DNA of 64,000 bases. Origin: Octopus bimaculoides. Lineage: Eukaryota. This document shows, one piece after another, positions 1 through 64,000 of this stretch; within the stretch, counting starts at the first letter, position 1, and each line of letters begins with the position of its first letter. The notes beneath the pieces were generated by a model, which did not search any database, was not told the origin of the DNA, and saw nothing but the letters and a program-made list of their open reading frames with translations. The DNA is taken from contig NC_068985.1 in NCBI RefSeq assembly GCF_001194135.2, positions 26,082,919 through 26,146,918 of the forward strand, given 5' to 3'. A program made the translations under genes and the position numbers.

Positions 1-388
1 TATATTCTCCATGACAAAACACAAACACAGTGATCAGCTTGTTCCCCAGTTTGAACATGCATCAAGCATATTCAGACTAATAACAACATATATATATATA
101 GTAAAATTTCTTTGTGTATTGTATAGGCAGTAGTTTGAAGTACTCAGATAAAAGCCCAAGACAGAAAATATAAAAAATGTTAAGGAGAATTCAAATAGGT
201 TCAACAATTTATATAAACATATATTGTACCATGGTTCGACATATACCAGTTTTTAAATATACAAATGTATCAATCATTAAAATATTGAAACATATTAAAA
301 ACCTATGAATACATAAATATATAAAAATTTAATATACATAAATAGATGAATGAGATTAAGTTGTAAAAGTATAGCTGTATAAAAATAA

Positions 389-750
389 ATATAAAGACAT
401 TTAGAATTACAATCATATTAAAAGGTTTTGTAAAATGACATTGTAGAAAATATTTTAATATAAATTTACCCTTACAAGAAGGTGAATAAAATAAAGTCTT
501 TTGAAAAGAGCAAATAAAGAAAAATTATAGCGTTGAGATGAGATTTTTCAGAAAATATATGTAATTAATGTAAGAAAATTTTCTTAGATTAGTTACATAT
601 ATTTACTGAAAAATCTAAATCTCAACGCTATGATTTTCCTTTATTTGCTTTTTTCATAAGGTTATTTTGTTCACAGTCTTGTAAGGTCATATTTTAAAAT
701 ATTTTTTACAACACCTTTTAATACGATTGTAATTCTAAATGTCTTTATAT
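389..750. repeat. AT-rich foldback palindrome abutting an N gap
   Basis: Centre TAAGAAAATTTTCTTA (571-586); ATATAAAGACATTTAGAATTACAATC at 389 mirrors GATTGTAATTCTAAATGTCTTTATAT ending at 750. Confidence 0.8.
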
Positions 751-881
751 NNNNNNNNNNNNNNNNNNNNNNNNNNNNNNNNNNNNNNNNNNNNNNNNNN
801 NNNNNNNNNNNNNNNNNNNNNNNNNNNNNNNNNNNNNNNNNNNNNNNNNNNNNNNNNNNNNNNNNNNNNNNNNNNNNNNNN
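751..881. other. Assembly gap (N run); further gaps at 24701-24800 and 42353-42505
   Basis: Runs of N. Confidence 1.
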
Positions 882-970
882 TATATATATATATATATAT
901 ATTTATACAGCTATGCTTTTACAACTAAATCTCATTTGTCTATCAATATATGTATATTAAATTTTTATAT

Positions 971-1206
971 GTGGAGGTGAGTGGCTTAATGGTTAGGGTG
1001 TCAGCATCATGATCGCAAGATTGTGGTTTCGATTCCTGGACTGGGCAACGTGTTGTTTTCTTGAGCAAAACACTTCATTTCACGTTGCTCCAGCCCACTC
1101 AGCTGGCAAAAATGAGTAACGCTGCGATGGACTGGCGTCCTGTCCAGCTGGGGAACACACGCCATTGAAACCGGGCCCATGAGCCTGGCTAGGCTTTAAA
1201 AGGGTG
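971..1206 (+). mobile_element. tRNA-derived SINE with CORE-like central motif
   Basis: A-box TGGCTTAATGG, B-box GGTTTCGATTCC, then TTCTTGAGCAAAACACTT; an inverted second copy lies at 43800-44035. Confidence 0.7.
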
Positions 1207-1626
1207 CAAAAAAAAATTTTTTTTTAATATATTTATGTATTCATAGATATTTAATGTTTTTAATAATTGATACATTTGTATATTTAAAAACTGATATACG
1301 TTGATCCACGGCACAATACTTGCATGATAACACTTGTTTACACCTATCACAATATATCAAGACAAGTGTGATACTCAGGGGCAGAAATCTAGATTTTGCA
1401 ATTCCACTGCCACTGGACACTTTCCATTTGCTACTAATATACTTGTGCTTCTTAGCACTATATATATAAATATCTATGCAAGATACTTTCTCGAGATGAA
1501 TACCACAGTTTTATGGTTTTCTACAGTATATCCACATTAAGTAAAATATACAGAAATATATATATATATATATATGCGAGTAAAAATAAATACAAAAAAG
1601 GTGGGTTTTTTGTATGATTGTGTATG

Positions 1627-1670
<44 letters not shown>

Positions 1671-2072
1671 TTAGATTTTTGGGGCCAACCAATTTTGAAC
1701 AGTCTCAAGTGTAACAGGTCAAAACTGATGATAATTGGAAACTGACTGATGAATAGGCCACAAATGATCTGTCCTGGTTTTTCCTGTCCCTATGTCTTTA
1801 TTGTCATCCATTATATTCTTATTCCGTTTTTTTTTATTTATATATATAGCGGCGTATGTACACCTTTATACAAACACACACACACATACATACAGGTTTC
1901 AGTTTCTGCCTACCAAATCCACAGGCAAGACTTTGGTCAGCCAGGGGCTGTGAAAGACACTTGCCTAAGTTGCCATGCAGTGGTACTGAACTCAAAACCA
2001 CATAGCTAGGGAGCAAGCTTCTTCTTAACCACACAGCTATACCTGCACCTAAACACACACACACACACACAC

Positions 2073-2220
2073 ATCATCATCGTTTAACGTCCGTTTTCCA
2101 TGCTAGCTTGGGTTGGACGATTTGACTGAGGACTGGTGAAACCAGATGGCTACACCAGGCTCCAATCTGATTTGGCAGAGTTTCTACAGCTGGATGCCCT
2201 TCCTAACGCCAACCACTCAG
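2073..2220 (-). mobile_element. RTE 3'-end copy
   Basis: CATCATCATCGTTTAACGTCCGTTTTCCATGC..CAGCTGGATGCCCTTCCTAACGCCAACC. Confidence 0.7.
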
Positions 2221-2345
2221 AATATATATATATATATATCAGTATTGTCAAAATGATTGAAGAATCAGCATACTGTCTACTTTCAGTTTCCAAGTACGAA
2301 ATCCACTCACAAGGTTTTGGTCGGCCTGAAGCTATAATAAACATA

Positions 2346-2349
<4 letters not shown>

Positions 2350-2407
<58 letters not shown>
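2350..2407. repeat. (TA)n microsatellite (representative; others at 882, 1631, 5697, 42300, 42686)
   Basis: Direct inspection. Confidence 0.95.
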
Positions 2408-2410
<3 letters not shown>

Positions 2411-3272
2411 GCTGACATACCTGGTAATTCCCCGGAAAGGCGGGCTTATCCCTTGGTTCCGTTCTCATAATTGTTTCGCTAGTCCAGTAACAACAATACA
2501 AAGTATGTAGCCCTTAAAACGGTTTTTGTGTATTTATTGAGAATACCAAACTGTCTCACAAAGGATCTTGCTTTTTTAGAATTCCCAATAAGTTATGAAT
2601 ACCCAAATTGTGAAGTCAGTTATGTAATAACATGAAATTAATTACCCTATAATAAGAATTCAAATAAAGTAGCCCAGAAAAGGGCTTTAATACGTTCCTA
2701 GAGTATATAGAACATAGGAGGAAATACTAATAAGGTATGTATACTCTAAAATCATGAAACGTTACGTAATAACAGGCTAATCAGATATGAGATAATAACA
2801 ATTCAAAGTAATTAACTGTGAAAAGCTTATTCATGAATATACCAACACAAACACTTGTGTTGGTATATTCATGAATAAGTCACGAACTGAAATAAGTGGA
2901 TCTATTGTTTAGGAGAATACTATTTACTTGTTTAAGCGTTGTATTGGATAAATTGAGAAAATAACTAAAATAGTTCAAATACTAAGAAATAAGCATACTG
3001 AAAATGAATGAGTTATTTCCTTAGGTGGTTATTCCCAGGAGGAAAAGGGTTATTTCCCTCGGAAGCTTAAAAATTTTACTCCCACCCAAATGTTATTCCT
3101 CCCGCCATTTACCCAAACATTTTTTCGAAATCAATTTATACTTAAAACCTCCCCAGACACATAAGCAATGTGCGTGTGAAGTTTAAAAAATCGGTTGAGC
3201 CGTTTTGGTGCAAAATGAGGACATACCGATGCACACACACACACAGACATTTTCAGTTTTAATATGTAAGAT
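2406..3272 (+). mobile_element. Helitron-like non-autonomous element
   Basis: 5' TAGCTGAC...CCCGG and 3' (CA)n-CAGACATTTTCAGTTTTAATATGTAAGAT resemble the termini of Lep1-type Helitron derivatives; family assignment is by recall only. Confidence 0.45.
2826..2879. repeat. Perfect 25-bp inverted repeat with 4-nt loop
   Basis: CTTATTCATGAATATACCAACACAA-ACAC-TTGTGTTGGTATATTCATGAATAAG. Confidence 0.95.
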
Positions 3273-5695
3273 AAGAACAATAAACATGATCAGATTTATT
3301 AAAAAATTTATTCACAATTCTTGCAAAAGTGGTCGATAATTTCTCCAAAATCATTGAAAGCATAACAAATAAATAGAAAAGAGCAAAATGTATTTTATTG
3401 CTTCTTTATAGAAGAAATACATTAAAAAAAAAATTAGCAAGACCATTTATAACAAAATGAATGGACAGAAACAGTCAAAACTGTATGAAAAGACTACACT
3501 GCATGGAGTGCTATTCTAACCAGTGAATAATAGAACAGCAGCAAGAGCAGTTGTCAGTTATATACCAGAGGAAAAACAGGAACAACCATCTGACACTACA
3601 GTGAGGAATAAGAGGAGGAGACAGTAGGTACCTATTTCACATACCTCTGGTTCTTTTTAAGTAGAAATACCTATTTGAATAGCTGGTTTCAATCCTGGCA
3701 TGGCTAAGGTGTTGATTATCTTAATAATGACACTATTCTCATCATCAGGACTGTTTCAACTGGTTTACAGCAAAGGAAATAACACAGTTCAAATGGCGGT
3801 GGTGCTGTCATTTCACTACAAGAGAAAATAGAAGAAACTTCAAATAAGTATCATCTAATCATCTATGAAAGTTAACATATGTCAACACAATCTAAAAACA
3901 AACACCTTCATTGCACACCACATGTTCTAGCATAAACAATAGTTCCTGCTCAAATCAAAAAGAAATATCTTTTTGATTGGCTGTTATGAAAGACAAATTC
4001 AATTTTTTTTTAAAATTTGTAAATCACCATAAGACTAAAAATTCAACTATAAGATACAGCTCCCATATAATTGCCATCTGAATAAAAAAAAATGTGTGAA
4101 TAATCTAACAAAATGAATAATGTGAATCTAATAGATGACAGACAAATATTCTTAATTTATATTTGCAACACCATTTGTTAGTTTAAAAAATGGTACTGAG
4201 TAAAAATGATGATAAGGAATAAAAAATATATACATTAAGTTGCAAATTTTATTAATGAACACAAAAAATATGTGGTCAAGTAATATCTGAAGGAAATATT
4301 TTGTCAATTTTCAGAGCAATGAAAAACAAAAATGGTTTCAGGAAATACAGAAAACAAATCTATACCAACAGAAAATTTAAGAATATTTTCTATTGATTGA
4401 AAATGAAAAGAAAAATAAATGGTTTGGAAAATAATAATAATAATAATAAAAAAAAACTATTAGATTTGTTGTTCTGTTTTTATTTAACTCTATGATTTTA
4501 ATTAGATACAAAACATGATATACTTAAAACAAAATATGATGATAATGAAACAATACTTGTCATTCAAATTTTTGCAAGAAACCTTTCATCTAATATTTTT
4601 TTTTTTTATTATAATACAAGGAAAGTTTGTTTTCTTTATTATTTAGAGTCACTGAAAAAATAAATGACAAAAAAGTTTATATTTTACCCAAATAAGCTAA
4701 GTTAAAATTAGCCAACAATATTCTTTGGTTTATCCGAGTGAGGAAATTTTCAGTTAGCAAGGAGGAATCAGAATTTTATCAGTTTAGCATTTGAAACTAA
4801 TACTTTTTTTTTTTAAGAGGCAGCTGTATGCTTGTTGTTTACTAATAAAAATGTAGTAATAATAAATGTATTAAACTTATTTAAAAAAAGTACTTCTCAA
4901 AAAATCTTGCCATATAATGTAAGGCAATAATTTAAATGCATTTCTTTTTTCAAAAAAAAAAAAAAAATTTGTAAAGATATTTCAATAATAAATCAGTGCG
5001 CAAAATTTTCAGTCAAGGATACAGATTGAATTACGCTAAAAGTGATGGTACAGGGAAGGTGTCTGTATGTGCTGTCACCACCCCCCAGCAGTCAGTCAGT
5101 CAATGTCTTTAAACGCTTGGCCAGAGAAAGCTGCACTAACCTCTGTATGCTCATCAAATCCATACATGCAGTACTCACTCCCACGATCAGCAAACATTGA
5201 GTAGAAAGCTGGTAACAAGAGAATACCTTTAATACAAACCATCTAAAAGACATGATGGCCAGTGATGAACAACTAGTAATTCAGCTTTCATATAGGGAAC
5301 ATTTCAACTATCTACATTTAAATAGTTATACTAAAACTTAGAAACAATGAAAGTGTGAAGAATATCATAGTTGAAGTCAACACATGCAAATAACCTATTG
5401 AAACTGAAGTTGTTGAACCAAGAAATACTATAAAAATGCCCTACTGTTAAAAAGATTAAAAAAAAAAAAATGACCAATAAATAAATAAATAAAATGGAAA
5501 TAAATAATTTTATTTTGATAGATTATTACAAAATAGCAATTCTGACCAATTCTGAACCCAATTAAGTGGACTTTTGTAATATAATTTTGAAAAGTAAATT
5601 AAATAATCAATGGGGAAAGCAAAAAAAAAATGAAACTTTCAAAAGGTTGGTTTATGCTAATAAGGAAAGCAACATTCTAATTTATAAAAAAACTT

Positions 5696-5727
<32 letters not shown>

Positions 5728-8700
5728 TTCAGGTATATTTTGTATAACTACATTCAAATAGCTTTTGTGGTGATATAAATATACATAACTAATTTCAGTA
5801 TTAATATCCTTCACTTTATCACCAGTCTGGCCAGTCAATAACTGAATAAAATTTACATTATGAAATCATCAGTAGAAAAAGAATAGCTAAATACTAGAGC
5901 TAAATAGATATACAGTAAAATAGAAATTAGCACTAGTAATAAGCATATGCCCGTTTAAAAGAAAGGGATCAAGAAATAATTAATCAAACCTGTTAAAACT
6001 AAAATATCTAGAAAAATTGAAATTGGCAACATGTCTTTTTCATACATTAAAAAAAAAAAAAGCCATGCAAATTCTTCAAAACTGCAAAAAAAAATTCAAT
6101 CAAACAATGACCTCTAATATTCAAATTTAATCTGAAAGTTTCAATATGAAAAAAAGTTTGTAATACCAATATTATTATGCCAATAGAGTAATCAACTCAA
6201 AACTCTATTTTGGCAGAAAAATATGACGAGATTGTGACTGCAACATCGAAATCTTGGTTTGAGAAAATTCAAAAATGGGAACAAGGGGCATCAATGGAAT
6301 ATGACGGACTACAGAAGTGGTGAGTGAAAACTCCTCATTAGGATTGCTTATCTTCAGTGTGACAGAGCAGAATAAATGTAGCCATACCTCAAATAAAACT
6401 GTTCTCTGCCTGCTGCCAATACACTCCAAACTTGTACTCATACCAATAGATGAAAATGAACAAAGACAACAGCTGTTAGCAAGCAATCTACATTGCAATA
6501 AGTTTTGAGCCATTTGTGGTTGAAAATCAGAAAATGCTGTAAAAAGAAGTTGATATCAGCAGATTGATGAGTATCGAGTTGATATAGTTAATGCATTTGT
6601 GGCTGGCATAGCCTGAGTGAAACCAGCATAATACTTTCAGGAACAAACAGGGAATGATGCACTAATTTAAAACGAAATATTATTGTAATCCTCAAACTAG
6701 TCTCAGCTTTCAATCTTGCATTGGTTTTACCATGCTGGCATAGTTAAGTGACAAACTAAAGCACAGTATGAAAATGACATACTTTTCCAATTACAAAATA
6801 TCAGTTAAGCAAGAAAAGTACACTGAAAAGCCTATCCACAAAATTCAAGGCTTTGTCACATAAGTCAAATGCTTGGTGCCCATGTTTTATAAATGGAGCG
6901 TTTTACTATAAATTATGTGAAAAAATTATTACTGAATAATCAAGTGAATAATTACATGAAATATTTAATAAATTTTGAAAATATATCTTTAAAATATAAT
7001 TAGAATTTCTCTCAAAATATTAGCATCTTCATATAGTTCTATATTTATTTTCTCATGTTAGCACAAGTACTTTTCAACTAGGTAGTGTACCTACCCAAAA
7101 AAGGTAGGAATAGAACCTGGTATTAATCAGGCAACTGCTGCAAGTTGTTATATTTCTGTCCAAGAGCTATACACAATGGCTCAAGATCTGATGGTTCATA
7201 AAGTGAGTTCTTCAAAGCTTTAACCACCAGCCACTGTAATAACAAATCATTCTGTATCTTCTCCTGTAAATTGCTTTCGTAATTTGTTAAAAGAATTTTA
7301 ACAATACAATTTCATGTCAGAAACAATTCTTACACAGAAATAATTTATGAGACTACATAACTTCTTGTAGTATGCTTCAATCTAAAGTGTTTAGTTATAT
7401 CCATTTCAACTGATATACTAATCGAAGCTAATATTTTATTTGAATATATTTTGAAATTTAAAAAGTAAGTAGATAAACCAAAGGAAATGATTCTTTTGTT
7501 TCAACTCCAAAAATCTCAGGCTACCTATTTTTAAATACTGTTACATTTGCAAGTTTGTTCCCTTTTAATTCTAAATGCAGAAGGCCATCAACTCAGGATA
7601 CACTATCAGAATCCTGGCTTTTCACTTACCTTTAGATCTGAAAGAGAAAGTGTAAATCCCCAATGTGGAAGCATTAACATATATTTCAGATTCATCTTTT
7701 TTTATATTTCTTCTGCTAATGAGAACACAGAATAAGGCAATTTAGAGTGTGTTGCTGGTATATGAACGCAAACATACACACACACTCTTGGCTAAAACAT
7801 CTATCACAACCTAAATCATACATTCAACATAACATGGAAATGAATTTTATTTCTCCAAGTAAATATATACAAATCTGCACAAAACAGAATTCAGCAGGGA
7901 AGATAGTATAAATGAAGCCGCTTACATATCAATTATCTAAGACCAAAGAAATACCTGTATAGAGAGGCAAGCATCACTGGTGTCGAGGAAGCATTGAGGC
8001 ACCGTGGTCTCATGTAACAGATTGGTAGTCAAAGCAATGCTCTCAACATTGGCGACCGAGCAATTCAAACATGGTGCTGACAAAGATTGATAGAACTGCA
8101 TAAATAGAAATCTGTCTGTATCAGAAAAGAAACTGGTCAGACTATAGGCATGTGCTTATAATAAAACCACTGGAATGATGATGGTGTCTGTGCAGGAAAA
8201 TAAAATATTAAGGCCCCATTCAAACATAACATTAAACCCGGAATATACCAGTTAGGATTTTTTTTTCATGTTGATTGATGCAGTGGTTAAAAACTTTGTT
8301 AAATGTTTAAAAAGAAGAAAAAAAAAATGAAGTGACTAAGTTTTACTTGTTTATAAAATCAAATTTCGATGTAGGTTTTTGTAATTTTTTTTTTTTTTTT
8401 GCTGCAGAGTTATTTTGATGGAGCAGTAAATAACTATTATACAAGAAAGTTGATAAAATCTAATAGTTTTGGGGGTTTTTTTTTTAGTCTGTGCTTAAAG
8501 TGTTTATTAGAATAAAATATATTGCTCTTTTCAAGTACACATTTTTATGTTTCAGAGACATTTTCAAACTAGAGGTTATTTTTTAAAATTATTTGGAAGT
8601 AAACATAAAAGAGTTAATTTAATCTGATTTTGTAGTCAATTTTGAATATCAAAACATTGGCTAGTTTATATTTCATACCTATACTCAATGTTATGTGTAA

Positions 8701-9600
8701 AGGAAAGAAAGAAATTGTTTCTTTAAATTACACAACATTCATGTATTCATTTTAGACATCAAATGATATTAAAATGAAATATATAAAATGTCAATGCTAT
8801 ATTGAGTAATTAGAGAAATTGAGATTGAAAGACTAAAAATGAATTAAGGAACTCAATCTGGCTAATTTTTGAAGAAATAAGGGCTTTCCCCATACTCCTC
8901 AAATGAGTCAAGCTTCAGCTAAGTTAAAATAGAATTATTGTAATTCTACCAGTTTTCAAATCAAGTAAAATTGAATGTTAATATTTTCTGTGATTATTTT
9001 TCTAAAAACTACAAAATTCCTATTCCAGAAAATGAAAAAGAACTGTAACACAATTATCCCTTTTGATGACATCACTATTAAGAATTATCTTAATTCGATA
9101 CCAGTATTATTATGGACAATATCAAAGCATTCTTCATTCACACACATTATCATTAACAAAAATTACAAGCAGCAACAGATTAAGATATGTTTACCAGTTC
9201 TTCAATTATCAGCCAATTCATTATCGACCTTGAACACAGATCCATGAATGGGACTATAATGGCAGGAAGAAAATCTATTAAATATACTAAAGGATGAATA
9301 CAGGTTTAAGGGGTGGGGGAGCACAGGGAACAGTAGGTGCTGATGACATTTACCAAGTATATTGTTTAGAAGTGCCATGACAGTCTGTTTTACTTTACAG
9401 ACCAACATATTTGAGTGGCTGCCGTCTATTAGCTTGGTGTCTCTTGCTCAACTCCAATGGACGAACAAATAGACAGACGGACGGATGCATGCCAGTAGAG
9501 GTCACCACTTACCTCTGAATGAGCTGAAAGCAAGATCAGGTAAACCATTAGACAGTCACTTACCAGCATAGGTTGATCAGAAGCAGGCTAGATCAATCAT

Positions 9601-9755
9601 TCATTTAGTGTCACCTTCAGAATGTGTGCCAGTTTCTTCATTACTATCATCAATATCAGCACGGCTGTCTGATGGAATTTCACCATCTTCATATTTATCA
9701 TAGTGCATCATCTCCATATGCTGGGTGTTGTCATCGTTGTACATTAACTGCTTAT
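9601..9755 (-). CDS. LUC7L3: LUC7L3 coding exon 10 (acidic C-terminus, stop)
   Basis: AATCCAG| (D)KQLMYNDDNTQHMEMMHYDKYEDGEIPSDSRADIDDSNEETGTHSEGDTK-TGA. Confidence 0.85.
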
Positions 9756-12700
9756 CTGGATTTAAAATAAAATTGGAATACCTAAGTTCTAAAGATATAG
9801 ATTATATGATCTAAGAATTGCAATATTTTGTGATATTTCCTGGTCAAGTTTTCAATGTTTCTCTCCCATATATACAAATTATGTACAATTTTGTGCTTTA
9901 AATAGATTTTATACAATAAATGAATCACAGAAAATTATGAAACCAAAATTTACAAAAATGTAAAATGCAAGACATCCAAAATGCTGCAAACGTAAAGAGT
10001 AATTTTTTTTTGTTTTTATTTCAGCAGATATCGACATACTCGATGTCATTATATAGTACCAAAGCATAAACATCACACATCATGAATAAGAGGTTTTGAA
10101 TTTCATAATTCATGTTCAACACAATTGAAAACATTATACTTCATACAAATGCTAGACTTAACACACTTTCTTGATGGTTACATGATTAATTACATATAGG
10201 GATAAGATTTCATTAAAGATTGTCTTGCATGACAGAGCCATAAAACATTTCAGTCCCACTATATTATCAGTACTTAACCTATCAGGCTTAGCTCACTTTT
10301 GTCTTTTAGTTGCCAAAACAATCTGAAACTAGACCACTAGTATAAACTGTATGCATTTGGCCAGGGACCAATACATTGTTTACTTCAATGAGCATTTGAT
10401 TACTAAGGAACTGCTACCAAGCCAAGCTCAGTATGGAGTTGGATTACTGGAAAATAGATGAAGGTGTCAAAAGGATGTTGACATGTGTAGCCAACTATAC
10501 AAAGACAGGGGATTTTCATAATGGATGACAGTGGCTTCACAGAGCAACATTCCTAGAGATCATACATTCATATATAATCAATGTCATGAACACAATTACC
10601 AACAGTTATCACTAGTTATCAAATACCATGAAACAATAAGATCCTTAGTTTGTAGGGACCAATTTCACAACTACATAGAAAAAAATAAAATAAGCATAAT
10701 TGAAACGCATGAACAATTTGACTTGTCAAGCAAGTTTACATAACACTGGTATATCACTCACATGTTTTGGATAACTACATTCAACAGAGTACCACCCACT
10801 TTTTGAATAATCTCAACTCTTCTTAATAACACCTCCACCTGAACGCATACATTTCTCCAGCTACCTCTATAATATCTCATCCTTCTTGCCTTTAACCCTC
10901 CAACGCAGAGTATAGGCCACTTATAATTGAATTCCATGTCGCATAATTTTTCGCTTCTGTACTTATACTCTGCCATGAATATCCCCCTTTCTCTAGTTCC
11001 TTTTGTGTTGATCTACGCCACGAGTTCTTAGGCCTACCCATCTTTCTATATCCATCCGGATTCCACTGTAAAGCACTTTTCGCTGCATTTGGTGTGTCCT
11101 TTCTAAGTGTGCTACCAATCCACTTCCACTTTTTCTTAAATATTTGCTCTCTAATCGGAGCTTGATTCGTTCTTTGCCATAGCTCCATATTGCTTATGTG
11201 TTCGGGTCATCTGATTTTAAGTATACTATACTTAAACTAATTATTTCTCAATACTTCCTTTTTAATACTGTTTCAATTTGGGTAAGACTTCATTGGAACA
11301 ATGTTAATTACAGCAAAAATAATAAGCATTCAAAAGAAAACAGTGCAGTAATGAGGTGGCAGTGCTAGCTCTCTAAATTCTTAGAGATTTATAGGACCTT
11401 AGTATTTTAATATGCCTTCAAGAGCACATTTTTATTTCATGATATATATTGTACATAAGGATTTACAACATAGTTAAACTCTAATGCAAAGCAACTTATT
11501 TCAAATCTTAATTTATTGCTCCAAAATGTAAGTTCTAAAGCTATATGTTATTAATCTTGTGTGCAGTAGTAAATCTTATACATATAGTATACAAGCATGA
11601 AGATTTATGCATTCATATCATACACCTGCTTCAGGTCAGCCAGACAGATTCCATTCCACTCCACATTATAAACTGGAGAATATTCGTGTACATTCTGCCA
11701 ACTAATAAACATGCAATTACAGCACTCTTGCAGCTTATAACAGTAAATTGTATCTCCATTTAGTACTCGTATATATAATTGGGTAAACTAAGAATTGTCT
11801 TTAGCAGGGATACAGCTCAGCACAAATTAATCCTCTTCAGCCAATAAGCTGGCATCCCACCAATTTGGTCAGCTATAAACCACAAAATAGCTCAATAAAT
11901 AAAAATGACAAAATTAATAGTTAGCCGCACTGAGGCAGAATTATAAAAGTGTTTTATCTGATGATCAAAATTATAACTTACCATTTTCTAAATATAAAAT
12001 TTTCCTGTCACAATTATTGCCTGGTCGCTGCTTCGAATCATTACTATTTGAGTACTGCCTGGTTTCTTGGCTGAATGACCGATAACTTGAATCCTGACTA
12101 CCAGAGCGATGTTTAAGTTCATGACTCCTTGAATGATATTTACTTAGTTCATAGCTAGGTGAGCCATTTTTAGAATCAGGACTCCGTGATCTATATTTAG
12201 GTTCTTTACTACCTGATCTATGTTTAAATTCTCTACTCCGAGACCTTCTATGATGATTTGATTGACGAGAGGAATGACTTCTAGAACTAGAATGACTCCG
12301 TGAACGATGCCGACGAGCAATTTTATGTTTTTCTCTACTACTTGATCTTTGACATCGATGACCATGGCTTCTAGAACGTCTCTTCCTAAAAATACAAGAG
12401 AAAATAAATTAATGAATTTTTGAGGTTTGATTTTCTAAACCAAACTAATCCAGAAAATACAACATACTTTGGCATTTTTTTCAAGGTAACAGCAAAGTAT
12501 TTCAAATTTGGACAATGTATTATAAGGTTTTAGAATTTGATGACATTCATACTGCAAAGAACCCAAATGTGAAGTGAAAGTTGAATCTATTTCCAGCTTG
12601 ATGGAGTAAAGGAAACAATAATGCCCTTGACTAGAGAAAGATTTGGTTTTTTTTCGTTTTTCATTTTGTGGTCTTAAATGTGTTAAATTAATAGCCAGTG

Positions 12701-15700
12701 TGTCCACGTGTATGGATACATACAAACATAAAACAAAATATCATTCTCATATCTTCCATTCTTAGCTGCCTTCATCATCATCATCATCATCATTTAACGT
12801 TAGTTTTCCATGCTGGCATGGGTTGGACGGTTTGACTGGGGACAGGCAAGCCAGGAGGCTGCACCAGGCTCCAATCAAGTCTGGCAAGGTTTCTACAACC
12901 AGATGCCCTTCTTTAACGCCAACCACTCCGAGAGTGTAGTGGGTACTTTTTACGTGCCACCGGCACAGGATCCAGTCAGGTGGCACTGGCATCAGCCACG
13001 CTCGGATGGTGCTTTTTACGTGCTACCAGCACAGGAGCCAGTCAGGGAGGAGTGGCTGGCATTGACCGAGTTCAGATGGTGCTTTTTACATACCACCAGC
13101 ATGGGAAGCCAGTCAGGCAGCACTGGCATCGACCCATGCATGAATGGTGCTTATTGTGTGCCATCAGCATGCTTCCTCATGTTATTTTTCAAGTTCAAAT
13201 TGGTATCATTTTCATTTCTAATAGGATCTACATCAATGCTACAAATGTATATTTAACAGACATCATACTTCTTTTTAATACTCTGTTAGAATTTTTTTTT
13301 TTTTTTGGTTGCTAATGAACAAAAGTTTCCTAAACTTCTCATTAACACCATTTCTGCAATTTTCAATCCACTGGTCCAAAGTTGATACAAACTGTGATTA
13401 AATTTAACACCTAACTATATATAGGTTGAAAAGAACAATAGAGAGAAATAGCATTAATCAATAGAGGATGACACTGAAAGAGGCCAATGAAGTTATAACA
13501 ATGACTATAACTCAGAACTAAGCTCAAACTTCATTTTATTTGGGAAAACACCATGATAATTATTATTAATGCTATGATGCTAAAAATATGCAGTGCTAGC
13601 GTGGCAGAAATGATTGAGGAGATGTTAAAAGACTTTCAAAGAAAGATTAATCAAGATGATTCTACTGTAGTTACTACAGATTACTCTATCATTATTTATG
13701 ATTAGGAATAGTAAAATATAAATCTCTCTGAGAGATTTAGAAATGCAATATTTCTAATTTTGTAGATCAGTGACTTTATTTCACTTGAAATTCTATAAGT
13801 TTTCAAATGCAAATAAGCACCGACAGCTAGCAAGACAAGCTACTCCAGACTGATGAAGAGCAATAACTCTGAAACTAGTCTCTGGATGCTGGCTTTGCTG
13901 GGTGGAGGTGCTTATCTCCCCAGTTTGAAAACTTAAGAACACCTGTTATGTAGCCAACTGGAAACAATGTTTCCTAGGGCTAAATAGCAGTAGCATTCAT
14001 CCCTTTCCTGGGACTGCCACATTAAGTTGGCAACAAATCATCACTTTATCATGCTGCTACTGTATAAGTCGCTCTGAGAGATTTAGAAATGCAATATTTC
14101 TAATAAGACATTTCAGTTTAGTGGAAAACTTTTTCTATCAGAGCATATCTATTACCAATATTTATTACAGTCCTACATTCTTTATCTTGTGGTCTGTCTT
14201 GTTGACACTTTATAAATTTGGATGTTAACTTGGTTTCATGAGCTTTCATTCCTTTGTTAGCTAGATGGAATTGTTCTAGCTGTTGAAGTTGCCTTTCTGT
14301 GGGCCAGTGACCAAGCTAAGATATTTGCAGACTACCATAAACTGTCTTTGAATGATGCCCATTCAGTGTCGATTTGTTTAGCTGCCAGAAGAGCAAAGCA
14401 CATTTGGAGTTTAAACTTCAGGACTTGATTCTTTAAAAAAACGAGACACATAAGCATTTGAGTAGAGCCTCACAGAAGTTAACTTATAAATGTACATGAA
14501 GTTTTGCTTGCACTAGCAGCCCTCATCAGCAAAGCATAGTATGTAAAGCCACAAAGTACTAACAAACCTCTGCAAATGTAGTCAGGTGTGAGGTATCAGG
14601 TGATAAAACTGTGGAATGTGTTTTGATTACCACAAGCCAACTGGAAAGTGTAAAATAGATAAAGCGTTCAAGATTTTTACATCAAGTACCTAATGCAATA
14701 TGTCAACAAATTTAAATTTTAAGAGTAATCTGGTTCTATGTTAACAAATAAACATTTTTAGACTAGAGTAGCTTACAAGCATATCTTAGGAACATGCCTA
14801 GACATCAATTTTTGAAGAAAATTTGCATATGAATTTCTAGTCAAAGGATATTCCCACCAACATTATGTTGGGAGCTTAAAGTAACATCTCCATCTGCATT
14901 AACCCCTGCAATTAATACAAACTGGTCTACTTTTCCATCTGGCAAATACCAGTAATTGCCTGCTAGAATGCTAGGGCTATAACAGCTTGAATGCCAAAAC
15001 TTAATGAAGAAATCAGTTTCAAAAGGATTTGGAATTGACTGGATACTGGCATCAGAGATGTAAGGCTCAGTACAGTATATATTATACAACCTTTACTGAA
15101 ATGGGTAGAAAATCATCTTTGCCAAAAATAGTCAAACCCGACAGTCAGTAATTCTGTAGAAAACTGTTTCAACATTTGCATTAAAACTGCTTAGAAAAAT
15201 TGTCAGTTTTGTGTCCTTTGAAATTATGCTCTAGTATAGTAGGAGATGGCTATACTAGAGCAAAATGCACACTCTTTTAAAAAAATCTAACACTTAAAAA
15301 CTTAATTTGAATATATTTGATAATTTGTTATGAATGTTTAATGAAAAATTGGTGTGAGCTGATGGTGGAGAGGATCTCAATTGTAGAAGTAGACCAAAGT
15401 AAACATAGATACATGTAATGAAGATAAACATAAATAAATGTAACTGAAACAAATGATCCAAAGCCATGGATAGATGTGATACAGACAAACCAGTGAAACC
15501 CATAACAGTGTAAAAACAGACTCTCAAATGACAACGAGAAAACTTCAAGTCATAAAAACAAAACTACCTTTCTCTGCTTCTACTCCTCCTGGTTCGACTA
15601 CGGCTACGCCGCCGTCGTTTTTCTCGTTCTCTTTGCCTCTCCCTTTCTTTCTCCCTTTCCTTTTCTTTCCTACGTTTCTCTTCTCGTTCTTTCTCTTTTT

Positions 15701-18700
15701 CCCGCTCTCTTTCTTTTTCACGTTCTTCTTTCTCTCTGACAAGTCTAGCTTCTCTTTCTTCTGCAGATTGTAACTTTCTCTAATATAATATACAAATAGT
15801 ATAATTAATAGAAATAACCAAATACAAAATATTTGATTCTCCAAAGATTATTTATTACTACATTTAAACTTTTCTAAATTATCATTACATTGACGGGTAT
15901 AGAGCACAGGTTAAATTATATAAATTGAGAGGACAATCAGAGGTAAGTTTAAACTTTTAACTGTTGCTTTTTTTAAATAGGTGCAGTATTCAATCATTAA
16001 CCTCTGTCTGTTAGAAAAATAAGTAGCACGAAAGGAAAAGTTTTATTTTTCTCAAACAATAGACAAGTGGCTTCATTATTCATTGAAACAAATTCAACTG
16101 CATTTTGCTCTAACAAAAACAGTGCATGATCGGAAAACAGTTTTTTGCTCTTGTTAATTTTTAACTTGTTGTTATTGCTGCTTGCTTAGCCAACAAAATC
16201 AATAACTCACTTTTCATGCTTCAGTTTGCAACAAATGCCAATGGGAAAGGTTTTTACAAATGAATGAGAGAGAAACAATGTCTCCTCACAAACACATTAG
16301 ATTTCAACAAATAATTGCTTCTCATTAACATTGTTCCAATTCAATATAGGAAAATCATGAGAGCATGCATAGCAAAACACTGATCATGGTAATACTTTTT
16401 AAATATGAAACTGTCAAATATCCTGAATAGTTATCTATTGGTTACTACTTAAACTACTTATATGAGCAAAGAATGGTCTGTCATTTAGATACCAGTATTA
16501 AAAAGTATTTTCCAAAATATTTCAAGCTTGAAATTTTGCTCTATATCAAAGTGTTAAAAATATAAAAATCAAAGATAAATACATTGAAGAGTTCTTCACA
16601 TATGTAATAAAAATGATTTTACAAAAACTACAAATGTTCTGATGCCACAAACCTGCTTTCTTTCTTCAACATATGTTCTGATTCTTGCATAACCAGAATG
16701 TTGTTTTCCCATGATATGTTCATCAATACGCTGCTGAATATCTCCAACAACAAGGAGTGCGCCACATACATTACACACTTCCATGGTTTTTTCACTTTCT
16801 GGTGTTTGACTGTTTTGCCGGGTTTGCTGAAATGAAAAGATGATTTCAATAAATTATACAAACTAATGCACATCCAGTAGATGTCTTATAATAAAAAAAA
16901 TTTTTTTAATTACCACACACATTTCAAACTAATGCAAAATTGATGAGAATTGCAGTGACATTTTCAGAATATTAATAATTTCAAATTATTTATTTTAAAT
17001 ATTATTTTCCACACAGGAGAGAAACGGCATGTTATGTCATTAGTCCCTTTTAATCTTTTAGCATTCAGATTACTTTGTCAAATCTTATGCTTGCTTATTC
17101 ACATTGTTTTAAATTAATCATGTATTATCTCATAAGTTTGAGATTTTGATGATATGATTGTCAATTTTAAGGAATAACATTGTAGGAAAGATGTGAGAAG
17201 CTGGATCTGGATAAGTTTGAAGATAAAACAGGTAGAATATGTTGGCTAGATAGAGCCAGTTTGAATGCCAAAGGGTTAAAATAATAGTAGCCCTAATTCT
17301 TCCTCTCCTAGTATTTTTAACATTTTTGCTTTTTATATTTACCTCATAGAATAGACAGGTCCATAGATTTACTAATTTATTTAATTGTTTGAATAACTTT
17401 CATGTAGAGCTTCCATCAATCAAGCTTGATCATACATCTGCATGTGTATCAACAAGCTTTTCAAGGAAGACAAGCAGTTGCCCATGCAGGCCAAGTATCC
17501 CCTCTTTACACCAGTGTTTATCCGAGGAAAAGACCACAGAGTCAGGTCGATAAAGCTTGATATTGTTGTCAAAACACAGAGTCAGGACAGATACTGTGAG
17601 GCATAGGTATCATACCAGGCCTTCTAACAATTTCACTAATCCATAGCCCAGGATTGGTATTTTCTTTTTAACTACACAGAAAGGATGAAAGATAAAGCCT
17701 CCACAGGATTTGAACTCAGAATGTAAAGAGTTGAAACAAACACTGAGGCATTGTATCCAACACTCTAAACTGCCATTTCACCAATCATAGGTAGATATAC
17801 TCCAACCTAATGGTAGCTGCTTAACTCCACATATATGGTTTCACATCCATTTTCTGCTAAGACAAATAAGTATAATTTAGAGTAATGTATCTGGTTAAAA
17901 ATGCAACAATGCTAAAAGCTAATATTCATTTACTCACCATAAGAATTCATACAATATCAAATAGTTATTGCAAATTAAAATTGCTAAATTTTTTTGCAGC
18001 CCCCATATCATTAATTTTTGAAAGTGGTCAATTTTCTTTTCTGTAAACTAAATGGTCAGTTTCTTTTATTAGACTGAATTATAAAAGATAAACGTAATTG
18101 ATGAGTTACATTTTTTGTTATTATGTTTTGTTATCCTACATATGCCAAAGCACTCATTCTTGCTTTATAAAATGCCAACTATCTTGTACTTTTCTGAAAT
18201 TTGACATTGTAGATTAAAAAATGTCTCCATAATTCAGTGCTTGGTTCTGGATTTAGAGGTTTTAAGTAAAGGAGAGACAAGTATTTCCTAAATAGAATGC
18301 CAGTGGCATTTCCGCCAAGACAGAATATTCTAGTAAAAGCAATAAAACACCTGCCTGCAACATATATAAACTCTTAGCTATTCCATTTGTAAAAGGACAT
18401 ACAAAACATCATAAAAATGAGCAAAAAGTTAAGATACAATTGTTTGGTATTTTAACAGAAAATCTTTCAAAAATATAAATTTCTTAATCAGAATAAGACT
18501 ATTTTCAGCTTACATTTTCTAAAACTTTCCTCTCCTCCCTTAGTAAATCACATAATTTCATAACACCTTGAGCTTCTTCAACTTTTCCTTCACAACCCAA
18601 ATTTTCTGCCTGAGAAAATAAAAAAAACAAATGCAATAAAATAAATCCAATCTAACTTGAAGAGGTAATTAAGAATAGATATGAGTGATCCATTCATATC

Positions 18701-21700
18701 GGTGCAAAGGAAATATTCAAATGTTTGATAACAATGCAGACTAGTTTGACACTGACACAAATCAGACATACAGACAAATAGAAATTTATGAAGAGAGAGA
18801 GAGAGAGTCATGTAATATACTGCTATATAAACAAAATCTATTACTTGTTTTTCATATATATAAGCCATAATTTTTTATTTATTTATTTATTTCTGAAATA
18901 TGTTAGGCTTAATTGAAAGACTACAAACAGTTCGTAGGAACAATTTTTCTGTGCATGTAGTTTAAAACAAATTAAGATAATATTGATTTCAAATTTTGGC
19001 ATAAGGCCAGTAATTTCGGGGGAGGGAGGAAGTTGATTACTATCAACCCCAAAAGGATGAAAGGCAAAATTGGCCTCAGTGGAATTTGAACTCAAAATGT
19101 AGTGACAGATGAAAAGCTGCTAAGCATTTTGCCCAGTGTACTAACAGTTCTGCCAATTCACTGCTTTAAAAATTAAGATAATATTGAGCAGTTATTTGGC
19201 ATCAAGGCGATGTAATCAATTGAATGTGACATGAACAAATTTAATACTAATCTTCTCAACAAGCCACTACCTTAATTTCATTAACTGGATTGTAAAAATT
19301 TAAGGTTAATAAAGTTCTAAATCACTGAATGAAGATACTTCAATATTAAGCTTTCTCAAACTATTCTTGGTTCTTCAAGCAAAAAAAAAAAAGTTTTCAA
19401 TCTAAATATGAATACTATTTAAAACTATTGTTGGTTCTTTCAAGTTTCAAATGAAATTAAGCTAGATAACTCAACTTCTATAGATAGACAACATTCAGTT
19501 GGAAACTATAGGATATTTTTATAAAAGTTATGGCAAACATTAAATTATACAGATGTTCTCATCAACTGACTAAGATGTTTATCATGCTGTTTCTAGCTTA
19601 GAGTAATCAATGTAGTTACAAGTATTATTTATACAAACTATTTTATTGAAAAGAATACCTACACTTACAAAGCAACCAATTTAATCAGACACCAGTCAAT
19701 GTAACTTTTGGGCCATGAGAAAAGCAAACGTACAATGGTATGTACTGAATACTTTATAGTTGTTTTTATTTACAGCACACCAAATTTGTACATCAGGCTA
19801 GAATAATCTTCAAAAGATTGTTCAAATGATATAATCTATTTTTTTCTACGATACTCAAGATGAACTCACCAAATGCTAATTCTTCCTTGATAGTGTAATT
19901 AGTACATACCTGTTGAACTAAATCATTAATCCGTTCAGTTAACATGGCAACTTTTTCTTCTTTCAGAGCAGCAGCATTGCTTGAAGGCTGGAGATAAACA
20001 AATAGTTCAGATAAAAGTTTTTTTCAAAACAGCCATGTAAGTTAACATTCATTACCAATACTGCCCAAGACCATTCTTTGTCCTACCTATGCTACCAATC
20101 CACAGAAGCTGCCTGTATTTTTCTGGTCAATTAAATCTAAATTTATATCAGTGATAATACAAGATTTCACTAGGTAAAGATTTTGTAATACTGTTACAAT
20201 TTGTCCTCTGAAATTTTGGTCATTTTTCTCCACACCCATTTTTTAAAATCATTTCTGTAATACTCTCTACCCTTTTTAATATGGATACCAGCTTCAAATT
20301 TAGGAGCAGTAACTCGAAATTTGAAGTGTTTTTGAAAGAACAAATGCAGCAGCATGTGAAAAATACAACCATAATCAAGTGGATGATTATATATCAATTT
20401 CTGAGAGTGGAAACAACTCAAACAACAAGAGTGAAAACAACAATAAATTGATAACAGAAGCAGAATGAAGTGAAACGTTTTAAAATATTTCTTTCCCATT
20501 CTAATTAGTGTTCCTGTTTATTGATAAAAAAAAATACTGATTACTTCTTTTAACAATGTAAGTGTCCCAGACAATCAACATGGAGACCATAAATAAAGAG
20601 TAAAAAAGAACAAATAAAGTCCCAGATACTTAGATGAAATTCAGACATTTTTGTCATAAATATTAATAAATGGATAAAAGAAATTAGGCCAATGGGCTAC
20701 CAATTTGCAGCTCTGATGAATCTTACTTGTAGCTACTCACACATGTATTTCAAAACCAAGTCAACATTTTCATATATGTGACTAATAGTACACTATTTGG
20801 GAAAGGAAACTATGGCTTGTTGTTCAAAATACGACCCCTAATGGACACTTTACAAGACACTTCAGTTCTATTAAAAGCCTTGAAAATCATGATAAAGGTT
20901 GTTCACAGGTGAAAGACGGTAAGGTATAAAAGCTAGATATGTTTCTAACAAAATATGGCATGAAGGTTTGGAAGACTTATGAACAGATGTTGGGTACTGC
21001 TGTAGGTTTTATTTTTGAGAAAAAAAAAATTTAAAAAAAAATGTGCAAGTCAGCATGGCCTGAAATATGGTGTGGTACGGAAATCATCACTTCCATACTA
21101 TAAACAACACCAAATATTTTTTTGACTAGTATTTCTCTTTGGTCAAGTATGTAAAGGCCTTAGAAGTTGTAATAACATATACAGATGTCATAAGGATGCA
21201 AATAAATAAAGAGGGTGTTGATGAATATATAAAAAATAAAAATTAAAACAAAGTAGGGAAATAATCCAACAGCAAAAAGGAAATTTGCTAGTGAGTGTAG
21301 AAACAAGAGTCACAATAAATTTCTGTCCATATATGTTCAACCACTTAAAGATATAAGTGGCACACCATTTCTAAAATTCCATCAAAGCAGTTCAATTGAG
21401 GCAATATAGATTGATTAAACTGAACTATGAGCTTTTACGAGGTAGACCTGGTGGCAGCAACACTTGCTGTGATATACAGTAAATATGAGTACTGACAAAA
21501 TTTTTTTTTAAATTTTGTTAATAACCAAATCACAAAGAGTACGAAAGCAATGTACTCAGCTGCAGAATTGAGCTGAGGACAAGCTTTTCCTCAAAAAAAA
21601 AAAATCTACAGAGAAATATCCTTTTAAATTTGACTAACTTCATAATAGTTGCAAGATAGCATACTGAGAATGCAAATAGCAGAAATGGAAAGCAACCCAA

Positions 21701-24700
21701 TGGGTGGTCAATTGAAATAACTTTCCAATGAGCATTCTGGAATACTTTATTTTCTCATTTGCCTTATTTTTGACTTTTTAATTTACCCAGAAACGGGGTG
21801 GCAAATTCTGCTTCATTAGTGATAATCTACTTTTGTGTACCTCAATTATATGCACTCAAGTGCAAATAAAAATACAAGAAGGTACAATATTCCCTGACGT
21901 CCTTTATTGCAACTTTATTAATCCCAAAAGAATATTGGCTACTAACTCATTTTATATGGTAATATTTAAACAAAAATTTTAATAATTTTAGATTTCACTG
22001 AATTTACCTGTAATTAAAGTAGTTTTGAGACAAAAATTCCATCATAGACTTATGTAAGAATCTTTTGCTATGTTGTGTTCCAAACATCACCTTAATACAT
22101 CAATAAACAAAAAAGTTGTTGTTTTATGAAAATAGCCTAAATTCACAATTATTTTACAATTTAACAGAAAGAGTATTTCTAGTTAGAAATATATTATAAT
22201 GAATAGGTTAAGAAATCTTTTCTTAATATTTTCCTTCCTATATAATTTTTTTTATTACATTGTAAGCATAGGCTGGACAGTTCTGTTATGATTTATATAG
22301 AATACATGTTCTTGAATTAGTAAAACAGCAAAGTGAATGCAACTATAAGTCCTTCCTAAAAAATACAGGAAACTTGAGAAATCTTCAGTTTGAATTGTTA
22401 CAGGTGGACAAGAAACACCAATGAGAAAGCATTGACTATGTTTAATATGGAATCTGGTATGAATGATAAGAGAAGTTAGTTCATGAAGTTAGCCCTAGGT
22501 CAGCCCTGATTGATCTAACCTATGATCAAAAGGTAGTGAAGACATCCATTTTACTTTTTTTTTTCCAACCAAGTGTACCCTGGACTATTTTATCCAGTGT
22601 CTCTTTTTATTTCCTCTTGTAATGATTCCTTTAGCCACTTTGTTCTAAAAAAGGAATTTCAAGATATTTGCTAATAAACACTGCGTCATCATTATTATCA
22701 TTTAACATCCATTTTCCATGCTGGCATCAGCTGGATGGTTTGACTGGAGCTCATAAGGCCAGAGGTTGCACCAGGCTCCAATGTCTGTTCTGGCAAGGTT
22801 TCTGCCCTTCCTAATGCCAGCCACTCTATAGCGTATATTTTTTATATGTAGCACCAACACCAGTCCTTTTAACACGGTACCTTATTTTCAGCAATACAAA
22901 TACTATGAAAATAATTTTGTTTATGTCAAAATTTGTAATTGCTTAATACAAAATTCAAACAAGAAATACTTAGTGAAATTAACAAAAAAACTAACTTAAA
23001 ATATGAAAACATACAACAAATGAGGAATCAAAATCTTCATGAAAAATACTAAACTACTAAAACTTTATTTCTTATAACTATCAGGAACACCAGCCATGTA
23101 GCATGTTTACAAATAATCTATAAACATGTTTACCAGGCATATGCTCTAACCAGAAATTCATGTGCCAATGAGGAAGCCTCTACTTAGACACATGACCAGC
23201 TAGAAATAGTGGTCAAATCTCCCTCAAGCACACCTACCATCTTTAAAAAGAGAAAGGCACATTAGATGGTGTAATCCTAGATACACTGCATCTGAAAATA
23301 AGGTGAATTGGTTATGGTTGGAACACCTTTGACCACAGATCTCCTTGTGGAGTGGGGTGGTGCAAAATAACAGCTTATATTTGTTCTTCAGTTTTGAATA
23401 ATTTTTACCAATTTCTATCCCTTATTACCTAAACAACAGCATTTTTCAACAAATTTGATACATCTGGAACTCAAAACATTAATATTTCTTAATACTATAA
23501 CACATCACATTTTACTGGAAAATCTTAAATATTTAAAATGACTAGACTATATAATACATTTTTTAGATCTAACAAATGGTTTTAATGTTTATAAAACAAA
23601 CGTTTTTACAAATAGTATACTGCCTTTTTTGTAAGAAAAATGCACTGTACTAAAAGAGGTGTATAAACAAATTTGAAAAACAATTTACACTGTACTAAAA
23701 GAGGTGTATAAACAAATTTGAATTACTTACTGTTCCCTGGGTACTATTCAAGGCTAAGCGCTGATGGCCTCTTCGAATCCTTCTTTCAACATCAGAAATC
23801 AAAGTTTGAAGGAAACGCATAAATTCTTCCTCATATCCCATTTTTTCAAACCGACCACTTTTTGTATACCTTAAAATGATAAATAAGTAAATATAAATCC
23901 ACTGCCAAAAACAACACTGATAATAATGACTTCAAATTTTGGCACAAGGCCAGCAACTTTGAGGAAGTGGGTTATCAACCCAGAAAGGATAAAAGGCAGA
24001 GTTGATCTTAGCAGAATTTGAACTCAGAAAGCCAAGACAGATGAAAAGCTGCTAAGACATTTTACCAATGTACTAACAATTCTTCATGCTTACTGTCTTG
24101 AAGCAAGCTGATGATGATAATAATAATAATAGAATAAACACATATTTTTTGGTATAACTTTTGCAATTGATTTTTCTCCCTAATGAGAGTAATGAATTAG
24201 ATTGTTTCGTAAATTCAAACTTGAGTAGTACATAATCTCTCTCTCTCTATGTATATATATATATAAACATAATTAAGGGATCAGCAAACATTTGCTTCAC
24301 CACATACCGAAGTTCAGAAATAGCAGCTAAAAAAGCTGAGACTCACAAAGGCAAAAACCTGCTTTCAGGTTGTGCCGATGCATGAATGTTCACTCGTTCA
24401 TGCAAGCACAGTTTTGTTAGCATAGTCGAATTTACTACTAGAATATCATACCGATGAAGGAAATTGAGTATTATCGCTCATAATCCAGAAACGCGTCTAT
24501 GATTAACTTCGAATGGTTAGTTTTCATTTGCTTTTTCTTCTTGTTTTTGCCTTTGTGAGTTACAAGTAATGCTATCTGTTGGAGTCTCAGCTTTTTTAGC
24601 TGTTATTTCTGAACTTCGGTATGTAGTGAAGCAAATGTTTGCTGATCCCGTAATTATGTTTATAAATGTATAAGAACTTTAAAATAAGTTCTCCACCGAT

Positions 24701-27700
24701 NNNNNNNNNNNNNNNNNNNNNNNNNNNNNNNNNNNNNNNNNNNNNNNNNNNNNNNNNNNNNNNNNNNNNNNNNNNNNNNNNNNNNNNNNNNNNNNNNNNN
24801 TACGTTTTTGCGTCGTAACTCCTTTATTATTATTTATATATACATATATACATACATACATATCCTTTTTTACTTTTACTTGTTTCAGTCATTTGACTGT
24901 GGCCATGCTCGAGCACTGCCTTTAGTCGAATCAAAACGACCCCAAGACTTATTCTTTGTAAGCCTAGTACTTATTCCGTGTGTGTGCGTGTGCGTATGTG
25001 TGTGTGTGTCATATGTATGTCGAATACATTTTACAGTATGATGCAATTCTGAAGCATGAAGCTTCTTTGCCTAAAGTGACAATTCTTAGGTTCAAATAGC
25101 AGTATAAGTGGTCTTGCATTTTTAATCACTCATCACCTCAAGTAGTTTCAAGAGTTACAGATGATGAACAGAAGAATTTGTTTGCGTAGAAAATTATCAA
25201 TGAAGACAACAAAATAATTTACAAATAATTTAGATATTTGCCATTTTGACAAGCAATCCACAATTTTTAAATTAATAATAAAGTCTACATAGAATGTCTC
25301 AAGCAGAAAATAATTTCAAAGGACACGTTTAAAACAGAAAATATAGTACTTAATATTAGAGAATATGTAACAAGGTTTATTTAATAATACTGGACTGCTA
25401 AACCTAACTTCCATATATTTTGATCAATAGTTTTGATTCATTCTCTGAGTCTTTGGATGCCCTGTTAATACGTATAAATATATCCATAAGCTGAATTTAA
25501 ACTCAAAACTTTTATTTCTAACACTAGGTTTTAAGAGTATAAAACATCCATACTAAATGTGAATTTCTGAGCATATAGCCAAACAACTTCTGGGCTTATT
25601 ATGCAAGGTAGACAACACCTACAAAAAGGACAGGAGTACAGAGGATTCAGCCCTCTGGAGTTCTACCTCAATAAATGTCAAATATTTGGAATTAGAGTAA
25701 TGCCATAAGTGTTTCGATGCTATTTTGGTCCACCAGCCAGCAGCACAAATTCTGACCGTCCAATAACACCTCTGGAACTTACAACTAACAACATGTCAAT
25801 GAAGTGAAGTGGAAGTTGAGAGAGCAAACAAGCTGGACATTAGTCATAGACATATATTTAATCTATTCTGATATTGGCACTCTTTTAATTCTTATAGTAA
25901 AGCAGTTGTCATGTTGGCTTGAGTTAAGAGTAGCAATTTTGTTTGTGATCATATCTTTCAAATGAAATCCATGGAACACATAGTGTAAACTGGATATGAA
26001 AGAAAAATGTAGCTAAACAAGATCAGAAACAAGGAGAAACAAGATACGGAAAAAAATTCAACAGCCAAAATAGTAAAAACTTGTGGCCTTCAGTAAAAAG
26101 CAAGAAATGATCCAACAAAAGTTTGACTTGAAATGATGAAATGAAGCTTTAAACAGGTCAAACCGTAAAAATCAGCAGTACTAAGACTCAGTGGAGTTAG
26201 AACTTCACTCAATCTTCCAAATTTTTGTACAATAAACTTTATTTATGCAAATAAAGAACAACTGATGCCATCTCAGGTCTTCTTTTTTTTAAAGTTCTTC
26301 AATTTTTAGGCTGAAGAATCAACAACATCTGCAAGAGGCAGACTAAAAAGTCAGTCACCATGTGCTGCTTTTTTGGCTAATGATACAATTGTCTTCTGGT
26401 AATTATAAATTCCCAAAGACAATTTATGGATATTTAAACAGTAAATCTAGTATATGAGATTATTCATATGTGCACCATAGTATACTTTCTATTTAGAACT
26501 ATGGATAGTTACGAAAAAGAAATTTTAATGTGTTAGTTTAAGATAATGAAGTCAGATTCAAACATAAATAGAGCAAACTTTCCTCTGATGATAACATTTT
26601 TTAAAGAATAATTACAAAAAAAAAAGTTGATTATAATAAAGAGACCATGTTGTGAAGTATAAATACATTTCAAGCAACACTTTAAAATTTTTTATTTTCT
26701 CACAGTTCATGTAAGAAAATAGAAGAATTTTTTAAAATTTATGATATCAAAAGAAAATAAATCAACCCAGTCTCTCTGTTAAATTTTCTTTTTTTTTTTT
26801 TTTTTACATAACTTCTTTTGACAAAGTACAAAGGTGACTGAATCAAGTAAATGCATTACTGATAATGGTTTTACTGACTCAAAACAAAATCAACTTGGGC
26901 AGAATTTGAACTCAGAACAAAGATAAAAACTAAATACTTTAAAGCTTTAAATCTAGAACACCACTATTGCTACTAATCCACAATTTGAAAAGTTTATTAC
27001 TTACTCTTTTCGTAATACATCATCATGAATTTTTTCACAATTTCCTGGAAAAGTAACAAGGATTCAATTAATAGTTTTCATTATTCCATTTTACAAAATT
27101 GTAGTCTGTGTGTACATTGGGATGGCTGTGTTTAACAAGTTTTCTTTGAAATTACATGAGTTCAGGTTCAGCCCCACTACATAGCTCTCTTTAGGCAAGT
27201 GAATTCTACAAGTCTTGGAGTAACCAATACCATGAAGATGAAATTTGGGAGATGGAGGCTGTGCAGAAACCCAGTGTGTGTGCATGTATGTATGTTGGTA
27301 TTTGTCCAAATATCTTAGCACTGACAGCATTGAAGCTGTAGTCACATTGTTTATATTTGCCACTAATAAAAAGTTCAGCAGCTTGGCTGTCCAACATGCA
27401 AAGACAAGAGATAAAGTACTGTACTTGGAAAACAAGTCAGGAAGAGCATCAGACAGGATACTGCTTCACAAAGCCTCATCTAGCCCATGCCAGCACGAAA
27501 GTGCAGCATCAGTGTGCATGTACAATGAAGTGCACATATATTGGGCATCAGATGTAGTGTGCAAGAGAGAAGACAGTGCTAGTATGGCCATGTGATGCAT
27601 AAAGCTGGGGATAGCTGCATAAAGTACCAGTCGCTAAGGGTGGATGGGACCTGTGCAAGAGGAAGACAGGGGAAGATGTGGAATGAAGTAGTGAAGAATG

Positions 27701-30700
27701 ACATCTGACTGTTGAGCCTCATAGAAGAGATAACAAAGGACTGAACATAAGCATCAGACATGGCATGCAAGAGAGATGACTGCACTGGTATGGTCATGTG
27801 TTACGTATGGATGAGGACGGCTGTGTGAAGAAGTGTCACACCCTAACAGTGGAGGGAACCTGTAGAAGAGGTAGACCCAGAAAGACCTGGGATGTGGTGG
27901 TGAAACACAACCTTTAAATGTTAGGCCTCACAAAGGCAATGACAAGTGACCAAGACCTTTGGAGATATGCTGCACTTGAGAAGACATGGCAAGCCAAGTG
28001 AGATTATAGCTGTGGCCTATGCCAGTGTTGCATAACCGGCCCATTTAAGAGTACTCTTCAATTGTTGGGCAATATGCTGTGTTTGAGAAGACCTGTTGAG
28101 TCAAGTGAAATCACTGTCGTGGACAATGCCAGTGCTGGAAGCACATAAAAAACACCATTTGAGCATGGTCGATGCCAGTGGCATGGAACAAGGACCCACT
28201 ACTCGCGGAATGGTTGGCATTAGAAAGGGCATCCAGCTGTAGAATCCTTGCCGGATCAGTCTCCTGGCTTGCCAGTCCTTAGTCAAACCATCCAACCCAT
28301 GCCAGCATGGAAAGCAGACCTTAAACGATGATGATGATAATGATGATATATAAACTATGTAGAACCTCCAAATAATCAACATGATAAAAATATCAGAATA
28401 GGCTATCATCCAAACCAGGGGGGAAATTGGACACAAATCACAGAGTAAAATAATGAAGTTATACTTAGAAGAAAAAATTTCAATTTTCTATACACCTATT
28501 TCTCATTTTAAATAACAAAAATAAAAAGTCCAGAGGAATTTAGCTACTATTAACCCTTTAGCATTCTGATTACTGCTAAATGTAATGCTCCTTTATTCAC
28601 ATTGCTTTAAATCAATCATGCAATATTTCATAGCTTCAATATTTTAATGTGATTGTTTATTTTTAGAATGACATTGCAGGGTATGTATGAGGTAGGATCT
28701 GGCTGATGTGAACATAAAACAAGTAGAATATTTGGGTTGCACTTGACTGGTTTAAATGCTAAAGGGTTAAACATTTCACTGGACAAAGATATTACTGATT
28801 ACAACCTTAAAACATAGATTGCATTGTGGTGTGTTCTTAAGGAAGGTCATTCCATTCAGAAAACCAGTGTCAATCATACTTTATCAAACAATTGTTGGGA
28901 ACTATAAAAAATATCTGGCAAATCTTTTGACAGGGGCATTTGAAGGAATAAATTTGTAATCAATTCACTATGAATGAAAAGAGAAAAATTAAAATATAAT
29001 CATATTCTCTTAGTCTTTCTCTGAAAAATTCATTATAAAGGAAATCAGATTTTGGGGTAAGTTATAATGATGAATTCATTAAAATATTTTCAGCCAAAAA
29101 TGCAAGAATTTATAACTGATGTAAATAGACTTATTATATAACTAGCTATGAACATAGACAATAAAGTTATTATATGAAGCAAAATACTCACCAAGATCTG
29201 CTCTTGTATTAACAAATAACTCATGAGGACAAAACCCACACAAAAAGTATTTGCAAACCTGTTTCAAAACATTAAAAATATCACAAAACAAATAAAATCT
29301 TTTCTATTCTGAATGTTCATGGGGCAACTAATATGCTAACATTTGTTATAAAATAATATTGTTGGATATTTACTCAGAACATGTGTTAAAAAAACAAAAA
29401 AACTAAAGCTTTATGACTGAAAATAATATAGCAACCAGTTGACAATAACACCAGTAACAACTGTCTTCACATGTTTTGTAGTGAGCTTGTTTCCTGTAAA
29501 CAAGTGCACTATAAAACATGTAAAATCTTATTTTAATAGAAAAGTTAATTTCATCTTGATAAAATTTGAAAATAATAACCAAATGGCAGTACATATTTAA
29601 TGCTGTTTTTAAAAATCTTAATTTCACTGTCATCAACAACTATACTGCATACAACCAAGTGAGTATCTGAAGGGTTTGATATTTTCATAATACCTTAGAG
29701 GTATTCAGCCATTATCAGAAGCAGCATACTGTCAGTCATTTCTCGTGGTGCACTGAAGCACTTGTTCCACTTGTAAAAATACTGCTCTAGTATGTCACTG
29801 TATCCACATCGATCAGATACTGAAGTCAGTTCTTTTTAAAACACCAGGAGCAGAAAACTACAAATCCTGTTTTTACAACACACACACACCTTCAATGTTA
29901 ATCACTTATTGACCATAATAGTCTTTTGTATGTGTGTGTTGGCTACAAGGAAGTTATTACTAGATTTAATTGTTGTTTAGATCCAAATCAGTCCTTTTGG
30001 AATAGACCACTAGTAAAACAACTGTGATCCACAGATTTATTGCATCAGATATACCATAACTAGCTGAATGACTGCAAATTAACATGAAGTGCTTTGTTAC
30101 TGAGTTTGTTACCAATCAAATTCAGTGATCTTGCTAAATTCAATGATGTAGAAAAAAAAGTTAAAACTGGATTTTCAATAGGAAGGCTGATCACCCATTG
30201 ATACATATCTTTGATCATAAATCAAACAAAATAAAACTCTCATACTCATTCCTAATGAAACTTTCCAATCTGGTACTTTTAATGGGAACTACAAATCTAA
30301 AATGAACAAAATGATATAACTACCAAGCACCCTGTTCAGGTTAGAAAATACTTAAATTTCAAACACCTGCTGACCTAATACACAATCTTATTTAAGTGCA
30401 TTGCTCCTATGTTTTAATTGATTTTCCAGGACTAGTTTATGTTTAATAAAAAATAACTTATTTTCCTAAGTTTTAACATAATCTCCTTTGAAATAGTCAC
30501 CTTGCACAGAAATACACCAGTCCCAGCATTCCTGCCAATTTTGGAATCCAGCCTGGAAATCATTTTCCATAAGGAAGTCAAGCACCTTCTGTGATCCATT
30601 CTGGATCTTGACAACGGTGTTAAAATGGCAATCCTTGAGCTGCATTTTCATCTTAAGAGAAAAGATGGAAGTCTGCAGGTGCTAAACAGGACTTGTATGG

Positions 30701-33700
30701 AAGTGATACTATGTTATTTTTGGCAGAAAACTCATGAGTAGGAGAGCTCAGTGAAAGGGTGTATTATCATCCTGAAGAATCCAATCCTTTGCATTCAACA
30801 GATCCAGTTGCTTTTGCTAAATGTCCTCCCACAAACGCTTCAAAACATTGCAGGTCTGGCCCTGTAGGATAAATTCTCAAAGTATAACACCACTTTTCTG
30901 GGGGATGACGCTCATGACAGGTCGTCCAGATTGCTCATCATCTTCCACTCTTGAAGTGCCTGTGCCACTCAAAACATTGTGTACAACTCATTGCCTCATC
31001 GCTGTAAACTTGCCAAAGTATGCTCAATGTTTCTGTAGCAGACTTCCCAAGTTTAACACAAAATTTCATGTGGGCTCTTTCTTCCTGTCCATGACAACAG
31101 CAAATATGTGATCACAAAAACACAAATTTCACAACTTGCGAAGTAAACACAGCAATGTCACTCAACATACTGCTTCATGAAGGTCATTGCACGTGCAACC
31201 GTGTGCTGCCATCTGTTGGTGCGCTACAGAACTAGTCCAGGAACTTGTTTCACTCACTGGAATGCAGCTATGCAGGGACACCATATTGGAGGGTTGATGA
31301 TCAAACCTTTATTTTACTACACGACCTTTTCTGCTCAAACCCTAAATTAGGGAGATGTAAACAAACTAACACTAGTTGTTAAACAGTGAAAGAGAAACAC
31401 AAATGCATACATATACATAACAGGCTTCTGCACAGATTTCTTCTACCAAATTTACTCACAAAATACTGGTTAACCTGGGGTTTTAATGAAATACCCAAGG
31501 TGCTGAGATTAATCCCGAAACCAACATAATTGCAAAGCAAACATCTTAATCTCTCATCCATGCAGTTAATGTAGATTTAACATCAGTTTAAATGTCCGTT
31601 TTCTATGCTTACATAGGTCAGACAGAATTTGTTGAAATAGATTTTTTTTACAACCAAATGTATTTTTGTCACCAACCCTCATCTGTTTCTAAGCAAGGTA
31701 ATATTTTTCAAGGCCGGGCAGGTTTTCTTGGAGGATTGGAGGCATTCAGATGAGGTCTACGGTTTGAGGATAATTTACTCTCCCTCCCACTATTTTTGGA
31801 TGTCCTGCAAAATGGACATGAGCCTCAATACCAAAAAGTAAATGTAAAACATCCGCTGAGTTAACAAAGATTTAAAGTTTTAGATTTTACTTCAGTAGAT
31901 TTAGATGACAAAATTTTAGTTAAAGCTATGAAAAACAAAATTATTTTGGATGAGAAAAATGTTTTAAACTTTCTAGAGTATTTGCTACTCTTTTAAACTG
32001 ATCGCTCATAAACTTCGGTTAAGCACATTTGTGAGCTCTTGCCTACATATCCATACAGAGAATACGGATTTTAAACGTAACAAAAATATCACTTTTGTCA
32101 TTACTTATGTATTTAAAAATCCGCTAAATATTTTTTTTCGGTACTGTCATGATATTAGCTGTCAGAAGCGAAAGTAGAAAAATCTAAACAAGGAATGTTA
32201 CTGCTGGTTTGAGTTGAAATCTGTTTCTTTGGCTACTGACTGGCCGGAGCTATCTATCTATCTTTCTTTCTATTTATCTATCTATCTATCTATCTGTCTG
32301 TCTATCTCTCGTCCACCTTCGTTTGTTTCCGTAGAATTTATCAAATTAGAAAAAAAAACTTTTTGGCTACTTCCATCATGCCAGCTCCACACGAGGGGCA
32401 TATTTTTGGGGTAAATATATTTTTGCATTCTTCATTATTATTTTTAAAAACAAATCACATACACCAATCAGCACCACCACCACGACGCGTAATCCAAAGT
32501 TGGAATTAATCACCGCGATATTGCCATCGCCACCGCTACAACAGAAAATAGTATTAATTGGCTTAAGAGACATGGACTTTTAAATACCCCAAAAATATGA
32601 CCCTCGTGTGGAGCTAGCATGATGGAAGTAGCCAAAAAGTTTTTTTTTCTAATTTGATAAATTCTACGGAAACAAACGAAGGTGGACGAGAGATAGAGAG
32701 ATAGACAGACAGACAGACGGATAAATAGATAGCTCCAGCCAGTCAGTAGCCAAAGAAACAGATTTCAACTCAAACCAGCAGTAACATTCCTTGTTTAGAT
32801 TTTTCTACTTTCGCTTCTGACAGCTAATACCATGACAGTGCCTTTTTATCTACTCTAGGCACAAGGCCCGAAATTTTGGGGGAAAGAGTCAGTCGATTAG
32901 ATCGACCTCAGTACGCAACTGGTACTTAATTTATCGACCCCGAACGGATGAAAGACAAAATCGACCTCGACGGAATCTGAACTAAAAACGTAAAGACACG
33001 AAATACCGCTAAGCATTTCGCCCGGCGTGCTAACGATTCTGCTAGCTCGTCGCCTTCAAATTGTAGAATATTGTTTTACGAGTGGAATATCGAAAGAATT
33101 TAAATAATATTAACTTAAAACAATATCAGAAAAAAAGCTATAACAAAGTTGCTGGAAATTTTATGTAAGGAAATAGGGACTGCACGTTTCTTTTTAAGAA
33201 AATGGCTTGTTTACACGGGTTAAGTCTCAGATACTTGAATACTGTTGACAATCAAACACAAGAGGAAGATAAAATCAATCCTCGTAAGATATGAACACAG
33301 ATCATAAAGGGACGTAACTAAACACTGCTACGCATTTGGACCAGCACTTTCTACTACTGTGATAATTTCTAACTTTAGCATGAATAATAATAATAATAAA
33401 TAATAATAATAACAATAAACTTAGAGCATCAAAAATAAAAGCACATAACAATGAAAAGATTTACGCTAACAAAGAGAAAGTTTCTATGAAAAGAAATTAA
33501 TGAAACATAAAGCGCTGATAGTATTTGAAAAATATAACGAAAACAAAGAAAATGTAAAAGATTACATTAGAACGATATGACTGGAGCGCACTGAACAATT
33601 TTGAATGTTAAATACAATTAAACGATACTTTAAAATAAGATTATGTTACACGAAAAACATTTTCTTTTCTTCAAAAAGATTCGACATGAATTGAGCTAAG

Positions 33701-34455
33701 TAGACGTTGGACAATGTGCTTAACATCACAAGTTAGTAGACAACTAGCAGATACAACTAGTTTTAACTCGATAGCTTCTCGTTTTCCAAAAACCTTATAC
33801 ATAAATAGCAGCAAAATGTAATGTTTATACATTAGAAGCAAAACATGCATTTTTACTCTTAAATAGCTTGTAACCGAAAGATCGAGAATCGAAATGCATT
33901 CATAATTTGAACGTTTTCATACAAGTTCTATCCGCGTATATATTGTATAGATTTTTCTTTTTCAAAAATCTGAGGGAATTTAAAAGTCGCTATCATGACA
34001 AATAAGGTAAGATCCGGAATCCCCTTGTATCATGACAAATGCGTCTTTCTAAAATCCCCATAGTATAAATGTAAAAATCGATTGCAAAATAGAAATATAA
34101 TATAAAACAAAAACCAATATAAAGAAAAACAGATTATTGCATATATATAAAAGATTTACAACGTCTACATTAACATCTGTTTTTTGTTTCTCTTTCTTTT
34201 ACATAATTTCCAGACGATTTATGGTTATATACGCCATAATACATCGTTTCATAATTTCAACGACCATTGCACTAATCAAGTTTTGCAGTTACAAAATTAA
34301 GAACATTTACTGGTATAATTTGCAATAAAAACAGATTTTGAAATACATACTTCTGGATCATCCCATTTCAATTCACTTCTCTTTTCAGTGGGCTGCAAAT
34401 TTCGGTCCCTTCCCATTAATTCATCCAACAGAGCCGCCGCTGCATGGGCCGCCAT
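9601..34455 (-). CDS. LUC7L3: Luc7-like protein 3 (U1 snRNP-associated splicing factor), 10 coding exons, 489 aa
   Basis: join complement(34351-34455,29192-29258,27005-27044,23731-23869,19910-19987,18514-18609,16653-16826,15568-15779,11982-12385,9601-9755) = 1470 nt, all GT-AG with consistent phases. Translation MAAHAAAALLDELMGRDRNL..VCKYFLCGFCPHELFVNTRADLGNCEKIHD (ZnF1)..MEVCNVCGALLVVGD..HIMGKQH (ZnF2), then RE-rich and RS-rich domains, ending HSEGDTK*. Confidence 0.95.
10930..11235 (-). mobile_element. RTE-clade LINE ORF C-terminal fragment
   Basis: SILKIR*PEHISNMELWQRTNQ..KWKWIGSTLRK..ALQWNPDGYRKMGRPKNSWRR, the typical RTE C-terminal motif. Confidence 0.8.
11982..12385 (-). CDS. LUC7L3: LUC7L3 coding exon 9 (RS/H-rich domain)
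   Basis: TTTTTAG| KRRSRSHGHRCQRSSSREKHK...RKILYLEN |GTAAGT; 404 nt open in the expected phase. Confidence 0.88.
12776..13170 (-). mobile_element. RTE 3'-end copy
   Basis: (CAT)n-TTTAACGTTAGTTTTCCATGCTGGCATGGGTTGGACGG, the reverse complement of the 27600-28348 tail. Confidence 0.75.
13726..14104 (+). mobile_element. Hammerhead-containing retrozyme-like / Penelope-derived unit
   Basis: 33-bp exact direct repeat CTCTGAGAGATTTAGAAATGCAATATTTCTAAT at 13726-13758 and 14072-14104 (period 346) enclosing the hammerhead. Confidence 0.6.
13844..13886 (+). ncRNA. Minimal type I hammerhead ribozyme (predicted)
   Basis: TCCAGA-CTGATGA-AGAG(caataa)CTCT-GAAAC-TA-GTC-TCTGGA: stem I 6 bp, intact CUGAUGA/GAAA core, stem II 4 bp, palindromic stem III ACTAGT, GUC cleavage triplet ending 13880. 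Confidence 0.8.
15568..15779 (-). CDS. LUC7L3: LUC7L3 coding exon 8 (RE-rich region and start of RS domain)
   Basis: RKLQSAEEREARLVREKEEREKERE...RRRRSRSRTRRSRSRE; AG / AG|GTAGTT. Confidence 0.92.
16653..16826 (-). CDS. LUC7L3: LUC7L3 coding exon 7 (zinc finger 2)
   Basis: TTTCAG| QTRQNSQTPESEKTMEVCNVCGALLVVGDIQQRIDEHIMGKQHSGYARIRTYVEERKQ |GTTTGT. Confidence 0.95.
17054..17275. mobile_element. piggyBac-type MITE, copy 1
   Basis: TTAA..TTTAGCATTC ... AATGCCAAAGGG|TTAA; same family as 28554 and 44736. Confidence 0.75.
18514..18609 (-). CDS. LUC7L3: LUC7L3 coding exon 6
   Basis: TTCTCAG| AENLGCEGKVEEAQGVMKLCDLLREERKVLEN |GTAAGC. Confidence 0.94.
18990..19170 (-). mobile_element. tRNA-derived SINE (family of 32845-33060), CpG-decayed
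   Basis: CAACCCCAAAAGGATGAAAGGCAAAATTGGCCTCAGTGGAATTTGAACTC..GCTAAGCATTTTGCCCAG. Confidence 0.7.
19910..19987 (-). CDS. LUC7L3: LUC7L3 coding exon 5
   Basis: CTCCAG| PSSNAAALKEEKVAMLTERINDLVQQ |GTATGT. Confidence 0.92.
20550..21960 (+). mobile_element. Older degenerate piggyBac relic in LUC7L3 intron 4
   Basis: LFKIRPLMD (about 20820-20850) and TKYGMKVW remnants; visible nucleotide similarity of 21040-21350 and 21810-21960 to the reverse complement of 48790-49080 and 47980-48100; ends uncertain. Confidence 0.6.
22690..22860 (-). mobile_element. RTE 3'-end copy
   Basis: TCATTTAACATCCATTTTCCATGCTGGCATC..GCCCTTCCTAATGCCA. Confidence 0.65.
23731..23869 (-). CDS. LUC7L3: LUC7L3 coding exon 4
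   Basis: YTKSGRFEKMGYEEEFMRFLQTLISDVERRIRRGHQRLALNSTQGT; AG/GTAAGT boundaries. Confidence 0.94.
23930..24100 (-). mobile_element. tRNA-derived SINE (family of 32845-33060), CpG-decayed
   Basis: CAACCCAGAAAGGATAAAAGGCAGAGTTGATCTTAGCAGAATTTGAACTCAG. Confidence 0.7.
24262..24664. mobile_element. Inverted-repeat element (83-bp arms) carrying the hammerhead-like motif
   Basis: 24262-24344 is the reverse complement of 24582-24664 with 3 mismatches; inserted next to a TA microsatellite. Confidence 0.7.
24445..24503 (+). ncRNA. Type I hammerhead-like ribozyme with a core substitution (CCGATGA)
   Basis: ATCATA-CCGATGA-(stem II with GGA/TCC and TGAG/CTCA)-GAAAC-GC-GTC-TATGAT; palindromic stem III ACGCGT. 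Confidence 0.6.
27005..27044 (-). CDS. LUC7L3: LUC7L3 coding exon 3
   Basis: TTTCCAG| (G)NCEKIHDDVLRK(E) |GTAAGT. Confidence 0.92.
27600..28348 (+). mobile_element. 5'-truncated RTE-type LINE with 3' UTR and (GAT)n tail
   Basis: LHWYGHVLRMDEDGCVKKCHTLTVEGTCRRGRPRKTW followed by a shared 3' UTR ending AAACGATGATGATGA. Confidence 0.8.
28554..28766. mobile_element. piggyBac-type MITE, copy 2
   Basis: TTAA|CCCTTTAGCATT ... AATGCTAAAGGG|TTAA (TIR and TTAA target site duplication). Confidence 0.85.
29192..29258 (-). CDS. LUC7L3: LUC7L3 coding exon 2 (zinc finger 1)
   Basis: ACAG| VCKYFLCGFCPHELFVNTRADL(G) |GTGAGT. Confidence 0.95.
30420..31260 (-). mobile_element. Internally deleted mariner (Tc1/mariner) element
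   Basis: Minus-strand remnants MKFCVKLGKSATETL..EAMSCTQCFEWHRHFKSGR (HTH region) and LAPADFHLF..WQECWDWCISVQGDYFKGD (mariner C-terminus); inverted TTCC(A/T)GGACTAGTT near both ends. Confidence 0.8.
32140..32842. repeat. Foldback / MITE-like long inverted repeat (arms about 260-270 bp, spacer about 170 bp)
   Basis: 32140-32412 is the reverse complement of 32585-32842 apart from microsatellite length differences and a few substitutions. Confidence 0.85.
32845..33060 (-). mobile_element. tRNA-derived SINE, CpG-intact copy (central domain resembles Meta/MESC type)
   Basis: Minus strand AAGGCGACGAGCTAGCAGAATCGTTAGC (A-box) .. TTTAGTTCAGATTCC (B-box-like) .. GGTCGATTTTGTCTTTCATCCGTTCGGGGTCGATAAATTAAGTACCAG. 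Other copies at about 17640-17780, 18990-19170, 23930-24100 and 26880-26980. Confidence 0.75.
34351..34455 (-). CDS. LUC7L3: LUC7L3 coding exon 1
   Basis: CAAAATGGCG start; MAAHAAAALLDELMGRDRNLQPTEKRSELKWDDPE; donor GAA|GTATGT. Confidence 0.93.
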
Positions 34456-34778
34456 TTTGGAAACAAATTAGGACAAGATGACGATGTTTTCTCCGATATT
34501 AGAATTTCTTTTTTATATTTCATCAGCAATAAAAAAAGTATCACATAATTACAATCGAATTTCCAAAATATGCCAAATACTTAAGTTACGATAAAATGAC
34601 GTACATTTATTTTGAAAATGCGTAAATAACACGGCGATCGGGAACTTCCGTTACAAATCGGGCACGAGACAACACGCATGTCTCTTATTTGGATCGTGAC
34701 GTCACGAAAGATCCACACGCGGTGTCCGTGCAGAGTTCAGCAAATTTTAGAGGAGACTTTTTAACAGAAAAAACACTT
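34456..34778. promoter_or_regulatory. Bidirectional promoter / 5' UTRs shared by LUC7L3 and eRF3
   Basis: 323 bp between divergent ATGs; locally CpG-rich; 14-bp palindrome TCGTGACGTCACGA (CRE core, 34694-34707); ETS-like ACTTCCG (34644-34650); YY1-like CAAAATGGCG overlapping the LUC7L3 ATG. Confidence 0.8.
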
Positions 34779-34983
34779 ATGGCCTCTGAAGATAATGATA
34801 ACAGTGCCCCAGACTCCTGGGAACAAAGTCTGAATGATTCTCCTGAAAACGAATCGAGTTTGGATGAATTAAATTCTACTTTATCTTACTTAAATGTTAA
34901 TGCTGCAGAATTCGTTCCTGGTCAAAATGTACATGCTCCTGAATTCGTACCTTCGTTCATGAAAGATCCTGAAAGTCTACAAG
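34779..34983 (+). CDS. GSPT1: eRF3 exon 1 with tandem PAM2 (PABP-binding) motifs
   Basis: [16 protein letters not shown]...[23 protein letters not shown]...; donor AAG|GTAATT. Confidence 0.9.
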
Positions 34984-37900
34984 GTAATTAATGTACAAAC
35001 CAAATAAATGATAATAGTTTACATTATTGATTGTAAATATCCCAACATAGCTTGTCTACTTATACATATTTTTCCTGCTAAACGCTGCCTAAAAATACTG
35101 TTCTTCTGAAGATTTACTAGCATTACTATTCCCAGTAGCTTCAGTGAAATCGACATGCTGACCACATTTAATTGACGTGGCCATAAATTCGGGGGCCTAT
35201 TTTAGTATTCTTCTAATAGGAATATGAAACACCCACTTTATGTTCAACTAGTATATTCTTGTAATCTGTTTTGGGCACATTATAAAGATAACTAAAGCAT
35301 TTATGCATTCAGATACTTCTTAGCTAATACATTTAAATTTTATTTTTAAAGGCATCTGAACGATTTTCTTTTGTCGTTTCTTTTTTAATGTCAAACTACT
35401 ATTATTTTTAGTTAAGAAAAAGTAAGTCCACACACCCATTTGTTCACCGGTAATAAACGTCAGTTTAGTATATTGATTCGTGAATAAATTTGTGGCTTTC
35501 CCTTTTTTAATATATATATATATATATCACATACATTGATGTCTAGATAAACGAAGACCTTATGAATAGTATTCCAATAAACATTTTAGACTGGCATAAG
35601 TATTTTAATACCTGGTTTGGGATTAAAAGTCATTTTTACCCCCAAAAGCATATTAGCCACCCCGTCCTTAGAACCTTTCATGATTGAAATTCTTCAATTT
35701 CAGGTACATGTGTTGAAATGTAAGAATTATACACGATATATTTTTTCCTCAGATACTGTGAAATAGTTTCTGAATAACGCTAAGTAAAATACATAATGCG
35801 TTACAGAAAATAGCTCTTGGACTAGTTGACTCTAGGTAATTTTAACACGATTTAATGCAACTATTGTTTTATATTCGCCAAAGTATGGTGACCTAGCTCG
35901 ATCATGAAAGACCACCTGACAATTCCTGAAGTGCTTTTGTTACCCAAGCATTTTTTTTTTTATAAACCCAAATGTAATTTAAAGAATTAATCGTCGACAA
36001 TTTAAACAGAATAATTCCGAAGGGGCAATTTTCAGATGTCTGAACTTGGGTTGTATAGATGTTAAAATTGTAACGTCATCTCGTTTTATATATATACGTG
36101 TAACTAAGAATAGTATGTTCAATTTGAAACCGTGGGTTTATTTTGTATTCCATAAGGTAGCCATTTGTATCCATATATTTCGATTTTCGTCTCTTTCCTT
36201 CTTAGTAATAAATGACCATTTTAAGAATTAAAACTGCAATCGCCACATTATTTTATTTAAAAAATATTATAAGTAAAGTAAATCACTTGAATTTATAGCT
36301 GTAGCAGAATGTTGTGTATTTTTAGTGTGATAAATTTAAATTGCTCCCATATTTAATATTGAAAAGTAATTCTTTATGCAGTCTGCAGTTTTTAATTATG
36401 TTGTTTGCATATATTAAATGTTTCCTTTTCCATGGTTTCCGCTGTCTCAACAAGTAATTGTTTAACTTAAAAGTCAAAAAATATAATCTCATGAAGAAGC
36501 TACCATCTGGTCTCGTGTTATATTAGCCTTGCCGAAATATTCCCATCGTGCTTGTGGCAGCCTTTTTTATTCTCTCTCAGAATTAAATTGATATATCAAG
36601 TTTTTGTATAGATTGTCGATTTTCATTTCTACAGCATAAATCGCTTCAATATTTAAAACTCATCTTTTATTGTTGAACGTTACAATGCAGTTTTTTTTTT
36701 CCCTCTGATGAATGCATGTGTTATCAAGAAGAAAAAACATCTGGTGATAAATTCACCAATAAATTCAATATTAAATCGGATTTTAATATATTATTTCGAC
36801 ATGGCCTATCGACTCGCATTAGATTTTTTTAAATATTCCCTTAGTTGGGCCGCCAAAAAAGATAACCGTGGGATGGGGGGGGGGCTTTAACGCGGTCGCT
36901 CGACCTACTAGAAATAGCAGTCAAATTTCCTTCAAAACACACCCTGTCTTTTTAAAAGGGGAAACAGACGTGTATCTAACAGGATCTAATCCCAGATATA
37001 TCCTAAACAAAGATGGGATGGTCGCAGCGTGAACGCTTCATGTCTGCTCAGTCAGGGCTAACCTCGGGTTAAACATCTGAATTTTCTGCACCATATATGA
37101 AACTACGGTTGCAAGAACCCAAAATTAGATGCTTTTCGCAATACATTTGTCTAATTATTAATGTTTCAGCTACTATCCTATAATGTCTTAATTGTTCTTT
37201 CTAAATTATATTACTGGGCAATGCCTACTACTGAGATTGCTGTTGTTGACTCAGTTTTTTTTACCAGTCAGCCATTTTCACCTGTAAAACGCCAATAAGC
37301 AAGTGTCCACTCGTGTTAAATTTCCTAGATGATAAATACCTCGGATATCTGCACATATCCAGTACCAATATATTCGGTATCCTTATCTGCTCAACCGTTT
37401 TGCTATCTTAAATGCGATACTACAATATCTATTGTTGATTTGATTTGATTTTTACATTTTATGAATATGTTCCTTGAACTTCAATTCCCATTTTTAAATG
37501 TTGAGCTTATAACCCTTTACACTCGTATCTTTAAAATATTCCGATTAACGTTGGACTTCTGACCTGTCTAATAAAGGAAGGGGATCTGAGTTTCAACCTG
37601 TTTCTTACTTGTCGCTCGCTTATTCTGAGATTGAAATATTTCAAGATGGTAATTCTTTGAGATGTCATCTGTTCGTTTAATTTCATGTGTAATATGACTC
37701 TCTTGTAAACACGTTCTTTTCTGTTATTTTCATTGATATAATAGTGAAGAATGTAACAGTTTACTTTTAGATTGATTAATAGTCAGCTTCATGAATACCC
37801 ATTTTCGTAGACACGAAATAACATTCAAAGTAATGTTTATAACCCTAAGCTAGAACACGAAAGTTACAACTGGTCTAATCAGTCGAGTACTGGATTATCA

Positions 37901-40900
37901 ATCTGTTTCTATTTCATCACCGCTACGTGTTCGTTGCCTATACATTGTCAGTATTCCAGCTTACTTGGCTTCAAATAGGTACCAGTTAGAATAGCAATAG
38001 ATGCACACAATAAAATTGACTGGTATTTCGTTAGTTTACTGAACTACAATGTAACAAAGAAAGGAATGAACTGCTCTGTAAAGTTAAAGTGATCCTGAGT
38101 TACAATATAACGGCAAGGTCTTCAATTGTGTGTCCAAGCAAGGTTTTTAGTGGGTTATGTGTCCAGATTGTCTTTGTACCCCATACAATTCGACGCAGCA
38201 GGTATGAGTGTGCAGTAAGGTTCTCAGGCGAAGGTATTGCATAACTGAAACATACATGTTTGTAGTTTGCATTTAGTTATTCAGTCGACTATTTGCATGG
38301 AATAGGACTGCTTGATTAGATCTCATTTGGGGGTTAGATTCCAATAGATATAACATTATCATTGCTATAAATACTGTGTAGGTGGTAAGAAGTTTGTTTC
38401 CCAAACACGTGGCTTTTTGGTTCAATCCCAGTTGTGGTACCTTGAGCAAATGCCTTCTATATTCTGAGGCCAACCAAATCCTTATGAGTGGATATGGTAG
38501 ACGAAAACTGAAGGAAATCTGTTGTATATGTGTGTGTGTGTGTCTGCCTGCCTCCGTTTTAACATAATAATTGTAAATGAATTTTATTGTCATGCAAGCA
38601 ATGCCGTTTGTGTCCAATATTCTGTGGAAACCTGCTTGACCATGAAGTAATATTACTCTACATGGAGACGGGTAAGGGATGGTAATAAAAGTGCATCCAG
38701 TTGTAGAAAAGCTGCCTCAAATTCCATCTGACACATAGAAAAGAGGACATTGAAATGTTGGTAGTTTCTGCTGATATTGGAGATGAGGAAAATTACATAT
38801 TGCAGAGCATATAAATTCACTCTGTATAGTAAAATAGTTCTAACCTTGATATTTGAAAACCAATTTGTAGTTGTAGTCCCTAAATTCAAGTCTAACAAAC
38901 AGATCATCAGAATTTCAACTTAGTTTAGTTTTATTAAGCTTCGGTGTTGTGTATGCTTCTTTTTTTTTTTTTAATACTGTCTCCATGAACGGATAAATAC
39001 TAACTTGCATTGCTGCGTTATAATCTCTCACCTAAGTATAAAGACAAAATTTTGGAGGAGTATAGTTGTTTACATCAACCTTAGTACTTTACTGTTAACC
39101 GATTGATTCTCAGAAGATGAAAGGCAAAGTTTACCTTTGCAGGTTTTGAACATGATATAAAGAGCTAGAACAAATATTGCAAAGCATTTCGTCTGATGCT
39201 CTGTTGATTCTCCAATCCATTCCCCTAACTTTACTGTGTGGTAAGGGTTTGTAGACATCTATATGCTTGACTATAGATATGCCACCAACTTTTTTTTCTT
39301 TTTTTTTTTTTCTAAATTCGATTTGTTTTAATTAATTCAATCATTACCTATGCCAAATTGTTTTAAATTTAATTTTAATAACTTTTGTCATTCATAGATG
39401 ATGAAATGGATGACAGCAATGTTGGTAAGTTTTTTTTGTTTTGTTTCCTTCCCTGCATCCCATAAGATATTTCAGTGGTTTCAAAGACCAAACTTCTTAA
39501 TTTCTTATCAAATTTTTCATTTTGGTAATTCAGTAAACAGGGTGAAATTGATGTAAAGTTTATTTTAGATAGTGAATTGCAACATCACATTAATGAATGA
39601 CATGTTTAATATAAACAATGCTAAATATACTTCGTGTATCTTTATCCAATTATATGCATGTAAACACATAATTGGATTCTGAAGTAGTAATTATCTTTTT
39701 CCAGATTGCTCAGTTTTGAAGCATGAGTAAAAAGAAAACAACAGTTTGTCTATGTATAAAAAATTAACATCTATTTTAATATTGATTGATGGAAAATCTA
39801 TTACTTTAGAGTTAGAATTCAAATCTTAATGCTTGTGAAACATGAACAATAAATACTTAGAATATAAAGAGTATAAAGTTTGGTTGAATTGCAAATTCTG
39901 CAAACCAGAAAATAGGCTGAATGCTAGTGAACTGTGTATAGGTACAATATAAATACAAATGACTGAGCTGAAGGTATGAATAAAATAGATAATGAATACC
40001 AAGAAGATTTGGGACGGGCTTTAACCAACACTTGTCAACTCTAACAACTTTTTATTCATCTTCATTCATTGACATGATTCGTCTTTGCACTAGCTGGTAC
40101 TTTTGGTAAATGTATGAACGACTAACCTTTTCAGATACTGTCTCACTTAAACCACCTATATTACCAAATGCATGACTTGGAGAGTGGGGTAAGTAGGACA
40201 GGACCCATGCCCTCAAGGCCTCTGAGGCTGATAAGCAGAAGCTATTTTCTGGCTGGAGGCTTGGACTTGAATGCTTAGTGTAGAGAGCACTCTACTGATA
40301 ATACCCAATAGTCAAATGGTAGGGTTTAGTGGGCAATGGATTAAATCTTGCTAAAAAATGTCTTGGGAAGTTGGAGGGTGAAATTCAAAATAATTTTGAA
40401 TCCATGTCTTACCTATTTCACTTAGGGTTCTAACTTTCATTAATTTGTGAATTGCTTGCTTGTCTAAATTTTATATTCATATGGGTTATTTTAAGTTTGC
40501 GAATAAAAATTTTGTCTGTGGGATCCCAGGCTTGGTTTTACTTTCTATCATTTGTATTAGGAACAGACATTGATAAAACCATTTTGTATAACCATTTAAT
40601 TTTAATTCTGGATTTAAGGTGAGAGGGTTGAAAACATTTAAAATTCTCATCATCATTAGCTTTAAGCATTTATTTTCAATACTGGCAGGGGTTAGATGGT
40701 TTGTCAAGATCTGACAAGTTGAGGAAGGTGAGGCATATGAATTCATTTTGTATAAAAAAAAAATATTTCTGATGTTACTATCCAAGAACAAGCTTGTAGT
40801 CATGGTCCCTAGATACAGGTCTAACAAACAAAAGATCATCAGGATTTCAGCATAATTGTGCTCCAATGTCTACTTTGGCATGGTTTTTGTGGCTGGATGA

Positions 40901-42304
40901 TCTTCCTAGTGCTAGCCATTTTATAGAGTATACTGGGTCTTTGATCATGGCAGCACTAATGAAGTTGCCAGTTTGGCTGAGCTAAGTTAGTTTTCTGTTT
41001 CCTTCCTCGTATTAGTAAAGTTGGCTTGTCTATTGTTAATTTAGCTCAAAATGAGTAATTGCTTCTGCTATCATTTCTAGAACAAAAATTGTAATGCATA
41101 TGCCACTTTATAGTATTTAACTTGATTTGGAATTTATCAAATGTTTTTACTTTAGATTATCTAAAAATGTTGCTTAATTTCTCTCATTTTGTATAATTTT
41201 TTATTAAATATCTTTTAAGCTGATGACTGGGCTGACAATGTTGAAGATGAAGAGGAAGAAGAAAAGTCAAACAATGCTGTTGAAACAATGGAAGTTGAAA
41301 ATGTTTCCATTAAACCAAAACGGAAAAACAAAGATATAGCAGCACCAAGTGTCAAGAAAGAACATGTAAATGTTATTTTTATAGGTCATGTAGGTAAGTA
41401 TTATAAAAAGTTGTATTTATATTGTATAATTGATCAAATTTAAGTATATTGCAATATTTTCTAAAGTAATAATTTGAGAACCTCTCACTCTTGCTACACA
41501 TATATAGTCTGTGTGTAGATGCAGGCATGACTGCATGGATACGGAGTTCTTTTTGTTAACAAGAGTTCTGTTGCACTAAATGGCACCTTGGGTGTCTTCT
41601 ACTTCAAATTCAAGTTGGCAGGGGCCTTGTAACTGAAATTATTAGATGGAAACTGGACAGAACCTTGTCGTGTGTGTGAGAGGATTTTTACATTCCATGT
41701 CTTTGAATGAAAAGTGTTGATCAAAAAGTGACATTTGTCATTCCTTATTAACATATTGTCCTCTATACTTTCAAAGACAAATGGTGTATAAAAAAAAAAA
41801 TACATCGCTTGGGTATAAAATAGGTAATGGGTAGGATCAGAAAGGATATCTAGCTTGTAAAGCAGCATCTGGGTCATATTCAGCCAATTCATGCTAGCAT
41901 AGAATTGTGGTCATAAAATTAACATTGTGTGTGTGTTCTTTCTTTTCTTACTGGGGTAACCAAGTATCTCCTCTATAGTAAGACATCTATCACTATCCCT
42001 CTGTTTATATTTCAACCTCTCAACCAGCATGAAGCCACCTCCCTCAGTAGTACTACTCCCTCTCCCAACCGAGGGGTCTTTGTCTTGCAAGTTACTTGGT
42101 GGCTGTGCTGGTGCCATGTAAAAAAAAAAACAACACTCAATCCACTCTGTAAAGTGGTTGGCATTAGGAAGGGCATCCAGCTGTAGAAACATTTTCAGAG
42201 CAGACAGTAGAGACTGGTGTGGTTCTCTGGCTTGCCAATTTCTATGAAACCATCCAACTATTGCCAGCATGAAAAGTGAATGTTAACTGATGGTGTGTAT
42301 ATAC

Positions 42305-42352
<48 letters not shown>

Positions 42353-42681
42353 NNNNNNNNNNNNNNNNNNNNNNNNNNNNNNNNNNNNNNNNNNNNNNNN
42401 NNNNNNNNNNNNNNNNNNNNNNNNNNNNNNNNNNNNNNNNNNNNNNNNNNNNNNNNNNNNNNNNNNNNNNNNNNNNNNNNNNNNNNNNNNNNNNNNNNNN
42501 NNNNNTAACATTTCGCTAACATGAGATTATAATTCTTTTAATTATAGACTCAATTGAATTTTTAGGAAGGATTAAAGTAAATATGCTAAATATACCTCGT
42601 TTCTATATTTGGCTTGCAAGATTCTTGATGTGAACTCCTGTTGAAACAGATTTTGATGTATCTCGGTTCATTATGCTAGTA

Positions 42682-42723
<42 letters not shown>

Positions 42724-45700
42724 GCTCTGTTTTACTTTTGTTATTTTTAGTAAATTGGCTAAGTGATTAACCAATATTTATTGTTGGCATAATGACTCTC
42801 CTGAGATACAAGTAAAAATATCTGTTAGCCAAGATATACAGTATTCTTGATACAATAGCATAATTTATGTTGTAAAGGATGCTTAGTAAAATGTATTGCA
42901 TAAATTACCAATTATAATTTGATCATTGAATTTGACTTGGGGGGGGGGGTGATATTATTATCATGGAAAGATTTTGGATTTTAAGTGATATGTAAGGAAA
43001 TGTTGCCAGATATTTCATTGTTTTTATTTAATTTAGCACCTGTAGCTTGTTTAATGCAATGACTATTGTTAGTATAGGTTACTAATAACTTTTGTATTGC
43101 TATCATTTTAATCTCATTAAATTTGTTATTGTAACCATGAGTAATTTTTTTCTTTCATTTCATCTTTTAGATGCTGGAAAATCCACAATTGGTGGTCATA
43201 TAATGTAAGATTTTTGTTTTTATCTTGTTTTCATTGTTGAAAATAGAATGATTTTTATGATATTGGGTATATCTGTATTCATATTAGCAGTTTGGCATTC
43301 TCAACAGATTTTACTATTTCTAGTTATGTAAATTTATTGGTGAAAGGCTTCATAAATGAAGTTAATTTAAAAAATTTTTTTTTAAAAACTGATTTGTAAG
43401 CTAAATTAACTTTGACTTTTTTTTTATATAAATTGAATAGTACTGCAAGTGACATTGAAGAATTTGTGCTTCAGTTGTAAAGGAATGAGAATGAATGTTG
43501 GTATTTATTCTGTAGTAAGGTGTTCAGAATGACTGAAAATTGAAATCCATAAGATGGCTTGAATATAAATGTCAGATATTCAGTATCTTCCAACTACTCA
43601 GAATTTCCACCTCCTGTGTTTATAATTATTTTTATTTTAAACATCAAAATAGCCTCTTTTTTTTTAATTTATACTACACAGGTATTTGACTGGCATGGTG
43701 GACAAAAGAACTCTTGAAAAATATGAAAAAGAAGCTAAAGAAAAGAATAGAGAAACATGGTTAGTTATTTCCTTATTTTTATTATTTGTAATAATTAACC
43801 GCTATAGTAAAAGGTAAAGACTCCCTTCGGTCAAGAAGGGGCACCACAAATTTTGTCAAGGCAAAGGTTGAGAAAGCTTGGCACCAGTGATGTCTCAACT
43901 CATTTCTACAGTAGAGTGAACTGGAGCAACATGAAATAAGTGTCTTGCTCAAGAACACAACACCTAGTCCAGTCCATGAATCAATCTCACAATTGTAAAT
44001 CCGACTCTCTAAACATTGAGTCATGCGCATTCACACAGTTAGCCATTGTATAATAATAATAATAATAATGGATATAGCATAGCCGCTATGACTGAAATAA
44101 GTAGAATACTTTGATAGAATGTCATTTTAATGTCTACTTTCCCATGCTTGTTTGGATCAGGCATGACTTCACTGAAGTAGAATTTTCTACAGCCAGATGC
44201 CTTTCCTGATGTCAAATCTCACCTGTTTCCAAGCAAGGTAATAATTTCCTCAGTTTATCAAACAGCTGGATATACATTCATGGAGGACTGAAAATAAACA
44301 ACACCATTTATATGAAAAATGCTTTGATTACAATCAGTGTAAACAGCTGAATACGCAGTCTCCATAGACACCTGTATACTGGCAGGTTTCTTTAAGTTTC
44401 TGCCAAATTTTACTCAATGAAAACCTAGCAAGCCAAGTGAAATCAGTCCTAGCAGATACTGATGCCACACAACTGGCACATAAAGGCACCCATTACACTT
44501 GGTGTTGTTGGCATTAGGAAGGGCATTCGGCCATAGAAACCATTCCAAATCAGGCTGGAATCTGGTGCAAGCCCTCAGTTTGCCAGCCTTGGTCAAACCG
44601 TCCAAACCATGCCAGTGTGGACAACGGACATTAAATGATGTAGAGGGCACCAACCAATATCATCCACACAGTGGGGTTGATCTAAGCATGATTACAAAGC
44701 AAACTTCTTAGCTACATGGTCATGCCTGCTCTTAACCCTTTAGCATTCAGATTAAATGTAATGCTTATCTATTCACATTGTTTTGAATTAACCATGAATT
44801 ATCTTGTAGTTTCAAGATTCTAATAATGCGGTAGTTTATTTTTAGAAGGGGAGGTGTGCAGGGCCAGTTTGAACATTTTGGGCCAGATATGGCTGGTTTA
44901 AATGCTAAAGGGTTAAATTTATAACTCCTTTTAAATCTAAATGGCTGCTTAATGGTAACCTATTTAAATAGAACAAGTTTATCATTTTTTATTATTAAAG
45001 AACCTTTTTGGAGCTTGACTCAGTTCAGTAATACCATCATCCAGCAATATTCAGTGTTTAGATTGGATTTTGTAAAGAAATATCTTTTATAGAAAAGATC
45101 TTGTACCCTTCATTATGGTTAAACTGAGCATATCAAAAATCACTGAGGTCAAAAGTTGGCAAAATAATCATTCGATGTAGTTATTACAATTGAAGTCTAT
45201 GCTTTATGAAAGACATTTGGTAGGGACATGCTGCCTAGGTAGGCAATGCCTACCTTGAATAAAATGGATCAATAGCAACATTTTCCTTTTTATAGCAAAA
45301 TATGTACCTATTTCAATAAAATTATGAAGGTTATTCGGATTACTGTGCATAAAATGCAAAATATTTTATTTTTTTGTAGATTAGGTAGGCATGATTCACC
45401 CCAGCTTTTCAATCTCAGTATTTAAACTGCACATAGTACTGCTGTAGTACATGTGCTGAGTACACTCCTACAACACTCTTTGCTTTGTGCTATAAAAGCA
45501 GAAGTAAATCTGCCTTCAACTCAGTTGCGCACCTGTGTTTTGCTTATTTTTTGTGTTTTACTACATAAAGGTCACCCACCAACTGCCTACCTGAGTAATT
45601 ACTGACATGAGGTACATATTTCTAAAATGTCTTGTGTGAGCACTTTATTCTGAAATAATTGTTATAAAATTTTATAATGTAATTAAACAGACAAATGTGA

Positions 45701-48700
45701 AATATTCCCCCACTTCCATAGATTTTGCTTCTAGGCTGTACAGGAATCATATCCTTTCTATGAAATATATTGGTTTTTGTTTGTATTTACTACCAAACTC
45801 GCTAAGCAAAATATTACTGTTTTGTGTTTTCTTTTTTCAAAGGTATTTATCCTGGGCTTTGGATACAAATTTAGAGGAACGTGAAAAGGGGAAAACTGTG
45901 GAAGTTGGACGAGCATATTTTGAGACTGAAAAAAAACATTTTACCATTTTAGATGCTCCAGGTCATAAAAGCTTTGTACCAAATATGATTGGTGGTGCTG
46001 CGCAAGCTGATATGGCTATTCTTGTGAGTTTTTCTTTACTTTTTTTCTCTTTCTTCTCTCTTTCTCTCTCTCATAACATTTTGTGATATTTTATTTTATT
46101 TTCATCTTTTAGGTGATTTCTGCCAGAAAGGGTGAATTTGAAACTGGATTTGAAAGGGGTGGACAAACAAGAGAACATGCAATGTTAGCGAAGACAGCTG
46201 GTGTGAAACATTTAGTTGTTCTCATAAATAAAATGGATGACCCAACAGTAGAATGGTCAGAAAAACGGTACAGTAGCTTATTTATGTTGGTAGAGAAAGT
46301 TATTAATGTCTTGAATATTAGCTTCTATTTCATAGCATTCAGTGAAAAAGGAAATGCCAAATGATGGTCACTTTTTGAATCGGTAGAAAAGCTTTGCAAT
46401 TTGGCTTTATCAATCTAATATACATTGAATTTATGAAAAAAGGAATTGTTGCTATGAATGGGTACAGATTTTGTTAAATACTAACCTGATAATCCTGATC
46501 ATATTTAAAGTGTATTTTATTTTTAAAAAATTTAATTACATTTACATTAAACTGAAGTAATATCTTAGTTTTGTGGTAAGAATTTCATTCTATATTTGTG
46601 TAATATTTAGTTGTGCTCCAAACACAAGTTTAATATTTAGGTTTTAAACAAATATTTTGCTGCTTATTCTTTAAATCTTTGGTTACTTGAAAAGTAATTG
46701 GAACCTAGGCAGTGTGTTGTTTGAGATAGGTTAACAAAAAGATTCATTTTACAGCTTCTCATTGCTTTGGATTTTTTTAAGCTTAGGAGATTGTCTTAAT
46801 GAATCTTGGCATGTTTAATATTTTAATTTGTTACCACAACTGTTTCATAGATTTGGAGATACAGGAACTCTTATTAACATGTGTACACTATTTTAATTAT
46901 GATGCACTTGAGTATTTTTGTGAACTGAAAATATAAAGAACTTTAACAAACTAAATTATAAGGGCCAGATGTAATTCCGAAAAATTACAATCCAGTTGGT
47001 AATTAAAGATGTAGAGACTCTTTAATTTCTGTTTACTGTTGATTCTCATGGATTAAAATATCAGTTCTGTTAAGAGTGTAATTCTTGTATGACTAGACCA
47101 GTTTCGTCTGTATTGTCTTTAATGGATCGCAAGAACTTAATTTAGTAGGTTCTTTTTTTTTTTCTTTTTCTTGTAGGTACAATGAATGTCATGATAAGCT
47201 TATACCTTACCTAAGAAAATGTGGCTTTAATCCAAAAACAGATATTTATTTTATGCCAGTGTCAGGATTAACTGGTGCTTTCCTTAAAGATGTAGTATCA
47301 GAAGAAGTGTGTCCATGGTTCCGAGGGCCAGCATTAATCCAATATTTAGATGATATGCCCTCACTAAACAGAGCTTCAGATGGCCCTGTAAGGGTACCAG
47401 TTGTTGATAGATACAAGGTATTATTTTGATTTTTCCCAACCCCCCCCCCAAACTCTCAATTATGTTATATTGGAAAAATGTTCACGATGACTGCAATTAA
47501 AATGGTATAGTTGATTTTTTAGAGGTCAGAATTACTTAATGATGGAGTACTTAAAATACCCAAGTCAAACTGAAATGGTTGTGTGTTAAGCAGTTAAATT
47601 CTAAACCATTATCCGTGGACTTCAGTCCACTATCCTACATACTCCCTATGGAAGCCACTTAATCTCAAACCATCTCTGCTCTCCAAGCCTCCCAATTTCA
47701 TTTATTATATGCAGTGTGTGCCTATATAACGTCTCTCACTTGAACATGAGTGATAAAAACTTCCAGCTGCTCAGGCTCGGATTTTCTTTTCCAGTCTTGT
47801 TTATTTACCATTTCCTAGCCACTAACGGTTGACTGTTTTGTCTCTTAACCCTTTCATTACTATATTTCTGACCAAAATACACCCCTCATGAGTTTCAGTT
47901 AAATTCTAAAATAATCATTAATTTAGACTAGTTTCATTAAACAACTGTAACGTTTTTACTTAACATATTAATGTGAATATTTGGAACATAATGAGTCATC
48001 AGCTAATATTTAATTGGGTATGCAACAACATTTTGATATAGAAGAATTGTGCACATCACTAGATTATCAGTTGAATTTAATGCACAGAACAGGTGTACCA
48101 TAAAGCTAAAATAAACTGAAATATTGGAATTTGTTTTAGAGGAAAACTAGAAAATTAAATACATCAACTAAATGAAATATACTCACACACATACATGAAT
48201 ACATGGGAGCATATATAATAAAGGTTTACAAGTAAAGCTAAGTAAATTTGAAAAATATTTATACAATCTAATTACACATATATACAAGCAATATTCACAC
48301 AATATTTCTATCATAGAAAATTGTAAAACATCCCACTCTACATACTGCAACCTTGCAGAATGCACATTGGAAAGATGTTTCAACTGGCCATCCACTGGGA
48401 GTTTATCTTTGTTGATGTAGACATTCACGGCACTGCCTTTGCGACCCCCGATTTTTTCTAATTTATGTAGATCAGCTGAACTCGGAGGAAGATCTCTCTG
48501 GCAGGCTTTGCATTTCCTTCCTGCAGTTATTTTTTTTGGAGGAATAACCTGCCCTCAACTGCGTTGCTACATCTGCTCGGAACTGCAGATGTCGCATTGC
48601 TTGCGAACCCTCCTGATTTGGTATATAATATAAATGCATTTACAATGCTCATGTTTACTATATACCAAACCAGCTATCGCCACTATTTATTACCCGGTCT

Positions 48701-51700
48701 ACCAACCGGATAATGATCTGGTTCAGCCGATCCACACCGCCCTTGTACCTGTTATAATTAAGGTTCACAAACAGGATGCCATTTTCATCTACACATGGTT
48801 GTGCAATGTTAGATAGAAAATTTATCTGCCTCTTATCTCTGCAGTCGCTAGCAGATTTCCTTTCTACTGTTGGATTATTTCACTTTTTTTTTTTTTAATC
48901 CAACAGCACCCCTTTTCTACTAGCAATTACTGCAGCACAAGTATACGTTGCCACAGCTTCTAAATCCGCTGCAAGTTTGACCAAACTAAAAAATCAGTCA
49001 AAAAATAATATATGGCCCTGGTTATGGTATGGAAGTGAACTCCAGACCACATCATACCCTAGGCCATGCTGACTAACATTGTCTCTTTTCCTCATCTGAA
49101 AGCTAAATCCACAGCAGCACCCACAAATTTTCCAAACTCTGATCCCCCATTTCGTGGGCTTTCCTGGCATATACTTCCTTTATACTCCACCATGCCCTCA
49201 TCAACAGATAAGTATCTCTCAGGGTTGTAAAATGTTTTATATGCATTTTGAACACAGTCAATGAGGGGTCTTATTCTAAATAAAGGATCAAAGTTTGGTT
49301 CTCCACGTACTGGGGTACTGCTAGTGTCTCTCACATGTAAATACTGGTTCAGTTTCACAAATCGTATTCGGATTATAATACTGGAAACATACTGATCACC
49401 AAAAGGTTTCTGATTGCTCCAGTAATTTGTAATTCTGGGTAACTGTCTAATACCCATAATAATATTTCTTTCATTTCATCATCCTTGGTATATCCTGGCA
49501 CCATAATATGCCCTATAGCTTGTGGGCCCTTCAAATTCAGATTCCCCCACTACCCTATAATCGCAAAACTGGCCAAGGCCTATAAAGAAAATTGAACACC
49601 AACCACATTGTTTTCACCTGTCCAAGATCTGTGAATTCATGCCATGACCACCTCCAACTAAACGAAAATACCTTAATTGTATTGTACTTTGTTTCTGTCA
49701 TTAGTTGCTGTGTTCTTAAATATTTACATTTGTCAGTAATATGTGCAAGATTTATGGGTCCCACCTACCCAGTGCACTTTTGCTTTATTTGACTTATGTA
49801 AAAGTGAAATAAGTATGAAAGCAGTTTGGCTTCACTGAATTATTGGTAAACAAATATACTTGAATTTCATTTAAGTGTGAAAGGGTTAGATAAGTTAATG
49901 TCAGATATTCTCCCCCACCTCTTCAATAAAATATTTTTCATAATTGTTTTCATAGGATATTGCATGTTTTTCTTTATTTTTTTTTAATAGGATATGGGAA
50001 CAATTGTTATTGGAAAGGTTGAATCTGGCAGTTTATCAAAAAATCAAACTCTATGCCTCATGCCTAATAAAGTAAGTATCAATTATCTTTTCAGTTTTTC
50101 TTTTAAACCTGGTACTTACTCTCTTTCGTCCAGCTGTGCTTGGTTACAGGGAGCTAAACATACCAGCACCAGTTGTCAAGCAGTGGTAGGAGGACAGACA
50201 CGGGTTTCTTTCAGCTTAAGGCTATAGTAGAAGACACTTGCCCCAGGTGCCATGCAGTGGGACTGAACCCCATTCTATGTGGTTAAGAGGCAAACTTATT
50301 ACACAGCCATGCCTTGTCTTAACATCTTTCCCATGCTTGCATGGGTCAGACTATTACCATCATCATCGTTTAAGGTCCATTTTCCATGCTGGCATGGGTT
50401 GGATGGTTCGACTGGGGGTCTGGGAAGCCAGGAGGCTGCACCATATGTGTGTGTAGGCAGCTCCACTGCAGTATTTTGAGCTAGTGTCTACTATATTCTC
50501 AGGTTGGCCAAAGGCTGTAAGTGGATTTCACTAGCAAAAGCTGAAAGTTTGTGTGTATGTATGTATATATATATATATAAAACCCATCAAGCCATGTGAA
50601 ATTGCAGTCATGGCTGATGCCAGTGTCATGTAGCTGGCACATAAAATGCACCCTTTGAATGTTGGGCAATATGTTGTGCTTGAGGACAGCTGTCAAGCCA
50701 GTGTTGCGTAAATGACACCTGTGCCAGTAGCACATAAAAGGCACCCTTTGGACTTTAGGCCTCACAGTGGCAGTGACAAATGACTAAAATCTTTGGGAGT
50801 ATACCATGCTTCAGAAGACCTGTCAAGCCAAGTGAGAATGTAATCGTGAGCAATGCCTGTAAAAAGCACCCAATTCATTCTTGGAGTGGTTGGCATTGGG
50901 AAGGGCATCCAGCTGTAGAAACCATGCCAGCATGGAAAACAGGTGTTAAATGATGATGTGTGTATGTATATTTGTATTGGGTTTCTTTGTCTTGGCATCA
51001 AGTGATAGTTGTAAATGAGCAACATCTCATACAAGCAATACCATTCATTTCCAATCATCTCTGAGAGCATGTCTGGCCACAAGAAATACTGTCACAAAGA
51101 TTTCCCTTGGTAAGTTATGCCTGACCCATGCAAGCATTGAAAAGTGATCATTAAAACAATGATATATATGGAAGCCATGGGTTATCAGTGTGCATTCATT
51201 TCTTGTATTCTTCACCTCAATGTTTTGAACTGGTACATTAGTCTTGGTTGACTCCTCATAATTTTCTATCTAAATGGTTTAACTAATTATTTAGATGTTT
51301 CAGTCTTAGAGAAATTTGATCTATGACATTGTACTTTTTATGAGAACCTTTGCTGTCCAGAATATTGTTACTGCTTATGTGCCATTTAAAGTACTTATCA
51401 AAAGTTTTTCTCTCAAGGTTGCACAGATGATTTTAGTGGAATAAGTTTTTTAAAAACATATAATTAATGCTTTTTATGTGAAAGATAAATATTAATCATG
51501 TAGCATCCAATTGATACCTATCATTTTGCTGAGGTTATTTTCAGCAGAAATTACAGCTGTTTTTCATGTTAAAAATTAGATACACCAAATATGTTAGTGA
51601 TACATCTATCCGATGAAATGTGATACATTTGGGATTTAAATTTCTGATATTTTATCATTTCAGGTTCCTGTTAAGATTATGCAGTTATGGTCTGACGATA

Positions 51701-54700
51701 TTGAAACGGATGCCACTAGTGCTGGAGAAAATGTAAAAATAAAGCTTCAAGGGGTTGAAGAAGAGGTAGCATACTTTTATTCCTTGTGTATTCATTTCGG
51801 AAATATCTGGTCTTCAGCATTTTCCACATGTCATTACAAAACATTGCAACTTGCCTTGATGATGTCAGATTTGTTTCCTTATAAAACATATGACTTATCT
51901 TGTTACATTAGAATTTCTTGGACTGTATTATGTAAATTAAACTTTTGGTGTGAATTTCAAAGAATAACACACTAAACTGTTCAGATTAATTCCTTCATAC
52001 TATTTTCTTGTTTATACAGAAGTATTCCATAATTTTATATTCTATATTTTCTTTTTATTTAGGATGTCTCTCCAGGTTTTGTGATATGTTCTCCAGATAA
52101 TGTATGCCATACAGGGAAAACATTTGATGCTCAGGTTAATGTTTTAATTTTGTCAATTTCTAATTTATATAAATTTTTACACTTTTGAATTTATTATATA
52201 ATTATTATTTTTGCTAGTATTTTATTTTACATGTTGAAAAGAATGATAAACTTGAGTTAGATATAGAATGTCTTCTTTGTCTTAATTTAACAGATTGTCA
52301 TCTTAGAACACAAATCTATTATTTGTGCTGGTTACAGTGCTATTCTTCATATCCATGCCTGTGCAGAAGAAATAACAATCAAAGTAAGTTTGGTTTTTCT
52401 CTCTCCTGTTTTAAACTTTCTAGAAATAATTTTGTGCCGTTCATTGAAGTTCTCTCTCTTTATATAGATATGAACTGGTGTCGCCCATGTACCTCATGTC
52501 CAACATAAAGGATCATTCACATATTTTAAGTTCTCCATTCATTTCAGTCTTAATTTGATTTTCCTTGTCCTTTATTATTAAACATATCCTAGATGTTTCT
52601 TGCAATTTCGGTATTTCTACATCCTTGTTCTCAAAATAAAAAATCTTTTATATTTGCAATCTGTTTACCTATTTTTTCCATATTTGTATGGTTTGGATAG
52701 GTCCTCTCTAACACAGTGCCTTGCCAATTGTTGCATTCCTTTGTCATCTTTGTGAGGACCAATTTTCACCTATCTTTGGTCTTTCTCTTCAGTTTTACCA
52801 CTTAGATTTCCTGGCACTTCTTTACCTAGCTGTTTCCATGCATACCCATTTTGTCCTTTCTAGTGGTGTTCTCTTGTGCACTTATCTGATTCCTCTTCTA
52901 CAGTTTTTTCCTCATCTCACATTGATGATGTACACTTAACATTTCACATCCAATAGATCCTGCTGGTTTCATTTCTCTCCAGTCTTCATACACAAGCATA
53001 CATAACCCTTCATGTCTAAAGAGTCCTCTTGTAGCAAACAGTAAATAACTCCTAAACTTTTCCCCCTTTCTTATTGTGGCTGCTATGCTTTCAAAGTAAC
53101 TTCTTTCCCTACTGATAAGTTCATCTAGATCAATCGTTCTCAAACAGACATACACCAAACCTTTCTTAAAAACTGGTAATGGGTTTTTGAGAGAAATTTT
53201 TTGTTCATAATTCTTTCTCAGCAAATGGTGTTTAAAATCTTAATTTTATTAAGCAGAGCAATTTGAGACTCTGTATCAATTCTCACAGTCTTTATTCACT
53301 GTCAGCTTAACTGTGGCTCCAATATATCTCTTATGCAAACATAATTCACTCTGTGTACTCCATACATAGTTTCTGCCTACTCTTCCTCTGTATATTAAGC
53401 ACAGTAATTTCCTTGATGGTGCTACATAATTTTGTTGTTTGCTGCCCTTTTTATTTCATTCTTAGAAACACATTGATAGCTACCAAGCACTCCAAAATAA
53501 CCATCATGGTTCTTTACAATGTGTCAACTTAAAGGTGTCTTGTGTTATTGGGGTAGTTTGCAGTAGGATGTCTGGTGCTTGATACGAGATCTCATCCATA
53601 AGATATTTCCACCTATTCACACAACTGTCTTGTGTAGCTGTTTAGATGCTGACTGGACCTTGAACCTGTTTTGTTAGTAGTACTTTTGGACACTAAAAGT
53701 AAACCTGCATGAAGAAATATACACATACAGGTAGAGAGGGAGATGCATTACATCTTTTCAGTTAAAACTGATCAACATAAACCACTACAGCACATGGCGT
53801 AGTGGTTAAGAGCACGGGCTACTAACCCCAAGATTCCGAGTTCGATTCCAGGCAGTGACCTGAATAATAATAATGATATTGAAAAATACCTTAGAAATGA
53901 GAACCCAGGTTCAAAATTTCCCCAAGGCTGGAGGGTATATCAGCTGAAACGTGTTAACAACAAACAAGATGAGGACAAATATCTGTCAAATGTAGATAAT
54001 GTACATAATTCCTCATCTCTTAAATATAGAACTGTATAAACACTTTCACTCACCATCATATCCCATAGGGTAAAGCAGAAAGTCAAACAAAGTTTTAGTA
54101 GTTGTGATGTGTTGCCAAATAAAAACAAAACTATGGTACCAAATGGCCCCATGAATAAAGCTTGCAGTTCACATCTTCACCATGTAGACTTTCAACCTTA
54201 GTCTATGATGCTGAACTTACAGTGAACTATAAATAGCATCAGGCAGTAGATTGAAAATGATTTTAAAAAAACAGATTTGGACTGATGGAGAGAATGAGAA
54301 TATGTGAGTGTGGAACAAGATGGAATAAAAGAGTCTGAAGGCAGAAAAAGAGATAAAGAGGGATAGAAGATGTATATGAAAGGAGAAGGGAAAATAGTGT
54401 CATGTGGTAAGAGATATGAAGATGCTTGAAGGAAATACTGTGGGAAAGAGTTGAAGAGGAGAAATAGTATGATACACAAATATAGTGAGGAAAGAGGTAA
54501 GCATTTATGCAAGAACTTGTCCAACATGCTTCAATCCTGTCACAATTTCTTTTACAAATGAAAGAAATATCAAATACACAAAAATATATGAGTAAAACAA
54601 TCTTGTTTTGTTTTTTTTTTGACAATTGAGAAATAATTTGAATTGGTTCTGAATCATACCTTCTGATGCTTCAGAATGAGTCTCCTGCTGGATTTTAGAA

Positions 54701-57700
54701 TTTTTATTCTTTACTTTTGTTGAGCTAGGGCCCTAGGCAATAACTTATTTCATATCTTTTGCTTGCAATATTTTGTGCTTTTGAACCTGTTAGCTTGTTA
54801 ATTTGCTTCTAGTGTGCTTTTTATACAAGACTGGAATGTCATTTTTATATCCTCCAAATATGGATTTTTCTTTTACTACAAGGTGTTTTAATACTATTGT
54901 TTCTTACAATGATGCTTAAACAAATTTTTTTTTTTAACTTTAAAAACTCTTGTTCTTAAACTAATGGTTTGATTTTTGGAGTGACTGTCTAGACTTTTTG
55001 TTCAAATATACTCTCATAAATTTTTTTAATTGTAAGCTTAAAGGGTAGATGTACAATGGATTTATCTAGTGTGTTTGATCACAAACAGCAACAGACTAAA
55101 ATTTATACCACTATGCCAATTTACATTAATCAAACTAACCCCATTAGCAATTTTTATTTGTATTATATATCCAGACATTTTCTTTATAGCATTTATTATG
55201 TTTGGTTGACAAGAAGACTGGTGAAAAAACTCAACTTAAACCCAGATTTATAAAACAAGACCAAGTTGGCCTTGCTCGAATACAAGTAAATGGTGGGATG
55301 ATTTGCTTAGAATCCTTCAAGGATTTTCCACAAATGGGACGGTTCACTCTTAGAGATGAAGGTAAAGTTATTTGAGGCTTTTATTTTTTATATATTTTAT
55401 TGTCTCTTATCTTTCTGTATTTATAAACTACCTTATATTATTGAATTGTGATGGATAATGTTCCTCACTTGGCATATAAGTTGTGAATTTTACTTGTTGG
55501 ATATTAAATAAAATATTCCTTTCCTTTTTATTAAATTTGTTTGTCCCTATTATAGTACTTTAATGGGCCAGGGAAGAGATTCTGAAATGCTCATGTTTAA
55601 AGGGGGGGGGGACCGTGTTGTCAGTGTGGATGATATTGCCAAGTTTAGCCTCATTCTGTATCCAAACACGATGCTAAAATGTATAGGCTGAAAAGTGTGG
55701 AAGAATGAAGTGTTCAATCTGTATTCAGTGGACATTGAGTTTTTCTTCTCAAAAAAGATTTATGGTGTAAGTCATAAGAACAATGTTTAGATATGAAAGA
55801 TGTAGAAGATAAAGAATTTTTATTAATGTTGTCTTACTCTCAGATGAGATTTTGGATATCAATGTCACATTGCTTGATTTTCTGTTTTGAAACCTCTGGG
55901 AATAGTATCTGCATTTTTCATATGATACTACTTTTGTTAGTCAAAGGAGGAAAGAAAACTCCATACCCTTTCTAGGATCCTCAAAGGTGGTGGCTTAGAA
56001 GCCACTGTAACAGAATGGACTATTACATTGTCTGTAATGGTGTGACACCCAAAAACTAGAACATTCTGGTCAAAGAGCTCCCTGTTTCCATCTTACTTCT
56101 GAGGCTATTGCAGAAGATACTTGCACAAGGTACTGCACAGTGGGATCAAAGCCCAAAGCAGAATTCCACAACTCGTGTATTTCGTTTTTGGATTTGGTTT
56201 GCAAGATTCTTTGTGAGTTTGTGTGTTGAAGCACATTCTATTGTGTCTGGGGAGAGTCATTTTCTTTTTGTGCCTGATAATTTAACACACTCACCAGTAA
56301 AATTTCCACTTATTTCTTATTTTCCTAAAATTTTTGTTGCATCTTACAACCTTTTCAATAGTCTTGACTCTCAGTCTGTATTGCTTGCTCAGTATTCTGC
56401 GTTTTATCTTTTTGCTGTGAAGAGGGTTTTGAAGTCTACAGTAATAAATGGCTTCAGACCAGATAGAATGGATTAATTCCAAATAGAATAGTGAACTGAA
56501 GCAGGAGCAACTGGCTAAGCACTATATAAAGATATATACAGTTATGTAGGCTAGTTGATAACTTCAGCATTTTTTCTTGTTAAATAGCAAGTTATGTAAT
56601 GCCTATGTTACAGAATATGTCGAGAAATGCCTGTATCACTTGAATTAACTGGATTTTGAATACTTTTCGCTCACAAAGAATAAAATTCAAATTCTATAGA
56701 AGTATTGTAACAAAGGTTGAATATTGAATTTGCTGAGAGTTCATGTAAAAGACTCAGAAGTAGATACCTCCCAATGCTTGTATGACCTCAACACCCTTTT
56801 TCCAAGTTGTCAAACCAGTTTAGTCTTGTGGAAAGTTTGCAAAATCAAGGTTGTACATATAATAATGGGGATAGTGTGTGCCAAAAATTCTTAGTTATTT
56901 CCCCTTTATTGATTTTTTTTTTTTTTTAACATGTTGATTAAAAAAAAAAAATAAGCACACTACTATCATTGTAATATGGCTGCTGTTGCTGAAAAATAAA
57001 AGTAAATAACTTCAAATTGCAACAACTGGAAATGTATCTGTATAGATTAGAATATTGTCCTTAGAAATAATTGTTCATTGTTTGAACCAAACTTATTGAT
57101 AATTAGAAATTAAATCTACCAAAATGTAGTGCTCTTTTATTAGTGATTGCATTCGATTTTGTATGATGAATGTTAAAATTGACCTTGGCAGGATTTGAGT
57201 TCAGAATGTTAAGTGTAATCAAATACAGTTATTTTGTATAGCTTATGAGTTACATTATCTGCCTGTCAGATATAGGTATAGATATAAAAAATTGTACATA
57301 CATTCGAATGATGGGTTTGATATTCCTGAAAAATGCCTAGTTGGCTTTGCTTTGTTGATAATATATGATCACTACTCTCACATATTAGTAATTTATTTCG
57401 TGTATGAGATTTGTCCGAAAAGAAACTAAACTTTTTTTTTTTTTAAAGAATTTAATTACTTGAATTAACATGGTTTGGACTGCTACAAAAATGGCTTCAT
57501 CTACAATTAGTACACCTCCCCAAGTTTAGGAATGTGTTTTCCAGCATAGCGCACAGTTCTCATAGCAAATTTTCTGTTATCACAGTTGAAATAGGAACAT
57601 CACCTTTACTACTCAACATTTGTTGTAAAGATATTATCACTGGGGCTAGTAGCCTTTTCAAAGGTGTCTGGTGATAACTACTCCATATTGCATTACAGAA

Positions 57701-59132
57701 TTTCCATTTGATTGTACATACCTTACTAGTAATAAATTGAGGGACAGGTCTATAACAATGCTACCATGTTTACTTCAGGAACATAGTGATTTTTCTTCCA
57801 CATAGAAGAGTAAACTGTTCACATAGCCTTTGTGTGAATTGCCACAAACCTGCATTTTGACAATTTAAGTAGCCCTTATAACTAATCAAACTTTACCCAT
57901 TATGTTGATCTATGAGAAATAGTGCATGAGCAACTAATGTCAAGCCATGGATTCTTCTTAGGAGGATACAGTGATGCATTAGTAGGCTAGCAATGAAGTC
58001 CTAAATTTTCTGTCCAAAACATTTCCTAGAAACTGACTTTTTATAAGCTAAAAGTTCAGTCATGGTAAGTTAGTGGCAGATATATTTCTTTTCAATCTAA
58101 CATACGTGAAGGACTTTCATCTCTCTGTTCATATCAGATGTATCCAATATCTCACAGAAGCTGCGATAAATGCAAACTTTATTTGTATCACTTTTTGTGT
58201 TGGTGCTGAAAGCTCTTATGGTTGATTACAGCATGCCATTAATCGTTCTTTGTCTTCAGGGTTTTTTTTTATATTTTCCTTTGTATACTCAAAATCCTGA
58301 AGATAACCTTCAAATATATCTTTAGGGTTAGTTATGTGCAAGGGAAGTCTCATATTGGTATTATATATGCCAGAAGCTAGTAACAATTGTATGTTTTACA
58401 GTTAGTATAAGTTTCCGTTATGAATAGAAATACAAAACTGATAAACTTGTATTGTGGAGGTTACATTTTCATGATGGCTGTCAGCGAGTATATGTTGGAT
58501 AAAATTGTAAATTGGTGTGCCAACTATTTAGGGTATTGAATGTATATATACCTAGCGGGAATAAGTTCTACTCATCATGTTTGAACAACATTCAGCTGTA
58601 AAAAGTAACTGCTCAAACAAGATCATACAGAAGACTTAGTTGTGCTCAGTCATAAATACGTTAACTAATTGGTGCCAACTTGGAATAGTAGAATATCAAA
58701 TGAGGTTTGTCAGATACACAAAGAAAAAGTGTCCATGTTTTTTCTTCTTCACCACATTAAGTGATGCATTTACTTTCCATTTGAATTATCCTTTTAATCC
58801 TATGAATACTGATGGGGGGAAATTCTTTCAAATCTACTTTTCTTGCTATAAAATTGATCATTTTTGCATTTATAAGGTGTGCTTAATTTTGTGTATTTGA
58901 AGTATATGAAATGTGTACCAGCGTTTAAATACTGAAATCTTTGTAACAAGTTAATACTGACTGATGTACACATCATGGTTTTCTTAAAATATTTGCTACA
59001 GTATATCACTTCATTTATATGGTTTGTTAATCTTGTTCTCATAAACTGTTAAACATTTTGTAATAATTGCTTTTCTTTCTAACAGGTAAAACTATTGCCA
59101 TTGGAAAAGTTTTGAAAGTTATAAGAGACTAA
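34779..59132 (+). CDS. GSPT1: Eukaryotic peptide chain release factor GTP-binding subunit eRF3, 14 coding exons, 552 aa
   Basis: join(34779-34983,39398-39424,41220-41393,43171-43204,43682-43759,45843-46023,46113-46267,47177-47417,49991-50071,51664-51765,52063-52134,52294-52383,55190-55361,59086-59132) = 1659 nt, all GT-AG. G1 GHVDAGKST, G3 DAPGH, G4 [32 protein letters not shown]; N-terminal PAM2 motifs. Confidence 0.96.
38376..38545 (+). mobile_element. SINE with (GT)n tail (third family)
   Basis: GTGGTAAGAAG..GGTTCAATCCCA..CACC/TACCTTGAGCAA..GAGTGGAT..GTAGACGAAAACTGAA..(TG)n. Inverted copies at about 1850-2050, 31375-31565, 50205-50310 and 62540-62720. Confidence 0.65.
39398..39424 (+). 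CDS. GSPT1: eRF3 exon 2 (27-nt microexon)
   Basis: TTCATAG| (D)DEMDDSNV |GTAAGT; phase 1-1. Confidence 0.75.
41220..41393 (+). CDS. GSPT1: eRF3 exon 3
   Basis: [16 protein letters not shown]...[13 protein letters not shown]; donor TAG|GTAAGT. Confidence 0.93.
42080..42292 (+). mobile_element. RTE 3'-end copy
   Basis: GTGGTTGGCATTAGGAAGGGCATCCAGCTGTAGAAAC..CCAGCATGAAAAG..TTAACTGATG. Confidence 0.65.
43171..43204 (+). CDS. GSPT1: eRF3 exon 4 (P-loop)
   Basis: [12 protein letters not shown]; TTTTAG / GTAAGA. Confidence 0.95.
43682..43759 (+). CDS. GSPT1: eRF3 exon 5
   Basis: [26 protein letters not shown]. Confidence 0.95.
43800..44035 (-). mobile_element. tRNA-derived SINE (same family as 971-1206)
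   Basis: Reverse complement contains GTGTTCTTGAGCAAGACACTTATTTCATGTTGCTCCAGTTCACTC. Confidence 0.65.
44440..44645 (+). mobile_element. RTE 3'-end copy
   Basis: TTGGCATTAGGAAGGGCAT..CAAACCGTCCAAACCATGCCAG..CGGACATTAAATGATG. Confidence 0.65.
44736..44912. mobile_element. piggyBac-type MITE, copy 3 (internally deleted)
   Basis: TTAA|CCCTTTAGCATT ... AATGCTAAAGGG|TTAA. Confidence 0.85.
45843..46023 (+). CDS. GSPT1: eRF3 exon 6
   Basis: [60 protein letters not shown]. Confidence 0.97.
46113..46267 (+). CDS. GSPT1: eRF3 exon 7
   Basis: [52 protein letters not shown]. Confidence 0.97.
47177..47417 (+). CDS. GSPT1: eRF3 exon 8
   Basis: [33 protein letters not shown]...[11 protein letters not shown]. 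Confidence 0.96.
47849..49885 (-). mobile_element. piggyBac DNA transposon relic in eRF3 intron 8
   Basis: TTAA|CCCTTTCA ... TGAAAGGG|TTAG termini. Disrupted transposase about 48310-49520: [62 protein letters not shown] and a C-terminal Cys-rich motif, with stops and frameshifts. Confidence 0.85.
49991..50071 (+). CDS. GSPT1: eRF3 exon 9
   Basis: [27 protein letters not shown] |GTAAGT. Confidence 0.95.
50360..50957. mobile_element. Two oppositely oriented RTE 3'-end copies flanking a SINE fragment
   Basis: Minus-strand copy about 50360-50445; plus-strand copy about 50580-50957 ending TTAAATGATGATG. Confidence 0.65.
51664..51765 (+). CDS. GSPT1: eRF3 exon 10
   Basis: [34 protein letters not shown]. 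Confidence 0.95.
52063..52134 (+). CDS. GSPT1: eRF3 exon 11
   Basis: [24 protein letters not shown]. Confidence 0.95.
52294..52383 (+). CDS. GSPT1: eRF3 exon 12
   Basis: [30 protein letters not shown]. Confidence 0.95.
53790..54030 (+). mobile_element. tRNA-headed SINE-like element
   Basis: A-box TGGCGTAGTGG, B-box GAGTTCGATTCC, no acceptor stem, followed by (AAT)n and a non-tRNA body. Confidence 0.6.
55190..55361 (+). CDS. GSPT1: eRF3 exon 13
   Basis: [57 protein letters not shown]. Confidence 0.95.
59086..59132 (+). CDS. GSPT1: eRF3 exon 14 (stop)
   Basis: TCTAACAG| (G)[17 protein letters not shown]. Confidence 0.95.
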
Positions 59133-62100
59133 AATAGAAAATAAGAATACATTAATGTATTTTGGAAGAACTTGGAAAGCCAACACTCATAAATTCCTGT
59201 TTTTGGAATGGGAATGTATATGATGAAGTGGTACGCTAATTGAAGACTGACATGAACAATGTAGCAAACAGCGATGTTTGCATAGTTAAATTCATGCAGG
59301 AGAGCAGTTTTTATCTGCTGTCTGTTAATAAAGAAATAATAAAGGAAATTTAAATTACTATGAATCCTTCCTAAATTAAGACATTTCTTTCTTCAGCACT
59401 CCCTCCCATCCCCATTCATGCTTCCAGTCCTAAATTTCATTTGTAAGGTCTTTCAGCTTCTCATTTCTTGTTTTAAAAATGTACTACCATTTCTAACAGT
59501 AACTTTACAGTACATAATTTTATTAGGGGTAATTTTAATTTAAAGTATTTTAATTTGATAAATTAACTACTGTAGTATACAAAAGCTGTTGCAAGTAACA
59601 TGTTTCATGTAATCTTTGTGAGATCAATACAAAATTGCGTAAACAGCCATAAATTGACTTTTTACTATTAGATTGGAACAGGTGTTTTGAGAGCCAGACT
59701 ACAAACTCTATGGTGTCTAATTTAGTGAGGTCCCGTGTGAGATTAAATCCTATAAAGGTTCATTTTTTAACTTTTAATCCCTCCAGGATCAGTTAGATAT
59801 CTACCAGTTACATTCTGAAGCTGATGAAAATGAACTGGGTATCATTAAAACAAACCTTGTGCCTGATGTAAACAATGTTTACTAGCAAAATCTTCAAGGC
59901 TATAAGCAGTAGTCATTTTAATCCCCATTCTCTTTAAACATGTTTTCATTTGATTACATCAAATACTCACTACATGGGTTTTATTATAAAATTTTTAGAT
60001 CCAAAAGCGGATTAATTTCAATGACAGTTTTTAAGATGCCTTTCTCATCAAGAGGCTAATGCTTCAATTTGGTCTTCAGCTGGACTGCAAACCATAGCAA
60101 GCCTTGCAATTTTATATCCCCGTTTTTTTTTTTGTTTGTTTTTTTTTTAAACATATATGCTTAGCAAGAAATCTAATGGGTTTCTAGTGGCTCTATTGAA
60201 TGCCTATGCAAATTATCCTGTTCCTTATTCTTATGTGCAAGAGAAGAGATACATTTATTTTGAAACCTCCATAAGAGTTTGTTTTCTTTCTGAAATTAAT
60301 ATTGTTTGTTAACTGGTGATAGCAGCAGTTGCAGGAGGTTTATGAGTCTTTATGAACTTGTTATTAAAAATTTGAGCTTCATTATTTGTTGAAACCTTTT
60401 TGTTTTTCCAAGAAAGGGAAAAAAACTTTGCAATTACCTGAATTATTTGACATGTTTACTATTTAAAATTTATTTTTATAATAGTTAACTCAGTTAATCT
60501 TTAAAGTACCAAAGATTTTTGTTTTTGTTCCCTCTCTCCAGATCTGATAAAATGCTGCCTGGTCTTTTTAATTTGGGGAATTGAATATACCAGTCTAAAC
60601 TGCACTGCATAATCTTTTCAGATTATGTCTCATTTAAAGATAATCTTTGCATGTCAATTGGTTATAGTTCCCATTTGCCTCTCTCTTTCTCTGAACAATA
60701 CCCTCAAAGATTTTGTTGGGTTTAAAACTTTGGTCAACCCTCCTATATGGCTCTATTGTTGAGAGCTATCAGGTGTTGCAGATATTCTTATCTAAAGCCT
60801 AACTTTTACTACATAAAAAAATTTAGAAAATGTTCAAGGAAACACTTGGTCCATGAAGAAAAAAAAATAAAATTAAAAGCTAACACAGTTCTTGTTTTTT
60901 TTTTATTTTTATAATAGTTGAAACCTTTGAATTTTGTATGGAATGTTATATTTAGAAAATATGTCCAATCATGTAAGTTATCAACATTTTAGGGGAATGG
61001 TGTTTTCTTAAATACCATATTATGAATCCAGTTAAACATTTGAAGTTAGGGTTGCTGTTTCCAGATTCGAATTAAAATTCTCTTAATGAAATTAAATTGA
61101 GCATTGTTTTTAACCAAATGATTGATATAATTGGCCAATTCTACAAAAGCAATTGGGAATTGACGAATATATTTATTTGATTTGTATATGAAGATGCTGT
61201 TAAACAGTGTCCTAAGCAATGGCTTGTAGAATTGCCTCTCAAAGTAAATTATTTAAACTTTTCAGTTATATAGGGTTTATATATATATTTTTTTTTCTAA
61301 CTGAAACCTGCTGAACTTTTTTTTACCCTCACCAAATATATTTTAGTACACAAATAGTTTTGTTACAAATTCATAAAATATCATCCACTTTATTTACACC
61401 TTTTCTTTTTTCTTTATGAAATCATTTGTAGATAGTATTTTTTTTTCTTTAGCGATGTATCCCCCAAAATTACTTTAAGATCTGGAAGGTTTTCATAATC
61501 CCAAACTTGTGTGAATATGTATTAAGATGAGAAACAAAAATATGGCCTTTTTTTTTTTTTTTAAATAAATTCAATTCCTTCAAATTTTTGATTTCCTATT
61601 TTAGTTTCTGCTAACAGTACATTCCCATTAATGTTAAATGATTGTATATAAGAAGCAATGTTGCCATTGTCTTCTTCGGATTTCAATGCTATTATCACAG
61701 TATCATGTGTGCCTGGCACAAACTTAAAAGATGAATAACCATGTGTAGGATTTAATGGTTGAATATACCGGATCTGTATTTGAGAGAATTTTTCATCACA
61801 ACTAATAAGTATATTAGTAGCTCGCCGTTCATCTGCATTCTCATCATAGGATTCTCTACTGAGGCGTCGGGGTAAAAAAAACCAACGTCTATGAATGGTA
61901 CTCCAAACAGCTGACTCGTGTATGAGGTAACCTGTAGTGGGGATTTTAAAAGAAAAAAAAGTTCAGAATAGAGTTTAATCTTGATATAGTTTATGATCAA
62001 AATTTCCAAAAATTGGTATCACTTAATAATGTGTATAAATATTAATTATTTGCCTATTATTCTAAGATTAGGAAGTGTTTCACCTGCTGAGTATCTCAAA

Positions 62101-64000
62101 TGTTTTCAATTTTACAGCATACAAGTTTCATAGAAGACCAGCCCTTAATCTCTAATTTAAACGGGAGAAAAAAGTTGCTAGTATTAAAATATTTTAATTC
62201 TTCCCTAATTTACTAATCTTAATATTAGAATTTTTTTTTTTTTAAGTCATCTCTTCAAAAGTGAAGGTATTTAGTATGACAAAACAAAATTACATTCTTC
62301 AAATTCCTACTGGTTTCATCCTTGATCAAACAAATCTCAGATCAAAGATTGTAGAGGCTTTACCATCATGTCTTTTTAGGAGTACATTGACTTAAATGAG
62401 ATTTGGCAGCTATTTCTAGCAGGTCAAATATAGTAATTATTACTACAAAGCTAGTCACCTTTCAAGAAAAATCTTAGATATACTGAATTCATTTCACCTC
62501 TTCCAATCTAGATATAATATCTTCCAACTTACTGTCTTAATTTTTCTGTAGGCATAGTTACAAAGTTTGCTTCCCAAACACATGGTTTCAAGTTTAGTCC
62601 CACTGCACAACATCTTGGGCAAGTATCCTCTACTGTTGCTTTAGTAGACAGAAACTGCAAGAAGTCTGTTGGAATACATGTGTTTGTCCACCACCACTTG
62701 ACAACTAGTATTGGTTTGCTAACATCATTATAACTCAACAGCTCAGCAAGAGAGACTGATAAAAAAAAAAGTACCAGGCTTAGAAATAAGCACTGGGTTG
62801 ACTAAACCCATTAAGGTGGTGCTCCAGTATGGCCACAGTCTTCTGACAGGAACAAGTCCAGATGGATAACCAAGTCCTCTGCAGATTTTCTGAGTCCATG
62901 GATCTATACTTAAAAATTTTCTACAGTGCAGGCAAGGTTTTTTTTTTTTTTTTAAGGAAACTAGTTTACCCATGCATACAAGTCTTCTGGCAGATTACTG
63001 TCAGAAAACAAAGTCATTACTTTCTACACACCAACAAAACTGCCATAGATTGGTTCTATGACCTCAAAAGGATAAAAGGCACTGGCTGGGGTCAAAACAA
63101 TCATACAAGTACTAAGCTTATTTTACTACATCTAGTCTTTTAAAAAGGTTCTTACACTCCTCTTTTGCTGGTGCAGTCCCAGTCCAGTGAGTGAAACCAA
63201 TGAAAGAACATCCTTTAATGCTTCTGCTTTCCACTTATAATCATCAGCACTCAAAAATAAATCACATCTACCTTAAACTTGAAAAATCATTAGAAATTTT
63301 TTAATAACCTCATCTAGTTTTCTGCCAAGTGATGTCATTTCTCCTATCAAATTGTCCACTGGCTATATATGCCTCCAAGGATGTGAAACCAGAGGCCTCA
63401 TTATCAAGAAGTGGGATGAGATGGGGTTGACAACAAGAGTATCCAGCTGTGAAAGTGCCTTGATAACATTTGTCTAACCCATGCTAGCATAGAAAAAAAA
63501 AGGATGTAAAAACGTATACATGTATATCCTTATAATGACTACTAAGCACTTTTAATAAGTACAAACAACATATATAATATAATCAATACAGATTGAAGTG
63601 GATCAAGGCAACTGGTGAAAGCAATGAACATGTTTTTCTATTATTAGACCTATCATTCTATGAACCTGACAAGATTAAGATTGCAATAGGTTTTCTGTTA
63701 GAAATATGTAAATTTTTACACATGCTTTTTTTTTGTACATATTGTGGAAGTTAGTAATATTCTATAGAACAATATCTGAATTTCTCTCGAGGACTTGATT
63801 CAGTAGCAGATTATTGTAATTTTACTTATTAAATTTGTAGGTTACCAGTAAACAGCTGTTCAATAGATTAGATTTGCAAGCCATATATTTTCACAAAACT
63901 AGAGCAATTTCAAGCTACATCCAAAGTAGACTCATTTAATAAAGTTTACTGATGTGACTATTAAAAAGTTATGTAAATTTCATGGAAAACTTAAGTAATT

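What the first reader, a model, noticed from the sequence alone, without database searches (positions are those of the whole stretch)
9507..9625. Exon-side-strong 5' splice site hidden in the last codons of LUC7L3, followed by an 11-nt microexon and two perfect U1 sites: candidate autoregulatory switch
Seen: the C-terminal codons S-E-G-D-T read TCT GAA G|GT GAC ACT, giving a donor AAG|GTGACA at 9614 with a full exon-side match and weak intron side. Exactly 91 nt downstream is an acceptor with branch-like CTAAT and TCTTGCTTTCAG (9524), then an 11-nt microexon CTCATTCAGAG (9513-9523, in frame: AHSE) ending in GAG|GTAAGTG. A second perfect donor, CTG|GTAAGTG, lies 37 nt after the stop (9563), only 40 nt from that acceptor, so the two are probably mutually exclusive. 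Established: LUC7 proteins are U1-associated, and LUC7L3 has been reported to favour 5' splice sites with stronger exon-side consensus. Recalled, to be verified: human LUC7L3 also ends ..KSEGDTQSN and has an isoform diverging at SE|V, which would imply the same GAAG|GTGAC donor. Inference: LUC7L3 abundance controls use of this donor, removing its own stop codon and routing the mRNA to alternative C-termini or NMD, possibly conserved across bilaterians.
Basis: partly seen in the sequence, partly recalled or inferred. Interest (0 to 1): 0.8.

Follow-up and report, generated by a model that had tools for sequence, protein, structure and literature searches.

The report
Ancient splice-site cluster at LUC7L3's stop codon
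The end of a cephalopod gene for the splicing factor LUC7L3 carries a tight cluster of splice signals around its stop codon that recurs, almost base for base, in snake, clams and a millipede, so it is very probably an old regulatory switch, although what sets the switch is still untested.

Summary
The gene is a 10-coding-exon LUC7L3 orthologue on the minus strand of an argonaut-like cephalopod.

The signals form one module:
- D1: AAG|GTGACA inside the S-E-G-D-T codons, exon-side strong.
- D2: G|GTAAGTGA, 37 nt after the stop.
- A: a branch point plus acceptor.
- A 6-17 nt mini-exon followed by a third donor, D3.

Snake, two bivalves and a millipede have the same module. In bivalves the D1 motif lies after the stop codon or in another reading frame, so the constraint is on RNA, not protein.

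New here: D2 is the regular donor of a 3'UTR intron, shown by spliced mRNA contigs of two other cephalopods. The branch point sits 15 nt from D2, so A can only pair with D1 or upstream donors. D1-to-A splicing is annotated in reptiles, birds and mammals (KSE|VQRKY...).

Not supported: a conserved microexon reading frame (11, 16 and 17 nt in cephalopods), stop-codon removal as the conserved outcome, and NMD from the D1/D2 choice alone. D1 use in cephalopods and control by LUC7L3 dose remain inference. A second, 97%-conserved 233-nt candidate 3'UTR exon (8187-7955) would give an NMD-type isoform.

The parts
9601..34455 (-). LUC7L3 orthologue, coding part. The 10 exons are 34455-34351, 29258-29192, 27044-27005, 23869-23731, 19987-19910, 18609-18514, 16826-16653, 15779-15568, 12385-11982 and 9755-9601. 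The product is 489 aa.
   Evidence: tblastn probe. GT-AG model with an intact ORF. Pfam PF03194 LUC7 at E = 1.8e-80. 94% identity to A. hians luc7-like protein 3. Spliced mRNA contig L008 matches every exon.
9609..9617 (-). D1: the donor AAG|GTGACA inside the codons GAA GGT GAC. The first intron G is at 9614. It is exon-side strong (left-handed).
   Evidence: Sequence. 5'SS Balance -2 and U1 duplex -6.6 kcal/mol. The core GAAG|GTGAC is identical in cephalopods, snake, two bivalves and millipede, whatever the reading frame. The orthologous donor is used in annotated vertebrate isoforms.
9601..9603 (-). Stop codon TGA of the main reading frame.
   Evidence: It lies 37 nt upstream of the D2 junction.
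9556..9566 (-). D2: the donor CTG|GTAAGTGA. The first intron G is at 9563. It is the regular donor of the 3'UTR intron.
   Evidence: mRNA contigs L008 and L009 read ..CTACAG|TGAAGCAGCAAC. Genomic L006/L007 of a sister species reads ..TTTTACAG|GTAAGTGACTG, and transcript-derived P0130 of that same species carries the junction. U1 duplex -9.9 kcal/mol in the window; -9.9 to -12.9 across the loci.
9547..9551 (-). Branch-point motif CTAAT. The branch A is at 9548, which is 24 nt from the acceptor, 15 nt from D2 and 66 nt from D1.
   Evidence: Sequence. A YTNAY motif sits at the same position in relatives: CTGAC in L006, CTAAC in Mactra.
9524..9540 (-). A: pyrimidine tract and acceptor CCTGATCTTGCTTTCAG|.
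   Evidence: CTCTTGCTTTCAG is invariant in four cephalopods. An acceptor stands at the equivalent place in snake (used in annotated isoforms), Mactra, the L012 bivalve and millipede.
9513..9523 (-). M1: 11-nt mini-exon CTCATTCAGAG.
   Evidence: Its ends are conserved but its length is not: 11, 16 and 17 nt in cephalopods, 8 in bivalves, 6 in snake, 14 in millipede. It is not seen in any assembled cephalopod mRNA.
9505..9515 (-). D3: the donor GAG|GTAAGTGG. The first intron G is at 9512.
   Evidence: TCAGAGGTAAGTGGTGACCTCTACTGGCATGCATCCG is invariant in four cephalopods. U1 duplex -11.8 kcal/mol. GTAAGT follows the acceptor in snake and both bivalves; the millipede has GTACGT.
9472..9504 (-). 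Conserved intronic tail of the module.
   Evidence: The block 9614-9472 is 97.9% identical to A. hians, against 85-87% for coding exons.
3816..9563 (-). Inferred 3'UTR intron (5748 nt), from D2 to the acceptor tctcttgtag|TGAA.
   Evidence: Donor use is shown in relatives. The acceptor is inferred. The exon after the junction begins TGAA in L008, P0130 and the window, and L008 1689-1777 matches window 3694-3604 at 89%.
3380..3815 (-). Inferred terminal 3'UTR exon. Its first codon after D3 would be TGA. AATAAA signals lie at 3399-3394 and 3312-3307, and the 3' end is uncertain.
7955..8187 (-). Candidate alternative 3'UTR exon of 233 nt. Acceptor ttattttcctgcacag| (AG at 8189-8188). Donor CAG|GTATTT (GT at 7954-7953), which is left-handed with Balance -2.
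   Evidence: 97.4% identical to A. hians, while the flanking intron cannot be aligned. There is no long ORF on either strand. Including it puts the stop 270 nt upstream of the last junction. No transcript evidence was found.
7622..7650 (-). M2: a second unit of acceptor, 8-nt mini-exon and GTAAGTGA donor (ctttctctttcag|ATCTAAAG|GTAAGTGA). The exon is 7637-7630.
   Evidence: A. hians has the same unit: ctttctgtttcag|GTCAAAAG|GTAAGTGA.

Best explanation
The finding is a real and very old alternative-splicing module that straddles the stop codon of LUC7L3. Its four signals are these:
- D1, a weak exon-side-strong donor (GAAG|GTGAC).
- D2, a near-consensus donor (G|GTAAGTGA) 23-53 nt downstream of D1.
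- A, a branch point and acceptor 40-54 nt after D2.
- D3, another U1-type site (GTAAGT; GTACGT in the millipede), 6-17 nt after A.

Shown:
- D2 is the donor of a 3'UTR intron in the main cephalopod mRNA. The stop lies 37 nt before that junction, so this mRNA should escape NMD.
- A's branch point is too close to D2, so A can pair only with D1 or an upstream donor.
- D1-to-A, and upstream-exon-to-A, splicing is annotated in reptiles, birds and mammals.
- The signals are conserved more tightly than the coding sequence, and independently of reading frame.

Inferred:
- The module is a homeostatic switch in which D1 competes with D2.
- U1 bound at D3 activates A by exon definition, as described for U1-70K.
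- LUC7L3 favours exon-side-strong donors in human cells, so high LUC7L3 would shift splicing from D2 to D1-A. It would also favour inclusion of the conserved 233-nt exon 8187-7955, whose donor CAG|GTATTT is likewise exon-side strong.
- The D1-A route replaces the normal 3' end (..SEGDTK becomes ..SEAHSE or ..SEVK). Together with the extra exon it gives mRNAs whose stop lies 182-270 nt before the last junction. By the 50-nt rule of vertebrate NMD, these would be decay substrates.
- The terminal intron may also simply be held unspliced.
For: Anatomy and coordinates.

D2 in use: spliced mRNA contigs L008 and L009, and genome (L006/L007) plus transcript (P0130) of one species.

Conservation within cephalopods: the splice signals are invariant while the coding sequence upstream diverges. 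The module is 97.9% identical to A. hians and exon 8187-7955 is 97.4%, against 85-87% for coding exons; neutral introns cannot be aligned.

Conservation across phyla, with spacing and Balance scores: snake, Mactra, bivalve mRNA L012, millipede, summary table. The motif pair is unique in each locus.

Independence from reading frame: in Mactra the stop TGA lies inside CTGAAGGTGAC in another frame. In L012 the whole motif follows a TAA stop. Snake and cephalopod share all five synonymous third positions of TCT GAA GGT GAC ACT, which is about 1 in 384 if codon choice were free.

D1-A in use: snake isoform X1; horse, beaver, bat, goat, birds and turtles. A centipede gene model diverges at KSE|.

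Terminal intron retained in an otherwise spliced bivalve mRNA.

Literature: LUC7L3 promotes left-handed 5'SS. [quoted passage not shown] The U1-70K alternative 3'SS needs an adjacent cluster of 5'SS and intact U1 snRNP (PMC3798272).
Against: - No cephalopod or other mollusc transcript using D1, A, M1 or exon 8187-7955 was found. All assembled cephalopod contigs and cluster members end ..GDTK or use D2.
- The D1/D2 choice alone leaves the stop within 50 nt of the last junction, or in the last exon.
- In bivalves both donors lie after the stop, so the consequence there cannot be a change of protein, nor NMD by the 50-nt rule.
- Whether molluscan NMD depends on exon junctions is unknown.
- The microexon frame is not conserved.
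- Dependence on LUC7L3 is extrapolated from human cell data.
- The window's distal acceptor (3816) is inferred from a weakly alignable UTR.
Confidence: 0.55

Rival explanations
1. U1 docking without splicing. D1, D2, D3 and M2 would be conserved mainly as U1 snRNP binding sites. They would suppress premature cleavage and polyadenylation inside the 5.7-kb 3'UTR intron. Alternatively they would mark unspliced or intronically polyadenylated transcripts for nuclear retention and decay. A and the mini-exons would be by-products.
For: There are three GGTAAGTG sites on the gene strand and none elsewhere in the window. AATAAA signals lie inside the intron, for example at 7851-7846. Intact 5'SS motifs in mature mRNAs cause U1-70K/ZFC3H1-dependent nuclear retention (PMC9074902). 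The mini-exons are absent from assembled mRNAs.
Against: This does not explain the deep conservation of the branch point, pyrimidine tract and AG of A at a fixed distance. It also does not explain the weak D1 core, nor the annotated use of D1-A in vertebrates.
Confidence: 0.17
2. Decoy exon with a detained intron. The A-M1-D3 pseudo-exon would engage U2 and U1 non-productively next to D2. This would hold the terminal intron unspliced in the nucleus, to be released when needed. On this reading D1 is secondary.
For: The bivalve mRNA contig L012 is spliced throughout the CDS but retains the terminal intron right through D2, A and D3. The pseudo-exon is too short for normal exon definition (6-17 nt). 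Decoy exons of this kind are described for SF3B1 and OGT (PMC6097662 and PMC12017769, listed). LUC7L3 transcripts show intron retention in human tumours (PMC7733475).
Against: One assembled contig is weak evidence of regulated retention. Described decoys usually lie deep in introns longer than 1 kb, not 40 nt from the donor. The invariance of D1 is left unexplained.
Confidence: 0.13
3. Stepwise (recursive-type) removal of the long 3'UTR intron. M1 and M2 would be transient mini-exons that never reach the mature mRNA.
For: There are two units of identical design: pyrimidine tract, AG, 8-17 nt, GTAAGTG. In bivalves the mini-exon begins with GT, so a donor is rebuilt at the junction. Neither mini-exon is found in assembled mRNAs.
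Against: M1 cannot be reached from D2, because the branch point is only 15 nt away. In cephalopods, snake and millipede the mini-exon does not start with GT, so no donor is regenerated. The intron is only 5.7 kb.
Confidence: 0.07
4. Protein-level constraint only. The C-terminal peptide SEGDT would be what is conserved, and the GT inside GGT would be incidental.
For: SEGD(T/S) is the C-terminal motif in vertebrates, gastropods, cephalopods, a brachiopod and a millipede.
Against: Bivalves keep CTGAAGGTGAC after the stop or in another frame. All synonymous positions are identical between snake and cephalopod. D2, A and D3 lie outside the ORF and are equally conserved.
Confidence: 0.02
5. A conserved RNA secondary structure, for example a helix masking D1, would be the selected feature rather than the splice signals.
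For: D1 can pair with the acceptor or mini-exon region in A. hians (p = 0.016) and in Mactra (9 bp, p = 0.064). The snake segment folds better than shuffles (z = -2.2) and contains a 9-bp hairpin between the stop and D2.
Against: The partner position differs between lineages. The window, another octopod, snake, L012 and millipede show no excess pairing (p = 0.15-0.56). Whole-module folding z-scores are positive in cephalopods and millipede. There is no Rfam match.
Confidence: 0.05

Closest known systems
Autoregulatory exons of the paralogues LUC7L (PTC exon) and LUC7L2 (AE2), described in Kenny et al. 2025 (PMC11842720)
   Same: The same gene family is involved. A conserved alternative splicing unit inside the factor's own gene carries a donor whose 'handedness' matches the preference of the protein that would regulate it.
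   Different: Those are internal cassette exons near the 5' end with right-handed donors, and they are validated by minigenes. This one is a tandem-donor, acceptor and mini-exon cluster at the stop codon with a left-handed donor, and it is untested. [quoted passage not shown]
[quoted passage not shown]
   Same: Both sit in the gene of a U1-associated protein. An alternative acceptor is followed closely by U1-type donor motifs. The proposed logic is the same: U1 occupancy activates the acceptor and gives a non-standard mRNA for homeostasis.
   Different: In U1-70K the unit is internal, its product is a proven NMD target and it depends on U1C. Here the unit overlaps the stop codon, and its immediate products are not NMD targets by the 50-nt rule.
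Ultraconserved poison exons and 3'UTR introns of SR-protein genes (named from established knowledge: Lareau et al. 2007; Ni et al. 2007)
   Same: Non-coding parts of a splicing-factor gene are conserved more strongly than the coding sequence. A 3'UTR exon would, if included, place a junction far downstream of the stop (8187-7955).
   Different: No transcript or NMD evidence exists here. The D1/D2/A/D3 cluster itself is not a poison exon.
Exitrons (introns inside coding exons; named from established knowledge: Marquez et al. 2015)
   Same: In the snake locus D1 and A lie 105 nt apart. If the main vertebrate isoform leaves this stretch unspliced, both would sit inside its last coding exon and the D1-A intron would be spliced optionally.
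   Different: The excised piece contains the stop codon and 3'UTR. In cephalopods A lies in the intron downstream of D2, not inside an exon.
Decoy exons in detained introns (SF3B1, OGT; PMC6097662, PMC12017769)
   Same: A conserved, non-productive exon-like unit lies inside an intron that can be retained (L012).
   Different: Its position is 40 nt from the donor, it is only 6-17 nt long, and an upstream alternative donor is present.

Membership tests
LUC7L3 orthologue (LUC7 family, LUC7L3 subfamily) | LUC7 N-terminal domain with its two zinc-finger motifs | tested here: met
   Pfam PF03194 at E = 1.8e-80, residues 5-245. CKYFLCGFCPHELF and CNVCGALLVVGD..HIMGKQH are present in the model.
LUC7L3 orthologue (LUC7 family, LUC7L3 subfamily) | Closest relatives are proteins annotated LUC7L3, and the C-terminal half is rich in RE and RS repeats | tested here: met
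   The named hits among the top 120 are annotated luc7-like protein 3 or carry generic names; none is named LUC7L or LUC7L2. The best is A. hians at 94% identity. RE/RS-rich exons 8-9 are present.
Left-handed 5' splice site (Kenny et al. 2025) | More consensus matches at -3..-1 than at +4..+6 (5'SS Balance of -2 or lower) | tested here: met
   D1 AAG|GTGACA scores -2 in cephalopods, snake and L012, and -1 in Mactra and millipede. Donor 7954 CAG|GTATTT scores -2 (hand count by the definition); D1 values are.
Left-handed 5' splice site (Kenny et al. 2025) | Use rises with LUC7L3 and falls with LUC7L/LUC7L2 | not testable with these tools
   This needs perturbation RNA-seq or minigenes.
Alternative splicing coupled to NMD (autoregulatory unproductive splicing) | The alternative event is conserved at nucleotide level beyond the coding sequence | tested here: met
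   The module is 97.9% identical and exon 8187-7955 is 97.4%, against 85-87% for coding exons. The module recurs across phyla.
Alternative splicing coupled to NMD (autoregulatory unproductive splicing) | The alternative isoform has a stop more than 50-55 nt upstream of the last exon junction | tested here: inconclusive
   Not met for the D1/D2 choice: 37 nt, or the stop falls in the last exon. Met in silico only if exon 8187-7955 is included: 182-270 nt.
Alternative splicing coupled to NMD (autoregulatory unproductive splicing) | The isoform accumulates when NMD is blocked and responds to the dose of the gene's own protein | not testable with these tools
   No expression data could be reached.
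U1-70K-type acceptor activated by adjacent 5' splice sites | An alternative acceptor is followed closely by one or more U1-type donor motifs | tested here: met
   A is followed after 6-17 nt by a U1-type donor motif (GTAAGT; the weaker GTACGT in the millipede) in all 8 sequences.
U1-70K-type acceptor activated by adjacent 5' splice sites | Acceptor use requires U1 snRNP binding to those motifs | not testable with these tools
   This needs antisense blocking or U1 depletion.
Recursive splice site | The acceptor is directly juxtaposed to a donor (AG|GT), so that a donor is regenerated after the first step | tested here: not met
   In cephalopods, snake and millipede the mini-exon starts with CT, TG and CT. 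Only the two bivalves have AG|GT. M1 cannot be reached from D2.
Exitron | Both splice sites lie inside one annotated coding exon | tested here: not met
   In cephalopods A (9524) lies downstream of the used donor D2 (9563), that is, in the intron. In the snake locus D1 and A lie 105 nt apart in one stretch; whether this is a single exon of the main isoform was not checked.

The most novel reading that the evidence does not exclude
This module is the missing autoregulatory element of LUC7L3. It would be a sensor more than 550 million years old, kept from the bilaterian ancestor. In it the protein that favours exon-side-strong donors chooses between such a donor (D1) and a consensus donor (D2) at its own stop codon, and so sets its own level and the cell's balance between the two classes of 5' splice site.
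Probability: 0.35. Interest if true: 0.8.

Novelty: new variant of a known kind. Interest (0 to 1): 0.66.

Why it matters
LUC7 proteins were recently shown to split 5' splice sites into two classes. LUC7L and LUC7L2 have known feedback exons, whereas the same study found none in LUC7L3.

A compact element conserved across phyla and independent of reading frame, sitting at the LUC7L3 stop codon and built around an exon-side-strong donor, is a concrete candidate for that missing feedback. It can be tested at once with existing human knock-down and over-expression RNA-seq and with simple minigenes.

It also shows that a 'conserved C-terminal peptide' (SEGDT) can be the shadow of an RNA signal. 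And it corrects the gene model: the cephalopod gene has a 3'UTR intron and probably alternative 3'UTR exons.

Tried and rejected
1. Stop-codon read-through or A-to-I editing. P0123 and P0130 show W where the genome has TGA. This is a gene-caller artefact (TGA read as W): the locus is flagged 'translates_to_query: no' and the DNA has TGA.

2. Logan contigs L001-L004, which carry the window's exact last-exon peptide, were hoped to be transcripts. They are colinear with the genome, including intron 9, and about 90% identical by blastn (93% mean column identity), so they are genomic contigs of a close relative.

3. Conserved RNA structure. Whole-module folds give z = +1.1 and +1.5 in the two cephalopods and +1.4 in the millipede, -2.2 in snake and -1.7 in Mactra. 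The D1-partner duplex test gives p = 0.016-0.56 with shifting partners. No consistent support.

4. Known RNA families. The Rfam E-value scan of 3000-12500 gave only a sub-threshold SNORD113-like hit in intron 9.

5. The related mRNAs do not contain the 8187-7955 sequence.

6. A microexon reading-frame constraint looked plausible at first (11 versus 17 nt). The 16-nt version in A. hians removes it.

7. An antisense gene under the conserved block 8239-7800. There is no long ORF on the plus strand.

8. Two look-ups were lost because only the longest isoform of a gene is indexed, or the product is not on record.

9. The literature searches found no description of this element.
Full report
**1. What is in the window**

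The finding lies on the minus strand. A tblastn probe located seven LUC7-type exon matches between 34431 and 16635. It was used only to find exons and is not itself evidence.

Open-frame inspection added the RE/RS-rich exons and the last coding exon. GT-AG boundaries give a clean 10-exon, 489-aa model from 34455 to 9601.

- The model carries the Pfam LUC7 N-terminal domain at E = 1.8e-80.
- Its best database hit is luc7-like protein 3 of Argonauta hians at 94% identity over the full length. Molluscan and vertebrate LUC7L3 follow.
- The window is therefore from an argonaut-like octopod.

**2. The observation**

- D1: AAG|GTGACA inside GAA GGT GAC, with the intron G at 9614.
- Stop TGA at 9603-9601.
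- D2: CTG|GTAAGTG, with the G at 9563, 37 nt after the stop.
- CTAAT at 9551-9547.
- Acceptor A ending at 9524.
- The 11-nt CTCATTCAGAG at 9523-9513.
- D3: GAG|GTAAGTG, with the G at 9512.

GGTAAGTG occurs three times in the whole window on both strands. That number is not unusual. But all three lie on the gene strand within 2 kb after the stop. The third (7630) follows another acceptor plus an 8-nt unit.

**3. D2 is a used donor: there is a 3'UTR intron**

A search with the last-exon peptide found Logan contigs from related cephalopods.

- L008 and L009 are spliced LUC7L3 mRNAs. L008 matches every coding exon of the window.
- After the stop they read ..GATCTAGCCTGCTTCTGATCCCATCTTCTACAG|TGAAGCAGCAAC...
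- Genomic contigs L006/L007 of a third species read ..CTGCTTCTGACCCGTCTTTTACAG|GTAAGTGACTG.. at the same place.
- A transcript-derived member of the same protein cluster (P0130, 7 contigs) carries the junction ..TAC AG|T GAA GCA GCA ACA.

So the donor orthologous to 9563 is used in the main mRNA of two cephalopods.

In the window, the conserved 3' part of those UTRs maps to 3694-3545 (89% over the blastn match 3694-3604). The nearest upstream acceptor is tctcttgtag|TGAAATGAC, with the exon starting at 3815. Like the relatives' exon, it begins TGAA. The inferred intron is 9563-3816 (5748 nt).

The stop lies 37 nt before this junction, inside the 50-nt limit.

**4. Conservation among cephalopods**

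I aligned the window, a close relative (L001), A. hians (L005) and the third octopod (L006/L007).

- The coding part of the last exon diverges (73-82% at protein level).
- Four stretches are invariant:
  - TCTGAAGGTGACACTAAATGAATG.TTGATCTAGCCTGCTTCTGA
  - GGTAAGTGACTGTCT
  - CTCTTGCTTTCAGCTCAT
  - TCAGAGGTAAGTGGTGACCTCTACTGGCATGCATCCG
- The interior of the mini-exon is not conserved. It is 11 nt in the window and L001, 16 nt in A. hians (CTCAT duplicated) and 17 nt in L006/L007. Its reading frame is therefore not conserved.

Block identities against A. hians:

| Block | Identity to A. hians |
|---|---|
| Coding exons | 85-87% |
| Module 9614-9472 | 97.9% |
| Ordinary intron | cannot be aligned |

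**5. Conservation across phyla**

| Locus | Sequence around the stop |
|---|---|
| Snake (L010) | TCTGAAG\|GTGACACTCAGTCCAATTAA, 32 nt, ACAGAG\|GTAAGTGC .. ttgttactgtttaacag\|TGCAGC\|GTAAGTATG |
| Clam Mactra (L011) | GAA ACA AAC TGA AG\|GTGACTTAATAAATGGATGATAAG\|GTAAGTGA .. ctctaac .. cctttgtag\|GTTACCAG\|GTAAGTGA |
| Second bivalve, mRNA contig (L012) | CAT TAA ACTGAAG\|GTGACATTATAATGGATGTACAG\|GTAAGTGA .. ctgttgtag\|GTTCACAG\|GTAAGTGG |
| Millipede (L013) | AGT GAA G\|GT GAC TGA, 31 nt, GAAG\|GTAAGTGA .. gagacgtcag\|, 14 nt, GTACGT |
| Marine metatranscript (L014) | GCA G\|GT GAC ACA AAA TGA |

The parameters of the module are as follows:

| Feature | Value |
|---|---|
| D1 5'SS Balance | -2 or -1 |
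| D1 U1 duplex | -6.6 kcal/mol |
| D2 5'SS Balance | 0 or +1 |
| D2 U1 duplex | -9.9 to -12.9 kcal/mol |
| D1-to-D2 spacing | 23-53 nt |
| D1-to-A | 63-105 nt |
| D2-to-A | 40-54 nt |
| Mini-exon | 6-17 nt |

In each locus the pair GAAGGTGAC plus GGTAAGTG within 90 nt is unique.

In Mactra the stop TGA sits inside the motif in a different frame. In L012 the motif follows the stop. The conservation is therefore on the RNA signal, not on the peptide SEGD. Snake and cephalopod also share all five synonymous third positions of TCT GAA GGT GAC ACT.

**6. Which pairs can splice**

The branch A (9548) is 24 nt from A's AG, 15 nt from D2 and 66 nt from D1. A can be used only with D1 or an upstream donor.

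Vertebrate annotation shows both cases.

- KSE|VQRKY.. is D1-to-A. It is 105 nt in the snake and is also found in horse, beaver, bat, goat, birds and turtles.
- ..KSKEK|VQRKY.. is upstream exon to A. It is found in bonobo, chicken and turtle.

In vertebrates the D3-like GTAAGT stays in the mRNA as the codons CGT AAG TAT. It may therefore act as a U1-binding enhancer of A rather than as a donor. A centipede gene model diverges at KSE| too, but I had no DNA to check it.

**7. Consequences in the window**

| Splicing route | Result |
|---|---|
| D2 to 3815 | ..SEGDTK*, stop 37 nt before the last junction |
| D1-A-M1-D3 to 3815 | ..SEAHSE*, with TGA as the first codon of the terminal exon |
| D1 to 3815 | ..SEVK* |

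None of these is an NMD substrate by the 50-nt rule. In bivalves the choice cannot even change the protein.

**8. A further conserved unit**

Between the window and A. hians, the only other alignable blocks of the 3'UTR intron are 8239-7673 and 7691-7547.

- Inside the first is a 233-nt candidate exon (8187-7955). Its acceptor is ttattttcctgcacag| and its donor is CAG|GTATTT, which has Balance -2 and so is again exon-side strong.
- This exon is 97.4% identical, and the next 80-90 nt are 95% identical.
- There is no long ORF on the plus strand or the minus strand.
- Including it would put the normal stop 270 nt, or the D1-route stop 182 nt, before the last junction. That is the classical poison-exon geometry.
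- The second block holds M2: ctttctctttcag|ATCTAAAG|GTAAGTGA. A. hians conserves it as ..cag|GTCAAAAG|GTAAGTGA.
- I found no transcript evidence for either unit.

**9. Mechanism**

Shown:
- There is a conserved four-signal module.
- D2 is used.
- A is restricted to D1 or upstream donors.
- D1-A is used in vertebrates.

Inferred: D1 competes with D2. U1 at D3 helps define A. This is the logic demonstrated for U1-70K, where an alternative 3'SS needs an adjacent 5'SS cluster and intact U1 snRNP (PMC3798272).

In human cells LUC7L3 promotes left-handed donors and represses right-handed ones. [quoted passage not shown] This makes a LUC7L3-sensitive switch the most economical reading. The left-handed donor of exon 8187-7955 would supply the decay arm.

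I put 0.55 on 'homeostatic splice switch' and about 0.35 on the specific claim of autoregulation by LUC7L3.

**10. Rivals**

- U1 docking for suppression of intronic polyadenylation, or for nuclear retention of unspliced RNA (PMC9074902).
- Decoy exon with a detained intron. L012 retains the terminal intron in an otherwise spliced mRNA.
- Stepwise intron removal.
- Conserved RNA structure (inconsistent).
- Pure protein constraint (refuted).

**11. Known or new**

Feedback by alternative splicing in splicing-factor genes is well known. The vertebrate KSE|V isoforms are in RefSeq-type annotation.

I found no paper describing this module, its conservation across phyla, or a LUC7L3 feedback element. 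The searchable library is not complete, however. I rate it a new variant of a known kind.

**12. Limits**

- I had no read-level RNA-seq.
- The species of the Logan contigs are unknown.
- The window's distal acceptor and terminal exon are inferred.
- The 50-nt rule may not apply in molluscs.

Noticed in passing
window 7955-8187 (minus strand), with flanks 8239-7866: A 233-nt non-coding candidate exon is 97.4% identical to A. hians, more conserved than the coding exons. It has a good acceptor and an exon-side-strong donor CAG|GTATTT. An 80-nt conserved intron follows, then a further acceptor (AG at 7876-7875) and AATAAA at 7851-7846. It could be a poison exon, or part of an alternative terminal exon.
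   Followed up: partly
window 7622-7650 (minus strand); L005 about 27720-27775: A second unit of pyrimidine tract, AG, 8 nt and GTAAGTGA (M2) has the same design as the reported microexon. It is conserved in A. hians, with 8 nt in both species.
   Followed up: partly
L012 1278-1682 (bivalve mRNA contig, Logan SRR31116221): The whole CDS is spliced, yet the contig runs unspliced through D1, D2, A and D3 and about 320 nt beyond. This suggests a retained or detained terminal intron in that bivalve.
   Followed up: no
P0123 and P0130 (from L006 and sister contigs): Database proteins show W at genomic TGA codons, giving apparent read-through of the LUC7L3 stop. This is a gene-calling artefact (TGA translated as W), not editing or read-through. 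It is useful nonetheless, because P0130 'translates' the 3'UTR and so reveals the D2 junction.
   Followed up: yes
window 10895-11206 (minus strand, intron 9): A 104-codon open frame (..[37 protein letters not shown]..) looks like the C-terminal tail of a non-LTR retrotransposon ORF2. It has no Pfam hit.
   Followed up: partly
window 10553-10622 (minus strand, intron 9): A weak C/D-box snoRNA-like match (SNORD113 family) scores 23.7 bits against a gathering score of 36, with E = 0.55. It is probably chance.
   Followed up: no
L010 26513-26545 (snake): A perfect 9-bp hairpin, CTGATCTGA-TATGACC-TCAGATCAG, sits between the stop codon and D2. The cephalopods have only TTGATC..GATCAA at the equivalent place, and it is not conserved in the third octopod.
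   Followed up: partly
window 9564-9600 (minus strand): The 37-nt 3'UTR stretch kept in the mature mRNA contains TTGATCTAGCCTGCTTCTGA. This is invariant in all five cephalopod sequences, including the mRNAs, but absent from snake and bivalves. It may be a lineage-specific binding site.
   Followed up: no
window 34456-35194; L005 5249-6000: The region just upstream of the LUC7L3 start is about 80% identical to A. hians. There, an eRF3/HBS1-like GTPase gene lies head-to-head with LUC7L3, so the two may share a bidirectional promoter.
   Followed up: no
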